A stretch of DNA of 64,000 bases from Gammaproteobacteria bacterium (lineage in GTDB: Bacteria; Pseudomonadota; Gammaproteobacteria; Arenicellales; Poriferihabitantaceae). Positions 1 to 64,000 of the stretch are shown in pieces. Below the pieces are notes generated by a model. It was not told where the DNA came from. It ran no database searches and saw nothing but the letters and a program-made list of their open reading frames with translations. Within the stretch, counting starts at the first letter, position 1; each line of letters begins with the position of its first letter. The stretch is taken from positions 2,214 to 66,213 of the forward strand of contig VYFG01000103.1 in NCBI GenBank assembly GCA_009842505.1. Reading direction: 5' to 3'. Both the position numbers and the translations under genes were made by a program.

Positions 1-1414
1 GTTCCGTAAGAAAAACCTTGAGCGCATCCGCGGTTTCGGCGTAGTCGCTGCCAGGGAACCGCTCCGCCGCGCGGGCGAAGGCCGTGAGGGCAAGCCCGTT
101 CCAGCCGCTCACCAGCTTGTGATCTACAGGCACGATGCGCCGGGACCTGGCATCGAGCAACCTGTCCCGGCTCCGCGCCAGGATCCTCTCCACCTCGCCT
201 TCCTCCATCCCGAGCCGCGCGGCGACCTCGGACAGGCTGCGCTGGCGGCGCAGGTGGTTCCCCGCCTCCAGTTCCGCAGGCCCGGACACGCCCCAGACCG
301 CGTCGGCCACCGCGTACTCCCGCTCGTTCAACAGCTGCCGCAGTTCGTCCGGCTGCCACAGGTAGGCACCCCCCTCGACGTCCTGGTCGTCCACGGCGGA
401 CAGGGACGACACCAGGGCCCCGTCCCGCCACATGTGCCGGCGCATGAATTCCAGCGTCTCCCGGGCCACTTCCAGGTAATCCTCCCGCCCGAGGATGCGT
501 CCTGCTTCCAGGTACAGGGTCGCCAGGGAGGCATTGTCGTACAGCATCTTCTCGAAGTGCGGGATCTCCCAGCCGGGGTCCACGGTGTAGCGGAAGAACC
601 CGCCGGCCAGGTGGTCCCACAGGCCGAACTGCATCATCGCATCCAGGGTGGTGGTCAGGAATTCCCGCGTGGCCTCGTCCGGGAGGATCTCCTCGGCCGC
701 CAGCAGGAATTCGAGCTGGGGCACCGAGGGAAACTTGCTCTGGGTGCCGAACCCGCCCTGGAAATGGTCGCCGTGGTCGAGTACCTGCCGCCTGGCGGAC
801 GCCAGCAGCCGCTGTATCTCCAGGTCGTCCGCCGGTGCGGACGAAGCGGCCTGCGGCTTCCAGGGAAAACTTTCCACCATCCGACGCAACTCCTCCTCGC
901 TGCCGGACCACAGCGCCTGCAGCCGCTCCAGCACCTGGCGGAACCTGTCCGGCGGGAGATAGAGCAGGGCGTAGATGGGGGAGCCGTCCGGGGTGATGAA
1001 AACATTAAGTGGCCAGCCGGCCTGTCCCAGGGTGGACTGGGCGAACGACATCATGGCGTCGTCCAGCGCCGGATGCATTTCCCGGTCCACCTTGACGAAG
1101 ATGAAGTGCCGGTTGGCAATCCCGGCGATATCCGGGTCCTGGAAGCTCTCCCTTTGCATCACGTGACACCAGTGGCAGGAAAAGTAGCCGATGGACACGA
1201 GCACGATCCGGTTGTCGCGCCGGGCCGCCTCCATGACCCCGGGGCCCCATTCCTGCCAGTGGATGGGGTCCTCCCCGTGCAGCGCCAGGTAGGGCACGGG
1301 ATGGTCCTTGAGCGTGTTGTCCGCCGCTGCCGCCGTCTCCGGGGACAGCCAGATCGTCATGAGCCCCGCCAGGGCGAGCAGGGTGGCCGTTCGCGGCAGT
1401 TTTTTCTTCACCAT
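1..1414 (-). CDS. thioredoxin-domain protein, DUF255/YyaL-like (N-terminal part; C-terminus runs off the left edge)
   Basis: Absent from the ORF track because it has no stop in the window. My reverse translation from the ATG (rc of 1412-1414) gives MVKKKLPRTATLLALAGLMTIWLSPETAAA (signal-like), then SIGYFSCHWCHVMQRESF. CHWCHVM is the DUF255 thioredoxin-like motif. The listed + ORF 119..1501 is its antisense shadow. Confidence 0.8.
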   Translation of the reverse strand, partial: MVKKKLPRTATLLALAGLMTIWLSPETAAAADNTLKDHPVPYLALHGEDPIHWQEWGPGVMEAARRDNRIVLVSIGYFSCHWCHVMQRESFQDPDIAGIANRHFIFVKVDREMHPALDDAMMSFAQSTLGQAGWPLNVFITPDGSPIYALLYLPPDRFRQVLERLQALWSGSEEELRRMVESFPWKPQAASSAPADDLEIQRLLASARRQVLDHGDHFQGGFGTQSKFPSVPQLEFLLAAEEILPDEATREFLTTTLDAMMQFGLWDHLAGGFFRYTVDPGWEIPHFEKMLYDNASLATLYLEAGRILGREDYLEVARETLEFMRRHMWRDGALVSSLSAVDDQDVEGGAYLWQPDELRQLLNEREYAVADAVWGVSGPAELEAGNHLRRQRSLSEVAARLGMEEGEVERILARSRDRLLDARSRRIVPVDHKLVSGWNGLALTAFARAAERFPGSDYAETADALKVFLTE

Positions 1415-1657
1415 GGTGGTCCTAAGCCAGTGCCATCCCGCCGGCGGGCGACATATCCGCATGTCCGCTTCGAGAAAACCATACGGCAACGCCGGCGGTA
1501 GCAGTTGCTACAATCATCAGCATATACTCTTGGTCCCCCTTTCACGCTGGATGTTCCCGGCTCCTATCATACCGATTCCCGGTGCACTGCCGGAAGCGAA
1601 GCCATGTGTGCGGCCCGGCCGCCCGGCCGGTACCGTGAAGTGAACAGGAAAACCGAC

Positions 1658-2725
1658 ATGGAATTGCCGGGCGAAGCCGAGGCCGGGCGGTTTTCCGGGG
1701 CGCTCCTTGCGTGGCACCGCCGGCACGGCCGCATGGACCTGCCCTGGCACCGGGACAACGACCCGTACCGGGTCTGGCTCTCGGAAATCATGCTCCAGCA
1801 AACCCGGGTGAGCGCGGTGATCCCCTACTTCGAGCGGTTCGTGGCGCGATTTCCGACGCTTGAAAGCCTGGCGGACGCGGACGTCGACGACGTGCTCCAC
1901 CACTGGTCCGGTCTCGGCTACTATGCCCGCGCCCGCAACCTGCACCGTGCCGCCCGCATGATCGTGACGGACCACGGCGGCCGCTTTCCGGACACCCTGG
2001 AGTCCGTGATGGCCCTGCCCGGGGTCGGGCGCTCCACCGCCGGCGCCATCCTCGCTTTCTGTTTCAACCGCCGCGAACCCATCCTAGACGGCAACGTCAA
2101 GCGCGTCCTCGCCCGGTTTTTTTGTGTTCCCGGGTATCCCGATGATGCACCAGTCAACCGGATGCTGTGGTCGTTGGCGGACCGGCTGACCCCGGCGCGG
2201 GAGGTGGGCCGCTACACCCAGGCCATCATGGATCTCGGAGCGACGGTATGCACCCGTTCCAGGCCCGCCTGTCCGGAATGTCCCCTCAAGGAAGATTGCA
2301 GGGCCCACTCCTTGGGCAAACCGGGTGACTACCCGGCCCCCGGGCGTAAGAAAACACGGCCTGTACGCGAGATCCAGATGCTGCTGGTGGAGGACCCGGA
2401 AGGCCGGTTCCTGCTTGAGCGAAGACCGCAACGTGGTGTCTGGGGCGGGCTGTGGTCCCTGCCGGAGGCGCCTGTCGAAGAACGCGAACTACGCAGCCCG
2501 CTGCCGGGATACGAACTTGAGCCGGCCCTGCATACCGATCCGGACCCGGTCCGCCACGGGTTCACCCATTTCGAACTGATGATCCATCCCCGGCGGTTCC
2601 GCATCAGCGCGCCGGAGGCCGGGGTCATGGACGCGGGGGTTCATCTTTGGTACAACCCGGCAGAACCCCCGAACATTGGACTGCCCGTGGTGGTCAGTCG
2701 ACTGCTGGCCTCCATTCAGAGATGA
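1658..2725 (+). CDS. mutY: A/G-specific adenine DNA glycosylase
   Basis: [22 protein letters not shown], the HhH-GPD region [13 protein letters not shown] and a 4-Cys cluster C-x6-C-x2-C-x5-C ([17 protein letters not shown]). I chose the start at ATG 1658 (MELPGE) rather than track start 1505. Confidence 0.9.
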
Positions 2726-2741
2726 CCCAGGAAACACCGAA

Positions 2742-3014
2742 ATGACCAGAATGGTGCAATGCGTGAAACTCGGCCGCGAGGCCGAAGGACTGGCCAGCCA
2801 GACCTGGCCCGGGGATCTCGGCCGGCGGATTTTCGAGGAGGTCTCCCTGGAAGCCTGGCAGGAATGGCTGCGCCAGCAGACCGTCCTCATCAACGAGTAC
2901 AGGCTGAACCCGCTGGATGCCAGGGACAAGAAATACCTAGCGGAGCAGATGGAAGCCTACTTCTTCGGCGACGGCATCGTCATGCCGGACCAATGGCAAC
3001 CCGACGATTCCTGA
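2742..3014 (+). CDS. yggX: Fe(2+)-trafficking protein YggX
   Basis: [17 protein letters not shown]...[21 protein letters not shown]...YLAEQME.FF matches the YggX family. It lies immediately downstream of mutY, as in enterobacteria. Start is ATG 2742. Confidence 0.9.
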
Positions 3015-3075
3015 GTCTTCCCTGCCCCGCCGGACCGGGGTGGTATAGTAAAGATCAACAACCCCGGCAGACCGG

Positions 3076-4071
3076 ATGAAACCCAAGGCGGCCTCCTACT
3101 ACAAGCAGAACCGGCTGAAACAGCTCCGGGCGTTCTGCTTTACCGCCAAATCCGGCAGCATCTCCCGGGCAGCGGAGCAGCTCTACCTGAGCCAGCCGTC
3201 CGTCTCCCTGCAAATCCAGGCCCTGGAGCGCGAACTCAACACCATGCTGTTCGAGCGCCGCGGCCCCAAGATCCGGCTGACGCCGGATGGCCAGGCACTG
3301 CTCGAGATCGCCTTGCCGCTGGTGGAGGGTATGGATTCACTCAGGGACACCTTCGCCGAACGTTGCGGGGATCTCAACAGCGGGTATCTCAACATCGCCG
3401 CCGGGGAATCCACCCTCCTGTACATCCTTCCCAAGTACCTCAAGCAGTTCGCCGACAGGTACCCGGGTGTGCGGATCAGGCTGCACAACGTCACCGGAGC
3501 TGACGGCATGGCGATGCTGCGCGCGGACGAGGCGGACTTCGCCGTGGGCTCCATGCTCGACATGCCGGACGATGTCAGCTATCACCCCGTGTTCACGTTT
3601 CATCCGACCCTGATCACGCCACTGAATCACCCCCTGGCCGGAAAGAAGCAGGTCTCACTGGAGGAAATCGCGGAGTACGACCTGATCCTGCCGCCCCGCT
3701 ATCTCAGCACCTGGGGCATCGTCAAATCCGTGTTCCAGCAATCCAACATCCCTCACAAGGTCACCCTGGAGGCCGGAGGCTGGGCGGTGATCAAGAAATA
3801 CGTGGAACAGGGACTCGGAATTTCCATCGTGACCAGCATCTGCCTGGAGGAAGGCGATCGCCTGGGCACGATCCCGGTGCGGGAGCACTTCCCCTCGCGC
3901 AGCTACGGCATCGTCATCCGGAGGGGCAAGTTCATCCCGGCTCAGGCCAAGCGGTTCATCGAGATGCTGGCGCCGGACCTGTTCCACAAGCCAGGGATAT
4001 CGGCGGACGAACTGGACGAAGACCTGATGGAATCCCTGGAGCGCATCAACAGGAACACCGTCCATCGATGA
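3076..4071 (+). CDS. LysR-family transcriptional regulator (CysB-like subgroup)
   Basis: N-terminal wHTH LKQLRAFCFTAKSGSISRAAEQLYLSQPSVSLQIQALERELN followed by a substrate-binding domain of typical length. Confidence 0.85.
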   Translation: MKPKAASYYKQNRLKQLRAFCFTAKSGSISRAAEQLYLSQPSVSLQIQALERELNTMLFERRGPKIRLTPDGQALLEIALPLVEGMDSLRDTFAERCGDLNSGYLNIAAGESTLLYILPKYLKQFADRYPGVRIRLHNVTGADGMAMLRADEADFAVGSMLDMPDDVSYHPVFTFHPTLITPLNHPLAGKKQVSLEEIAEYDLILPPRYLSTWGIVKSVFQQSNIPHKVTLEAGGWAVIKKYVEQGLGISIVTSICLEEGDRLGTIPVREHFPSRSYGIVIRRGKFIPAQAKRFIEMLAPDLFHKPGISADELDEDLMESLERINRNTVHR

Positions 4072-4509
4072 TGCACGCACGTAATCGGATGCCATGCAGC
4101 CATGTGCAGACTCCCTCGAAATACAGTTCGGTCCCAAGGTGATTCCGTTATCGGAATGTTCGAACTGTAATCGAACGGAATCCACACGCCGGGTATTGAA
4201 GCACACAGCAGGCAACCGACCCATCTCCTGACCTTGGCCGGAAGGGGCAGTGCCGTCTCTCCGGCCGTCAAGCGCTGCTGCGGGGGCTTTCCCGGCCGTG
4301 CGACAATGACAAACCATTCGGAGACTCCGCACGGACTTGCAAGACGTCAGGGCGGGACCCGGTCCATCATCCGCCCCTTCGGAACCGCCATACGGGAGAC
4401 CGGAGCGGGCACCGTGTTCGGTGCCCCTGAGGCGCTCGCCCGCGATCTCGGCCGGAAGTCGGTATGTCTTGTTCCGAACACCTTCCCGGACCGCAGGCGG
4501 CGACTACCG

Positions 4510-4760
4510 TTACCAGCAGCAGCAAAGGCCGGCCGAGACCGCCTCAAGCTGCTCCTCGGTGATGTTCGGGTCCGGCGGCAGGGCGAGATGCACCGTCTGC
4601 ATGTCGCTCTCATGGACAATGATGTTCATCGAATGGGAATCGAGACTCCCAGTTCATCGCTGATGGTGGACTTCGGATCTGCAAGCAGCTGCTGCCTGAA
4701 ATCCGTGTCCAGAGCGGATTTCTCGACAATGTGCCTGAGCATTTCATCACCGCCTTTCAT
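4510..4760 (-). pseudogene. NHLP (nitrile-hydratase-leader-peptide)-type RiPP precursor, split into two overlapping small ORFs (4626..4760 and 4510..4629) by a 1-nt frame change at an ATGA junction
   Basis: Hand translation. ORF A is MKGGDEMLRHIVEKSALDTDFRQQLLADPKSTISDELGVSIPIR*. ORF B is MNIIVHESDMQTVHLALPPDPNITEEQLEAVSAGLCCCW*. Joined, they reproduce the NHLP leader pattern (..F+QELLANPKA...ELGV.LPEDV.V.VVEE....L.LP), an AG cleavage-like motif and a 5-residue core LCCCW. Both ORFs are under 60 aa, so neither is in the track. Confidence 0.6.
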
Positions 4761-5094
4761 TGCAATACCCTATCTGTTGGCTACTGACGAATCACTCCGG
4801 GGGCTTTCTACGACAACCGGGACGGGCAATTCCGTACTGCCGGCCTCTTGAATCTTCACGAAGCGTTCTTCGTATCCGTATTTATATTGGAATCGAAGAC
4901 GTTTTTGAAATGCAGAATTCGCCCGAAATCGATACCGATTCGAGTATGCCAGCGCGGCACCGGAACCGTACTTCCCCGACGCGTGCGCCGTACTTCCCAG
5001 GTCACCACACCGGTGCCATGATGGTCCGCTTCGGGGCGGTCATGGACATCTTAAGGGGCAATGTTGCATTGCACATTTGGCGTATAATTCCATC

Positions 5095-5805
5095 ATGAGC
5101 AATCCGATGACCCCCCGGAAACTGTACCTGGAGGCCGTCCTGCTCCTGTGCCTGCCGCACATGGCCGTGCATGCGGCACCGGGCATCAACAGCCGCGAAC
5201 ACGGTGTTGCCATACCCACGGATGTTTCCTTCCAGGCCATCCCCGTGTGCTACGACTTCGGTTGCCGCACCCGGAGCACGGTTGGCCTGTCCGCCAAGGA
5301 ATGGGAATCCGTGGCGGGCTGGTTCCGGGAGCCTGCCGCCACACCCGAAGTGGAGCGTGACCAGATCCGCCGCGCGGTGGGCTGGATGGAAGTGGTGATC
5401 GGCCGGCATACCCCGACACACCTGGACCTCGCCGCAGACGAAATTCCCGGAAAACACCGGGAGACCGGCCAGCAGGACTGTATCGACGAATCGGTGAACA
5501 CCACCACCTACCTGCGTCTTTTCCAGTCAATGGGGTACCTGCGCCACCATGTGGTCATCGAGGAGGCCTACCGCCGGGCGCTGTTCGACCAGCACTGGTC
5601 GGCGCAGATCCGGGAGGTGGCAAGCGGAACCCGCTACGTGGTCGATTCCTGGTTCCAGCCCAACGGCTACCTGCCAATCATCCAGGACAGCGAGTCGTGG
5701 GAGGACATCACCATGATGAGCGCGGTGGTGGACAACCGCCCTGACGAGGAGGGTGAAGAGGTGAAAAGGTCTTTCTGGCACCGGCTACTCCGGGGCGGAA
5801 ACTGA
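5095..5805 (+). CDS. secreted hypothetical protein (possible transglutaminase-like Cys-His-Asp fold)
   Basis: Signal peptide [23 protein letters not shown]|A. Spaced motifs QQDCIDES ... DQHWSAQI ... YVVDSW resemble a papain/transglutaminase-like catalytic layout. A TATAAT at 5083-5088 argues against track start 5077. ATG 5095 or ATG 5107 are both possible. Confidence 0.6.
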
Positions 5806-5857
5806 GACGGCCGTTGGGGCCCGCCTCGACTCGTACAACCCGGGCCAAGCGAAGATC

Positions 5858-9140
<3,283 letters not shown>

Positions 9141-9143
9141 GCC

Positions 9144-10256
9144 ATGTACCGCCTGGCCAGGCCATGGTTGTTCGCCCTGGGTCCTGAAGACAGCCATGAC
9201 CGGGTGCTGTCGGCCCTGGCATTCGCCGCCCGCCGGCGATGGGCAACGGGTACATTGCACGCCCTCTATAGCAGGAAAGCCGCCCCGCTACCGGTCCGGG
9301 TCATGGGCATCGACTTTCCCAATCCCCTGGGGCTTGCCGCGGGACTCGACAAACAGGGCAACGCGTCCGCCGCGCTGGCGGCCTTCGGGTTCGGCTGGGT
9401 GGAACTCGGCACCGTGACGCCCCTGCCCCAGCCGGGCAACCCGAAACCGAGGATGTTCCGGCTGGTGTCCCACCGGGCCATCATCAACCGCATGGGTTTC
9501 AACAGCGTCGGGCTAGATGCCTTTCTCCAGAACCTCCAGTCGATGACGCCCGGCACCATCCGCGGCATCAACATCGGCAAGAACGCCGCCACGCCGCTGG
9601 AGCACGCCGCAGGCGACTACCTGTCCTGCCTGGAGCGGGTGTACCCCCATGCGGACTACATCACCGTCAACATCTCCTCGCCCAACACCGAGGATCTGCG
9701 GTCCCTCCAGGAAAGCAGTGCTCTCGACCTGCTCCTGGAGACCCTCTGCGATCATGCCTCAAGGCTCGGCGACCGGCACGGCAAGCGGGCGCCCCTCGTG
9801 CTCAAGCTGGCGCCGGATCTTGAAGACCCGCAGATCGAAGCCATTGCAGCATTGCTCGTCCGGCACGGAATCGACGCAGTGGCGGCCACCAACACCACAG
9901 TGTCCAGGGAGGGCGTGGAAGGGGTTCGGCACGCCGCCGAGTCCGGCGGGCTGAGCGGACCCCCGGTCAGGGCAGCGGCCACCAGGGTGATCAAGTCCCT
10001 GCACGATGCCCTGGGGCAAGACGTTCCCATCATCGGTATCGGCGGCATCGACAGCGCCGCGTCCGCCCGGGAAAAACTCGCCGCCGGCGCCAGCCTGCTG
10101 CAGCTCTATACGGGCCTCATCTATCACGGACCGGGATTGGTGGCGCAGGTGGTCAACGGGCTTGCCGAGGGCTGCCGGTCCGCGGGACACGGCGACGACT
10201 TCCGCGCCTGGCTGGACGACCTGCACGGAAATTCCGCCCGACAGCGGCGGGAATGA
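9144..10256 (+). CDS. pyrD: quinone-dependent dihydroorotate dehydrogenase (class 2)
   Basis: FPNPLGLAAGLDKQG, NRMGFNS, ITVNISSPNT and GIGGI motifs. The N-terminal extension is typical of class 2. Confidence 0.92.
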   Translation: MYRLARPWLFALGPEDSHDRVLSALAFAARRRWATGTLHALYSRKAAPLPVRVMGIDFPNPLGLAAGLDKQGNASAALAAFGFGWVELGTVTPLPQPGNPKPRMFRLVSHRAIINRMGFNSVGLDAFLQNLQSMTPGTIRGINIGKNAATPLEHAAGDYLSCLERVYPHADYITVNISSPNTEDLRSLQESSALDLLLETLCDHASRLGDRHGKRAPLVLKLAPDLEDPQIEAIAALLVRHGIDAVAATNTTVSREGVEGVRHAAESGGLSGPPVRAAATRVIKSLHDALGQDVPIIGIGGIDSAASAREKLAAGASLLQLYTGLIYHGPGLVAQVVNGLAEGCRSAGHGDDFRAWLDDLHGNSARQRRE

Positions 10257-10257
10257 C

Positions 10258-11145
10258 ATGACCGGCATCCCGTTCATCCACGATTTTGAGTTCCGTTACG
10301 GAATAGTCGAGCCCGTAACCGATGGCATCCGGCGGATCGTGGCGCGCAATCCCGGACCCTTCACAGGACCGGGAACCGGCACCTACATCATCGGCCGGGG
10401 AGAGGTGGCGGTCATCGACCCCGGCCCGATGCTGCCGGATCACGTGGATGCCCTGCTCGCGGGCCTTGCGGAAGAAACCGTCTCCCACATCCTGGTCACC
10501 CACACCCATGCCGACCACTCACCGGCGGCCCGGCTGCTCCGGCAGCGCACCGGCGCACCGGTATTCGCCTTCGGACCCCACGCCAAGGATTCGGCGGGGG
10601 AACTGGAGGGGGGCGTGGACCGTGAATTCGTACCCGACTTCCTGCTCGACGACGGCGATGAGGTTCCGGGCGACGGGTGGTCCCTGGAGGTCATCCACAC
10701 TCCGGGACACTGCTCCAACCACATCTGCTTCGCCTGGCCCGACGCGGGGGCGCTTTTCTGCGGCGACCACATCATGGCCTGGTCCACGCCGGTGATCATC
10801 CCGCCCGACGGAAGCGTCGGGGACTACATCGAAAGCCTTGGCCGCCTGTCCCAGCGTCCAGAAAGGGTGTTCTACCCGACTCACGGGACCCCGATCACCG
10901 ACCCGGGCGATTTCATTGCAAAGGTCAGGGAACACCGGCTGCACCGCGTGGAGCAGGTAGCGGCCGCCATCGCTAACGGCGTGGATAACCTGCCCTCCCT
11001 GCGCCGCCGGATCTATACGGACATTCCCCGGAATCTCGAGGCGGGGGCGGAACTCTCCCTGCTTGCGTCCATTCTCTATCTCCAGGAGCGGGGGCATGTC
11101 CTCATAGTCGGCAGTGGCCGACGCCAGCGGTACGTACCCACCTGA
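10258..11145 (+). CDS. MBL-fold metallo-hydrolase
   Basis: HTHADH metal-binding motif (ILVTHTHADHSPAA), HTPGH and CGDH. Start ATG 10258 lies just after the pyrD stop; track start 10006 lies inside pyrD. Confidence 0.85.
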   Translation: MTGIPFIHDFEFRYGIVEPVTDGIRRIVARNPGPFTGPGTGTYIIGRGEVAVIDPGPMLPDHVDALLAGLAEETVSHILVTHTHADHSPAARLLRQRTGAPVFAFGPHAKDSAGELEGGVDREFVPDFLLDDGDEVPGDGWSLEVIHTPGHCSNHICFAWPDAGALFCGDHIMAWSTPVIIPPDGSVGDYIESLGRLSQRPERVFYPTHGTPITDPGDFIAKVREHRLHRVEQVAAAIANGVDNLPSLRRRIYTDIPRNLEAGAELSLLASILYLQERGHVLIVGSGRRQRYVPT

Positions 11146-11739
11146 ACCTGTAACGCAATCCCGGAAACGTCACAACCCAGCATTGACGCCTGCCTGCGAA
11201 AACTCGGCAGGGATGCCAAGGCAACGAAACTTCCCAAGCATGCCGATGTCCGGCAACAGCAATCCGAGTCACCTCAGGGCCTGTGACGAAGTGGATTGAA
11301 ACGAAGTCGAGAGGAAACTTTTCCGGGGACGGCAGTCTCCAACTCTGTATAAGACAAAGCATCAGGGATTGCCAATGAAAATATACGTTGATCCAAGAAA
11401 AATCAGGGAACTCTTCTCCCAGCCTCCCGACGGTACTGAAACCGAAGATGTGCCGAAGGTTCGTGTCAAGACGCAAGCATGCCGAAGAGGCCGCGCGTGG
11501 GATGAAGTCCCGCGTACAACGCGGAACAGGCAACCACGCCGCGTACGGCCTGCAATGCCTGTAACCGTGGCTCACAAAGGCCGTAGGCAAATGGAAATAG
11601 GAGCGCCGTTTGTTCGGGATTCAGTCTGAATCCCTTGCTTTCGGGGGTTTTCAGCCTGTTTCCGGTTTCCATTTCGCGGGAAAAAAACGTGCTGCCCGCG
11701 GTGTGGCAATCCGCCGGAATCGTCGATACACTGCCATGA

Positions 11740-14022
11740 GTGGACAATCGGTGGAGGCCGGATTGTTTGACCGCTGACAACAAGATAGGCGCGCCCTTGG
11801 CCTCATTGCTGAGAAACGCCCTCATCCTGGTGAGCTGCCTGCTGCTCGTGCTGGCGGTAACGCCCAACCTTGCCCAGGATTACGGCCTGGTCGGCGACGC
11901 CGGCAGCACGGAGGTTTCGGAGGTATCCGTCGACCCGGCCGAACCCGATCCCGACGAGGTCTCCTACAACCAGGAACTGATCAGCGACTGGCAGGAAACC
12001 CGGACGAACCTGCTCGGCGAAAAGCTCTCGAGGCTGCTGCGCAAGACCCCGGACTATCCCCAGGACTTCTCCCGGGCGATGTCCAGGGCCGCCATGCCCG
12101 AGGCCGGCTGGGGCGGGCTCAAGGTGGTGCTGACCATACTGGTGGTGACCGTCATCGGCCTTGCGCTGGAGCAGGTCACCACCCGCAAGCTGCTTTCCCG
12201 CCTCTACGCCTACGTGCAACCCAGGGAAAAGACCGTCCTCCTCAAGCTCCGCTTCATCCTGATCCGGCTCATCATCCAGCTGACCGGTGTCGCCGTCCTG
12301 GCCCTGGCGACCTTTGCCATGGTCATCTATACCCGTCACGACAACCCGTATTTCGAGCTCCTGTCCACCGAATGGGTCGGGGCGCTGGTCATGGTGCGGC
12401 TCTGGATGGTCCTGCTTCGGAACATCTTCTCGCCGAACCGCCACGGGCTGCGTCCCATTCCGCTGGACGATGCCTCCTCGCGCCAGCTCTACCGGTGGTT
12501 CACCGCCTTCTTCGCCATCATCGAGTTCAGTAACGGGCTGCTCGTCTACCTGACCCGGGCAGGCATGAGCGAGATCCAGATCAACGGACTGCTGATTCCC
12601 TATACCCTGGCCCTCAACCTGATCATCCTGAGCCGGTTCTGGGTCATGCGGCACAAGATCACCGCGATGTTCACCTCGGAAGGGCCGGACAACGGCCCGG
12701 CCGGGTTCACCACCGGGTTCCTGCAGGCCTTCTGGCCGTTCATCTTCACCGCCTGGCTGCTCATCCTCTGGTCGCTGTGGCTGTACAAGGTCTTCCTCGG
12801 GTACTGGGAAGAGGCGGAATATCTCACCATCAGCTGGTGGATCACCCTCGCGTTCTTCGTCGCGGACCGGATCTTCTACCGCCTGATTGGGAACGTCACC
12901 AGGATCCAGTGGCTGCACAGTCCAACCTTCGAGATGCGCTCGCGCAGATTCATCCGGATTGTCCAGAACGGCTTTCGCCTGCTGATGATCGCCGTGGCGG
13001 TGTACATGTTCAGCCTGGCCTGGGGGCTGTCTCCCGGCGTGCTGATGGAAAGCGGCTTCACCAACGAGGCCCTGGGTCAGGCCATCAACCTGCTGGTCAT
13101 TACCACCATTACCTACATCATCTGGGAATTCTTCAACGCCCTGATCGAGCGCAAGCTGCCCGAGGAGACGAACGACGCCTTCGCCACCCTGGAAGGGGAA
13201 GGGGGCGGAGCGGGGGCCACCAGGGCGGAGACTCTTCTGCCCCTGATGCGTACCCTGCTCACCGTCATCCTGTTCACCTTCGTGCTGCTGTCGGTACTCC
13301 ACTCCCTCGGGATTGCCATCACCCCGCTGCTCGCGGGCGCCGGGGTCGTGGGCATCGCCATCGGGTTCGGCGCCCAGAAACTGGTCCAGGACGTGCTGAG
13401 CGGCATCTTCTTCCTGGTGGACGACGCATTCCGGAAAAACGAATACATTGAAATTGAGGAGCTTCGCGGGACGGTGGAGAAGATCTCCCTGCGCTCGATG
13501 CAGCTGCGCCACCACCTCGGCGCCGTGCAGACGATCCCCTACGGGGAGATCCGGACCATCCGGAACCTGAGCCGTGACTGGATCACCATGAAACTCGAAC
13601 TGCGCCTGTCCTACGACACCGACATCGAGCAGGTGCGCAAGATCATCAAGAAGGTGGGGCAGTCCATGCTGGAGGACCCGGTGATCGGACAGAATTTCAT
13701 CCTGCCGCTCAAATCCCAGGGCGTCATGCGGGTGGAAGAGTCCGCGCTGATCGTGCGCATGAAGTTCACCGCGAAACCGGGCGAGCAGTGGGTGATCCGG
13801 CGCGAGGCCTACCGGCGCGTGCGTGATGCACTGGCCGCCGGGGGCATCTTCTTTGCCCACCGGGAAGTCCGCGTCCGCCTGCCGGAGGACCAGGTCGCCA
13901 ACGCCAGCCCGGAAGAAGTCAAGGAAGCCCTGACCCAGGGCGCCGCGGCGGCGGACAGCGCCGAATCAGTAGCGGAGCAGGCCAAGCGCCTCGGCAAGAT
14001 CGATTACAGCGACGAGATGTAG
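11740..14022 (+). CDS. mechanosensitive ion channel family protein (large MscK/MscM-like, MscS domain at the C-terminus)
   Basis: Multiple TM segments followed by GAGVVGIAIGFGAQKLVQDVLSGIFFLVDDAFR...G.VEKISLRS..LR. Start is uncertain: GTG 11740, or a TTG near 11797 giving the signal-like ASLLRNALILVSCLLLVLA. Confidence 0.88.
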   Translation: MDNRWRPDCLTADNKIGAPLASLLRNALILVSCLLLVLAVTPNLAQDYGLVGDAGSTEVSEVSVDPAEPDPDEVSYNQELISDWQETRTNLLGEKLSRLLRKTPDYPQDFSRAMSRAAMPEAGWGGLKVVLTILVVTVIGLALEQVTTRKLLSRLYAYVQPREKTVLLKLRFILIRLIIQLTGVAVLALATFAMVIYTRHDNPYFELLSTEWVGALVMVRLWMVLLRNIFSPNRHGLRPIPLDDASSRQLYRWFTAFFAIIEFSNGLLVYLTRAGMSEIQINGLLIPYTLALNLIILSRFWVMRHKITAMFTSEGPDNGPAGFTTGFLQAFWPFIFTAWLLILWSLWLYKVFLGYWEEAEYLTISWWITLAFFVADRIFYRLIGNVTRIQWLHSPTFEMRSRRFIRIVQNGFRLLMIAVAVYMFSLAWGLSPGVLMESGFTNEALGQAINLLVITTITYIIWEFFNALIERKLPEETNDAFATLEGEGGGAGATRAETLLPLMRTLLTVILFTFVLLSVLHSLGIAITPLLAGAGVVGIAIGFGAQKLVQDVLSGIFFLVDDAFRKNEYIEIEELRGTVEKISLRSMQLRHHLGAVQTIPYGEIRTIRNLSRDWITMKLELRLSYDTDIEQVRKIIKKVGQSMLEDPVIGQNFILPLKSQGVMRVEESALIVRMKFTAKPGEQWVIRREAYRRVRDALAAGGIFFAHREVRVRLPEDQVANASPEEVKEALTQGAAAADSAESVAEQAKRLGKIDYSDEM

Positions 14023-14032
14023 AGATCTGCCC

Positions 14033-14053
14033 GGGACGGTCCGGCACCGTCCC
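14033..14053 (+). terminator. stem-loop after the channel gene (GGGACGGT-ccggc-ACCGTCCC)
   Basis: Perfect 8-bp stem 11 nt after the stop codon. There is no U-tract, so intrinsic-terminator status is doubtful. Confidence 0.3.
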
Positions 14054-14196
14054 TGCCCCGTTCCCCTGCAAATCGGGCATATCACCGGAAAAAGCCGGGT
14101 TGCCCGGCGGGGATGTCACGGCGATAATCCCTTCTTCCCAGCCCGTGATGGTACCCATTGCACCGGGCAGCCCCTTTGACACACCAGGTGATTTCC

Positions 14197-15558
14197 ATGA
14201 ACGCCCCCCTGACCGCCCCAAGTAATGCCGCCCTGCTGGCCAGAGACCACCAGCACATGATCCACCCGCTCCACCATACCGCCGGCCACAATGAAGGGCG
14301 GGTCTGGGTCCGGGGGGAAGGATCCTTCCTGGTGGACGCGGACGGCAACCGCATCATCGACGGCCTGTCCTCGCTGTGGAATGTCAGTGCGGGACACAGC
14401 CGCAAGGAACTGGCCGAAGCCGCCTACCGGCAGATGAGCGAACTGGCCTTCTCCTCGTGCTATGCCGGCAGCTCCAACCGGCCCGCCATCGAACTGGCGG
14501 AGCGCCTCTCGGCAATCGCCTATCCGAACATCAATAATTTCTACTTCACCTCCGGCGGCGGCGAGTCCACCGACAGTAACATCAAGCTGGCACGGTCCTA
14601 CTGGAAGGCGAAAGACAAACCGGAGAAAACCAAGGTGATCTCCCGGGTGCTGGGCTACCACGGCGTGACCCTGGCAGCGATGTCCTGCACCGGCATCGCG
14701 AGCTACTGGCCGGCGTTCGAGCCCCGGGTCCCGGGCATCAGCCACATTCCCTCGCCGGACCCGTACCATTACCCGAAGCCCGAAGACGGCTCCTCCCAGG
14801 GAATCGCCGCGGCCAACGAACTCGAAAGGGAAATACTCCGCCAGGGGCCGGAGACGGTGGCCATGTTCATCGCCGAACCCGTACAGGGCGCGGGTGGCGT
14901 CATCGTCCCCCAGGACGACTACTTCGGCCGCATCCGGGAAATCTGCGACCAGTACGAGGTGCTCCTAGTCACCGACGAGGTCATCACCGGGTTCGGCCGC
15001 ACCGGCAGGATGTTCGCCCTGGAGCATTACGGCGTACAGCCGGACCTCATGCAGTTCGCCAAGTCCATCACGTCCGGGGCCCTGCCCCTGGGCGGCATCG
15101 GCATCAGCGACGAGATCACCGAGACCATCCGCGGCGGCGACAAGCCGTGGATGCACGCCTATACCTACAGCGGGCACCCCACCCCCTGCGCCGTGGGCCT
15201 GGCCACCCTGGACATCATCGAGGCCGAAGACCTTCCCGGGCAAGCGGCCTCCAACGGGGAGGCCATGCTGCGGAAATACCGGGAGGCACTTGAAGATCAC
15301 CCCCACGTGGGCAACATCCGCGGCAAGGGCATGATGCACGGCATCGAGATCGTGAAGGACAAGGCCACCAAGGAGTGGTTCGAGCCCTCGTACGGCCTTG
15401 GCGCCAAGCTCACCAAGGCCATGCTGGACCGGGGTCTTTACACCCGCGTCCGCAGCGAGGTGATCTGCAGCGCACCGCCCCTCAACACGGACGTCGCCAC
15501 CCTGGACCGCATGGTGGAAATCGTGCGCGACGCCATCGTGGACGTCGTGGGCTCCTGA
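14197..15558 (+). CDS. class III (omega-type) PLP aminotransferase
   Basis: Typical pattern ..GLSSLWNVSAGH.., FIAEPVQGAGGVIVP, LLVTDEVITGFGRTG, FAKSITSG. Start is ATG 14197. Confidence 0.88.
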   Translation: MNAPLTAPSNAALLARDHQHMIHPLHHTAGHNEGRVWVRGEGSFLVDADGNRIIDGLSSLWNVSAGHSRKELAEAAYRQMSELAFSSCYAGSSNRPAIELAERLSAIAYPNINNFYFTSGGGESTDSNIKLARSYWKAKDKPEKTKVISRVLGYHGVTLAAMSCTGIASYWPAFEPRVPGISHIPSPDPYHYPKPEDGSSQGIAAANELEREILRQGPETVAMFIAEPVQGAGGVIVPQDDYFGRIREICDQYEVLLVTDEVITGFGRTGRMFALEHYGVQPDLMQFAKSITSGALPLGGIGISDEITETIRGGDKPWMHAYTYSGHPTPCAVGLATLDIIEAEDLPGQAASNGEAMLRKYREALEDHPHVGNIRGKGMMHGIEIVKDKATKEWFEPSYGLGAKLTKAMLDRGLYTRVRSEVICSAPPLNTDVATLDRMVEIVRDAIVDVVGS

Positions 15559-15711
15559 CGGCAACCGGACCCCGGGGGTTCATCCAGGGCAGGATTACCG
15601 GACACGCAGTCCCGGGATCCGCTGACAACCCGGGCAGCCGGGCCCTGCCGGGGCTTTGGCGCCCCGCCGGCCAGCCCGGAAATCAGTGCCGGGGCTTTTC
15701 CCGCCGCAGGA

Positions 15712-15927
15712 TCACAATGGTTCCGGGTCATAGGCGAACCGGGGCACCTCGGCCCCGTCCACCGTCACCGGCTCAACAAACCCGGCCAGTGGCCGTACCC
15801 GCAATCCCCGGTCGCCGTGGCGCGGCCGGTAGACCACCAGTTCCTCCCCGGTCTCCGAATGGCGGGCAATCCCGATCACATCGTAGAAGTGGCCCTTGTG
15901 GTGGCGATACCTGCCGGCGCTGATCAT
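15712..15927 (-). CDS. DUF1653 domain protein
   Basis: MISAGRYRHHKGHFYDVIGIARHSETGEELVVYRP matches the DUF1653 core. I chose ATG 15927. Confidence 0.75.
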   Translation of the reverse strand: MISAGRYRHHKGHFYDVIGIARHSETGEELVVYRPRHGDRGLRVRPLAGFVEPVTVDGAEVPRFAYDPEPL

Positions 15928-15975
15928 GGGCTGTGTTCTACGGATTGACCGGGTACCGACAGCCGGGGCATGCAC

Positions 15976-16524
15976 TCAACCGAGCGGCGCAAAAAAACGC
16001 CCGTGCAGGCGGTACACCACGATATAGACTGCGACACCTACCGCCACGACTATCAGGTCGTTGCGCCTGCTGGCCGGGGCCGGCCTTTCCGTCTGGCGCC
16101 GCACCACGGACGCCCAGTCGAAGATTGACCAGAGCAGGAAGGCGCCGAACAGGATCAGGGATGCCCGGTCGCCGTTGGCGAGCACGTGAACCAGGGCCCA
16201 GAGCAGCACCGAGATGATCATGGGGTGTCCCACCAGCCGCCGGATGTTGCTGGGCACATAGGCAGCCACCAGCAGGATAAACGCCGGCAGCATGACGACC
16301 TTCGAAAAGAGCAGGCTGAACGCCGGGGGATCGAACACGGGATCATGGGGTACATCCCTCCATCCGTAGAGCATAAAAACGAAGCCGATGGCGGAAGTCA
16401 GCGAGAACGCGGTCTTGTAGCCCGCCTCCCCCAGCATGTCGACCAGCCGCTGGCGCGGGCCGACGAACGCCGGAAGCAGGTGGATCCCGAAGAAAAGCAC
16501 AATGCCGGTGATGAGCAAACCCAT
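15976..16524 (-). CDS. NnrU family membrane protein
   Basis: Polytopic protein of about 180 aa. GIHLLPA, the HPM..S..LWA..H...NGD pattern and the C-terminal TM are typical of NnrU. Confidence 0.75.
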   Translation of the reverse strand: MGLLITGIVLFFGIHLLPAFVGPRQRLVDMLGEAGYKTAFSLTSAIGFVFMLYGWRDVPHDPVFDPPAFSLLFSKVVMLPAFILLVAAYVPSNIRRLVGHPMIISVLLWALVHVLANGDRASLILFGAFLLWSIFDWASVVRRQTERPAPASRRNDLIVVAVGVAVYIVVYRLHGRFFAPLG

Positions 16525-16644
16525 GGAATCACGACCTCCAACCCGGATAAGTGTGTGCCTCTCATTCTACCCCATGTCCCGGCCGTCCCGGGCGATGCAC
16601 ACCGGTCTGGCCCCTGGTCTTGTCCACCAGCCACCCAAGCTGGC

Positions 16645-17487
16645 ATGCTCCGGCTGCACACACCCTGGATGCATACATTGTCCGGCCAGTTCACGAAACC
16701 CCAACCTGCCGTCAACCTGGACCGGTATCCGATCCACCGGCCCGATTCCGCGGACTGCCGGAACCTGGTGGCCCGGCTCCGCCGCCAGCTCGACTCGCGG
16801 CAGTATTGCCAGTTGCCGGAATTTCTCAGGCATCCGGCGAGGCGGGAAGAGGTCGGCCGTGTCCTGGGCGTACTGCCACGGGCCCACGCGGCCAATTCAC
16901 TGCGCAACATCTATCTGGAACGCAGCCCCTCGCCGGAGCTGCCGGCCGATCACCCGCGGAACCTCCTCAACCCGGCCAGCTACCGCATGGTGGGGGCCCA
17001 CCTGCTGCCGGAGGACTCCGCCCTCAGGCAGATCTACCTCTGGCCGGCATTCCGGCGTTTCGTCGAGGATGTCACCGGCAGCGGCACCCTGTACCCCAGC
17101 GCGGACCCCTACCAGCCAGTCAATGTCCTGTGCCACGGCGAGGGAGACCGGTCCGCGTGGCACTTCGATTCCGACAACGCCTTCACCATGACCCTCATGC
17201 TGCAGGCCCCTGACGACGGGGGGGTGTTCGAAATCCTGCCGAACTGCAGGTCCGACGCCGATCCCAACATCGAGGGGCTCCGCCGTCTCCTCCGGGACGA
17301 CAGGACCGGGGTCGAGACCATCGACCGGGAGGAAGGCTCGCTGATGATGTTCCGCGGCTGCCACAGCGCGCACCGGGTCACGCCGGTCAGGGGGTCCCGC
17401 ATCCGCATGATGGGCGTCATGGTCTATGAAAGCGCCCCGGGGGTGATCGGGGATCCCGTGGTCAACGCCACGGTCTACGGCGTATAG
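16645..17487 (+). CDS. putative 2OG-Fe(II) oxygenase superfamily protein
   Basis: H-x-D (AWHFDSD) and a distal His/Arg (SAHRVTPV) with appropriate spacing. The N-terminal 150 aa of the track ORF overlap nnrU antisense and were dropped. Start is ATG 16645 or 16669. Confidence 0.55.
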   Translation: MLRLHTPWMHTLSGQFTKPQPAVNLDRYPIHRPDSADCRNLVARLRRQLDSRQYCQLPEFLRHPARREEVGRVLGVLPRAHAANSLRNIYLERSPSPELPADHPRNLLNPASYRMVGAHLLPEDSALRQIYLWPAFRRFVEDVTGSGTLYPSADPYQPVNVLCHGEGDRSAWHFDSDNAFTMTLMLQAPDDGGVFEILPNCRSDADPNIEGLRRLLRDDRTGVETIDREEGSLMMFRGCHSAHRVTPVRGSRIRMMGVMVYESAPGVIGDPVVNATVYGV

Positions 17488-17578
17488 CGCCGTGTCCTGT
17501 CGATAAGGAATAACCTGCAAGACGCCGGGGCCCCGGAGAATGCGGGCATGGCCGGATTCCGGCCCCTGCGATGGGGGC

Positions 17579-19234
17579 TCAGTTCCCCGCTGACTGCATG
17601 CCGCCCTTTTCGCGCCGCTCCGCCACCACCCGGTCCATCCAGTCCGGGTCCATCTCCGGCACCGAGGACAGCAGCAGCTCGGTGTACTCGTGGTGGGGCG
17701 GGTTGAAGATTTCCTCCTTGGGCCCCTGCTCCACGATCTCGCCCTGGAGCATGACGATGACCTCGTCGGCGATGGCGCGCACGGTGGCGAGATCGTGGGT
17801 GATGAACATGTACGCCAGGTTGAGATCCTGTTGCAGGTGGTCCAACAGCCGCAGGATACCTTCCGCCACCAGTTGGTCCAGGGCGGAAGTCACCTCGTCG
17901 CAGATGATGAACGACGGCTCCGCCGCCAGTGCCCGGGCAATGCAGATGCGCTGCTTCTGGCCGCCCGACAGCTCGCCCGGCAGGCGGTCGAGAAAAAGAT
18001 CGGGATCGAGTTCGATCATCTCCATCAGCTCCCGCAGGCGCCGTTCCTTCGCATCGCCCGTCATGCCGAGGTAGAACGACAGCGGACGGCCGACGATATC
18101 GCGGATGCGGTGCCTGGGATTCACCGCGGTATCCGGCATCTGGTAGATCATCTGCGCCTGGCGCAGCTGGTCCTTGGTGCGGCGATGGTAATCCCTGGGT
18201 AGTTCCTTGCCGTCGAAATACACCCTGCCCTGCTGGGGCGGCAGCAGGCCCGTGATCACCCGGGCGGCGGTGCTCTTGCCGCTGCCGGACTCCCCCACCA
18301 CGGCCACCGTGTGGCCCCTGTGGACCTCGAAGTCCACGCCGCGCAGCACCGGGACCAGACCGCGGGCATAGGTGGCCGTCACGTTCTCGACCTTCATGAG
18401 CGGCGTCGGCTCCGGCGGCGGCGCCACCTCCTCCTTGCGGAACGAGCGCACCGCCCAGAGCGACTTGGTATAGTCCTTCTGCGGGTCCGACAGCATCCTG
18501 CGGGTATCCGCATCCTCCACCGTCTCGCCGAACCGCAGCACCTTGATCCGGTCGGCCATCTGCGCCACCACCGCGAGGTCGTGGGTGATGTAGATCGCGG
18601 CGGTGTTGAACTGCTCCACGATGTCCCGGATCGTCACCAGCACCTCGATCTGGGTCGTGACGTCCAGGGCGGTGGTGGGCTCGTCGAAGATGATGAGGTC
18701 CGGCCGGCAGGACAGGGCCATGGCGGTCATCGCCCGCTGGAGCTGGCCGCCGGACACCTGGTGCGGGTAACGGAAGCCGATCCGGTCGGGATCCGGCAGC
18801 TTGATCCGGCCATACAGGTCCTTGGCATCGGCATAGGCCTGGTCGCGGGTGCCCTTCCCGTGCTCGATGACCATCTCGGAAAACTGGTCGATGAGCTTGT
18901 GCGCCGGGTTGAAGGACGCCGCCGCGCTCTGCGCCACGTAGGCGATGCGGGAGCCACGCAGCTTGCGTCTCCGAGATTCCGGCATGGTCGTCAGCTCCAT
19001 GCCGTCAAACCGGATGCTGCCGCCGTTGATACGGCATCCCGGCTTGGCATAGCCCATGGCGGCGATGCCGATCGTGGACTTGCCGGCGCCGGACTCCCCG
19101 ATCAGGCCGAGAATCTCGCCCCGGCTCAGGGTGATGTCCACCCCCTTGACGATCTGGTGCCACTGCTCGTCGCTGAAGCCCTCGATCATGAGGCCCTCCA
19201 TCTCGAGCAGTACGCCGTTGTTCTTCACGTTCAT
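17579..19234 (-). CDS. ABC transporter ATP-binding protein, fused double ATPase (DppD/DppF-like)
   Basis: Two Walker A sites ([18 protein letters not shown]), two LSGGQ signatures and two Walker B sites. Confidence 0.92.
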
Positions 19235-19244
19235 CGCCGGAATC

Positions 19245-20150
19245 CTAGTGCTCGTCCTTGAGGCCGCTGGTTTTGTGCAGGAACCAGTCCACCACGAAGT
19301 TGACGCCGATGGTGAGGATGGCGATGGCCGCGGCGGGCAGGAGGGGCACCAGTTCCCCGTAGGTGATCAGCGTGGAGGTGTCCCGCACCATGGAGCCCCA
19401 GTCCGCGGTAGGGGGCTGGATGCCGAGGCCGAGGAAGCTGAGAGCGCTGATGGTGAGGAAGACGAAACAGAACCGCAGGCCAAACTCCGCCACCAACGGC
19501 GGCATGATGTTGGGCAGGATCTCCCTGAGGGTGATCCAGCCGAGGCCCTCGCCGCGCAGGCGGGCGGACTCGATGAAGTCCATCACCACCACGTTGAGAC
19601 TCACCGCCCGGGCGATACGGAACACCCGGGTGGAGTCCAGCACCCCGATGATGATGATCAGGTTGACCACCGACGTGCCGAAGATGGTCAGGAGCAGCAT
19701 TGCGAAGATCAGCGCCGGAATCGCCATCAGCACGTCCACGGTGCGGCTGACAAGCTGGTCCATCCACCCCCCCAGGGTGGCCGCCAGGATGCCCAGGGTG
19801 CCCCCGAGCATGAACGCGAACACCGTGGTGACGAGCGCGATGCCGACGGTGTTGCGCGCGCCGTAGATCAGGCGGGTGAACATGTCGCGGCCCAGGTGGT
19901 CGGTGCCGAAGGGCGGCGCCTTTTCCGCCAGCTCGAACTGCGGCCCGATGATCTCGGACTCGCCGTAGGGCGCGATCACCGGCGCGAACAGTGCGACGAA
20001 GATATAGGTGACGATGATGATCAGCCCGATCTTGGCGCTGAACGGCGCCTTCTTCAGTTCGCGCCAGGCGACAGCAAGCCGCCCTTCGTCCCGCCGGGGC
20101 GGAGGCGGCATCGCATCCACGGATTCGAACTGGCTTTCGGGCTCGGTCAT
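19245..20150 (-). CDS. ABC transporter permease (DppC/OppC-like)
   Basis: MTEPESQ...GTDHLGRDMFTRLIYGARN... and the EAA-like region FIESARLRGEGLGWI. Its ATG overlaps the upstream stop (ATGA at 20147-20150). The track merges it into a 637-aa ORF. Confidence 0.9.
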   Translation of the reverse strand: MTEPESQFESVDAMPPPPRRDEGRLAVAWRELKKAPFSAKIGLIIIVTYIFVALFAPVIAPYGESEIIGPQFELAEKAPPFGTDHLGRDMFTRLIYGARNTVGIALVTTVFAFMLGGTLGILAATLGGWMDQLVSRTVDVLMAIPALIFAMLLLTIFGTSVVNLIIIIGVLDSTRVFRIARAVSLNVVVMDFIESARLRGEGLGWITLREILPNIMPPLVAEFGLRFCFVFLTISALSFLGLGIQPPTADWGSMVRDTSTLITYGELVPLLPAAAIAILTIGVNFVVDWFLHKTSGLKDEH

Positions 20151-21103
20151 TTCGGATGCAGAAGGCGCGGGTTGGTCAGGATGGACAGGATGTCCGCGAT
20201 CAGGTTGAGCAGCACGTAGGTGGCGGCGAAGATGAGACAGCAGGCCTGCACCACCGGCAGGTCGCGCCGCTGCACCGAGTCCACCAGGAGCTGCCCGAGG
20301 CCCGGGTACACGAACACCACCTCCACCACCACCACGCCCACGATCAGGTAGGCGAGGTTGAGGACGATGACATTGACGATGGGCGCCCAGGCGTTTGGCA
20401 GCGCGTGGTGGGTGATGATCCGGCGCCGGTTGATTCCCTTCAGCGCGGCCATTTCGATGTAGGGGCTTGCCAGCAGGTTGATGATGGCGGCCCGGGTCAT
20501 CCGCATCATGTGCGCCACCACCACCAGGGTCAGGGTCATGGCGGGCAGGAATGTCTTGTAGAGCCGTTCCGCGAACGGCGTGTCCGGGCTCACGTTGGCG
20601 AGGCTCGGAAACCATCCCAGCTTGACCGAGACCAGCAGGATCAGGATGTAGGCGACGAAGAATTCGGGCGTGGAGATGGACGACAGGGTCACCACGTTGA
20701 CGCTGCGGTCGTAGATGCTGTTGCGGTAGAGCGCGGCCAGAAGGCCAAGGATCAGCGCCAGGGGCACGGAAATCACCGCGGCGAACACCGCGAGGTGGAT
20801 GGTATTGACGAAGCGGCCCCCGAGCAGTTCCGAGATCTCGCGGCCGTTGGCGATGGAGGTGCCGAAGTCCCCCTGCAGGATGCCGCCCAGCCAGGTGAAA
20901 TACCGGATGTAGGGCGGCTGGTCCAGCCCCATCCGCTTGCGCAGTGCCTCGACGGTTTCCTCCGTCGCGGCCTGGCCCAGCATGGCCTGGGCGGCGTCCC
21001 CCGGCAGCATGCTGACCGCGAGAAAGATGATCACGGACACCACGAACAGCGTCAACAGCCCGAGGGACAGGCGCTGGATCAGCATTCGGAGGATATCTTT
21101 CAC
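20147..21103 (-). CDS. ABC transporter permease (DppB/OppB-like)
   Basis: MLIQRLSLGLLTLFVVSVIIFL...LPGD..Q..LG and SPYIEMAALKGINRRRII are typical of OppB/DppB. Confidence 0.9.
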   Translation of the reverse strand: MKDILRMLIQRLSLGLLTLFVVSVIIFLAVSMLPGDAAQAMLGQAATEETVEALRKRMGLDQPPYIRYFTWLGGILQGDFGTSIANGREISELLGGRFVNTIHLAVFAAVISVPLALILGLLAALYRNSIYDRSVNVVTLSSISTPEFFVAYILILLVSVKLGWFPSLANVSPDTPFAERLYKTFLPAMTLTLVVVAHMMRMTRAAIINLLASPYIEMAALKGINRRRIITHHALPNAWAPIVNVIVLNLAYLIVGVVVVEVVFVYPGLGQLLVDSVQRRDLPVVQACCLIFAATYVLLNLIADILSILTNPRLLHPK

Positions 21104-21148
21104 GCCGGTGACTTATGGTTTGCTTTTGGGCGTATCGCCAGGCCGGAT

Positions 21149-21231
21149 GCGCGGGCATTCGCCCGCGCCCGGGGAGTCGGCCGAATCTGGGCTCCGCGGC
21201 CCGGCGGCGGCATCAGCAACGCCGCCGCCGG
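21149..21231 (-). promoter_or_regulatory. two strong intercistronic stem-loops between the SBP and permease genes
   Basis: GCGCGGGC-attc-GCCCGCGC (21149-21168) and CCGGCGGCGGC-N9-GCCGCCGCCGG (21201-21231), read directly from the sequence. Confidence 0.45.
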
Positions 21232-21270
21232 TATACTAACCCAACCGCAGGGTCCGAGACAAAGCCCCGG

Positions 21271-22857
21271 TCAGTTGAACCACCAGCGCTCCATGTAGCG
21301 CTGGCCGTCGTTGGCCCAGTTGGTGGCCATGCTGTCGGCGTGGGCGACCTTGGTGGACTTGGCGTGGATGTAGTTGTTGAACACCGGCACCACGGCGCCA
21401 CCCTCGTTGCTGCAGAGGGTCTGCATTTCCACGTACATGTCGCGGCGCTTGTTCTCGTCCAGTTCGGAGCGGGCTGCCTTCAGCAGCTCGTTGAACCGGG
21501 CGTGGCTCCAGTCGGACTCGTTCCACTCCGCGCCCTCGGCGTAGGCGGTGGTGAACATCCAATCCTCGGTGGGACGGCCGCCCCAGTAGCTGAAGCACCA
21601 GCCATGGTTGTCGTTGTTCCAGACGTCCGACCAGTAGCCGTCGGCGGGCACGCGCTTGACATTGATGGTGATCCCGGCCTTGGCGGCATGCTCCTTGTAG
21701 AGCTGGGCCGCGTCCACGGCGCCGGAGAACGCGGCGTCGGCCGCGCTGAGATCGACCTCGATGGAGTCGAGCCCGGCCTGCTTGAGATAGTGCTTGGCCT
21801 TGTCCGGATCATAGGTGCGCTGCTCCAGGTCGCTGGCATGGTAGCGCTGGCCCCGGCCGATGGGATGGTCGTTGCCCACGGTGCCGTGGCCGCCGAGAAC
21901 CGTCTGCAGCATGGCCTCGCGGTCGAGCCCGTATTTCAGGGCCATCCGGATGTTGTTGTCGTCGAAGGGGGCCACCTTGGTGCGCATCGGGATGGTGTAG
22001 TGCCCGGTGCCGCTGGTTTCCCCCACCACGACATTGCTGTTGCGCTGCAGCAGGTGCAGGGTCTTGATGTCGCAGCGGTCCATCATTTCGATCTCGCCGG
22101 TGGTGAGCGCGTTGGTGCGCGCGCCGACGTCGGCGATGGTGATCATCTCGCCCTCGTCGAAATGGGCGCGGCCTTCCTTCCAGTAGTTGGGATTGCGCGT
22201 GAAGGTCATGCGCACCCCGGGGTCGTAGGACTGGAGGACATAGGGCCCGGTACCCACGCCGGACATCCAGTCAAGCTGGCCGTCCACCGTGGGCAGGATC
22301 GGGATGTGGTAGTCGCTGACCAGGAAGGGGAAGTCGGCGTTGCCCGCCTCCAGGGTGAACACCACCACGTGGTCGCCGTCCGCCTTGATGTCGACGATGG
22401 GGTCCACGATGGGCTTGGCCGCGGAGGTGGAATCCGCGTGGCGATGGTGGTTGAACGAGTTCACCACGTCCTGGGCGACCATGGTCATGCCGTTGTGGTA
22501 CTCGACGCCCTTGCGAAGTTGGAAGGTCCAGGTGATCGCGTCGGGGGACTCCCAGCTCTCCGCCAGTTCACCGACCAGGTTGTCCTCGTTGTCGATCTCG
22601 GTGAGATAGTTGAACCGGGCGAACGCGCCGCCGATGGTGAAGTCGTTCTCGTAACTGCCCGGGTCCAGCGAGTCGGTGGTGGAGCCGTGGCCGATGCCGG
22701 CCGTGAGCTTTCCTCCCCGCTTGGGCATGGCGTGCGCCGTGGTGAGCAGCGCCGGCGCGACGGCGCCGAAACCAAGGGCGGTCGCGGCCTGCAGAAAGTC
22801 GCGGCGGGACAGTCGCCCGGCACGAAGTTCCTGGGTAAGTTTATCTAGGTTTGACAT
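21271..22857 (-). CDS. ABC transporter substrate-binding protein, family 5 (peptide/nickel/opine type), Tat signal
   Basis: Twin-arginine signal LSRRDFLQAATALGFGAVAPALLTTAHA and an SBP_bac_5-like body. I chose ATG 22857. Confidence 0.88.
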   Translation of the reverse strand: MSNLDKLTQELRAGRLSRRDFLQAATALGFGAVAPALLTTAHAMPKRGGKLTAGIGHGSTTDSLDPGSYENDFTIGGAFARFNYLTEIDNEDNLVGELAESWESPDAITWTFQLRKGVEYHNGMTMVAQDVVNSFNHHRHADSTSAAKPIVDPIVDIKADGDHVVVFTLEAGNADFPFLVSDYHIPILPTVDGQLDWMSGVGTGPYVLQSYDPGVRMTFTRNPNYWKEGRAHFDEGEMITIADVGARTNALTTGEIEMMDRCDIKTLHLLQRNSNVVVGETSGTGHYTIPMRTKVAPFDDNNIRMALKYGLDREAMLQTVLGGHGTVGNDHPIGRGQRYHASDLEQRTYDPDKAKHYLKQAGLDSIEVDLSAADAAFSGAVDAAQLYKEHAAKAGITINVKRVPADGYWSDVWNNDNHGWCFSYWGGRPTEDWMFTTAYAEGAEWNESDWSHARFNELLKAARSELDENKRRDMYVEMQTLCSNEGGAVVPVFNNYIHAKSTKVAHADSMATNWANDGQRYMERWWFN

Positions 22858-23060
22858 CTGATGAAGCCTCCTGGGGTGTTTGAAGGTAATGTAATCGCAA
22901 TCGTGTCGGTGTCTCTTTACCGGACAGCAACCGTCGGCACTGACCACCTCCGGCAAGTATGGACCAGTTTATGGGGAAAATTCAAAAGGAATTTGTCCCA
23001 AATGCGTCAGATGGCCCCGGTCCATGGGAGCCCGGCCATGGGACCGGCCCCGAATCCCGG

Positions 23061-26000
23061 TCACTGGTTGACCACCACCGCCAGGGACGGCTCGCGAAAA
23101 CGCCGCACGAGTTCCTCCAGCTTCCGCCGGTAGGGCCCGACGGCGTCCATCTTGACGTGGCCGTATCCCCGGACGGATTCCGGCAGTTCCGCGATGGTGA
23201 CCGCGCGGTCGTAGTTCTCCTGGCTGACGTGGGGCAGCAGCGACTCCACGGCCCCGCGGTATTCGGCAATCAGCGCCCGTTCCATGCGGCGCTCTTCGCT
23301 GCGGCCGAAAGGGTCCAGGGCACTGCCGCGAAGCCATTTCAGCCTGGCCAGCAGGCCGAAGGCGCCCAGGGTCCACCCCGGCAGGCGCCGTTTTTCCGGC
23401 AGTCCCGTGTGGGAGTTCCGTCTGGCCAGCCATGGGGGCGCCAGGTGGAAGTGCAGCCGGTAGTCCCCCTCGAACTGCTCCGCTAGTTGCCGGCGGAACT
23501 CGCCGTCGCTGTAGAGCCTCGCCACCTCATATTCGTCCTTGTAGGACATCAGGCGGAACAGGTTCTTCGCCACGGCCACGGTCAGTTCGCCGGCCTCCCC
23601 CCCGGGCTCCGCCCGGCGGACGGAATCCACCACCGCCAGGTATTCGTCCGCCCAGCGCCGGTTCTGGTAGCGCACCAGGAATTCGTGGCGCCATCGGATG
23701 ATGTCTTCCGGGTCCGTGAGGGGAAGACGGTCCTGCCCGCCCCGGCCGGCGAGGTTCTCCACCGCGTCCAGGTTGACCGCGGCGCGCCGCCCCCAGAGAA
23801 ACGCCGAGCGGTTGAACTCGACGCCGACCCCGTTCAGCTCGATGGCGCGCTCCACGGCTTCCGCGGAGACCGGCACCAGGCCCCGCTGCCAGGCGAAGCC
23901 GAGGAGGAACAGGTTGGCGCCGATGGTGTCCCCCAGGAGATTCCTGGCGATGCCGGCGGCGTCCACGAATTCCACGCTGCCGGGCCCCGTCTCCCGGGCG
24001 ACGGCGTCGCGCAGCTCCGCCGCGGGAAAGGCGTAGTCCCGGTCGTGGATGAAGTCCGAGGTGGCCGTCTCGTGGCTGTTCACCACCGCCCTCGAGCGGT
24101 CGGGGTGCAGTTTGGCCAGGGCCTCCGGCCCCGCCGAGACCACCAGATCGCAGCCCAGCAGCAGGTCCGCATCGCCGGCGGGTATCCGCACGGCATGGAT
24201 CCGGTCCTGGCTCGCGGCGATCCGGACATGGCTCACAACGGCACCGAACTTCTGCGCCAGCCCCGTCTGGTTCAAGGTCGCGCAGCCCTTGCCCTCGAGA
24301 TGGGCGGCCATGGCCAGGATGGAGCTCACGGTGAGAACCCCGGTCCCGCCGATGCCGGTTACCAGCACGTTCCAGGGCCGGTCCAGATCGGGCTTGTCCG
24401 GCTCCGACAGCACGATCTCCACCTCGCCGGTGACGTCCACCGTCGGCTTTCTCAGCCCGGCGCCGGTCACCGTCACGAAACTGGGGCAGAACCCGTCCAG
24501 GCAGCTGAAGTCCTTGTTGCAGGCATTCTGGTCGATCTGCCGCTTCAGCCCGAGTTCCGTTTTCTTCGGAATCACCGACAGGCAGTTGGACTTCGTGCTG
24601 CAGTCGCCGCAGCCCTCGCAGACCGCCGGGTTGATGAAGACCCGGGTGTCGCTTTCCGGCATCAGCCCCCGCTTCCGGCGGCGGCGCTTTTCCGAGGCGC
24701 AGGTCTGGTCGAATACGATCGCCGAGGTCCCCGGTACCTCCCGGATCTCGAGGAGGAGCCGGTCGTAGTCCTTCTTCGGGTGCAGGGTGACATCCCGGAT
24801 CCCGGCGAGCCGTCCCTTGGCCCTCGCCAGGTCCTCGGCCACCACCGCGATGCGCTCGACGCCCTCGGCCCTGACCTGGGCCACCACCTGTTCCAGGGTC
24901 AGGCTGCCGTCCACGTGCTGGCCGCCGGTCATGGCGACAGCGTCGTTGTAGAGAATGCGGTAGGTGATGTTGACGCCGGAGGCGACGGCGGCCCGGATGG
25001 CGAGAATGCCGGAATGGAAATAGGTGCCGTCGCCGATGTTCTGGAAGGTGTGCGGGGTTTCCGTGAAGGGCGCCTGGCCGATCCAGGATGCGCCCTCGCC
25101 CCCCATCTGGGTGAACAGCTCGGTGTTGCGGTCCATCCAGCGCACCATGTAGTGGCAGCCAATGCCGGCATGCCCGATGCTTCCCTCCGGCACCCGGGTG
25201 GAGGTGTTGTGCGGGCAGCCGGAGCAGAAGTACGGCGTGCGCGCCATGGGGGAAGGCGTGGTCTTCAGCCGCCTCTCCTTGGCATCGAGAAATTCCAGCC
25301 GCTCGCGGATCGCCGGGCTGTCGTAGAACTTCATCACCCTGGAGCCGATCGTGCGGGCCACCATCGCCGGGGTCAGCTCGGACAGGTTGGAGACCAGGTC
25401 CCTGCCCTGCTCGTCGAACTCGCCCACCACCCGCGGACGCTCCGCCACCGGCCAGTTGTACAGCTGTCCCGTGATCTGGTCCTCGAGGATGCTGCGCTTT
25501 TCCTCCACCACCAGGATCTCCTTCAGCCCCCGGGCGAACTCATGGGTCGCCACGGGCTCCAGTGGCCAGCTCATGCCGACCTTGTAGATCCGAAGACCGA
25601 TCCGGGAGGCGGTTTCCCCGTCGATGCCGAGATCCCGAAGGGCCTCCAGCACATCCAGGTGGGACTTGCCGGTGGTTACGATGCCGAGGCGCGGATTGGG
25701 GGTGTCCAGGGTGATCCGGTTCAGGTTGTTGACGTAGGCGAATGACCGCGCCGCGTAGATCCGGTACTTGTGCAGCAGCCGCTCCTGCTCCAGGGCCGTG
25801 GTGGGCCACTGGGCATTCAGACCCCCCTCGGGCATCTCGAAATCCGCCGGCACCCGGATGTTCACGCGGTCCGGGCTGAGATCGGCGGAAATGGCGGAGT
25901 CCATGTTCTCCGTGATGGCCTTCAGCCCCACCCAGCAGCCGCTGTAGCGGGACAGCGCCCAGCCGTACAGGCCGTAGTCCAGCACGTCCTGCACGTTGGC

Positions 26001-26516
26001 GGGATTCAGTACCGGCACCGCGGCGCCGATGAACATGTGCTCGCTCTGATGGGGAACGGTGGAGGACTTGCAGGCATGGTCGTCGCCGGCGACCACGAGC
26101 ACGCCGCCGTACCGGGAGGTGCCGAAGGCGTTGGCGTGCTTGATCACGTCCATGCTCCGGTCCACCCCGGGGCCCTTGCCGTACCACATGGCGAACACCC
26201 CGTCGTACTTCGGCCCCGGCAGCAGCCCCACCTGCTGGGTGCCCCAGACCGCGGTGGCCGCCAGGTCCTCGTTGACGCCGGGCTGGAAGCGGATGTTGTG
26301 GGCCTCAAGCTGCCTGCGGGCCTGGTTCAGGGACATGTCCAGCGTGCCCACCGGCGAGCCGCGGTAGCCCGAGATGAACCCGGCGGTGTTCAGGCCCGCG
26401 TCCAGGTCGAACTGGTGCTGGATCAGCGGCAGCCTGACCAAGGCCTCGATTCCGGTGAGATAGGCGCTGTCCCTGGCCAGATCGAACTTGTCCTCGAGCG
26501 AGACTTGTTTCAGCAT
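23061..26516 (-). CDS. indolepyruvate ferredoxin oxidoreductase family protein (fused alpha/beta, 1151 aa)
   Basis: The N-terminus MLKQVSLEDKFDL..YLTGIEALVRLPL.Q, a TPP-binding GDGTYFHSG and the ferredoxin-like CEGCGDC are typical of fused IOR-like 2-oxoacid:ferredoxin oxidoreductases. Confidence 0.88.
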   Translation of the reverse strand: MLKQVSLEDKFDLARDSAYLTGIEALVRLPLIQHQFDLDAGLNTAGFISGYRGSPVGTLDMSLNQARRQLEAHNIRFQPGVNEDLAATAVWGTQQVGLLPGPKYDGVFAMWYGKGPGVDRSMDVIKHANAFGTSRYGGVLVVAGDDHACKSSTVPHQSEHMFIGAAVPVLNPANVQDVLDYGLYGWALSRYSGCWVGLKAITENMDSAISADLSPDRVNIRVPADFEMPEGGLNAQWPTTALEQERLLHKYRIYAARSFAYVNNLNRITLDTPNPRLGIVTTGKSHLDVLEALRDLGIDGETASRIGLRIYKVGMSWPLEPVATHEFARGLKEILVVEEKRSILEDQITGQLYNWPVAERPRVVGEFDEQGRDLVSNLSELTPAMVARTIGSRVMKFYDSPAIRERLEFLDAKERRLKTTPSPMARTPYFCSGCPHNTSTRVPEGSIGHAGIGCHYMVRWMDRNTELFTQMGGEGASWIGQAPFTETPHTFQNIGDGTYFHSGILAIRAAVASGVNITYRILYNDAVAMTGGQHVDGSLTLEQVVAQVRAEGVERIAVVAEDLARAKGRLAGIRDVTLHPKKDYDRLLLEIREVPGTSAIVFDQTCASEKRRRRKRGLMPESDTRVFINPAVCEGCGDCSTKSNCLSVIPKKTELGLKRQIDQNACNKDFSCLDGFCPSFVTVTGAGLRKPTVDVTGEVEIVLSEPDKPDLDRPWNVLVTGIGGTGVLTVSSILAMAAHLEGKGCATLNQTGLAQKFGAVVSHVRIAASQDRIHAVRIPAGDADLLLGCDLVVSAGPEALAKLHPDRSRAVVNSHETATSDFIHDRDYAFPAAELRDAVARETGPGSVEFVDAAGIARNLLGDTIGANLFLLGFAWQRGLVPVSAEAVERAIELNGVGVEFNRSAFLWGRRAAVNLDAVENLAGRGGQDRLPLTDPEDIIRWRHEFLVRYQNRRWADEYLAVVDSVRRAEPGGEAGELTVAVAKNLFRLMSYKDEYEVARLYSDGEFRRQLAEQFEGDYRLHFHLAPPWLARRNSHTGLPEKRRLPGWTLGAFGLLARLKWLRGSALDPFGRSEERRMERALIAEYRGAVESLLPHVSQENYDRAVTIAELPESVRGYGHVKMDAVGPYRRKLEELVRRFREPSLAVVVNQ

Positions 26517-26787
26517 TTTGTGTCTCCTGCTTGCCCCGGGGCCTCAGGCCCTCGGGACGGATTGTCGGGAAAAGGTAATTTCAGCCAACTACCGGCAGGC
26601 CATGGGTGGTGGCCCACCGGATCACTCCATCATACTTTGCCCGCACGATATTGCAAGAGCCCCCTCATACCAGCGAAGCCGAATCAACGGGTCACGGGAC
26701 GGCTGGCTGAAACGTGCGGGCTCCGGCCGGAAATCCCGCCGCTCCGCGCCCCGGTACGGTCCGGCGGTGTTCAGGCTGTCGGGGCTC

Positions 26788-27729
26788 CTATCCGGTGATT
26801 CCGTTCGCCGCAAGGAAGCCGTCGAGCAGCGCGAAGCACTGTTCCGGCTCCTCAAGCTGCAGCAGGTGGGTGGTGCCGGGCACGAAGGTGTAGTCGATGC
26901 CGTGGGTTTCGCAGAACCCGGCGCAGCAGCGCGCGGTCTTCGGCGCATCGTCCGGCTCCGGGTCCGAGCCCACGACCAGCAGCGGGCGGGACGGTGGGCT
27001 CGCCTCCTCCCAGATGGGCAGCGACGCCACCCCGGTGTACAGCCCGGCCTCCATCTGCCCGGGGCAGCACAGCAGCCACTCGCCGGAAACCGGGTCGTGG
27101 CGAAGCGTCGAGCGCGCGTTGAGTTCCGCCACCCCATTCCGGATGCGCTGGAACTTGGGCAGGCTGCGGTACAGGTCGACGAGTTCGCCGGGATCGGAGA
27201 ACCGGTTCGCGCGGACCTTGGCGGCGTTGCGCGCCAGCGCGCCCTCGGCCAACAGCTGGTCGCGCAGGGGGTTGCCCTCGGGCGGCGCCACCGGCGGGTC
27301 GAACAGCACCAGCGCATCCCAGTGCCAGGTGTCTTCGATGACCGCCAGGAGCGCCGCGATCGCCGACATCGAGTGAAAGACGCCGACAGTGGTCCTAGCA
27401 CCCCAGGCTTCGCGGATGGCGGCATGCACGGTCACGTTGTCGCGCGCGAAGCGGGGATAGTCGTGGGGCTCGATTGCGTGGAACGGGTTGCGCCCGCAAT
27501 TGCGGACATCGAACAGGACGAGGTCGAAACGCTCCAGCATGTGCTGCCAGAAGGGGAAGTAGGAATCGCTGGCGAAGCCGTTGCCGTGGCTCAGCACCAC
27601 GCGCGGGCCGGACGGGTTGCCGTGGCGGACGGCGCGGATCAGCGCGCCGTCGTCCATCCTAAGATCGAGCGTGTCGCCCGGCTCCGGCAGCACGAAGCCG
27701 GCCGCGCCCGGGTGGGACGGCGAGTTCAT
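26788..27729 (-). CDS. alpha/beta hydrolase
   Basis: HGNGF oxyanion region and nucleophile elbow GVFHSMSA. It overlaps the upstream ADH gene by 4 nt. Confidence 0.7.
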   Translation of the reverse strand: MNSPSHPGAAGFVLPEPGDTLDLRMDDGALIRAVRHGNPSGPRVVLSHGNGFASDSYFPFWQHMLERFDLVLFDVRNCGRNPFHAIEPHDYPRFARDNVTVHAAIREAWGARTTVGVFHSMSAIAALLAVIEDTWHWDALVLFDPPVAPPEGNPLRDQLLAEGALARNAAKVRANRFSDPGELVDLYRSLPKFQRIRNGVAELNARSTLRHDPVSGEWLLCCPGQMEAGLYTGVASLPIWEEASPPSRPLLVVGSDPEPDDAPKTARCCAGFCETHGIDYTFVPGTTHLLQLEEPEQCFALLDGFLAANGITG

Positions 27730-28820
27730 GCGGAGACGTGGAACCGGTCCGGCATGACCACCAGCTTGCCCACATGGTCCTTGGACATGAAGTCCGACTG
27801 CGCGCGGTGAAAGTCGCTGAGCGGGTAGGTGGCGAAAAGGCTCGGGCGGATCCTGCCGGACTCGATGTGGCCGTGCAGCCGCCGGAAGGCGGCCCGGGTT
27901 CCCTGGGAGGATCCGTGGATCTCGAGGTGCTTCAGGTAGATGGTGCGCAGGTCCATCTCCACGACGGCGCCGCCGAACGCCCCCGCGGTGATATAGCGTC
28001 CCTCGGGCCGGAGCAGGTTGATCAGGGACCTGAAAAGGGGGCCGCCCACGACATCGGCCACCACGTCCACGGTGCCGTCCGGCAGGAGCGCCTGCAGGTC
28101 CCGGGTCCAGTCACCATCGTCGCGGCACACCACCGCCTCGGCGCCCAGGGCCCGGACGGCATCGGCCTTGGCCATGCTGCTGAGCGCATAGGGAACGGCT
28201 CCCCGCGCGCGGCAGAGCTGGATCAGGCCGCCGCCCACGCCGCCGGCCGCGCCGGTCACCAGGACCCGCTCCCCCGTCGCGACCCGGGTGCGGTCCAGCA
28301 TGTGCTCCCCGGTGAGGTAGGCGCAGCAGAAGGTCGCCAGTTCCGCGTCCGTGATGTCCGCGGTGGTCAGGTGGGCGTTTTCCGCCGGCACGGTGCAGTA
28401 TTCCGCGTATCCGCCGTCACGGCCGTGGCCGATGTAGTCGATGTCGGCAAGGCCCTCGGCATCGCTTTCATTGTTGTAGATGCTGAAATCCACCATGACC
28501 CGCTCGCCGATTCGGGCCGGGTCCACGCCCTCGCCCGCCGCGACGATCACACCCACGATATCCGCGCCCTGGATCCGGGGGAATTCCAGCGTCGGCTTGC
28601 CGCGGCGCCATGACGCCACCGCGCCGGGATCCTCGTCGGTCCCGTAGGCGCCTTCGCGGACCCAGACGTCGGTGTTGTTCATGCCGCAGGCATGCACTTC
28701 GAGGAGCACCTCCCCCAACGCCGGGTCCGGCACGGGGGCGTCGCGGTACTCCAGCCGGTCCAGTCCGCCGTGGCCGGTCAGGACCACGACCTTCATCGTG
28801 TTCGGGATGTTCGGGTTCAT
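27726..28820 (-). CDS. zinc-binding alcohol dehydrogenase / quinone oxidoreductase family (MDR)
   Basis: EVHACGMNNTD, Rossmann VLVTGAAGGVGG and MDR length. Confidence 0.82.
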   Translation of the reverse strand: MNPNIPNTMKVVVLTGHGGLDRLEYRDAPVPDPALGEVLLEVHACGMNNTDVWVREGAYGTDEDPGAVASWRRGKPTLEFPRIQGADIVGVIVAAGEGVDPARIGERVMVDFSIYNNESDAEGLADIDYIGHGRDGGYAEYCTVPAENAHLTTADITDAELATFCCAYLTGEHMLDRTRVATGERVLVTGAAGGVGGGLIQLCRARGAVPYALSSMAKADAVRALGAEAVVCRDDGDWTRDLQALLPDGTVDVVADVVGGPLFRSLINLLRPEGRYITAGAFGGAVVEMDLRTIYLKHLEIHGSSQGTRAAFRRLHGHIESGRIRPSLFATYPLSDFHRAQSDFMSKDHVGKLVVMPDRFHVSA

Positions 28821-28940
28821 CAGCGGATCAGCTGTGTATTGGGTTTATGTATGGTTCCCGGGGGCCGGGAGAAGCGGGATCAGGAACTCCGGCCAGGGGA
28901 CCATGGAAACAAGAAACGGAATACGGAGCATTGCGGGCCG

Positions 28941-30365
28941 TCATGCCGGGATCCCGGCGGCGGTTTCCCGCACGAGGTTCCACAGGGCCTCGACATGGTG
29001 CCGTTCGGTGGCCTCGACGCCGACGGACACGCGCACGATCCAGCGTCCGCCGATCTTCGCCGGGGACAGGAACGCCGCCCCGGAGCGGTTGATGGCGTCC
29101 ACCCAGGCCAGGGTGTGCGTATCCAGCGCCTCGCCGTCAAGCCCCGGGGGGCGGTGCAGCACGCAGACGGTCTGCAGGGTGACCGGCGCTTCCAGCGTCC
29201 AGCGGGGCTCGGCCTCGACCTGCTCCGCCAGCCACCGGGCATTTTCGAGATCGTCCCTGAGCCGTCGGCGGATGGCACCGATTCCGTCCAGGCGCAGGTG
29301 GAACCAGAGTTTCAGCGCCCGGAAACGGCGTCCCAGCGGAATGCCCCAGTCCCGGTACTGGGTCACCTCGCCGTCCTCGCCGGAGCGGAGATAGCTCGGA
29401 TTGGTGGACATCACGCGGACCAGGTGCCCGGGGTCGCGCACGTAGAACAGGGAACAGTCGAGGATCGTGCCCATCCACTTGTGGGGATTCCAGGAGACCG
29501 AGTCCGCACCCTCCACGCCCTGCCAGAGATGCCGGCATTCGGGCAGCAGCATGGCGGAGCCGGCCATGGCGGCATCGACGTGAAGCCAGATGCCGTACCG
29601 CCGCGCGCAATCGGCCATGTCCTCCACCGGGTCCATCGCGGTGATGCCCGTGGAACCGACCGAGGCGACGATCATGGCGGGGACGGCCCCGGCAGCCTGG
29701 TCCTGCTCGATCAGGGCCGCGAGGGCATCCGGCCGCATGGCGCGGGTGTGCGGGTCCATGGGGACATTGCGGATGTTGTCCGCGCCGAATCCGGCGAGCA
29801 GGGCGGCTTTTCTGACCGAGGAATGGGCTTCCTCCGTGGTGTAGACCACGAGCGGGCTATCGGCTTGCTGGAGCCCGCCCCGGGTTTCGCCGTAGTCGGT
29901 GGCCTTTTCCCGGGCCAGGATCATGGCAGTGAGGCAGGCGGTGGAGGCGGTGTCATGGATCGTGCCTTTCCAGGAATCCGACAGCCCCACCAGCTGGCGC
30001 ATCCAGTCGCATACCACCTCCTCCACCTCCGTGAGGGCGGGGCAGCTTTCCCAGGAAATGCCGAGGGTTCCCAGGCCGGAACTGGCGAAATCGCCCAGTA
30101 CCGAGGCCAGCGATGCATTGGACGGGAACCAGCCGAAGTGCATGGGATGCTGGACCTGGGTGATGCCCGGCACCACGATGGACTCGAGGTCCCGCATCAC
30201 GTCGGCAAACGGTTCCGGCTCTTCGGGCGGTGTGGCTGGCAACGCCCCGCGGATGTCCCCCGGTCCCACCCGGGTCCTCACCGGCATGTCCTCGATCCGC
30301 TGGCGGTAGTCGCAGATCCAGTCGATGAGTTCGTGGGCCTCCTTCCGGAATGCTTCAGGGTTCAT
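28941..30365 (-). CDS. PLP-dependent group II decarboxylase (aromatic-L-amino-acid decarboxylase-like)
   Basis: MNPEAFRKEAHELIDWICDYRQ.I, HSSVRKAA and the PLP-lysine motif SWNPHKWM. Confidence 0.88.
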   Translation of the reverse strand: MNPEAFRKEAHELIDWICDYRQRIEDMPVRTRVGPGDIRGALPATPPEEPEPFADVMRDLESIVVPGITQVQHPMHFGWFPSNASLASVLGDFASSGLGTLGISWESCPALTEVEEVVCDWMRQLVGLSDSWKGTIHDTASTACLTAMILAREKATDYGETRGGLQQADSPLVVYTTEEAHSSVRKAALLAGFGADNIRNVPMDPHTRAMRPDALAALIEQDQAAGAVPAMIVASVGSTGITAMDPVEDMADCARRYGIWLHVDAAMAGSAMLLPECRHLWQGVEGADSVSWNPHKWMGTILDCSLFYVRDPGHLVRVMSTNPSYLRSGEDGEVTQYRDWGIPLGRRFRALKLWFHLRLDGIGAIRRRLRDDLENARWLAEQVEAEPRWTLEAPVTLQTVCVLHRPPGLDGEALDTHTLAWVDAINRSGAAFLSPAKIGGRWIVRVSVGVEATERHHVEALWNLVRETAAGIPA

Positions 30366-30670
30366 ACGAGTATTCCATGGTATTCAGTGTGATGGGCGCT
30401 CGGGCCTGTCACGCGGATCAGCATCCTCCGGTAATGCCGTACATGCCGGCCGGTTCCGGGGTACAAAAATAGCGGGCGATGGTAGCATTCCCGGCGCTTC
30501 GGACAAATAGTGGTCCCGGGGAAGGCCTGTCGCGCAACTGGCCGTGCGACCGTGATTTCGTGAACCGGTGAAACGGTCGGCCCAGCAGGGTGCCGGGACA
30601 CCGGATCCGGAAGGAGTTCGACCGTTACGGGAAGCCGGAACGGGGGCCCGGCCGATTCGGTCAGGGGCGA

Positions 30671-32206
30671 TCAGGTCACAGTGAACTGGCCCATCATGCC
30701 CCGGTCCTCATGCTCCAGGATGTGGCAGTGGAACATGTAGGGAAATCGATCGGTCGCGGGATGATCGAAACGAACGACGATTTCCGCCCAGTCGTCGTCA
30801 TCCACTACCACCGTGTCCTTCCATCCTCGCTGGTCGGACGGCGCGGCATCCCCTTCCATCGCCTCGATCAGGAATGAACAGCCGTGCACGTGAAAGGGGT
30901 GTGCGCCCTGGTTGGACCGGATGCGCCAGCGTTCCCAGACACCGAGCTTCACCCGTTCGTTAATGACGCCCATGTCCATGGCCGCGCCGTTGATGTTCAT
31001 ATCCATCATGGCGTGACCTTCCTGTTTGCCATGACCGCCAGCATCGTCCTCCATGGTGAGCATGAAGTCGCGGGTGCGCACGATCTCGTTTTCCCTGGGG
31101 CGGGCAATCGCAACCATCCGTTCAGGTAATGGCGCAGTCTGTGCTGGCAGCGTTCCATCGACTTTCAGGGTCAACGATGCCTGTGGTACGGAGTCCGCGG
31201 TCCGGCCCAGCATGTCCAGCAGGCTTCTGAAGATACCTTCCATGCCATCAACGCCATCATCGCCATCATCGTCATCGTCATCGTCGTCATCATCGAATTC
31301 ATCCTCGAACAGGGTCAGCAGTTCGGCGGATTTTCCATTCGCCATGTCAACGATGATTTCGCACCGCTCTCCGGGCGCCATCTCCATCATGGTCAAGGGC
31401 ACCGGGGATTCCAGGAAGCCGCCGTCGCTGGCAATCTTGTAAAAGGTGCGACTGTCCGCAAAGCCAACCAGGTAAAAGCGGGCATTGGCGCCATTCAGCA
31501 GCCGCAGCCGTACCTTACCGGCCGGGACCGATGCGACCGGGTTGATCGCCCCGTTGATCACGACGGTCTCGCCAAGCCAGCCGTCTTCCCCCGCATCATT
31601 CAGTGAATAGACCAGCCGGCCCTGCGCATCGAAGGTCCGGTCCTGGATGATGACAGGCAGATCGTCAACGCCGTATTGCCGGGGGAGATCCATCGAATCG
31701 GAAACATCGTCATCAATGATGATCAAGCCGGCCAGGCCGTGATAGACCTGATGGCCGGTCCTGCCGTGCGTATGGGCGTGGTACCAGCATGTGGCCGCCG
31801 GCTGCACAATGGACAGGGCGGGCCTCCACCGGTCTCCTGGAGCGATTTCCCGCTGCGGCCCGCCGTCGACATCGCCGGGAACGTGCAGGCCGTGACCGTG
31901 AACGGCCACGCCTTCCGCCAGGGTGTTCCGGTACCGCAGGTTGAGTTCGCTGTTCTGCCGGGTCCGGATAGTTGGCCCCAGAAAATCCTGGTTAAACCCC
32001 AGGGTCGGCGTCCTGACACCCGGTTTGAACGACCATTCGCCACGGCGTATCCGCAGGTCAACCGGCGCCCCCCCGGTTCCGTCAACCAGTGCCGGTATCG
32101 GCAGGCCGGGAGGCATGGCCTTCGACCAGGCGGGATGAAAACAGCCGGCGCCCAGCAGGGCAGCGCTGCCGGCAAGAAACCGCCTCCGGGAAAACGTAAG
32201 AGACAT
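30671..32206 (-). CDS. multicopper oxidase (CueO-like), Tat-exported
   Basis: Tat signal SRRRFLAGSAALLGA and Cu-binding motifs HGHGLH, WYHAHTH, HPFHVHG and FHCHILEHEDRGMM. Confidence 0.9.
   Translation of the reverse strand: MSLTFSRRRFLAGSAALLGAGCFHPAWSKAMPPGLPIPALVDGTGGAPVDLRIRRGEWSFKPGVRTPTLGFNQDFLGPTIRTRQNSELNLRYRNTLAEGVAVHGHGLHVPGDVDGGPQREIAPGDRWRPALSIVQPAATCWYHAHTHGRTGHQVYHGLAGLIIIDDDVSDSMDLPRQYGVDDLPVIIQDRTFDAQGRLVYSLNDAGEDGWLGETVVINGAINPVASVPAGKVRLRLLNGANARFYLVGFADSRTFYKIASDGGFLESPVPLTMMEMAPGERCEIIVDMANGKSAELLTLFEDEFDDDDDDDDDDGDDGVDGMEGIFRSLLDMLGRTADSVPQASLTLKVDGTLPAQTAPLPERMVAIARPRENEIVRTRDFMLTMEDDAGGHGKQEGHAMMDMNINGAAMDMGVINERVKLGVWERWRIRSNQGAHPFHVHGCSFLIEAMEGDAAPSDQRGWKDTVVVDDDDWAEIVVRFDHPATDRFPYMFHCHILEHEDRGMMGQFTVT
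31265..31294 (-). repeat. uninterrupted run of 10 Asp codons (GAT/GAC) inside the multicopper oxidase, within a wider acidic segment EDEFD10GDDGVDG
   Basis: Read directly: the + strand atcatcgtcatcgtcatcgtcgtcatcatc is the reverse complement of 10 Asp codons. Confidence 0.95.
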
Positions 32207-32429
32207 ATCAGCCCTCGTCTATTCCATGTTTGTCAGAAGACGAACTGAAAACCATCCGTCATCTTGCAGGTTCCGGCCACCGGGGTGATGGCCATATTGG
32301 CTATTATTGTGCCTTGAATCGACCCGAACAATCGATCGGGCAAATGCCGGACCCGGCGGCCCGGGACATCCTACATTCGTCCAATAATTGTGAAGATCTT
32401 GTTCATATACAACCTGCAGGAATCACACC

Positions 32430-32954
32430 ATGTCCGATGCGATAGAGAAAATACCCTACCGGCGAACGGTGTTTGCGGTTTTCGTGCTGTTCGTCTTCGG
32501 CACCAGCACGGCCGAAATTGTCGTCGAGTTCGCTGCCGGAGAGACGCTGGGTGCCATGGGGGATGACCTGTCCCGGCTCGCCCTCAGCGTCGTCATGCTG
32601 GCGCTGTTCCTATACGAGTACCTCGTGCAGCGCCGGGCGCTCGGTGAACTGCGCGGACAGCTCAACAAGGCTCGCGGACAGCTTGCCCGGCTCGACACCG
32701 GATCGAGGAACCTCGCCAGTCAGTACCGTGCCGTGATGCAAAAGCAGTTTGATGCCTGGCAGCTGACGGCGAGCGAGCAGGACGTGGTCATCGGGATGCT
32801 GAAGGGGCTGTCCTTCCGGGAGATCGCGGAACTGCGGGAAACGCGCGAGAAAACAGTGCGCCAACAGGCGTCCAGCGTCTACCAGAAAGCCGGGGTGAAC
32901 AGTCGAAACGAACTGGCCGCCTGGTTTTTCGAGGATATGCTGGAACCTCCATAA
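32430..32954 (+). CDS. membrane-anchored LuxR/FixJ-type HTH transcriptional regulator
   Basis: Two hydrophobic segments (TVFAVFVLFVFG, LALSVVMLALFLY), a coiled-coil-like linker and a C-terminal LuxR HTH LTASEQDVVIGMLKGLSFREIAELRETREKTVRQQASSVYQKAGV.SRNEL. Confidence 0.8.
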   Translation: MSDAIEKIPYRRTVFAVFVLFVFGTSTAEIVVEFAAGETLGAMGDDLSRLALSVVMLALFLYEYLVQRRALGELRGQLNKARGQLARLDTGSRNLASQYRAVMQKQFDAWQLTASEQDVVIGMLKGLSFREIAELRETREKTVRQQASSVYQKAGVNSRNELAAWFFEDMLEPP

Positions 32955-33061
32955 CTTGGCCGGATGTACCGAGGCGGATGTTCGGAAACCACGTCTCTCA
33001 TCTGCCGGATGGGCGGGGGACATGCAATACTGACCCGCATCGGGTGACCGTCCCACCTTCA

Positions 33062-33090
33062 TTGTGACGAACATTTATGCCACCTATAAT
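33062..33090 (+). promoter_or_regulatory. near-consensus sigma70-type promoter TTGTGA-N17-TATAAT upstream of the MazG-like gene
   Basis: TTGTGA at 33062-33067 and TATAAT at 33085-33090, 28 nt before ATG 33118. Confidence 0.5.
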
Positions 33091-33117
33091 CCATCGCAAA
33101 ATTGCCGGCCCGCCACC

Positions 33118-33435
33118 ATGGATCTCGAGAACATCCAGCAGCGCCTGAGGGAGTTTGCACGTGAACGTGATTGGGAGCAGTTCCACTCACCCAAGAACCT
33201 GTCCATGGCGCTGTCCGTGGAAGTCGCGGAGCTCGTCGAGCACTTCCAATGGCTGACTGAACCGCAATCCTCATCCGCCCAGGCAGTGGACCGGGAAGAA
33301 GTGGCCACCGAAATCGCGGACATCCAGATTTTCCTGATCATGCTTGCCGACAAGCTCGGCGTGGATATTGAACAGGCCGTGCACGCGAAGATCGAAGCAA
33401 ACGCGATCAAGTACCCGCCAACAGTTGTCTCGTAA
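33118..33435 (+). CDS. MazG-like nucleotide pyrophosphohydrolase (small all-alpha NTP-PPase)
   Basis: LREFARERDWEQFHSPKNLSMALSVEVAELVEHFQW...EEVATEIADIQIFLIMLADKLGVD matches the small MazG/YpjD-type family, including acidic EXXE-type helices. I chose ATG 33118 because track start 33064 overlaps the promoter. Confidence 0.82.
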   Translation: MDLENIQQRLREFARERDWEQFHSPKNLSMALSVEVAELVEHFQWLTEPQSSSAQAVDREEVATEIADIQIFLIMLADKLGVDIEQAVHAKIEANAIKYPPTVVS

Positions 33436-33456
33436 TCACGCTGGTTTCCTGAGCTC

Positions 33457-35331
33457 GTGATCGTCTACTCCGCGACCCGGAGAGAATTCTCCGACGACGT
33501 AAGATCCAACCGGATCGAGGAACGGATCCTCGACAGATTCCTGTCACGGCTGGGCCACAGGCCATCCGCCTCCGAGATACATTCCTGGCGGAACTCCCTG
33601 CAGCAGATGCACAATGCGCTGGACATCGGGGAGATTCCGGATGACGCAGGCGTGGCGATCGAATACCGCATCCCCCTCACCTCCAGGCGGGTTGACTTCA
33701 TGCTGTCCGGCATCGACTCGAATGATCGCGACTCGGTCATCATCGTCGAGCTGAAGCAATGGTCCGATGTCGAAAAGACCGGGAAGGACGCAATCGTCAG
33801 GACATGGCTCGGAGGGTCGCTCCGGGAAGTCACGCATCCGTCATACCAGGCTTGGACCTACGCGGCACTGATCCAGGACTTCAATGTCGAGATCCAGGAC
33901 AGCAACATCTCGCTGCGGCCCTGCGCCTATCTCCACAATTGCACCGATCCAATCGTGATCAGGTCGGACTTCTATCGCGAACACCTGTGCCGTGCTCCCG
34001 TGTTCCTGAGGAATGATGTCGAGGACCTGGCAGCCTTCCTGAAGAAGTTCGTACGGAAGGGAGACCGGTCCGGGATTCTCTACAGGATCGAGGGCGGCCG
34101 CCTCAGACCATCCAAGAACCTCGCGGACCACCTTGCATCCCTGCTGGACGGCAACCGCGAGTTCACAATGATCGATCACCAGAAGATCGTCTACGAGACC
34201 GCCCTGGACCTCATGAAGCGAGTGGAGGACTCCGGGAAGCAGGTCCTGCTGGTGGAAGGGGGCCCCGGAACAGGCAAGTCGGTCGTGGCGGTGAACCTCC
34301 TGGTCGAGCTCACGACTAGAGGACTTGTGACCCACTACGTGTCGCGCAATGCAGCGCCAAGGGCGGTTTACGAGAGCAGGCTTTCCGGAACGCTTTCCAA
34401 GACGCGAATCACCAACCTGTTCAAGGGTTCCGGCGCGTATGTTGACTGCGAGCCCGGAACCATCGATTGCCTGATCGTGGACGAGGCGCACCGGCTCAAT
34501 GAAAAGTCAGGCTTCTATCAGAACCAGGGGGATAACCAGATCAGGGAGATCATTCGTGCGGCCGGGCTTTCCATCTTCTTTCTGGACCAGGATCAGCGGG
34601 TCACGTTGAAGGACATTGGCGAGCGGTCTGAAATCAGGCGCCATGCGGCGGCGGCCGGGGCCTGCCTGACCGAACTCCAGTTGCTGTCCCAATTCCGGTG
34701 CAACGGTTCGGACGGCTACCTTTCGTGGGTCAACAGCGCTCTTCAGATCGAGGAAACAGCGAACCCGACCCTGGATGGGATCGACTTTGACTTTCGGGTC
34801 TTCGATTCGCCAAACGAAATGAGGGACGAAATCGTCCGGCTGAACCGGGACAGGAACAAGTCACGCATGGTGGCCGGCTATTGCTGGGACTGGGAGAGCA
34901 AGAAAAATCCCGGGGTCATGGATGTCGCCATCCCCGAACACGGGTTCGAGATGCGATGGAACCTCGATTCGGACGGTTCCCTTTGGATCATCCAGGACGA
35001 CAGTGTGAAGGAAATTGGCTGCATCCATACCTGCCAGGGCCTTGAACTGGATTACGTGGGCGTGATTTTCGGAGAAGATTTCATTGTCCGGAACGGAAAG
35101 GTTGAAACGGACGCTCGCAGGCGGTCGAAGAATGACAGTTCGGTTCGCGGCTACAAGAAGATGCTCCGGGAGAACCCGGCTAAAGCCAAGGCGTTGGCCG
35201 ACCGGGTCATCAAGAACACCTACCGCACTCTGATGACCAGGGGACAGAAGGGTTGCTTCCTGTTCTGTGTGGACCAGGAGACAAACGAGTACTTCCGGAA
35301 TTTCGTAGAGGAAAAACACGGAAACCGGTAG
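33457..35331 (+). CDS. DUF2075 protein: N-terminal PD-(D/E)xK-like module plus P-loop/DEAH helicase-like ATPase (Schlafen group-3-like helicase domain)
   Basis: RRVDFML...VIIVELKQW (D80, E98, K100), Walker A GGPGTGKS (nt 34258-34281), DEAH (nt 34480-34491), QFRCNGS, YCWDW, HTCQGLELDYVGVI and YRTLMTRG. GTG 33457 is the only available start. It shares the MazG frame, 7 codons after the MazG TAA. Confidence 0.85.
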   Translation: MIVYSATRREFSDDVRSNRIEERILDRFLSRLGHRPSASEIHSWRNSLQQMHNALDIGEIPDDAGVAIEYRIPLTSRRVDFMLSGIDSNDRDSVIIVELKQWSDVEKTGKDAIVRTWLGGSLREVTHPSYQAWTYAALIQDFNVEIQDSNISLRPCAYLHNCTDPIVIRSDFYREHLCRAPVFLRNDVEDLAAFLKKFVRKGDRSGILYRIEGGRLRPSKNLADHLASLLDGNREFTMIDHQKIVYETALDLMKRVEDSGKQVLLVEGGPGTGKSVVAVNLLVELTTRGLVTHYVSRNAAPRAVYESRLSGTLSKTRITNLFKGSGAYVDCEPGTIDCLIVDEAHRLNEKSGFYQNQGDNQIREIIRAAGLSIFFLDQDQRVTLKDIGERSEIRRHAAAAGACLTELQLLSQFRCNGSDGYLSWVNSALQIEETANPTLDGIDFDFRVFDSPNEMRDEIVRLNRDRNKSRMVAGYCWDWESKKNPGVMDVAIPEHGFEMRWNLDSDGSLWIIQDDSVKEIGCIHTCQGLELDYVGVIFGEDFIVRNGKVETDARRRSKNDSSVRGYKKMLRENPAKAKALADRVIKNTYRTLMTRGQKGCFLFCVDQETNEYFRNFVEEKHGNR

Positions 35332-35583
35332 CGTCCAAATGTCATAGACCCAAGAAACTGACCTGCCACCCTGCGAATCCTGAATTCATCGATGTCCTCT
35401 GCGTTCCCGCACCAACACCGGAATATTCGCGCCGATAATCCGTGATTGGCATGTCGAAGCCACGCAACTGAAGAGTGCATGACAGGTCCACCAACTGGAC
35501 TTCGACCTCCCCGTCCAGTACGCTGGAACGCTCGCGACTGCCCCGTATTCCCTCCACCAAGATTTAAGGTATTGAGGACACCC

Positions 35584-35946
35584 ATGGATAACGCAGCCAT
35601 GAACCACTACACGCCTGACTACACGATCACTCCCGGTGAGGTGTTGGGCCACGAGCTCGAGCAGCGCAACATGAGTCGAACCGAACTGGCCAAGCGCACG
35701 GGCTTAAGCGATAAGCAAATTATTGCCATCCTCAAGGGCAAGGGCAAGGGCAAGGGCAAGGGCAAGGGCAAGGGCAAAGTCATTATCACGCTTGAAACCG
35801 CCATCAAGCTGGAGCGTGCTCTGGGTATGCCAGTCGAGTACTGGCTCAATCTGGAGGTCCACTACCAGAAGACCCGCGCTCGGCTGGCCGAAGAGGTCAA
35901 ACTGGAAAATGACCTCCCTTGGGAACGACCTTCTGTTTCATTGTGA
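35584..35946 (+). CDS. higA: HigA-family (XRE HTH) antitoxin-like protein with an internal (Gly-Lys)7 repeat
   Basis: ITPGEVLGHELEQRNMSRTELAKRTGLSDKQIIAILKGK...VIITLETAIKLERALGMPVEYWLNLE matches the HigA antidote family. A GAGGA Shine-Dalgarno lies 6 nt upstream of ATG 35584. Confidence 0.8.
   Translation: MDNAAMNHYTPDYTITPGEVLGHELEQRNMSRTELAKRTGLSDKQIIAILKGKGKGKGKGKGKGKVIITLETAIKLERALGMPVEYWLNLEVHYQKTRARLAEEVKLENDLPWERPSVSL
35737..35778 (+). repeat. hexanucleotide tandem repeat: GGCAAG x6 plus GGCAAA
   Basis: Read directly from the sequence. It is in frame and encodes GKGKGKGKGKGKGK inside the HigA HTH region. Confidence 0.97.
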
Positions 35947-35966
35947 ATTTCGGTGCCTTGATTTCG

Positions 35967-36806
35967 TCAGTTTGCCACAGCAGCTATCTGTATGTCCCTT
36001 TTGTGCCTGGACTCCTGCTTTTTCATGGCGACCATGGCCAGGACAACCCCGGTGGCAACGATTGCAATGATGATGGTTGCAAGTGCGTTCACATCCGGAC
36101 TGACTCCAAGTTTGACCTTGGAAAAAATGACCATGGGCAATGTGCTTGAGCCCGGTCCTGAGACGAAGCTTGCAATTACCAGGTCGTCGATTGACAGAGT
36201 AAACGCCAGCAGCCAACCGGAAACCAGGGCCGGGGCCACGATCGGAAGCGTCACTGCAAAAAACACCGTGACGGGCCGCGCCCCCAGGTCCATCGCCGCT
36301 TCTTCCAGTGAGGGGTCCATATCCGACAGTCGAGACTGAACCACCACCGCAACATATGCCATGGAGAATGTGATGTGGGCGATGGTGATGGTGGTGATGC
36401 CGCGGCCGCCCGGCCAACCGACCAGGTCCTGCAAGGCTATGAAAAACAGCAGTAGTGACAGGCCTGTTATTACTTCCGGCATAACCAATGGAGCGGTGGT
36501 CATTCCTGAAAACAGCATCCTGCCCCTGAAGCGCTTCATACGGGCAAGTACAAATCCTGCCAGCATTCCGAAAGCCACCGCAAAACAGGCACTGACAACG
36601 GCAATTCTCAGGCTCAGAAGGGCGGCCTCGATGATTTGTTCGTTTCGAAAGAGCTCGCCGTACCATTTGGTGGAAAATCCTCCCCAAACAGTGACCAGTT
36701 TTGATTTGTTGAATGAAAAGACAATCAGCGAGACGATCGGGATATACAGGAATGCATAGCCAAACGCCATCATCGTCAGGATAAAGTTGAATCGCTTGTT
36801 GAACAT
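35967..36806 (-). CDS. potI: polyamine ABC transporter permease (PotI/PotC-like)
   Basis: MFNKRFNFILTMMAFGYAFLYIPI..L...SFN and the EAA loop EEAAMDLGARP. ATG 36806 abuts the potH stop. Confidence 0.88.
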   Translation of the reverse strand: MFNKRFNFILTMMAFGYAFLYIPIVSLIVFSFNKSKLVTVWGGFSTKWYGELFRNEQIIEAALLSLRIAVVSACFAVAFGMLAGFVLARMKRFRGRMLFSGMTTAPLVMPEVITGLSLLLFFIALQDLVGWPGGRGITTITIAHITFSMAYVAVVVQSRLSDMDPSLEEAAMDLGARPVTVFFAVTLPIVAPALVSGWLLAFTLSIDDLVIASFVSGPGSSTLPMVIFSKVKLGVSPDVNALATIIIAIVATGVVLAMVAMKKQESRHKRDIQIAAVAN

Positions 36807-37792
36807 CAGCTCGCCTCCGACTGTTTGTTCTGGAAATACTGGAAAAACATGATGGGTACTACCAGGAACAAAAGCATCGCAATGGCAACGGCTGACGCCA
36901 AAGGCCAATCGCGGTTATTGAAGAACTCGTCCCACAACACCCGGCCAATCATCAATGTGTCGGGTCCGCCAAGCAGGGCGGGGATTACGAATTCCCCGAC
37001 TGCCGGAATAAACACCAGCATGGATCCCGCGACGATTCCAGGAATCGATAGTGGAAGAGTCACAACGAAAAATGCCTTGATCGGCTTGCAACCCAGGTCG
37101 GAAGCGGCTTCCAGCAGTGTCCCGTCCAGTTTCTCCAGGTTTGCGTAGAGCGGCAGGATCATGAATGGGAGATAGGAATAGATAATGCCAAGGTAGACGG
37201 CAAAATCCGTCTGCATCATCACGATCGGCTCATCAATGATTCCCAGGCCCATCAGAATGTTGTTGAACAGGCCATTGTTTTTCAGAAGCCCGATCCAGGC
37301 ATAAACCCTGAGCAGGAAGGAAGTCCAGAACGGCAGGATGATCAGCATCAGCAGGATATTGCGATTCGCGGGACTGGCCCTCGCAATTCCATAGGCCATG
37401 GGATAGCCGATCAACAGACAGAAGAAAGTCGATATCAGCGCGATCTTTGCCGAGTTGACGTAGGAAAACCAGTAAAGGTCGTCTTCCAGCAGAAACAGGA
37501 AGTTCCCGAAATTCAGGTGCAGGGAAATCAGCCCTTCCTCACCCCACTCGATCAGGTCCGAGTAGGGGGGTATGGCGAGAATCGACTCGGACAGGGATAT
37601 TTTCAGCACGAATGCAAAGGGGATCAAAAAGAAGATCCCCAGCCAGAAAAACGGGATGGAGATCACCCCGGTTCTCCCGGTGATGCCGAGTGCGCCGAAA
37701 ATCGAAACAACGAATCTGCCTACCACAGAATTCGCGAACGGCTCCAGGACGCTGGTGAGCCGTTTCCCCAGGGGGAGATATCCGGCCCTCAT
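36806..37792 (-). CDS. potH: polyamine ABC transporter permease (PotH/PotB-like)
   Basis: Polytopic protein with LLEAASDLGCKPIKAFF (EAA motif). Its ATG overlaps the potG stop (ATGA). Confidence 0.88.
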   Translation of the reverse strand: MRAGYLPLGKRLTSVLEPFANSVVGRFVVSIFGALGITGRTGVISIPFFWLGIFFLIPFAFVLKISLSESILAIPPYSDLIEWGEEGLISLHLNFGNFLFLLEDDLYWFSYVNSAKIALISTFFCLLIGYPMAYGIARASPANRNILLMLIILPFWTSFLLRVYAWIGLLKNNGLFNNILMGLGIIDEPIVMMQTDFAVYLGIIYSYLPFMILPLYANLEKLDGTLLEAASDLGCKPIKAFFVVTLPLSIPGIVAGSMLVFIPAVGEFVIPALLGGPDTLMIGRVLWDEFFNNRDWPLASAVAIAMLLFLVVPIMFFQYFQNKQSEAS

Positions 37793-38928
37793 GACAGCAG
37801 CACCAGCCCGCTCTTGGGCTTCCAGCTGACATACACCTGCTCATCCCAATCGAATTGCTCAGTGTCCCGGTCAAGATTGGGCAACGTGGCCTTGACGATC
37901 TTTCCGCTTTTCAATCGAACCCGGTAAACGGAAAGATTCCCCATGTAGGCAACTTCGTCGATTATCCCTTCCGCGACGTTGTCGGCCTGGTCCGGCCTGT
38001 TTCGGGTCAATTTCATTTTTTCCGGGCGGACAGCGACACCGACGCGGGACCCCTCGGTGACAGCGACTCCATGGTCAATGTACAAGGTAGCGTCCGTATC
38101 CTCCGACTGGATTCGCACGTGATCCGCCTCATCTTCAACGACGTTGCCGTCGAATAGATTGATTGATCCTATGAAGTCCGCCACGTACCGGGTTCCCGGG
38201 TACTCGTAGATTTCATTGGGCGTTCCGACCTGGACGATTTTTCCGGAATCCATGATGCCGATACGCGAAGAAAGGGTCATGGCCTCTTCCTGGTCATGAG
38301 TGACCACCACGAAGGTAATGCCCAGTTCCTCCTGCAGATTCATCAGTTCAAACTGCGTGTTCTCCCGCAGTTTCTTGTCGAGCGCGCCGAGCGGTTCGTC
38401 AAGCAGGAGCAGCTTCGGCTGCTTGATCAAGGAACGTGCGAGAGCGACCCGCTGGCGCTGGCCGCCGGAAAGCTGGTGAGGTTTTCGTTTTGCGAAGTCC
38501 TCAAGCTTCACGAGCTCGAGCATGTCCGCAACCCGTTTCCTGATTTCCCCCTTGTGCATGCCATCCTGATGCAAGCCAAAGGCAACGTTCTTCTCGATGG
38601 TCATATGCGGAAACAGGGCATAGGACTGGAACATCATGTTCACCGGACGGTCATAGGGATAGATGCCGGCCATGTCCTGACCATCGAGCAGAATCCTTCC
38701 GGAAGTCGGATTTTCAAATCCTGCCAGCATTCGAAGAAGAGTGGACTTGCCGCAGCCGGACCCGCCCAACAGACAAAACAGCTCGTTCTTGTAGATCTTC
38801 AGGGAAACGTTGTCCACAGCGGTAAAGTCGCCGAATTTCTTGGTTATGTTTTCTATGCTGATGTAGGGATCGGCATATGGATCGTTCCATGGTGATTTCG
38901 ATTTATCCTTGGTGTTATCAGATGCCAT
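37789..38928 (-). CDS. potG: putrescine/spermidine ABC transporter ATP-binding protein
   Basis: Walker A GGSGCGKST, LSGGQRQRVALAR, Walker B LLLDEP and a C-terminal TOBE-like region. Confidence 0.92.
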   Translation of the reverse strand: MASDNTKDKSKSPWNDPYADPYISIENITKKFGDFTAVDNVSLKIYKNELFCLLGGSGCGKSTLLRMLAGFENPTSGRILLDGQDMAGIYPYDRPVNMMFQSYALFPHMTIEKNVAFGLHQDGMHKGEIRKRVADMLELVKLEDFAKRKPHQLSGGQRQRVALARSLIKQPKLLLLDEPLGALDKKLRENTQFELMNLQEELGITFVVVTHDQEEAMTLSSRIGIMDSGKIVQVGTPNEIYEYPGTRYVADFIGSINLFDGNVVEDEADHVRIQSEDTDATLYIDHGVAVTEGSRVGVAVRPEKMKLTRNRPDQADNVAEGIIDEVAYMGNLSVYRVRLKSGKIVKATLPNLDRDTEQFDWDEQVYVSWKPKSGLVLLS

Positions 38929-38952
38929 CTTCTTTATCCTCCAGGGAAAGTG

Positions 38953-38984
38953 GGCAGGGATCCTGAAGCATCAGGATCCCTGCC
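38953..38984 (-). promoter_or_regulatory. perfect 14-bp stem / 4-nt loop hairpin between potF and potG
   Basis: GGCAGGGATCCTGA-agca-TCAGGATCCCTGCC read directly. It begins 13 nt after the potF stop and has no U-tract. Confidence 0.5.
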
Positions 38985-38996
38985 GGTTGACTGGGA

Positions 38997-40085
38997 TCAC
39001 TGACCGGTCTTGATCGCCGTCCACGCGCGAGTCAGTCGTCGTGTGAACCTGTGGTCATCCGCCAAGTCCGGGAACAGGTTTGCCTTGACCTCGTCCGAAG
39101 GATAGATGGCAGGATCGTTTTTCACTTCGTCGAGCACATGGGGCAGCGATGCGCTGTTTGCATTCGCATAGAACACGTAATTGGTGATGGCGGCCGCGAC
39201 TTCCGGTTCCAGGATATAGTCGATGAACAGGTGCGCATTTTCCGGGTGAGGCGCATCCGCGGGAATGGCCAGGTTGTCAAACCACATGACTGAGCCTTCC
39301 CTGGGAATGACATAGTCGATTTCCACGCCCTGACCCGCCTCGGCGGCGCGGTCCCTGGCAATCAGCATGTCCCCGCTCCAGCCCATGGCTACACATACTT
39401 CACCGTTCGCCAGGTCATTGATGTTCTGTGACGAATGGAAGTACTTGATGAAGGGCCGGACTTTCAGCATGTGTTCCTTGAATGCTTCCACGTCAGACCT
39501 TTCATTGCTCAGCGGGTCCTTCCCGAGGTAGGCCATCACGATTCCGAACACTTCCGTAGGCGCATCCAGAACTGTAATGCCGCATCCGGCAAATTTCTCG
39601 GCGGTCGCAGGATCAAGGATCATGTCCCAGCTGTCCACTGGAGCATCCGCCATTACGTCTGCAACCTTGTTGATGTTGTAGCCGAATCCGGTGGTTCCCC
39701 ACATGTACGTCACGGCATGGGCGTTGTCCGGATCATGCGCCGCCATCCGTTCAAGGATGCCCGTATCCAGGTTGCCGTAGTTGCTGAGTTTGCCCTTGTC
39801 CAGCGGTGCGAAGACGCCAGCCTGGATCTGCCTTTCCAGAAAAGGCGCCGAAGGCACAACCACATCGTATCCGCTGCTGCCTGCGATCAGCTTTGCTTCC
39901 AGTATTTCGTTGGAGTCGAATACATCGTAGTTCACCTTGATTCCGGTACGGGATTCGAAGTTTGAAATGGTGTCTTCCGCAATGTAGTCAGACCAGTTGT
40001 AAACGTTCAGGACTTTTTCTTCCTGGGCGTCGGCACCGGTAACGAATGCCAGGGCGGTCGCCGTGTATAAAAGTTTTTTGTACAT
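38997..40085 (-). CDS. potF: periplasmic putrescine/spermidine-binding protein
   Basis: Signal peptide MYKKLLYTATALAFVTGADA, then LNVYNWSDYIAEDT...FE..TGIKV.YDVFDSNE, which is typical of PotF/SpuD. Confidence 0.9.
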   Translation of the reverse strand: MYKKLLYTATALAFVTGADAQEEKVLNVYNWSDYIAEDTISNFESRTGIKVNYDVFDSNEILEAKLIAGSSGYDVVVPSAPFLERQIQAGVFAPLDKGKLSNYGNLDTGILERMAAHDPDNAHAVTYMWGTTGFGYNINKVADVMADAPVDSWDMILDPATAEKFAGCGITVLDAPTEVFGIVMAYLGKDPLSNERSDVEAFKEHMLKVRPFIKYFHSSQNINDLANGEVCVAMGWSGDMLIARDRAAEAGQGVEIDYVIPREGSVMWFDNLAIPADAPHPENAHLFIDYILEPEVAAAITNYVFYANANSASLPHVLDEVKNDPAIYPSDEVKANLFPDLADDHRFTRRLTRAWTAIKTGQ

Positions 40086-40156
40086 TTGGGTTTCCTCTAC
40101 AGGTTCAGGGTTGATACCGCTTTGGCCATTTCAGCCAAAGTGCGAATTCATTTGCT

Positions 40157-40450
40157 TCAGTACCTTTCCATGGCTGGTGAATCTTGAAAGATGATTCGGG
40201 ATGTGCCGCCCGGCGCCTCTGAAAAACCAGGGATCCAGTCATGTTCCTCATGGACGCCGAATCCCGATCCGGTCACAAGCCGTCCATCCGCATGGCACGT
40301 ATCCTGGGGAAAGTCGCCGTCAAGTACCGCCCGGGTCTCGAGCCCGAAGCCGCCATCCTTCAGGAATCCCCCGAAGAAGTCGTCATGATGCCCGTGTTCG
40401 TCCCGCGGCTTGCCTGGTGATTTGCCGGTTTGCAAGATCCCGATTCTCAT
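40157..40450 (-). pseudogene. truncated class I glutamine amidotransferase (N-terminal ~85 aa only)
   Basis: MRIGILQTGKSPGKPRDEHGHHDDFF..FLKDGGFGLETRAVLDGDFPQ....ADGRLVTGSGFGVHEEHDWIP matches the N-terminus of COG0518-type GATases (normally about 240 aa). The nucleophile-Cys region is absent, and only 72 nt remain before potF. Confidence 0.65.
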
Positions 40451-40497
40451 TGCTGGAAAATTCTCTGTAAGGCGGTTCATAAGCATCCGGATCGGTT

Positions 40498-41808
40498 CTA
40501 GACGCCCAGGGAATCACGCATGGCATACCACCACGATCCGATCATGCAGTACTGCTCCCGGAACCTGCGCCCTCCCGGGAACGGGAACCAGCGCACTTTC
40601 GAGAACACATCGAACCGACGGGTATCCCCGTCGATCGCTTCCGACAGAATCCGGCCGAAAACGTGGGAAGCGGTGACCCCATGTCCGCTGTAGCCATGGG
40701 CAAAATAGGTGTTTGGTCCCAGGCGTCCCATCTGGGGTACCCGGGAAAATGACAGGGCAAAGTTGCCGCTCCAGGCGTAGTCGATCCTCACGCCCGCAAG
40801 GCCCGGAAAAATCTTCTCCATGTTGGGGCGAAGTTTTGATCTGATATCCGAAGGGTCGGTGCCGCCGTAAACGGTTCCGCCACCGAAAAGCAACCGCTTG
40901 TCCGCGGAAAGCCGGTAGTAATCGAGTACATAGCGGGTATCTTCGACACACAGGTCCGTGGGCAGCAGTTCACTGGCCCGGTCCGCCCCCAAAGGCTCCG
41001 TTGCAATCATCTGGGTGGATACCGGCATGATCCTGGGTGTCAACGGGCGCACTACCTTTCCGAGATATGCATTGCCGCAGATCACCAGCTTCCTGCATCG
41101 CACCTCGCCTTCGGCAGTGGTGATTCCGGGATTGTCGCCCTCGCAATTCACGGAAGTCACGGGAGACAATTCGTATATTTCCCCCCCGTTCCTTTCAACG
41201 GCGGCCGCTTCTCCCAGGCTCAGATTGAGCGGATGCATATGCCCGCCTGAGTGATCTATCATGCCGCCGATGTAGACATCCGTACCGACGTGCCGGCGGA
41301 TTTCTTCCCTGCCCAGGAGTTCGTGATCATCCATACCGTATTTGCGCCACAGTTCCTGCTTCGCCTCCAGTTCGCGCATTTGTCTGGCATTGAATACGGC
41401 GAACAGGTTCCCGGATTTGAGATCGCATTCAATCCCGTACTTCCGGACAGTTTCACGAATGATCTCGCCGCCTTCCTGTACCATGCCTCCAACGAATCCA
41501 CCGAATTCAGGGCCGTAACGCTTCTCGATGGTATGAAGGCTGGCATTGAGTCCGTTGACGATTTGCCCACCGTTGCGGCCTGAAGCCCCCCATCCCACAC
41601 GGGCGCCTTCAACAACGACGACGCTGTATCCTTTTTCAGCGAGGTGCAATGCCGTGGACAGACCGCTGTATCCGGCCCCCACAACACATACGTCCGTCTC
41701 CACGACTCCGGAAAGTGATCGTCGGGTCGGCGTCAGATTGGCCGAGGCGACGTAGTAGCTGGCAGGATAACTGCCGTCACCGGCATAACCGTTGACTCTT
41801 GATTCCAT
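40498..41808 (-). CDS. FAD-dependent oxidoreductase (gamma-glutamylputrescine oxidase PuuB-like)
   Basis: DVCVVGAGYSGLSTAL dinucleotide-binding motif, DAO-family length, and position next to the GS-like gene. Confidence 0.8.
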   Translation of the reverse strand: MESRVNGYAGDGSYPASYYVASANLTPTRRSLSGVVETDVCVVGAGYSGLSTALHLAEKGYSVVVVEGARVGWGASGRNGGQIVNGLNASLHTIEKRYGPEFGGFVGGMVQEGGEIIRETVRKYGIECDLKSGNLFAVFNARQMRELEAKQELWRKYGMDDHELLGREEIRRHVGTDVYIGGMIDHSGGHMHPLNLSLGEAAAVERNGGEIYELSPVTSVNCEGDNPGITTAEGEVRCRKLVICGNAYLGKVVRPLTPRIMPVSTQMIATEPLGADRASELLPTDLCVEDTRYVLDYYRLSADKRLLFGGGTVYGGTDPSDIRSKLRPNMEKIFPGLAGVRIDYAWSGNFALSFSRVPQMGRLGPNTYFAHGYSGHGVTASHVFGRILSEAIDGDTRRFDVFSKVRWFPFPGGRRFREQYCMIGSWWYAMRDSLGV

Positions 41809-43157
41809 CAGACGGTCTCCAGATAGCTGTGATACTCAAAATCCGTAACCCGACCGGTGAACACCTTGAGCTCCTGCCGTTTACAGGAGGCCAGCATTTT
41901 TCTCAGAACCGGTGAAAAGATCCGTTCCATGTACCGGCCTTGTTCGAACGCCTCGATTGCCGAGGCCCAATCGAAAGGCAGGTATTTCGTGGTCTGCGTG
42001 TAGGCATTGCCGACGACCGGTTCGGTCGGCTGAACCTGTTGCTCGATTCCTTCGGCTGCCGCGCCCAGCACACCGGCCAATACCAGATAAGGATTGGCAT
42101 CGGCACCGGCCACACGGTGTTCGATACGCCGAGCCGAATACGAGCCGCCGGGGATCCGTATGGCCGCGGTCCGGTTTTCGTAACCCCAAGAAACCCCGGT
42201 GGGAGCAAGCGAGCCCGGCTGCAGACGCCGATAGGAATTGAGATGCGGTGCAAACAGCAAGGTCGATTCGGTCATTGCTCCGAGCAGACCACCCACCGCA
42301 TGACGCAATGTGACGGATCCCAGATCGGTGCCATCGTTGAAAACGTTGTTGCCGTTTTCATCGAGCAGGCTGAAGTGAACGTGCATGCTGTTGCCTGCGC
42401 GATCGCCATAGGGTTTCGCCATGAAACTTGCGGCAAATCCGTGTTTTCGGGCGATTCCCTTGACGAGTCTCTTGAAAAGCACGGCGTCATCAGCGGCTTT
42501 CAACGGATCGTCTGCATGGAGTAGATTCAGTTCGAACTGGCCTGCACCGTTTTCAGCAATGGCTGCATCTGCCGGAATGTTTTGTGCAGTGCAGGCTGCA
42601 TAAACATCGTTGATAAAGGCTTCAAACTGGTCCAGCTCGTCAATGGAGAGAACACCGTCTCCATCCAGACGCCTGCCCGTGATCGGGGATTTCGGGGGCA
42701 TCGGAGGATTCGCATTCGGATCCACCAGATAGAACTCCAATTCCGTTGCCACCACCGCCGTCAGCCCCAACGCCGAGAACCGCTCAACGACCGCAGCCAG
42801 TGCCCGGCGGGAATCGCCCGGAAAAACGGAACCGTCTTCCTGGCGCAACCAGAGCGGAATCAGGGCAGTGGGCTTGGCCAACCAGTCCACTGGCGAGATT
42901 TCCCGGCCTGTCCATTCGCAGATTCCGTCCGCATCCCCTGTCTCAAAATCCGATTCACCGTCGGCAATATCCTCTCCCCAGATATCGACACGACTTACGG
43001 ACAAGGGCATGCGCAGATGACCCTCCAGTGCCTTTTTGGCCTGGTGTATGGGGACACTCTTGCCTCGCATGTTTCCATTGAGATCGCATACGGCCACCCG
43101 CAGGCTTTGGATTTCCGGATGCTTCCGGAGCCACTCCAGCATTTCAGTGACGGCCAT
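41808..43157 (-). CDS. glutamine synthetase family protein (gamma-glutamylpolyamine synthetase PuuA/PauA-like)
   Basis: GS catalytic-domain motifs (FMAKPY....GNSMHVHFSL, NRTAAIRIP, R.E.R..GADANPYL). Confidence 0.85.
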   Translation of the reverse strand: MAVTEMLEWLRKHPEIQSLRVAVCDLNGNMRGKSVPIHQAKKALEGHLRMPLSVSRVDIWGEDIADGESDFETGDADGICEWTGREISPVDWLAKPTALIPLWLRQEDGSVFPGDSRRALAAVVERFSALGLTAVVATELEFYLVDPNANPPMPPKSPITGRRLDGDGVLSIDELDQFEAFINDVYAACTAQNIPADAAIAENGAGQFELNLLHADDPLKAADDAVLFKRLVKGIARKHGFAASFMAKPYGDRAGNSMHVHFSLLDENGNNVFNDGTDLGSVTLRHAVGGLLGAMTESTLLFAPHLNSYRRLQPGSLAPTGVSWGYENRTAAIRIPGGSYSARRIEHRVAGADANPYLVLAGVLGAAAEGIEQQVQPTEPVVGNAYTQTTKYLPFDWASAIEAFEQGRYMERIFSPVLRKMLASCKRQELKVFTGRVTDFEYHSYLETV

Positions 43158-43240
43158 GGAAATTCTGTCCCAAAGTTATTTTTGATAGCTATTTCCTGTT
43201 TTATATCATAATATATATTTTGTGATCAAATAATTTATTT

Positions 43241-43268
43241 TGTATCATTTTTGGATAAAATTGATACA
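43241..43268. promoter_or_regulatory. inverted repeat TGTATCA-N14-TGATACA in the AT-rich puuA/gntR divergent intergenic region (candidate GntR-type operator)
   Basis: Arms at 43241-43247 and 43262-43268, read directly. A GT...AC core is typical of FadR/GntR operators. Confidence 0.35.
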
Positions 43269-43317
43269 TTGTTTTGCAAACAAGCAGAACCCAGCCGACA
43301 TAACCTATTGATAATTA

Positions 43318-44019
43318 ATGGATAATTCCATTTTCCTTCCGGATATCCCTCTCTCGGACTTCGAAACCACGCAGAACTATGCGTATCTCCGCCTGCGGAA
43401 TGCCTTGATGGTGGGCGCCATCAGTCCCGGCATTGCCATCACGATCCAGGATATTTCGGAGTCACTGGAGGTGAGTGCGACCCCGGTTCGTGAAGCCCTG
43501 CGCCAGCTTTGCTCCGAGAACGCCCTGCAGTCGCTGAAAAACCGTCGAATCATGGTGCCCGTCATGACACCGGCAAGGTTAGAGGAACTCATTTCCCTGA
43601 GGTGCGCATTGGAGATGTACGCCGCGAAACGTGCGCTGCCTTACATCAACAATATGGAGATCGACAACCTGGAGCGGATAGACAACCAGCTGGACCAGGC
43701 CCAAAGCGAAGAAAACTGGAGTGAAATGGTTCTGTTGAACCAGCGCTTTCACTCGGGTCTGTACGTGGCCAATCCCAACCAGGTGGTCATGCCGATGATA
43801 GAAAGCATCTGGCTGCAACTGGGGCCGTTCATGGGTGTGGCCGCAAAGTACCAACAGGAGTTCTATATTGTCGACCACCATAAGGAAGCGATCGCGGCAC
43901 TGCGCCAGAACGATCCGGTCATACTGGAATCGGCGATAGAAGCGGATATCCGCGATGGTGTCGGTCAACTGAATCCGGAGAAGTTGCAAAGCATTCTTCT
44001 GGAGCGGCAGACAAAGTAA
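43318..44019 (+). CDS. GntR-family transcriptional regulator (FCD/FadR-like C-terminal domain)
   Basis: wHTH region YAYLRLRNALMVGAISPG..I.IQDISESLEVSATPVREALRQL and a helical FCD-like C-terminus. Confidence 0.82.
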   Translation: MDNSIFLPDIPLSDFETTQNYAYLRLRNALMVGAISPGIAITIQDISESLEVSATPVREALRQLCSENALQSLKNRRIMVPVMTPARLEELISLRCALEMYAAKRALPYINNMEIDNLERIDNQLDQAQSEENWSEMVLLNQRFHSGLYVANPNQVVMPMIESIWLQLGPFMGVAAKYQQEFYIVDHHKEAIAALRQNDPVILESAIEADIRDGVGQLNPEKLQSILLERQTK

Positions 44020-44104
44020 AAGAGGCCACGGTCGCGGCAGGAGCGGCGGATTTTGCCACCCCGTAAATGTACAGAGAGGTGCCCGTGCGCCGGGGGGGCA
44101 CTCC

Positions 44105-44149
44105 TTGACAGGCGCTTCGACTTTTGATAAAAAAACAAACATCTGTTTG
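44105..44149 (+). promoter_or_regulatory. candidate promoter TTGACA-N17-TAAAAA with an adjacent 14-bp palindrome CAAACAtcTGTTTG (candidate TetR operator)
   Basis: TTGACA at 44105-44110, TAAAAA at 44128-44133 and the palindrome at 44136-44149, directly upstream of the TetR gene start (44166). Confidence 0.45.
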
Positions 44150-44165
44150 GTTAAAAAAATAATCG

Positions 44166-44750
44166 ATGGTCACTCCCGTACGCCGCGCCAACAACCGCAA
44201 CGACCGACTGCTCGACGAGGCGGCGCGGCTGTTCGCCGCCCAGGGCTACCGCGAGACGACCATGCGGGACATCGCCGCGGCGGCCGGCATGCTGCCCGGT
44301 TCCATCTACTATCACCACCCGTCCAAAACCGAGCTACTGGTCGCCGTCTACGAGAAGGGCGTCGAGGGCCTGTGCCAGCGGTTCGACGCCGCGGTCGCCG
44401 GTGTTGCCGACCCGTGGGAACGGCTGGGGAAGGCCCTGGACGTTCACCTGGAGACGGTGCTCGACCAGAGCGACTACGCGCGGGTCATGGTCCGGGTGCT
44501 GCCCGAGCACCTGCCCGGGTCAGCCCAGGAACTTGCCCGGCTCCGTGACGGTTACGAGGACCGCATCGCCGGACTCATCGATGCACTGCCCCTCAACGGG
44601 GGGATCGATCCGAAGATGCTGCGGTTCCTGATTCTCGGCGCCGCCAACTGGGCACAGACCTGGTACCGACCGGGCATGACGAGCCCCGCTGAGGTGGCGC
44701 GGCAGTTCCTGCTCATCGTGCAGCGGCCCATGGAGGGGAGCGTTGGCTGA
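44166..44750 (+). CDS. TetR/AcrR-family transcriptional regulator
   Basis: N-terminal HTH LLDEAARLFAAQGYRETTMRDIAAAAGMLPGSIYYHHPSK. Confidence 0.88.
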   Translation: MVTPVRRANNRNDRLLDEAARLFAAQGYRETTMRDIAAAAGMLPGSIYYHHPSKTELLVAVYEKGVEGLCQRFDAAVAGVADPWERLGKALDVHLETVLDQSDYARVMVRVLPEHLPGSAQELARLRDGYEDRIAGLIDALPLNGGIDPKMLRFLILGAANWAQTWYRPGMTSPAEVARQFLLIVQRPMEGSVG

Positions 44751-45180
44751 GACCCGGACATCACCCGCGCGGGTGCTGGTCACCAAGATCGGCCTCGACG
44801 GCCATGACCGCGGCAGCCGCATCGTCGCCGCGTATCTCCGCGACGCCGGCATGGACGTGATCTACACGCCGCCGTGGCAGACCATCGATGCCGTCGTCGC
44901 CCAGGCGTTGCAGGAGGACGTTGACGTCGTCGGGCTGAGCTCCCTGGCCACCGACCACCTGATCGTGCCCGACCTGATCGCAGCCCTGCGCAAGGCCGGG
45001 CTGGAGCACGTCGGTGTCGTCGTCGGCGGGATCGTTCCCGAAGACGAGCACGGCATGCTCACCGGGGCCGGGGTTGCCGGCATCTTCGGCCCCGGCGCGC
45101 GCCGCAATGACATCATCGACGCCGTTGCCGCGTTGGCCGCCAAGGCCCGGACGGCCCGGCTCGAAACCCTGGGGATATAG
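44743..45180 (+). CDS. cobalamin-binding small subunit of an acyl-CoA mutase
   Basis: B12-binding DxHxxG motif (GLDGHDRGS) and a Rossmann-like SSL...H region. The start codon is uncertain (TTG 44743 or GTG 44773). Confidence 0.85.
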   Translation: MAETRTSPARVLVTKIGLDGHDRGSRIVAAYLRDAGMDVIYTPPWQTIDAVVAQALQEDVDVVGLSSLATDHLIVPDLIAALRKAGLEHVGVVVGGIVPEDEHGMLTGAGVAGIFGPGARRNDIIDAVAALAAKARTARLETLGI

Positions 45181-45183
45181 ACC

Positions 45184-46872
45184 ATGACTGCACCCACAAC
45201 CGCAAGACAACTGACCTTACCCGACTTCGATGCCCGGCAGGACCGGTGGCAAAGGGACTATACGGCTCAGATCGGCGAGGACCGCCGGGTCACAAACCGT
45301 TCCGGCCTGGAAATCCGGCCCCTCTATACGCCGGTCGACTGGTCGGGAGAGCGCTATCTCAACGATCTCGGGTTCCCCGGCACGCCGCCGTTCACCCGCG
45401 GCATCTATCCGACCATGCACCGCGGCCGCACCTGGAGCCAGCGCCAGCTCGTCGGCCTCGGCACTCCCGAGGACTACAACGAGCGGGTGCGGAACCTCCT
45501 GGCGGCCGGCACCTCGGCCATCAGCCTGATCCCCTGCAATTCGGTGTTCCGCGGCGAGGACTGCGACGACATCCCGCTGCCGCTGCTCGGCACCTGCGGC
45601 ACGGTGATCAACAGCGCAGACGATATGGCCGTCTCCCTGGAGGGCGTCCCCGTCGGCGACATTTCGACGGCGATGAACGACCCGTCACCGTTCACGTTGC
45701 TGGCGTTCCTGCTCGCCGTCGCCAAACGCCGTGGCGTTCCGTGGCAGCGGATCACCGGCACCTCCAACCAGAGCGACTACATCTCGCATTTTGCAGCCAA
45801 CCACATGTTCTTCCGCCTCGCCCTGCCGGGTGCCCGGCGGATCATCGTCGATCACATCGCGTTTTGCCGCGAGCACGTGCCCAACTGGAATCCGCTCTCG
45901 GTAGTGGGTCAGCACATGCAGCAGGCGGGCGCCACCCCGGCCGAAGCCATGGGACTCACCCTCTCCTCGGCCATCCAGTACGCCGAGGACTGCGTGGCCC
46001 GCGGCATGGACGTGGACGACGTGCTGCCGCGCTTCACCTTCTTCTTCGACATCTCCATCAGCTTCTTCGAAGAGGTCGCCAAGTTCCGCGCCGGCCGGCG
46101 GATCTGGGCACGCATCGCTCGCGACCGTCTCGGCGCCCGGGACCCGCGTTCGTGGCGGTTCAAGTTCCATGCCCAGACTTCGGGCATCGACCTCACCGCC
46201 CAGCAGCCGCTCAACAACATCGCCCGCGTCGCCACCCAGGCCATCGCCGGCATCTTCGGCGGCCTGCAGTCCATGCACACGGACGCCTACGACGAGGCGA
46301 TCTCCTGCCCGACGGAGGAGGCGGCGCGCGTCGCGGTCGCCACCCAGAACATCCTCCGCGAGGAGGCGCACCTCTGCGACGTCATCGATCCTCTCGGCGG
46401 CTCCTATTACGTAGAGACCCTGACTGACCAGATGGAAGCCGAGATCGAAGCGGTCATCGCCGGGATCGACGCTGCCGGCGGAATGTACAAGGCGGTCGAG
46501 ACAGGCAAGGTCCAGGCCATGCTCGGCCGCTCGGCGCTGGCCGCCCAGGAGCGGATCGAGTCAGGAGCCGAGAAGGTGGTCGGCGTCAACTGCTACACCG
46601 ACGACAACGAGACCGTGGTGTCGCCGCCGCCCTATCGCCCCGACCCGGAAGCGATGCGCGCCCACGTCGAGCGCTGCAAGGCCTACAAGGCCGGGCGCAA
46701 CCAGGGCGAGGTTGCGAAGGCCATAGACGCGCTGGCGCGCGCGGCGAACGACGAGACAGAAAACGTCTTCGCCAGCGTCGTCGAGGCCGCCGAGAGCGGC
46801 GTCACCCATGGCGAGATCGTCGGCTGCCTCAGGCAAGAATTCGGCTTCGGCGATCCGCTGATCGTCGAATAA
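45184..46872 (+). CDS. methylmalonyl-CoA mutase family large (substrate-binding) subunit, substrate not assignable
   Basis: Collinear with the MCM alpha TIM-barrel: [55 protein letters not shown] and MHTDAYDEA. Canonical substrate residues differ (see findings). Confidence 0.85.
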
Positions 46873-47876
46873 TGCCGGACACCACCCCCCGCACGGTGCC
46901 CCGTCAGCGACTGATCGACCGGCTCCGGGCCGGCGAACCGGCGGCGCTGGCGCGGGCCCTCACCCTGACCGAGACAGGCGGTGCAGACGCCCAGACGCTC
47001 CTGCGCCAGATCCACGGGGACCAGCACGGAGACCCCGCACGTCATGCCGTCGTCGTCGGGTTCACCGGCCCGCCCGGCGTCGGCAAGTCGACCCTGATCA
47101 GCGCCTACGTCCGCACGCTCCGTGGCGAGGGTCGCACCGTCGCCGTCCTTGCCGTCGATCCCACCAGCCCGAAAAGCGGCGGCGCCATTCTCGGCGACCG
47201 CGCGCGCATGGGCGAACATGCCGTCGATCAAGGCGTGTTCATCCGCTCGCTGGCGGCGCGCAGCCACCTGGGCGGGCTGACGCTCAACATCCATGCGCTG
47301 GTCGACGTGGTCGCCGCCGCCGGCTGGGACGTTATCGTCCTGGAGACCGTCGGCACCGGCCAGTCGGAGATAGAGGTTGCCAACGTCGCCGACGTCACCG
47401 TGGTGATCAACGCCCCCGGTCTCGGCGATGAGGTGCAAGCGCTGAAGGCCGGCATCCTGGAGATCGCCGACGTACTGGTGGTCAACAAGGCCGACCTGCC
47501 GGGTGCCGCGCGGACCGAGCAGCAACTGGGCACAATGCTCCACCTCCGCCCCGACGACGCCCCCGAGATCCCTGTCATCCCCACCGTGGCCGCCGAAGGT
47601 GAAGGACTCGACCCCCTGACCACCGCCATCGACTCCCGCGCCGCCACCATCACCCCGGCCGGGCGCGCCCGGCGCGCCCGATCCCACGCCGTCGACCTCA
47701 TTGCCGAAGCCGCCGGCCGCCGCGTCCGCGAGCGGTTCCGGGGACCCGAGGCCGCCGCTCTTGATGCCCTTAGCCGCCGCCTCCTTGCCGGCGAGATCAA
47801 TGCCGACGAAGCGGCAAGGCTGGCATTGCTTTCCCAACCTGCGGGCAGCCCGCTGCCACCGGATATCCCAAAGTAG
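46872..47876 (+). CDS. meaB: methylmalonyl-CoA mutase-associated GTPase (MeaB/ArgK family)
   Basis: P-loop GFTGPPGVGKSTLI, ETVGTGQSE and VVNKADL (NKxD). Its start overlaps the mutase stop. Confidence 0.9.
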   Translation: MPDTTPRTVPRQRLIDRLRAGEPAALARALTLTETGGADAQTLLRQIHGDQHGDPARHAVVVGFTGPPGVGKSTLISAYVRTLRGEGRTVAVLAVDPTSPKSGGAILGDRARMGEHAVDQGVFIRSLAARSHLGGLTLNIHALVDVVAAAGWDVIVLETVGTGQSEIEVANVADVTVVINAPGLGDEVQALKAGILEIADVLVVNKADLPGAARTEQQLGTMLHLRPDDAPEIPVIPTVAAEGEGLDPLTTAIDSRAATITPAGRARRARSHAVDLIAEAAGRRVRERFRGPEAAALDALSRRLLAGEINADEAARLALLSQPAGSPLPPDIPK

Positions 47877-47929
47877 GCCCGCCCACCAGAAACACCACTC
47901 CTTGGAGTACGGATCGCAGGGATGTTCCT

Positions 47930-48151
47930 TCAAGCAGTGGTTTTGAGGCATTCCGCTTCATGCTTGAGTACGGATGCGACCTGCCAGGCCTCGACTTCGG
48001 GATACCATTCCAGGAATTCCTGCACAGTGGCGCCGCTCTCCAGGTTTTCAAAGAGGGCGTAGACCGGCACTCTCGTTCCAGTGAAGGCCCAGGCACCACT
48101 GATTTTGCGGGGGCTTCTCTCCACCGCCTTGCATTCTGAACAGTTGGTCAT
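47930..48151 (-). CDS. DUF433 domain protein (antitoxin-like small HTH protein)
   Basis: ISGAWAFTGTRVPVYALFENLESGATVQEFLEWYPEV matches the DUF433 core (G.P...GTR.PV..l...l..G.s..Eil..YP.l). Confidence 0.7.
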   Translation of the reverse strand: MTNCSECKAVERSPRKISGAWAFTGTRVPVYALFENLESGATVQEFLEWYPEVEAWQVASVLKHEAECLKTTA

Positions 48152-48435
48152 GGTCTTGCCTCCTGTTCTTTGTCGTGCCGGGTATTCAGTGAATATTGTT
48201 CTGACAGAATTGAATTTACTCCATCTCGGTATGATATCGGGCCCGTTTGCGGAAGTCCCGCCGCCGCTTCCCAGACGTCAACCTTGATCAGGGACTCGGC
48301 CTGGCTTGCCGCGCAGACCTCGACGAACTTTTCCATCCTTCCTTCTCTGCGCGCCGATGACACGAAATTAAACCGCATGGGCAACGGCCGCGAGGTTGGC
48401 AACTGACCGGCACATGCATTCATCAAGGCAAGCAT
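48148..48435 (-). CDS. hypothetical protein (95 aa), translationally coupled to the DUF433 gene
   Basis: AGGAAA Shine-Dalgarno 7 nt upstream of ATG 48435, and a 4-nt ATGA-type overlap with the downstream DUF433 start. I recognise no family. Confidence 0.5.
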   Translation of the reverse strand: MLALMNACAGQLPTSRPLPMRFNFVSSARREGRMEKFVEVCAASQAESLIKVDVWEAAAGLPQTGPISYRDGVNSILSEQYSLNTRHDKEQEARP

Positions 48436-48448
48436 CGATATTTTCCTG

Positions 48449-48519
48449 ATTTACTGTACAGTAAATATCTGACTTATAGCGAATATTCAATTTATTCCAA
48501 TATTTACTGTACAGTGAAT
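48449..48519 (-). promoter_or_regulatory. two 18-bp palindromes bracketing a TTGGAA-N16-TATAAG promoter (minus strand) for the 95-aa/DUF433 operon
   Basis: The palindromes are ATTTACTGTACAGTAAAT (perfect) and ATTTACTGTACAGTGAAT (1 mismatch). Palindrome 1 is at 48449-48466, palindrome 2 at 48502-48519, with centres 53 bp apart. The -10 is the rc of 48473-48478 and the -35 is the rc of 48495-48500. Confidence 0.55.
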
Positions 48520-48715
48520 CTTTCAGTCAGGCATAACTGGAATCTTGGCGATTGCGCGGCAAAGTGGCAAATCCGGCGTTGGACTACAACTGCATGCCGT
48601 TCACCATCGCAATCATGATCCGGAATTTCGCAGCCACCCCGCCTGGCAGGGACGCAGTCAGCAACTTTCAGACCTTGCTGATTTCGGTTGTCACCAAGCC
48701 TTCACAAATCCGGCC

Positions 48716-49504
48716 TCAACCGTCGGCAACCTGAAGAACGAAAAACATGTAGCCGGCCTCGCCCAGGAAGCGCCGCACCACATCGATTTCTTTTCGAAGG
48801 CCCCCGAGGATTTCCCGGACACCAGCGTCAGCATGACCCGCAAGCTCGGCCACACGGGCTTCCAGCGGGACGTAGTAGGCCTCGTGCGCCTCTTTCGGCA
48901 GGCGGAAACTGCCGACCACCCGGTAGCCGGCAGCCTCCGCGCATGAAAGGATCACGGCTTCGGAGGCCATGTCCGGATATTCCATTGCCCAGAATTCACG
49001 GGCTTCCTCCGGAAGGTCGTCCGCCCACCGGACGAAGTCGCTGAATGCGACACAGCCGCCCGGGCGAAGCCAGGGGCGCCACGTGGAGAGCGCCCGCTCC
49101 CTGCCCACCACGTAGATGGAACCCTCGGCCCAGACGAGATCGATACTGCCCTCGGCGACATCGATCTTCTCCATGTCCCCGCACACTGCATGGACGCGAT
49201 GCGCAAGTCCCGCCTTCCGGGCACGGCCGGCAATTTCCCTGACGAAAGGGGCGTGGATCTCGACGGCCTTGATCCGGGCATCCCGGAGCGCCTCCGCCAA
49301 CACGAAGGTCGTGCGGCCGTGGCCCACGCCCAGGTCGAGCACCTGACGGATGGCATCGCGGCCTGGAACCGCATCCAGTGCACGCAGCGTTGCGGCTTCA
49401 TTGCCCGGGGCGCCCTGCACCAGCGGCCCGAACACCTCGTACAGGATGTCGTCTACAGACACGGCGCGCGACGGCCCTTTTCCGGTTCCGGCCCGGGCCG
49501 GCAC
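48716..49504 (-). CDS. class I SAM-dependent methyltransferase
   Basis: Motif I VLDLGVGHGRTT, acidic loop KAVEI and motif IV-like DLVWAEGSIY. Confidence 0.8.
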   Translation of the reverse strand: MPARAGTGKGPSRAVSVDDILYEVFGPLVQGAPGNEAATLRALDAVPGRDAIRQVLDLGVGHGRTTFVLAEALRDARIKAVEIHAPFVREIAGRARKAGLAHRVHAVCGDMEKIDVAEGSIDLVWAEGSIYVVGRERALSTWRPWLRPGGCVAFSDFVRWADDLPEEAREFWAMEYPDMASEAVILSCAEAAGYRVVGSFRLPKEAHEAYYVPLEARVAELAGHADAGVREILGGLRKEIDVVRRFLGEAGYMFFVLQVADG

Positions 49505-49823
49505 CGGTGTCCGGAAGTGTTGCGTGCCGGGGTCCCGGTCAGGACCGGGTTTCCCCTGTACGGCACAATCCCGGCCGTGAACGGCAGACCGTGCATCGAT
49601 ACCGGGTGAAGGTACTTCTCATCCATGCGCGCCAGACTGCCACAGGAAACACACGGGAACAACGGGGTCCGGCGACGGCGCCGCGGCAGACTGGAACGCG
49701 CCTGAGTCCGGTCCGTTCGGCGGCATGGGGTGCACCCAAGGAAATCCGCCTTGCCCCTGCGTTCCGTCCCGGCCACCCGTTATCATTCCGGCCTTTCGGC
49801 ACGCATCCATTCGGCCCCAGTTC

Positions 49824-50954
49824 ATGACAGACGACATCCAGACCCTGATCATCGGCGCGGGCGTGGTGGGGCTGGCCTGCGCCGCCGCGTTGGCGGACAG
49901 CGGACGCGAGGTGCTGGTCCTGGAACGGAACACGGTGATCGGCGAGGAGACCAGCGCGCGCAATTCCGGGGTAGTCCATGCCGGCATCTATTACCCGCCG
50001 GGGTCCGCGAAGGCACGGCTGTGCGTCGCCGGTAAGGAACGGATCTACGCCTACTGCAAGGCCAGGGGCGTGCCCGTGAAGAGGACCGGCAAGCTGATCG
50101 CAGCGACGAATGAGCAGGACGTCGCGACGCTCGGGGAGCTGATCCGGCGCGGTCATGCCAACGGCGTCACCGACCTTGCGCTGCTGGACGGGGCGGAAGC
50201 GCTGACGCTGGAGCCTGAGCTTCACTGCCTGGCCGCGATCCATTCCCCCTCCACCGGCATTCTCGACACCCACCAGCTGATGCTGGCTCTCCTCGGGGAG
50301 CTGGAATCCCTGGGAGGCATGGTGAGCCTGGGAAGCCGGGTCGGCTCCCTGACCATCGATGCCGGCTCGGGGGCCGGCCACCGGGTGACCGTGGAGACGG
50401 GCCGGACCCGCCTTGCCGTGAACGCGCGGGAAATCGTGAACTGTGCGGGCCTCCAGGCGGTACCCCTCGCCAGGGGCGTGGATGGTTCGGACGGGCACGG
50501 CCTGCCCGAGGCCTTCTATACCCGTGGCAACTATTTCCGGATCAGCGGACGCTCGCCGTTCTCTCACCTCGTGTATCCCGTCCCGGAGCCGGGCGGGCTC
50601 GGCATCCACCTCACCGTGGACATGGCCGGCACCGCCCGCTTCGGGCCGGACGTGGAGGCTGTCAACGGGCCGGGGGCGGGCTATGCGGTGGATGCCCGCA
50701 GGGCCGGACGGTTTTACGCCAGCATTCGCCGCTACTGGCCGGCGCTGCCGGACGGGGCCCTGCTTCCGGACTACGCCGGCATCCGGCCGAAGATCCGCCG
50801 GCCGGGACGCCAGGCCATGGATTTCGAGATCCTGGGCCGGGACCATCTCGGCGTGCCCGGCCTCGTGCACTGCCTCGGCATCGAATCCCCGGGGCTGACT
50901 TCCTGCCTCGCCATCGCCGACGAGGTCGTCAGGCAACTGGGGACTTCCTCCTGA
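49824..50954 (+). CDS. NAD(P)/FAD-dependent oxidoreductase (L-2-hydroxyglutarate oxidase/dehydrogenase-like)
   Basis: IIGAGVVGLACAAALADSGREVLVLE...ETSARNSGVVHAGIYY and the C-terminal GIESPGLTS. I chose ATG 49824. Confidence 0.82.
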   Translation: MTDDIQTLIIGAGVVGLACAAALADSGREVLVLERNTVIGEETSARNSGVVHAGIYYPPGSAKARLCVAGKERIYAYCKARGVPVKRTGKLIAATNEQDVATLGELIRRGHANGVTDLALLDGAEALTLEPELHCLAAIHSPSTGILDTHQLMLALLGELESLGGMVSLGSRVGSLTIDAGSGAGHRVTVETGRTRLAVNAREIVNCAGLQAVPLARGVDGSDGHGLPEAFYTRGNYFRISGRSPFSHLVYPVPEPGGLGIHLTVDMAGTARFGPDVEAVNGPGAGYAVDARRAGRFYASIRRYWPALPDGALLPDYAGIRPKIRRPGRQAMDFEILGRDHLGVPGLVHCLGIESPGLTSCLAIADEVVRQLGTSS

Positions 50955-50993
50955 AACACCCGCCGGCACCGGCCCGGCATGCCGGGTCGTGTC

Positions 50994-52445
50994 TCAGCCG
51001 AGCGCCCGGAAGCGGCGCAGCGCCTCCGCCCGGCCATCCGCCAGATTCAACACCGGACGGGGATAATCCTCGTCCAGCACCACCCCGGCCTGCCGCAGCA
51101 CCGCTTCCGGTGCGCGCCAGGGTTCGTGGATATGCCGGGAGGGCATGGCCGCCAGTTCCGGCACCCAGGTGCGCACGTAATCGCCCCGGGGATCGAACCG
51201 CTCCCCCTGACGTGCCGGGTTGAATACGCGGAAATAGGGCGCCGCGTCCACACCGCAGCCCGCAGTCCACTGCCAGCCCATGGTGTTGTTGGCCAGGTCG
51301 GCGTCGACCAGCGTGTCCCAGAACCACCGGGCCCCATTCAGCCAGTGCACCAGGCCGTTCTTGGTCAGGACCGATGCGGCCAGCATGCGGACCCGGTTGT
51401 GCATCCAGCCCGTGTGCCAGAGCTGGCGCATGCCGGCGTCCACCAGGGGAATACCGGTCCGGCCCTTCTGCCAGGCCAGGACCAGCTCCGGGTTCTCGTC
51501 CCAGGGAAATGACCGGTAGCGGCGGTCGAACGGATCTTCCGCGGTTCGGGGTTCATGATGGAGGATATGATGGGCAAAGTCCCGCCAGGTCAGCTGGCGC
51601 AGGAAGGGGCGGACCCTCTCCGGTACGCCATGCTCGCCGGCGCCCCCGGATCCGCCGGCAGCCTGAAGGACGGCGTGCCAGACCTGCCGGGCGGACAGCT
51701 CGCCGAAGTGCAGGTGTGCGGACAGCCCGGACACGCCGTCCTGGCCGGGCAGGTCCCGCTCCCGGCCGTATTCGAACACCGCCGAGCGGCCGAGAAAATC
51801 TTCAAGCCTGGCCATGGCCCCGGCCTCCCCCGGCTGCCAGCAATCCCCGAACGCCCGGTGCCAGGGAATCCTGGATACCAGGTCCAGGTCCTCCACGGAC
51901 AGCGACCCGAGGCCCCGGGGTAGCGGCGGAAGTTCAGCCGGCCCGGGCTCGGGCACCTCTTCCGGGCCGGTGAGCAGGTAGCGCCGCCAGAACGGGGTGA
52001 ACACCCGGTACATCGAGCCGTCGTCCTTGACGTTATCCCAGGGTTCGCGCAACAGGGAGCCATGGTGGACCTTCACGTGAATCCCCGCCCCGGCAAGGGT
52101 CTTCCCGATACCCTCGTCCCGGGGCCCTGCCCAGAGATCGTAGAGCCGGTTCCAGCAGACCAGCCCGGCCCCGGACTCCCGGGCCACCTCCCTCAGCACC
52201 GTCCCGCTGCCGCCGCGGCGTATCACCAGCCCGGACCCGCGCCGTCGCAGGGAAATCTCCAGGGCCCTCAGGCTGTGGTGGAGCCACCAGCAGGACGCCG
52301 CCCCGGGCTGCCACGGTGCCTCCTCTTCCGGCGCATGGATATAGAGCGGGATCACCCGCTCCGACTCGGCCAGCGCACGGTTCAGGGCGGGATTGTCGTC
52401 GATGCGGAGATCACGCCTCAGCCAGACGATGGCGGTGGTGGTCAT
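50994..52445 (-). CDS. phrB: deoxyribodipyrimidine photo-lyase
   Basis: IVWLRRDLRIDDNPAL, TG.PLVDAGMRQLW.TGWMHNR.RM..AS and WQW..G motifs. Confidence 0.9.
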   Translation of the reverse strand: MTTTAIVWLRRDLRIDDNPALNRALAESERVIPLYIHAPEEEAPWQPGAASCWWLHHSLRALEISLRRRGSGLVIRRGGSGTVLREVARESGAGLVCWNRLYDLWAGPRDEGIGKTLAGAGIHVKVHHGSLLREPWDNVKDDGSMYRVFTPFWRRYLLTGPEEVPEPGPAELPPLPRGLGSLSVEDLDLVSRIPWHRAFGDCWQPGEAGAMARLEDFLGRSAVFEYGRERDLPGQDGVSGLSAHLHFGELSARQVWHAVLQAAGGSGGAGEHGVPERVRPFLRQLTWRDFAHHILHHEPRTAEDPFDRRYRSFPWDENPELVLAWQKGRTGIPLVDAGMRQLWHTGWMHNRVRMLAASVLTKNGLVHWLNGARWFWDTLVDADLANNTMGWQWTAGCGVDAAPYFRVFNPARQGERFDPRGDYVRTWVPELAAMPSRHIHEPWRAPEAVLRQAGVVLDEDYPRPVLNLADGRAEALRRFRALG

Positions 52446-52535
52446 GCGGACGGTGGTCGCTTCAGAATGGGTTTCCGGATGGCCGCGGTTTTGCCCGGCC
52501 GAAGGCCCCGGCGGGCGGATGCGGCCCCGGGATGC

Positions 52536-52814
52536 TCAGAGATACCGGTCGAAATTCTCCTCGTAGTCGGTGAGGTTCTCGCCGAACATCTTGCGGTACT
52601 GGCCGGAGAAGTATTCCGTCGCCTCTTCCTTTTCATCCGCCAGCGCGCCCCGGTCACCAGCCGTGCTGGCGACGATGAACGCGTTGAACCGCGCTGCGGC
52701 GTACATCAGCGCATACCCCACCCGGCCGTCGCCGGTCTTTTCGTACAGGTCATTGGCGAGATTGATGAACTGGTCGGAGAGTTTCCAGAATTCTTCGGAA
52801 TCTTGTTCGGGCAT
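52536..52814 (-). CDS. DUF3144 domain protein
   Basis: FWKLSDQFINLANDL.....G.VGYALMYAAARFNAF matches the DUF3144 pattern. I chose ATG 52814. Confidence 0.7.
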   Translation of the reverse strand: MPEQDSEEFWKLSDQFINLANDLYEKTGDGRVGYALMYAAARFNAFIVASTAGDRGALADEKEEATEYFSGQYRKMFGENLTDYEENFDRYL

Positions 52815-53128
52815 GGGCGGGTTCGGTGTTTCGCGCCGGACGGCCGGCGCCGGTTCAAGGAAATCCAGACGGGGTCTCAAGCAGGGGGATCATAGACAGA
52901 TGCCGCCGGTACGGCAACGTGGGGTCAAACCCCGGCCGGGGATCCGGTCTATCCGTCTTCCGCCCGCGGACCGGTTCCTCCAGGACTTCCGCAACCCCGC
53001 GCCCGGTTCTGACGGCAGGAAACCCCACCCAGGCAGGTTCATTCCGGCCCAGATCGATGTCCACCCTGACGGTATCGGCCCGGGCCGCTGTTTCGCTGAC
53101 AGTCGCACGCATCGTCCCCCGGCGCCCG

Positions 53129-54361
53129 TTACAGGATTCGCCACCAGGGGGCGGCCAGGATTCCCTCGCTCATCTGCAGGACCTCGTCCCCGCCGTGCAA
53201 CAGCAGACCGCCGGCGAACCGGTCCCCGTACTCCTCCCGGAACAGGCGCAGCCCGGTGGTGTCCGCGTATCCTGGCGCAGCAGCCTTGACCTCGATGGCC
53301 AGCACGCGGTTGCCGGATTCGATCACGAAGTCCACTTCACGTTCCGTCGTGGTGCGCCAATAGAGCACTTCCGGGGCGGGAACCTGGCCCTCGCGCCAGA
53401 CCAGAAGATCTACGAGCACCAGGTTCTCCAGATGGGCTCCCGTCAACTCGCTGGCACCGCTCAGCCAAAATGCCAGCGCCGGGTCACTCCAGTAGAGCTT
53501 GGGGCTCTTTATCAGGCGTTTTGTCCGGTTTACCGAGTACGCCGGCAGCCGGAACGTCTGGAAGGAGGTTTCGAGCAGGTTGAGGTGGCGCTGCACGGTG
53601 GCGCGAGGAATCCGGGTGTCCCGGGCAATCTCGGTCTGGTTCACCAGGCCGCCGAGACGGTTGCTGGCGGCGCGCATCAGGCGCCGGAAATCAACAAGAT
53701 CACCGACTGCCGACAGCGCTTGCAGGTCGCGCTCCAGATACGTGCGGACATAACCGTCAAACCAGAGGGCGCGGGCCTCCTGATCCGGCAACTCCAGGGC
53801 GGGAACCGGATAGCCGCTTTCACGTACCGATTCACGCCAGTCCACGGACACCTCTGCCTGGCCTTCAATGAGTGTGGCCCACTCCTTTGCCGGGGAGGAC
53901 AGCAGCGCTGACCAGATACCGGGCTCGCCCCGGCCAAGCCGCTCCCGTCGCGTGAGTGGCCAGAGATTGACGTAAGTCGCCCGCCCCGCCAGGGATTCCG
54001 AAACCTGCCGCATCAGGTGCAGGTTGGCCGATCCCGTGAGAACGAAACGACCGTACTGGCGCGGCCTGTCGGCATCCACGATGCGCTTCACGGCAAGCAG
54101 CAGATCGGATTCCCGTTGCACTTCGTCCAATACCAGGCGCGGGGCGCTGCGAAGGAGATCGTCCGGTGCCAGGCGCGCCTGTTCGCGAACCCCGGGGTCG
54201 TCGAGGGTGAGGTAAAGATGGTCCACCAGAGAGGGCTCGTGCTGCACCAGCGTGCTCTTGCCGGCCTGCCGGGCACCCATGAGGATGACGACCGGGGAAA
54301 CGGCAAGCGCCTTGCGGAGCAGTCCACTGGCGAATCGTGGAGTAAAGGTAAATTCGCTCAT
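53129..54361 (-). CDS. AAA-family ATP-binding protein (COG1373-type, AAA_14 + DUF4143)
   Basis: Walker A GARQAGKSTL, Walker B LVLDEVQ, TGSANL, and a C-terminal DUF4143-like / restriction-endonuclease-like tail (EVDFVIE). Confidence 0.8.
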   Translation of the reverse strand: MSEFTFTPRFASGLLRKALAVSPVVILMGARQAGKSTLVQHEPSLVDHLYLTLDDPGVREQARLAPDDLLRSAPRLVLDEVQRESDLLLAVKRIVDADRPRQYGRFVLTGSANLHLMRQVSESLAGRATYVNLWPLTRRERLGRGEPGIWSALLSSPAKEWATLIEGQAEVSVDWRESVRESGYPVPALELPDQEARALWFDGYVRTYLERDLQALSAVGDLVDFRRLMRAASNRLGGLVNQTEIARDTRIPRATVQRHLNLLETSFQTFRLPAYSVNRTKRLIKSPKLYWSDPALAFWLSGASELTGAHLENLVLVDLLVWREGQVPAPEVLYWRTTTEREVDFVIESGNRVLAIEVKAAAPGYADTTGLRLFREEYGDRFAGGLLLHGGDEVLQMSEGILAAPWWRIL

Positions 54362-54706
54362 GTCATGGGCGATTATCGCTCATTCAATGGGCGATTTTCA
54401 AACTAATGCACCGCATACCCGAGCAAGGAGCGTTTAGGATGGGCTGGGCACGGCGAGGGTTGAGGACCCTATAAGGCGTGGTTTCAGCACGGCTTTCCCG
54501 GAAACAGGAAGGCTGGTTCCGGGTTGGTTCGTGGGGACTTCCCCAAAGGGATGAGGGTACCGTACCGACCCATCGGGGATGGCTGCCGGCTGCTATGTTG
54601 GCTCTCGATCATGGGCGAAGTCGGCGGGTCTTCCCGTCTTCCTTAACTTGTTGCACCAATCGCGCTAAGATTCGCGCCTTTCCGCGCGGATGAGCCGCAT
54701 CACGTC

Positions 54707-56155
54707 ATGTTCGAAACCAGGAATCACATCGACGGCCGCTGGGTGGAGGGGCCCTCGACCCTGCCCGACATCAATCCCTCCGACACCCGGGAGGTGATCG
54801 GGGAATTCGCCCAGGCCGGCGAAGACCAGGTGCCGGAGGCGATCACGGCGGCGCGCCGGGCCCAGTCGCAGTGGCAGTGGAGCCCGCCGGAGACGCGTTA
54901 CGGCGCGCTCATGCAGATCGGCAACGCGCTGATGGAGCGCTCCGCGGAGTTCGGCGAACTGCTGAGCCGCGAGGAAGGCAAGACCCTGCCCGAGGGCAAG
55001 GGCGAGGTCTACCGCGCGGGGCAGTTCTTCACCTACTACGCCGCCGAGGTGCTTCGCCGCATGGGGGACCTTACGGATTCCGTGCGCCCCGGCGTGGAGG
55101 TGCTCGTGAGCCGGGAGCCCGTGGGGGTGGTCGCCGTGATCACGCCCTGGAACTTCCCCACCGCGCTGCCCGCCTGGAAACTGGCGCCTGCCATCGCCCA
55201 CGGCAACGCGGTGGTATGGAAGCCCGCCAGCCTGGTGCCCGCCAGCGCGGCGGCGCTGATGCAGATCATCGAGGACAGCGACCTGCCCCCGGGGCTTGTG
55301 AACATGGTCCTCGGTTCCGGACGCACCGTGGGCGAGGCGCTGATCACCTCCCCGGACATCGACGCCATCACTTTCACCGGCTCCCTCGCCACCGGCCGGC
55401 GCATCGCCGAGGCGGCGGCGGTGAACCTGACGAAGCTGCAGATGGAAATGGGCAGCAAGAATCCCCTGGTGGTCGTGGACGACGCCGATCTCGACACCGC
55501 GGTCAGCTGCGCCGTCAACGGTTCGTTCTTCAGCATGGGCCAGAAATGCACCGCGTCCTCCAGGATCGTCGTGACCCGGGGAGTGCACGACGAGTTCGTG
55601 GCGCGCATGCAGGCGGCCATGGACCGGCTCGTGATCGGCCATGCGCTGGAGGCGGATTCCCAGATCGGTCCCGTGGTGGACGAGCACCAGCTCGCGCGGA
55701 ACCTGTCCTACATCGAAATCGGCCGCGGCGACGGCGCGGAGCTGGTGTGCGGGGGCGAGCCCCTGGAGCGGGCGACCCCGGGACACTACATGGCCCCGGC
55801 CCTCTTCGTCGGCGGCGACAATGCCATGCGCCTCAACCGGGAAGAGGTGTTCGGCCCCCTGACCTGCGTACTCAGGGCGGATGACTATGACCACGCGCTG
55901 GCGCTGGCCAACGACACGGAATTCGGGCTGACCTCGAGCATCATCACCACATCGCTTTCCAGGGCAACGCATTTCCGCCGCCACTCCCGGACCGGCTGCG
56001 TCATGGTCAACCTGCCCACTTCCGGCACCGACTACCACGTGCCCTTCGGCGGCCGGAAGAATTCCAGCTTCGGCCCCCGGGAGCAGGGTCGCCATGCCGA
56101 GGAGTTCTACACCCAGGTGAAGACCGCCTATGTCAGCGCGGGGCAGGCGGGCTGA
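54707..56155 (+). CDS. NAD(P)-dependent aldehyde dehydrogenase
   Basis: PWNFP, FTGS...G, ELGGKNP-like MEMGSKNP, catalytic Cys region GQKCTA and PFGG.K.S. Confidence 0.9.
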   Translation: MFETRNHIDGRWVEGPSTLPDINPSDTREVIGEFAQAGEDQVPEAITAARRAQSQWQWSPPETRYGALMQIGNALMERSAEFGELLSREEGKTLPEGKGEVYRAGQFFTYYAAEVLRRMGDLTDSVRPGVEVLVSREPVGVVAVITPWNFPTALPAWKLAPAIAHGNAVVWKPASLVPASAAALMQIIEDSDLPPGLVNMVLGSGRTVGEALITSPDIDAITFTGSLATGRRIAEAAAVNLTKLQMEMGSKNPLVVVDDADLDTAVSCAVNGSFFSMGQKCTASSRIVVTRGVHDEFVARMQAAMDRLVIGHALEADSQIGPVVDEHQLARNLSYIEIGRGDGAELVCGGEPLERATPGHYMAPALFVGGDNAMRLNREEVFGPLTCVLRADDYDHALALANDTEFGLTSSIITTSLSRATHFRRHSRTGCVMVNLPTSGTDYHVPFGGRKNSSFGPREQGRHAEEFYTQVKTAYVSAGQAG

Positions 56156-57144
56156 TGCTGACCATCGACGCACTCCAGTATTCCCGCTGGAGCCGGGAGA
56201 TCTTCCGGCAGATGCGCCAGGGCGGCCTCGACTGCGTGCACGTGACCATCGCGTACCACGAGACCGCAGTGGAGACGCTGCGACGCATCGGCGAGTGGAA
56301 CCGGCTCTTCGAGGACAACGGCGATCTCATCATGCGGGTCGGGGACGCCCGGGATGTCCACGACGCGCGGCAAAGCGGCCGCACCGGCATCGTGTACGGC
56401 TTCCAGAACTGCTCCCCCATCGAGGACGACTTTTCCCTGGTCGAGGTGTTCCACCAGCTCGGTGTCCGTTTCATGCAGCTCAGCTACAACAACCAGAGCC
56501 TGCTGGCCACTGGCTGCTACGAGGAGACGGACCCCGGCATCACCCGTTTCGGCAGGCAGGTGATCCGGGAGATGAACCGCGTGGGCATGGTGGTGGACAT
56601 GTCGCACAGCGCCGAACGCTCCACCCTGGAGGCCATCGAGCTGTCCCGGCGTCCCATCGCCATCACCCATGCCAATCCCGCCACCTTCCACCCGGCACTG
56701 CGCAATAAGTCCGACCGGGTGCTGAAGGCGCTGGGCGACAGCGGCGGCATGCTCGGATTCAGCCTGTACCCCCATCACCTGAAGGGGGGCTCCGGCTGCA
56801 GCCTGGCGGATTTCTGCGCCATGGTGGGCCGCACCGCAGAACTGATGGGCGTTGACCATATCGGCATCGGTTCGGATCTCTGCCAGGACCAGCCGGACAG
56901 CGTGGTGGCCTGGATGCGGAACGGGCGCTGGAGCAGGGTGACGGACTACGGTGAAGGCTCCGCGGCTGACGCCGGGTTTCCCGCGCAGCCCGGGTGGTTC
57001 GCCAATTCGACCCACTACGGAAACCTCGCCGCGGGTCTTGCCGAAGCCGGCTTCAGCGGTGAAGAGGTGGAGAAGATCATGGGCGGTAACTGGCTGCGCT
57101 TCTTCGAAGAAACGTTCGGCCCGGAGGACGGGAGCCGTGCCTGA
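56155..57144 (+). CDS. membrane-type dipeptidase (peptidase M19)
   Basis: GVRFMQLSYNNQS, GMVVDMSHS, ITHANP and GIGSD motifs. Its ATG overlaps the ALDH stop by 1 nt. Confidence 0.85.
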   Translation: MLTIDALQYSRWSREIFRQMRQGGLDCVHVTIAYHETAVETLRRIGEWNRLFEDNGDLIMRVGDARDVHDARQSGRTGIVYGFQNCSPIEDDFSLVEVFHQLGVRFMQLSYNNQSLLATGCYEETDPGITRFGRQVIREMNRVGMVVDMSHSAERSTLEAIELSRRPIAITHANPATFHPALRNKSDRVLKALGDSGGMLGFSLYPHHLKGGSGCSLADFCAMVGRTAELMGVDHIGIGSDLCQDQPDSVVAWMRNGRWSRVTDYGEGSAADAGFPAQPGWFANSTHYGNLAAGLAEAGFSGEEVEKIMGGNWLRFFEETFGPEDGSRA

Positions 57145-57373
57145 ATCCGGCCGGGGTGATCAAGGGGTTCCCGACCCGGACAGGCTCGAGCGGCTCGAGG
57201 TCCTCCTCATGGAGCACGAGTCGACCCTGGAGCGTTTCAGCGAACTCCTCCGGGACCAGCAGCGGCAGATCACCGGCCTCGGCAACTCCCTGGAACTGCT
57301 CCGGGAAAAACTATCAAAATACGAGGAGCCGGACCCACGCGGAGCGACCCACGAACCGCCCCCGCATTACTGA
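57137..57373 (+). CDS. slyX: SlyX family protein
   Basis: Coiled-coil RLERLEVLLMEHESTLERFSELLRDQQRQI..L...LELLREKL and the family-typical C-terminal PPPHY. Start is uncertain (GTG 57137 or ATG 57209). Confidence 0.8.
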   Translation: MPESGRGDQGVPDPDRLERLEVLLMEHESTLERFSELLRDQQRQITGLGNSLELLREKLSKYEEPDPRGATHEPPPHY

Positions 57374-57394
57374 ATCCTCCCTGGAGACCGCAAG

Positions 57395-57835
57395 ATGAGA
57401 TACCTGCATACCATGATCCGGGTCAGCGACCTGGATGAAACCCTCGGCTTCTTCCGGGAATGCCTCGACATGGTGGAAACCCGCCGCTACGACAACGAGG
57501 CCGGCCGGTTCACGCTGGTGTTCCTTGCCGCCCGGGACGACGTGGAGCGGGCTCGGGCGGATATGGCGCCGGTGGTGGAACTGACCTACAACTGGGATCC
57601 CGAGGAGTACACCGGCGGGAGAAATTTCGGCCACCTGGCCTACGAGGTGGATGACATCTACGCCACCTGCCAGAAGCTCATGGACAGGGGCGTAACCATC
57701 AACCGGCCTCCCAGGGACGGACGCATGGCATTCATCCGGACGCCTGACAACATATCCATCGAGCTCCTGCAGAAGGGCGCCGCACAGGCCGCCCTGGAGC
57801 CCTGGGTCTCCATGGAAAACACCGGCGAATGGTGA
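57395..57835 (+). CDS. gloA: lactoylglutathione lyase (glyoxalase I)
   Basis: [20 protein letters not shown]...ELTYNW......[13 protein letters not shown] is collinear with E. coli GloA. Confidence 0.88.
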
Positions 57836-57913
57836 CGCCGGACGCCCCGGCGAAAACCTGTCAAGCCGGCCTGACCGGGCACCGACCCGAAACCATCTCA
57901 CCGGAGTAGCGCA

Positions 57914-58762
57914 TTGACTGACCAACCGGAATACAAACCGCCCAGGGTATGGAGTCCCGGCAAGGGAGACATGGGGAAATGGGCCGGAACCAACCGCCCC
58001 GTTGCCGGCCCCACCCATGAACAGGAACTGCCCCGGGGCAAACACCCGCTGCAGCTGTATTCCCTGGGCACGCCCAACGGCGTCAAGGTGACCGTCATGC
58101 TGGAGGAACTGCTGGCGGCGGACCACCAGGGCGCGGAATACGACGCCTGGTACATCGACATCGACAAGGGCGACCAGTTCGGCAGCGGCTTCGTCGAGGT
58201 CAACCCCAACTCGAAGATCCCGGCCCTCCTGGACCTTGGCGGGGCGGAACCCGTCCGGGTGTTCGAATCCGGCGCGATCCTCCTGTATCTCGCCGACAAG
58301 TTCGGCGCGTTCGTTCCCCCGGAGCCCGGGGACCGGGCCGAATGCCTGTCATGGCTGTTCTGGCAGATGGGCAGCACGCCCTATCTCGGCGGCGGCTTCG
58401 GTCATTTCTTCCGGTATGCCCCCTACCTCATGGAATACCCGATCAACCGCTACGCCATGGAGTCCAAGCGGCAACTGGACGTGCTCGACCGGAACCTGGC
58501 CGAGCGTCCCTTCGTTGCCGGCGACGAGTACACCATCGCCGATATCGCCATCTGGCCCTGGTACGGGAGGCTGACGATGAATACCGTCTACGAGGCGGCG
58601 GAGTTCCTCGATGCCGCCTCCTACCGGAACCTGAACCGCTGGGCCCGGGACATCGGGGAGCGGCCGGCGGTGCAGCGGGGACGGCGCGTCAACCGTTCGT
58701 CGGACAACCCCTGGCTGCTGCGCGAGCGCCACGACGCGAAGGATTTCGAGACCGCCGGGTAG
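57914..58762 (+). CDS. yghU: Nu-class glutathione S-transferase (YghU family)
   Basis: NRPVAGPTHEQELPRGKHPLQLYSLGTPNGVKVTVMLEELL...AEYDAW.I.I..GDQF.SGFVEVNPNSKIPAL and ERHDAKDFET are near-collinear with E. coli YghU. TTG start. Confidence 0.9.
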   Translation: MTDQPEYKPPRVWSPGKGDMGKWAGTNRPVAGPTHEQELPRGKHPLQLYSLGTPNGVKVTVMLEELLAADHQGAEYDAWYIDIDKGDQFGSGFVEVNPNSKIPALLDLGGAEPVRVFESGAILLYLADKFGAFVPPEPGDRAECLSWLFWQMGSTPYLGGGFGHFFRYAPYLMEYPINRYAMESKRQLDVLDRNLAERPFVAGDEYTIADIAIWPWYGRLTMNTVYEAAEFLDAASYRNLNRWARDIGERPAVQRGRRVNRSSDNPWLLRERHDAKDFETAG

Positions 58763-58796
58763 CGACCCCGGGCTGCGGCGCCGCCCGCGGATCCGG

Positions 58797-59675
58797 TCAG
58801 TGGGGGCGTGCGTCCTTCGCGGGCATTGCGACCAGGGTGGCGACGAACTGTTCGATGTCGGGCAGCTTCGCCTCGTCGATGCCGGTGCGGTAACCCCCTG
58901 CATGGAGCAGCCGGACCACCGCGCCGGTGCTGACATTGCCTTTCGCCCCCGGCGCGTACGGGCAGCCACCGAGACCGCCGATGGAGGAGTCGAAGGTGCG
59001 AAGCCCCTTTTCCAGGCTGACTTCGATGTTGGCGATCGCCCGGTTCCCGGTGTCATGGTAGTGCCCCGCCAGCTTGTCCGCGGGCGCCGTCCCGAGGGCC
59101 GCATCCAGCATCGCACCGATGGATTCCGGGGTGCCGGAGCCGATGGTATCCCCCAGGGACACCTCGTAGCAGCCGAGTTCGAGCAGCTTACGGGTGACGT
59201 CGGCAACCGCCCGGGGCGCCACCTCGCCCTCGTAGGGGCAGCCGGCGACGCATGACACGTAGCCCCGGACCGGGACGCCGTCGGTCCCGGCCAGTTCCAT
59301 CACGCTCCGGAACCGCTCGATGCTCTCGTCGATGCTGCAGTTGATGTTCCGCCGGCTGAAGGTTTCCGACGCCGCGGCAAAGATCGCCACTTCATCCGCT
59401 CCGGCCCGGCGCGCGAACTGGTAACCCATTCTGTTGGGCGTCAGCGCGGCATACCGAACGCCGGGCACCCGCCTGATCCCAGCCATGACCCTGGGGGCAT
59501 CCTTCATCTGTGGCACCCACTTGGGCGATACGAAGCTCGTCACCTCGATCCTGCTGAAACCGGCGTCGGACAGGCGGTCCACCAGTTCGACCTTCCGTTC
59601 CGTGCTGATCTTGGCCTTCTCGTTCTGCAGCCCGTCCCGCGGTCCCACCTCAAAGATCTGTACGAATTCGCTCAT
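58797..59675 (-). CDS. liuE: hydroxymethylglutaryl-CoA lyase
   Basis: IFEVGPRDGLQNE, EVTSFVSPKWVPQM, GDTIG.GTP, HYHDT.G.A.AN and GGCPYAPGA.GNV. Confidence 0.92.
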   Translation of the reverse strand: MSEFVQIFEVGPRDGLQNEKAKISTERKVELVDRLSDAGFSRIEVTSFVSPKWVPQMKDAPRVMAGIRRVPGVRYAALTPNRMGYQFARRAGADEVAIFAAASETFSRRNINCSIDESIERFRSVMELAGTDGVPVRGYVSCVAGCPYEGEVAPRAVADVTRKLLELGCYEVSLGDTIGSGTPESIGAMLDAALGTAPADKLAGHYHDTGNRAIANIEVSLEKGLRTFDSSIGGLGGCPYAPGAKGNVSTGAVVRLLHAGGYRTGIDEAKLPDIEQFVATLVAMPAKDARPH

Positions 59676-61657
59676 GGCTCTGTCTGTGTTCCGGGTTCAA
59701 GTTCAAGTAGGAGTGTGCCGGATTCCACCTGGTCGCCCTGACGGACGTGCACCCGGGAGATGACACCGTCCCGGGGCGCCCGCATGGCATGCTCCATTTT
59801 CATGGCTTCCATCACCGCGAGCAACTGTTTCTCCCCGACGGCCTCCCCGGCCTCGACCGCGATCCGGGTGACGAGCCCCGGCATGGGGGCGGTGACCCGG
59901 TCTCCCCGGCCCCCGCCCTCCTCGGCCATCGCGCCCGGATCGTCCACGGTCAGGACCCATTCGTTGCCGCCGGATGCGACCAGGAGTTCGTGGCCGTCCA
60001 GGTGGTGGCGGAGCTCGGTCACGCATCCGTTGACGACCAGGCAGCCGTCGCCCGGCCCGGTCCATCGGCAATGCCCTTCCCAGCCGCCGGCACGCACGTC
60101 CGCGCCGCCGTCGGCGCGCATCGCGAGCCGCACCTCCTGGCCGTCCAGCGACACCGCAAGCTCCGCCCCGCCCCAGGCCCGCCAGTACCCGGCGTGATCC
60201 CAGGGACCGGTCCGGCCGCCGGTCTTCGCCGGGCGCGAGACGATCATCGCCGCGGCCGCAACAATCTCCGGCGGAGGCGCCGCGGCGACGGCAAGAGCTT
60301 CCGACTCCCGGGCGATGAGCCCGGTTTCCACGTCCCCGGCCCGGAACCGCTCCAGGGCGCAGAGCCTGGCCAGGAAGCGCAGGTTGGTGGTGCAGCCGGC
60401 GACGAACGATCCCTCCAGCGCCGCCTGGAGCCGGCCAAGGGCGGTCATGCGGTCGGGGCCGTGCACGATCAGCTTGGCGATCATGGGGTCATACCACGGC
60501 GTGATCCGGTCACCCTGGCGGACGCCGGTATCCACCCGCGCCGTGCCGTCCAGGTCAAGCACGGCCAGGGTGCCCGTGGACGGCAGGAAGTCCCGCCCGG
60601 TGTCCTCCGCGTAGAGGCGCGCCTCGAAGGCATGGCCCTGGATGCCGAGCTGGTCCTGGGTCATGGGCAGCGGTCCGCCCTCGGCCACGGCAATCTGCCA
60701 GGCGACCAGATCCTGGCCGGTGACCGCCTCGGTCACCGGGTGCTCCACCTGCAGCCTGGTGTTCATCTCCATGAACCAGAACCGGTCCGGCCTGAGGCCT
60801 CCGGAGCCGTCAACGATGAACTCCACCGTGCCCGCACCGACATACCCGACCGCCTTCGCCGCCTGTACCGCCGCGGCTCCCATGGCCTGGCGCATGGCAT
60901 CCGTCATCCCCGGCGCCGGGGCCTCCTCGATGACCTTCTGGTGGCGCCGCTGCACGGAACAGTCGCGCTCGAACAGGTGGACCACGTTCCCGGACCGGTC
61001 GCCGAACACCTGAATCTCGATATGGCGCGGCGAGGAGATGAATTTCTCGATCAGCACCTGGTCGTCGCCGAAGCCCGCCTGCGCCTCCCGGCGGGCACTT
61101 TCAAGAGCCTCGGGGAAATCCTCCGGCCGCTCCACCAGGCGCATCCCCTTGCCGCCGCCGCCGGCCCGCGCCTTGATCAGCACCGGGTACCCGACCGCGT
61201 CGGCCTCCCCCGCCAGGAAGGATGCGTCCTGGTTGCCGCCATGATAGCCGGGCACCACCGGCACGCCGGCCTGCTCCATCAGCTGCTTGGCCGCATCCTT
61301 GCGTCCCAAGACCTCGATGGCGTCCGCGTCCGGGCCGATGAACGTGATCCCCGCATCCGCGCAGGCCCGGACGAACGCGGGATTCTCCGACAGGAACCCG
61401 TACCCCGGATGGATGGCGTCCACACCGGTGGCTTTCGCGGCCGCGATCACCCGGTCGATCCTGAGGTAGCTTTCGGCGGCCGGCGCCGCCCCCAGGTGCA
61501 CGGCCTCGTCCGATTGCCCGACATGGAGCGCGTCACGGTCCGCGTCCGAATACACCGCCACGGAGCGGATGCCGAGATTCCCGAGCGTGCGCATCACCCG
61601 GCAGGCGATCTCGCCCCGGTTGGCCACCAGCACCTTGCGGATCCTGCCGGCGGTCAT
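59672..61657 (-). CDS. liuD: 3-methylcrotonyl-CoA carboxylase alpha subunit (biotin carboxylase + BCCP)
   Basis: KVLVANRGEIACRV, GGGGKGMR, EMNTRLQVEHPVTE and the C-terminal biotinyl motif EAMKME. I chose ATG 61657, immediately after the upstream stop. Confidence 0.9.
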   Translation of the reverse strand: MTAGRIRKVLVANRGEIACRVMRTLGNLGIRSVAVYSDADRDALHVGQSDEAVHLGAAPAAESYLRIDRVIAAAKATGVDAIHPGYGFLSENPAFVRACADAGITFIGPDADAIEVLGRKDAAKQLMEQAGVPVVPGYHGGNQDASFLAGEADAVGYPVLIKARAGGGGKGMRLVERPEDFPEALESARREAQAGFGDDQVLIEKFISSPRHIEIQVFGDRSGNVVHLFERDCSVQRRHQKVIEEAPAPGMTDAMRQAMGAAAVQAAKAVGYVGAGTVEFIVDGSGGLRPDRFWFMEMNTRLQVEHPVTEAVTGQDLVAWQIAVAEGGPLPMTQDQLGIQGHAFEARLYAEDTGRDFLPSTGTLAVLDLDGTARVDTGVRQGDRITPWYDPMIAKLIVHGPDRMTALGRLQAALEGSFVAGCTTNLRFLARLCALERFRAGDVETGLIARESEALAVAAAPPPEIVAAAAMIVSRPAKTGGRTGPWDHAGYWRAWGGAELAVSLDGQEVRLAMRADGGADVRAGGWEGHCRWTGPGDGCLVVNGCVTELRHHLDGHELLVASGGNEWVLTVDDPGAMAEEGGGRGDRVTAPMPGLVTRIAVEAGEAVGEKQLLAVMEAMKMEHAMRAPRDGVISRVHVRQGDQVESGTLLLELEPGTQTEP

Positions 61658-61658
61658 G

Positions 61659-63266
<1,608 letters not shown>

Positions 63267-63280
63267 GGCGAACCCCGGGA

Positions 63281-64000
63281 TCAGGCCGTTTCCCCGAACA
63301 GCTCGCGGCCGATGAGCATCCGCCGGATCTCGCTGGTCCCGGCACCGATTTCGTACAGCTTGGCGTCCCGCAGGAAACGGCCGGTGGGATAGTCGTTGAT
63401 GTACCCGTTGCCGCCCAGGGCCTGGATCGCTTCCAGCGCCATCCAGGTGGCCTTCTCCGAGCTGTAGAGAATGCAGCCGGCGGCATCCTTGCGGGTGGTC
63501 TCGCCCCGGTCGCAGGCGGCCGCCACCATGTAGACATAGGCCCGGCAGGCGTTGAACGTGGTGTACATGTCGGCGATCTTTCCCTGCATCAGCTGGAAGT
63601 CGCCGATGGGCCGGCCGAACTGCCTGCGCTCGTGGACATAGGGCACTACCACATCCATGCAGGCGGCCATGATGCCGAGGGGCCCGCCGGCCAGGGTCAC
63701 CCGCTCCGTGTCGAGGCCCGACATGAGCACGCTGACTCCCTCGCCCACCTCGCCAAGCACGTTCTCGGCGGGCACCTCGCAGTCGCTGAACACCAGTTCG
63801 CAGGTGTTGCTGCCCCGCATGCCGAGCTTGTCCAGCTTCTGCGCGGTGCTGAAACCCGGAAAGTCCTTCTCCACGATGAACGCGGTAATGCCCCTCGGCC
63901 CCGCTTCCGGATCGGTTTTCGCATAGATCACCAGGATGTCGGCATCGGGACCGTTGGTGATCCACATCTTGCTGCCGTTGAGCACATACAGATCACCCCG
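63281..64000 (-). CDS. liuA: isovaleryl-CoA dehydrogenase (C-terminal part; N-terminus beyond the right edge)
   Basis: [53 protein letters not shown] and [19 protein letters not shown] are acyl-CoA dehydrogenase/IVD signatures. Confidence 0.9.

Follow-up and report, generated by a model that had tools for sequence, protein, structure and literature searches.

A MazG-like gene coupled to an Nhi-like nuclease-helicase gene, probably an undescribed two-gene variant of a known phage defence

Do a small MazG-like gene and the nuclease-helicase gene that follows it form a defence module, and if so, how much of it is new? The question was raised by an initial annotation of a 64,000-nucleotide stretch of DNA (hereafter the window), which proposed that the two genes, with their own promoter and in a low-GC island, constitute an undescribed defence-type system. 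As the two genes travel together and the larger one is related to the verified anti-phage protein Nhi-like, they probably represent a two-gene variant, so far undescribed, of a known kind of phage defence. Judging from sequence, we give a probability of roughly 0.55 to the reading that the pair is a horizontally transferred accessory module whose most likely function is to protect against phages or other invading DNA. Given its homology to the verified protein, the nuclease-helicase half is of a known kind, and what is undescribed is its conserved MazG partner.

The two genes and their products

Both open reading frames lie exactly where they had been annotated. The MazG-like NTP pyrophosphohydrolase gene (33118-33435, + strand, ATG start) encodes 105 aa, and the Nhi-like nuclease-helicase, or DUF2075 protein, gene (33457-35331, + strand, GTG start, 624 aa) follows in the same frame after a 21-nt spacer (33436-33456). 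No terminator-like site was seen in this spacer, which fits co-transcription of the two genes, and the operon reading of the initial annotation is supported. The gap in relatives is 24-90 nt, or is replaced by a 4-nt stop/start overlap in about 15 loci. Upstream, the annotated promoter site was found on the + strand at 33062-33090, as a sigma-70-like candidate made up of TTGTGA (33062-33067), a 17-nt spacer and TATAAT (33085-33090), whose end is 27 nt from the MazG ATG. It scores 10 of 12 consensus matches, and since shuffles of the region yield 1.4 +/- 1.3 such sites, the single site is insignificant alone. Both hexamers are unchanged in the two closest relatives (L001 and L002), the spacer and the upstream DNA having diverged, and we retain the site as a candidate only.

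The first gene product is, on the basis of its sequence, a member of the DCTPP1/RS21-C6-type all-alpha NTP pyrophosphohydrolase family, with the corresponding predicted activity. It matches the MazG-like Pfam family PF12643 (E = 2.5e-13, 50.5 bits for a cut-off of 27), which bears out the annotated domain, and the DCTPP1/RS21-C6 structures 6sqw and 2a3q match it at E = 5e-21. All four metal ligands of the EXXE...EXXD motif (E35, E38, E65 and D68) are intact and align with those of DCTPP1, which we take to be E63/E66/E95/D98 in the mouse protein; together with W19, W45 and Y99, they are invariant in 45 paired homologs. Mammalian dCTP pyrophosphatase 1 (DCTPP1/RS21-C6), a house-cleaning enzyme for non-canonical nucleotides, is a clear homolog, with about 40-45% identity across the whole MazG protein. 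The window protein differs from it in being prokaryotic and only 105 aa long, without the eukaryotic extensions, and in its genetic coupling to a nuclease-helicase.

The C-terminal part of the 624-aa protein (aa 261-606; 34237-35274, + strand) is, by sequence and predicted structure, a full-length DUF2075/SLFN-group-3 SF1B helicase core. PF09848 (DUF2075, renamed 'SLFN-g3_helicase') covers it over profile positions 1-354 of 354 with E = 3e-104 and 349 bits, so that the family assigned from motifs in the initial annotation was correct. The core contains, all on the + strand, the Walker A motif GGPGTGKS (34258-34281), the DEAH box, or Walker B (34480-34491), a motif V-like CIHTCQGLELDYVGV (35020-35064) and a motif VI-like YRTLMTRGQKG (35221-35253). 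The annotated motif coordinates proved exact, including those of the N-terminal D80 (33694) and E98-L-K100 (33748-33756), and across 25 homologs (63-89% identity) D80, E98-L-K100, GGPGTGKS, DEAH, QFRC, CQGLELDYVGV and TLMTRG are all invariant. A Foldseek search of the PDB with the AlphaFold model retrieved helicase folds, namely SLFN11 (7zel), RecD2 (3gpl), SLFN14 and Dda (3upu), with E-values from 2.5e-10 to 9e-6; their TM-scores, at 0.27-0.30, are kept low by the multi-domain nature of the model and its moderate confidence (pLDDT 72.5). The group-3 helicase domain of human SLFN11 and SLFN14 thus belongs to the same Pfam family and gives the best structural matches (7zel, E = 2.5e-10), but the N-terminal Schlafen RNase domain of these proteins is missing from the window protein. 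Published work on bacterial Schlafen defence concerns that RNase domain, not the SLFN-g3 helicase domain.

We regard the N-terminal part (aa 1-215; 33457-34101, + strand) as a candidate PD-(D/E)xK-like nuclease module, a fold assignment that rests on its motifs only. The candidate catalytic residues, on the + strand, are D80 (33694-33696), E98-x-K100 (33748-33756), Q131xxxY135 (33847-33861) and also E69, and none of them varies among 28 bacterial and archaeal homologs. The AlphaFold model predicts the order alpha-beta-beta-beta-(hairpin)-alpha-beta, mostly at pLDDT 75-93, with D80 and E98/K100 on strands 78-86 and 92-100, ahead of helix 128-146. The signature that had been annotated is therefore present to the residue, but the fold itself is without a significant Foldseek or profile match: the best Foldseek match in the PDB is a weak one, 1xmx (VC1899; E = 6e-3, probability 0.72), and phmmer and profile searches of the PDB sequences with the module found none. 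A relaxed Pfam scan gave sub-threshold matches only, to NERD (7 of 28 members, best E = 0.004), DUF2726 (3), Tox-REase-9 and SfsA, all of which belong to restriction endonuclease-fold families. When the module was compared by hhalign with a NERD protein, the ExK segment alone aligned, not significantly, and the comparison with HSDR_N neighbours did not confirm the fold.

The window protein is the short form of its family. About half of its relatives add a C-terminal S24 domain of the LexA/UmuD type, in which the AAG, GESM and Lys motifs are conserved, suggesting RecA*-triggered cleavage.

Conservation and surroundings of the pair

MazG and DUF2075 are clearly associated, far beyond chance. The MazG gene lies directly upstream of the DUF2075 gene, on the same strand, at 51 of 77 related loci, spread over more than 10 phyla, among them Gammaproteobacteria, Verrucomicrobiota, Kiritimatiellia, Desulfobacterota, Acidobacteriota, Chloroflexota, Nitrospirota, Myxococcota and Spirochaetota; three further loci have an IS30 insertion or MazG remnants. 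The reverse test gave the same picture, a DUF2075 sequence adjoining 6 of 7 MazG homologs that had been sampled regardless of DUF2075, and the distances of the two proteins co-vary (Mantel r = 0.63, a value that none of 999 permutations attained). Parsimony places MazG at the root, with about 16 changes among which losses prevail. Taken as a module, the pair is conserved in its order across phyla, but MazG is facultative: it is absent from about one third of the related loci, those of the close relatives L003 and L004 among them, although their DUF2075 gene is intact, so MazG cannot be essential to the helicase protein. Orphan MazG genes and decayed DUF2075 remnants also occur. No consistent substitute partner was found in the MazG-less loci, where small upstream ORFs have no Pfam match, except for the small HSDR_N proteins upstream in L043 and L069.

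Relatives occupy about 400 places among 185,579 species genomes, and the pair is found in many bacteria and some archaea. Homologs of the 624-aa protein share 58-77% identity between phyla and 44-52% with archaea, a conservation that is unusually high for a defence gene and speaks against such a role. Plasmid copies occur in Bacillota, Bacteroidota, cyanobacteria and a haloarchaeon; the pair itself is present on plasmids of Halalkalicoccus (an archaeon), Priestia and Marivirga.

The flanks of these loci are unrelated, with 123 Pfam families among 133 upstream neighbours and 114 among 128 downstream neighbours. Defence-type families among the neighbours include HNH_2 (15 genes), ResIII (7), Mrr_cat (6), SoFic-type Fic (6), HSDR_N (4), DUF3427 (3), PLD and NERD, and PADLOC matches with E < 1e-10 comprise HNH, type IV and type I restriction endonucleases, PbeA, SoFic, AbiEi, PD-T4-6 and NsnA. 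A recurrent restriction- or toxin-type neighbour is present at at least 23 of 76 loci (about 30%), as a raw count without a matched background control. One locus (L090) is a dense defence island, and on the Priestia plasmid DUF3578 precedes MazG-DUF2075 in one apparent operon flanked by a restriction endonuclease and a type I restriction-modification system. HipA and Fic toxin genes recur near the pair, and Metallophos genes lie directly downstream of it in several loci. SRAP genes are found nearby in three loci (L031, L044 and L050), and UvrB occurs twice among the neighbours.

The window itself offers a quieter picture, as no defence genes were found near its pair. The GC content of the pair is indeed lower (0.58-0.59) than that of the core flanks (0.65-0.69), but the island in which it had been placed is not its own. 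The segment from 27.6 to 35.44 kb is collinear with L001 and L002, the latter a complete chromosome, and the low-GC stretch between 35.44 and about 44 kb forms part of a separate 13-kb indel to the right of the pair (35.44-48.7 kb), whose genes serve putrescine and methylmalonyl-CoA metabolism; this indel has neither an integrase nor a tRNA, and repeats do not flank it. The annotated HigA-like XRE gene is present downstream of the pair (35584-35946, from a profile search), but it is part of the metabolic indel. Neither this gene nor the LuxR-type gene that, with a multicopper oxidase gene, is syntenic with the pair in three related genomes recurs with it beyond those closest genomes, and we have excluded both from the module. 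The pair is thus stably placed among metabolic genes in these three genomes of the window lineage, an observation that speaks against defence, whereas elsewhere its flanks vary.

Relation to Nhi-like and other known systems

The resemblance to Nhi-type proteins that had been noted in the initial annotation holds over nearly the whole length of the window protein. We used for comparison a Bacillus cereus Nhi-like ortholog that is 97% identical to one verified by Millman et al. By hhalign, the family profile of the window protein matched it at 94.9% (E = 4.2e-8, 496 columns, about 24% identity), collinear end to end from aa 38-604 of the window family to aa 39-587 of Nhi-like, with the D, ExK, QxxxY, Walker A/B, QGLELD and TRG motifs in register. 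The same comparison with 399 aa of the verified protein, taken from the supplement, gave 86.6% and E = 4.4e-6. A BLASTP bridge through the Priestia homolog aligned the helicase motifs alone, and the link thus rests on the hhalign profile comparison. By these alignments, the window protein is a distant homolog of Nhi-like on a separate branch, not an ortholog. The nuclease-DUF2075 half is therefore not new, and defence lists of Pfam families already include PF09848.

Nhi-like (Millman et al. 2022; B. cereus FSL H8-0482) has the same nuclease and DUF2075 SF1 helicase in a single polypeptide. It is a single-gene system, plasmid-borne in Bacillus, whose B. cereus locus is without MazG; by contrast, the window branch has MazG in about two thirds of its loci and the S24 domain in half of its relatives. 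Phages evade Nhi-like through DNA methylase loss (bioRxiv 10.1101/2022.08.27.505566), which implies modification-dependent targeting. Nhi of Staphylococcus epidermidis (SERP2475; Bari et al. 2022) shares the nuclease and DUF2075 helicase architecture but differs in its C-terminal domain and is not accompanied by MazG; its immunity requires both nuclease and helicase activities and limits phage DNA accumulation, and one Nhi homolog is toxic on expression (bioRxiv 10.1101/776245). The PADLOC-DB v2 models for Nhi (E = 2.7e-9, aa 253-397), AbiO (E = 1.8e-10, aa 235-416 only) and PDC-S41 (E = 3e-15, best stretch aa 524-604) match the window protein partially, none of them over its full length. Neither PADLOC-DB v2 nor the searchable literature holds a named system or a description of the MazG and DUF2075 pair, in agreement with the initial annotation.

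The other architecture to which the pair had been likened is nucleotide depletion. Defences of this kind (dCTP deaminase, dGTPase, PUA-Calcineurin-HAD) likewise place a dNTP-acting enzyme in a conflict-type locus, and in PUA-HAD conflict systems MazG-like enzymes are predicted to act on NTPs as effectors in place of the calcineurin-like one (bioRxiv 10.64898/2026.01.15.699771). However, they use other enzyme families and partners: there is no PUA or HAD here, the partner is a nuclease-helicase and MazG is dispensable in one third of loci. The pair includes neither a dCTP deaminase nor an HD-type dGTPase effector and is matched by no PADLOC depletion model. It could share with these systems only the general logic of a dNTP-consuming enzyme.

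Defence and the alternatives

The mechanism that we infer, including the defence function itself, the preferred substrate, how the two proteins share the work and whether they form a complex, would run as follows. The 624-aa effector, an ATP-driven SF1B helicase joined to a PD-(D/E)xK-type nuclease, would translocate on foreign DNA, probably replicating and/or base-modified, and degrade it. MazG would convert (d)NTPs to (d)NMP and PPi, with a preference for dCTP and 5-modified dCTPs that is expected by analogy with DCTPP1. Its most likely role would be to clear modified nucleotides, whether phage-made or recovered from phage DNA after its degradation, preventing both their re-use by the phage and their entry into host DNA, where the nuclease could attack; as a second possibility, it may merely lower the dCTP pool. 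We hold only tentatively, as less likely than not, the full two-component scheme, in which the nuclease-helicase hits modified or replicating phage DNA and MazG hydrolyses modified dCTPs, starving the phage and sparing self. Long-form relatives would gain in this scheme a RecA*-cleavable S24 switch.

Three other explanations deserve consideration. The pair might be an accessory module for DNA damage or replication stress rather than immunity, the nuclease-helicase processing stalled or damaged DNA and MazG cleaning the dNTP pool. SLFN11 acts at stressed forks, and the S24 domains and SRAP neighbours, as links to the SOS response, fit such a role equally well; the recurrence of UvrB, the high sequence conservation, the stable metabolic context in the window lineage and the clear DCTPP1 homology of MazG all favour it too. 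Yet the distribution is rare and patchy and includes plasmids, the neighbours lean to restriction, toxin and Abi genes over repair genes, the larger protein is homologous to one verified as anti-phage, and RecA*-sensing is equally compatible with detecting phage replication. On balance, we consider a repair role unlikely. It is less likely still that the two genes form a toxin-antitoxin-like addiction pair on mobile elements, in which a toxic nuclease-helicase is restrained by MazG, for example through hydrolysis of a cofactor or activator. The small gene coming first, the 4-nt overlaps, the plasmid carriage, the HipA and Fic genes nearby and the toxicity of the Nhi homolog would suit this arrangement, but intact DUF2075 genes without MazG are hard to reconcile with an essential antitoxin. 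Moreover, orphan MazG genes and decayed DUF2075 remnants exist, and every MazG retains its full catalytic site, which points to an enzyme, not a mere binder.

That the genes adjoin by chance, or that a virus uses them as a phage-derived cassette to take over its host or counter the host's defences, is very improbable. Adjacency, order and co-variation hold across phyla and domains, contradicting chance. MazG-like genes are common in phages and a single phage-labelled record ('Microcystis phage') carries the pair, but this record is plasmid-like, as it encodes Rep3, ParA and TraG/TrwB and its scanned genes include none that is recognisably for the virion, and a search of 2.9 million viral contigs in IMG/VR found no relative; a phage origin was rejected on these grounds.

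If the defence reading is confirmed, a widespread two-gene branch, present in many phyla, some archaea and plasmids, would join the Nhi/Nhi-like nuclease-helicase defences. It would provide the first genetic context that dedicates a DCTPP1-type house-cleaning pyrophosphatase to a DNA-targeting effector, and would raise a testable question, namely how nucleases that depend on DNA modification are kept from harming self when modified nucleotides are salvaged. One prokaryotic operon would then be linked with two human proteins, through the SLFN group-3 helicase domain and through DCTPP1. Should the two-component scheme be true, these human counterparts of both parts, the SLFN11-type helicase domain and DCTPP1, would make it another immune or genome-guarding module common to prokaryotes and animals. 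The long-form relatives, with their S24 domain, suggest that a RecA-coupled switch may activate a defence helicase.

Part of this branch may already have been counted. Table S17 of Millman et al. (2022), which gives IMG gene IDs only, lists Achromobacter and Hymenobacter as Nhi-like holders, and it may include the window subfamily, relatives of which we found in Bordetella (L025) and Advenella (L031), both Alcaligenaceae, and on the Hymenobacter plasmids H2 and H4.

Pairing of the two genes

The MazG-like gene (33118-33435, plus strand, ATG start, 105 aa) and the DUF2075 gene behind it (33457-35331, plus strand, GTG start, 624 aa) share a reading frame and are separated by 21 nt; an ORF check returned the coordinates, gap and shared frame of the initial annotation unchanged. 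Pfam upheld both of its family assignments, with PF12643 (E = 2.5e-13, above the cut-off) for the small protein and PF09848, now named SLFN-g3_helicase, matched over its whole profile (aa 261-606, E = 3e-104) for the large one. The candidate promoter proposed for the pair, TTGTGA-17-TATAAT, is present (33062-33090, plus strand), and the two closest relatives (loci L001 and L002) keep both hexamers unchanged where the spacer and the upstream DNA vary; this constancy lends the site modest support, a single match of this type being within shuffle expectation.

We sought relatives in 185,579 species, each represented by a single genome, and about 400 places encode one; the best 80 of these, 58-88% identical, cover at least 10 phyla. 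Room upstream is available at 77 loci, and in 51 of them the gene immediately preceding, on the same strand, is a MazG homolog, at a distance of 24-90 nt or, in about 15 loci, with a 4-nt overlap. The arrangement persists in decayed form in three more: in L045 (4967-5935) an IS30-type transposase splits MazG from DUF2075, and L043 and L066 have MazG remnants. Because MazG-like genes number at most a few per genome, well under one of the 77 loci would be expected to show the adjacency by chance. Any other gene family, shadow ORFs aside, recurs in at most 7 loci. The reverse test took seven MazG homologs (66-78% identical to that of the window) on longer contigs, with DUF2075 disregarded in the sampling: a DUF2075 gene came after four of them and before one, a decayed remnant after another, and the last was an orphan. 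The pairwise distances of the two proteins are correlated (Mantel r = 0.63, matched by 0 of 999 permutations), and on the DUF2075 tree MazG is ancestrally present, its roughly 16 changes being scattered and mostly losses. Adjacency, reverse test, distance correlation and ancestral presence thus bear out the pairing claimed initially: the two genes move and evolve as a unit, yet MazG is dispensable, being absent from L003 and L004, whose DUF2075 proteins are 75% identical to that of the window. Other gene orders also occur, namely DUF2075-MazG-DUF2075-NERD in L094 (4285-9395) and an inversion, with DUF2075 upstream of MazG, in L089 (4149-6327).

The two proteins and their known relatives

In the large protein, D80, E98-L-K100, GGPGTGKS, DEAH, QFRC, CQGLELDYVGV and TLMTRG are exactly as first annotated, in residue and in position, and all are invariant among 25 aligned homologs. 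The helicase core of the predicted model (pLDDT 72.5) best matches SLFN11, RecD2, SLFN14 and Dda, which are SF1B helicases. The first 250 residues match no Pfam family; sub-threshold matches of this N-terminal module all fall in families with the restriction-endonuclease fold (NERD for 7 of the 28 members, followed by DUF2726, Tox-REase-9 and SfsA). Sequence and profile searches of the PDB gave no match for the module, and a fold search returned 1xmx as the sole match (E = 6e-3). Within it E69, D80, E98-x-K100 and Q131xxxY135 are invariant, archaeal homologs included, and these residues map to a scaffold predicted to have the order alpha-beta-beta-beta-(hairpin)-alpha-beta. This is the pattern of RecB/NERD-type PD-(D/E)xK nucleases, and the module is a candidate nuclease.

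Single anti-phage proteins made of an N-terminal PD-(D/E)xK nuclease and a DUF2075 helicase have been described as Nhi (Bari et al., bioRxiv 10.1101/776245) and Nhi-like (Millman et al.), and PF09848 is already present on a defence Pfam list. With the verified sequence in Millman's supplement and a full-length copy, 97% identical to it and carried by a B. cereus plasmid, as references, Nhi-like aligns end to end with the profile of the window family (hhalign 94.9%, E = 4.2e-8, 496 columns, 24% identity), with the D, ExK, QxxxY, Walker A, DEAH/DEAQ, QGLELD and TRG motifs in register. The PADLOC models for Nhi, AbiO and PDC-S41 match the window protein only in part, and the B. cereus locus, unlike the window pair, has no MazG. 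Judged by this end-to-end alignment at 24% identity, the window protein is of the Nhi-like kind but on a distant branch, and is not an ortholog. The initial annotation knew of no named defence system combining MazG and DUF2075; our search of the literature likewise found no paper pairing the two, nor any system so defined.

For the small protein, the closest solved structures by sequence are those of DCTPP1/RS21-C6 (6sqw, 2a3q, 7mu5, 2oie; E about 1e-20), the dimeric dUTPases and the phage enzyme MazZ being more distant. Its acidic metal ligands E35, E38, E65 and D68 do not vary across 45 homologs adjoining a DUF2075 gene, nor do W19, W45 and Y99; this marks it as an enzyme maintained by purifying selection.

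A C-terminal Peptidase_S24 (LexA/UmuD-like) domain takes up the last ~170 aa of the DUF2075 gene in about half of the relatives, a majority of the 76 that were compared (L025, L031, L033-L036, L038, L039, L042-L047, L049-L059, L062-L065, L067-L076, L078-L080). Forty-four of these 76 exceed 720 aa, most of them being about 790-825 aa long, and the 36 of 780-830 aa were aligned. The conserved AAG candidate cleavage site, GESMNRRI serine motif and Lys further downstream suggest RecA*-triggered autocleavage. The window protein is of the short form, which lacks this domain.

Genomic company and possible role

The two nearest genes on each side of the pair belong to 123 and 114 Pfam families, and the flanks are almost never alike. 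The few recurrent neighbours are of restriction or toxin types: HNH_2 (15 genes), ResIII (7), Mrr_cat (6), SoFic-type Fic (6), HSDR_N (4) and PLD-ResIII-DUF3427 proteins (3), with NERD and HipA also recurring; PADLOC (E<1e-10) reports HNH, type IV and type I REases, PbeA, SoFic, AbiEi, PD-T4-6 and NsnA. Such a neighbour lies at most 6 kb away in at least 23 of 76 loci, a raw count without background control, and there is none at the window's own locus. L090 is a dense island of HNH_2, the pair, Metallophos, DUF4062, HNH and a Beta_protein with an HTH-M78 protein. Lutz et al. found DUF2075 NTPases adjoining DUF3427 modification-dependent endonucleases, and a DUF2075 gene near DUF3427 occurs here in L023, L062 and L066. 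A Metallophos calcineurin-like phosphoesterase of about 247 aa directly downstream of DUF2075 (L005, L018, L030, L090, L093) may be an occasional third component. Genes for SRAP (SOS-response-associated peptidase) recur near the pair in L031, L044 and L050.

Copies of the pair lie on plasmid 1 of the archaeon Halalkalicoccus jeotgali, on a 25-kb Marivirga plasmid and on a Priestia aryabhattai plasmid (L095, 2548-5866). On the last, the gene order DUF3578-MazG-DUF2075 has the look of an operon, the DUF3578 gene and the start of MazG sharing 4 nt, and its surroundings include a restriction endonuclease, a MutT gene and a type I R-M system; DUF3578 is presumably the McrB-type N-terminal DNA-binding domain. 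The 22-kb record PP438423.1, 'Microcystis phage Mwe-JY31' (L082), encodes a Rep3 initiator, ParA, a TraG/TrwB-like coupling protein and a TPR protein beside the pair; because of the first three, and judging from the genes scanned, it looks like a plasmid rather than a virus. No relative was found among 2.9 million IMG/VR viral contigs.

The pair is operon-like, co-inherited and accessory, often in restriction-type company, with its DCTPP1-type, nuclease and SF1B-helicase motifs intact, and its large protein is homologous to a verified defence protein. To the whole proposal that the pair acts in defence we give a probability of 0.55. The large protein would be the effector, degrading foreign DNA in an ATP-dependent manner; this DNA may be base-modified, given the Nhi-like analogy and the type IV-restriction neighbours. 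Phages escape Nhi-like by inactivating their own DNA methylase (bioRxiv 10.1101/2022.08.27.505566), and therefore methylated DNA sensitises them. MazG would clear dCTP-type nucleotides, possibly 5-modified, which would starve the phage, bar salvaged modified nucleotides from host DNA, or both; MazG-like enzymes are predicted NTP-targeting effectors in PUA-HAD conflict systems (bioRxiv 10.64898/2026.01.15.699771). Such a division of labour by 'modified-nucleotide cleansing' is a doubtful proposal at this stage.

A role in DNA damage or replication stress, the main competing explanation, would agree with the LexA/UmuD-like domain of about half of the relatives, in which AAG, GESM and Lys are conserved, with the SRAP genes among the neighbours and with an unusually high sequence conservation; we regard it as unlikely. 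It is more improbable still that the pair is a toxin-antitoxin system, with which intact DUF2075 genes having no MazG fit poorly. The observation behind the proposed undescribed module is confirmed and its interpretation supported in part. The nuclease-helicase half is already of a known kind. What is new is the conserved DCTPP1-type partner and, in relatives, the candidate S24 switch, and these make the pair worth experimental attention.

The locus in the window

Both L001 and L002, the latter the complete chromosome of a Candidatus Poriferihabitaceae MAG, are collinear with the window from 27.6 to 35.44 kb (84-91% nucleotide identity) through a decarboxylase, a multicopper oxidase, a LuxR-type gene, MazG and DUF2075. 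L002 resumes at 48.7 kb, and the intervening 13 kb (35441-48716) are absent there. This indel holds a HigA-like gene, a cluster for the uptake and catabolism of putrescine (ABC uptake genes at 35967-40085), a DAO oxidase and a glutamine-synthetase-like gene, regulators of the GntR and TetR types and a methylmalonyl-CoA mutase with MeaB; its GC is 0.50-0.58 in the left part and 0.66-0.69 in the right, and it has no integrase, tRNA or flanking or terminal repeats. The pair has a GC of 0.58-0.59, lower than the 0.65-0.69 of the core flanks. Collinearity and indel together rule out the low-GC island to which the pair was originally assigned: the pair is vertically stable in this lineage, diverging as its neighbour genes do, and the adjoining low-GC DNA is a separate metabolic insertion or deletion. 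In L001 the downstream context is different again; the junction, about 100 nt beyond the DUF2075 stop codon, is therefore variable. The window context adds no support for defence.

Within the indel, the HigA-like XRE gene (35584-35946, plus strand) contains an in-frame (CAAGGG)n hexanucleotide array (35733-35780) coding (GK)n, which splits its HTH between Pfam HTH_3 (aa 25-54) and the HigA model (aa 65-97). There is no HigB-like ORF upstream, and the gene may encode an orphan antitoxin and be in decay or variable in length. The palindrome ATTTACTGTACAGTAAAT, probably a regulator-binding site, occurs in two intergenic copies 53 nt apart (48449-48466 and 48502-48519) at the indel's right edge. 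Two genes upstream of the pair are conserved in both L001 and L002: the multicopper oxidase (30671-32206, minus strand), which has an internal acidic run, DDDDDDDDDGDDG, and the membrane-anchored LuxR/GerE-type gene (32430-32954).
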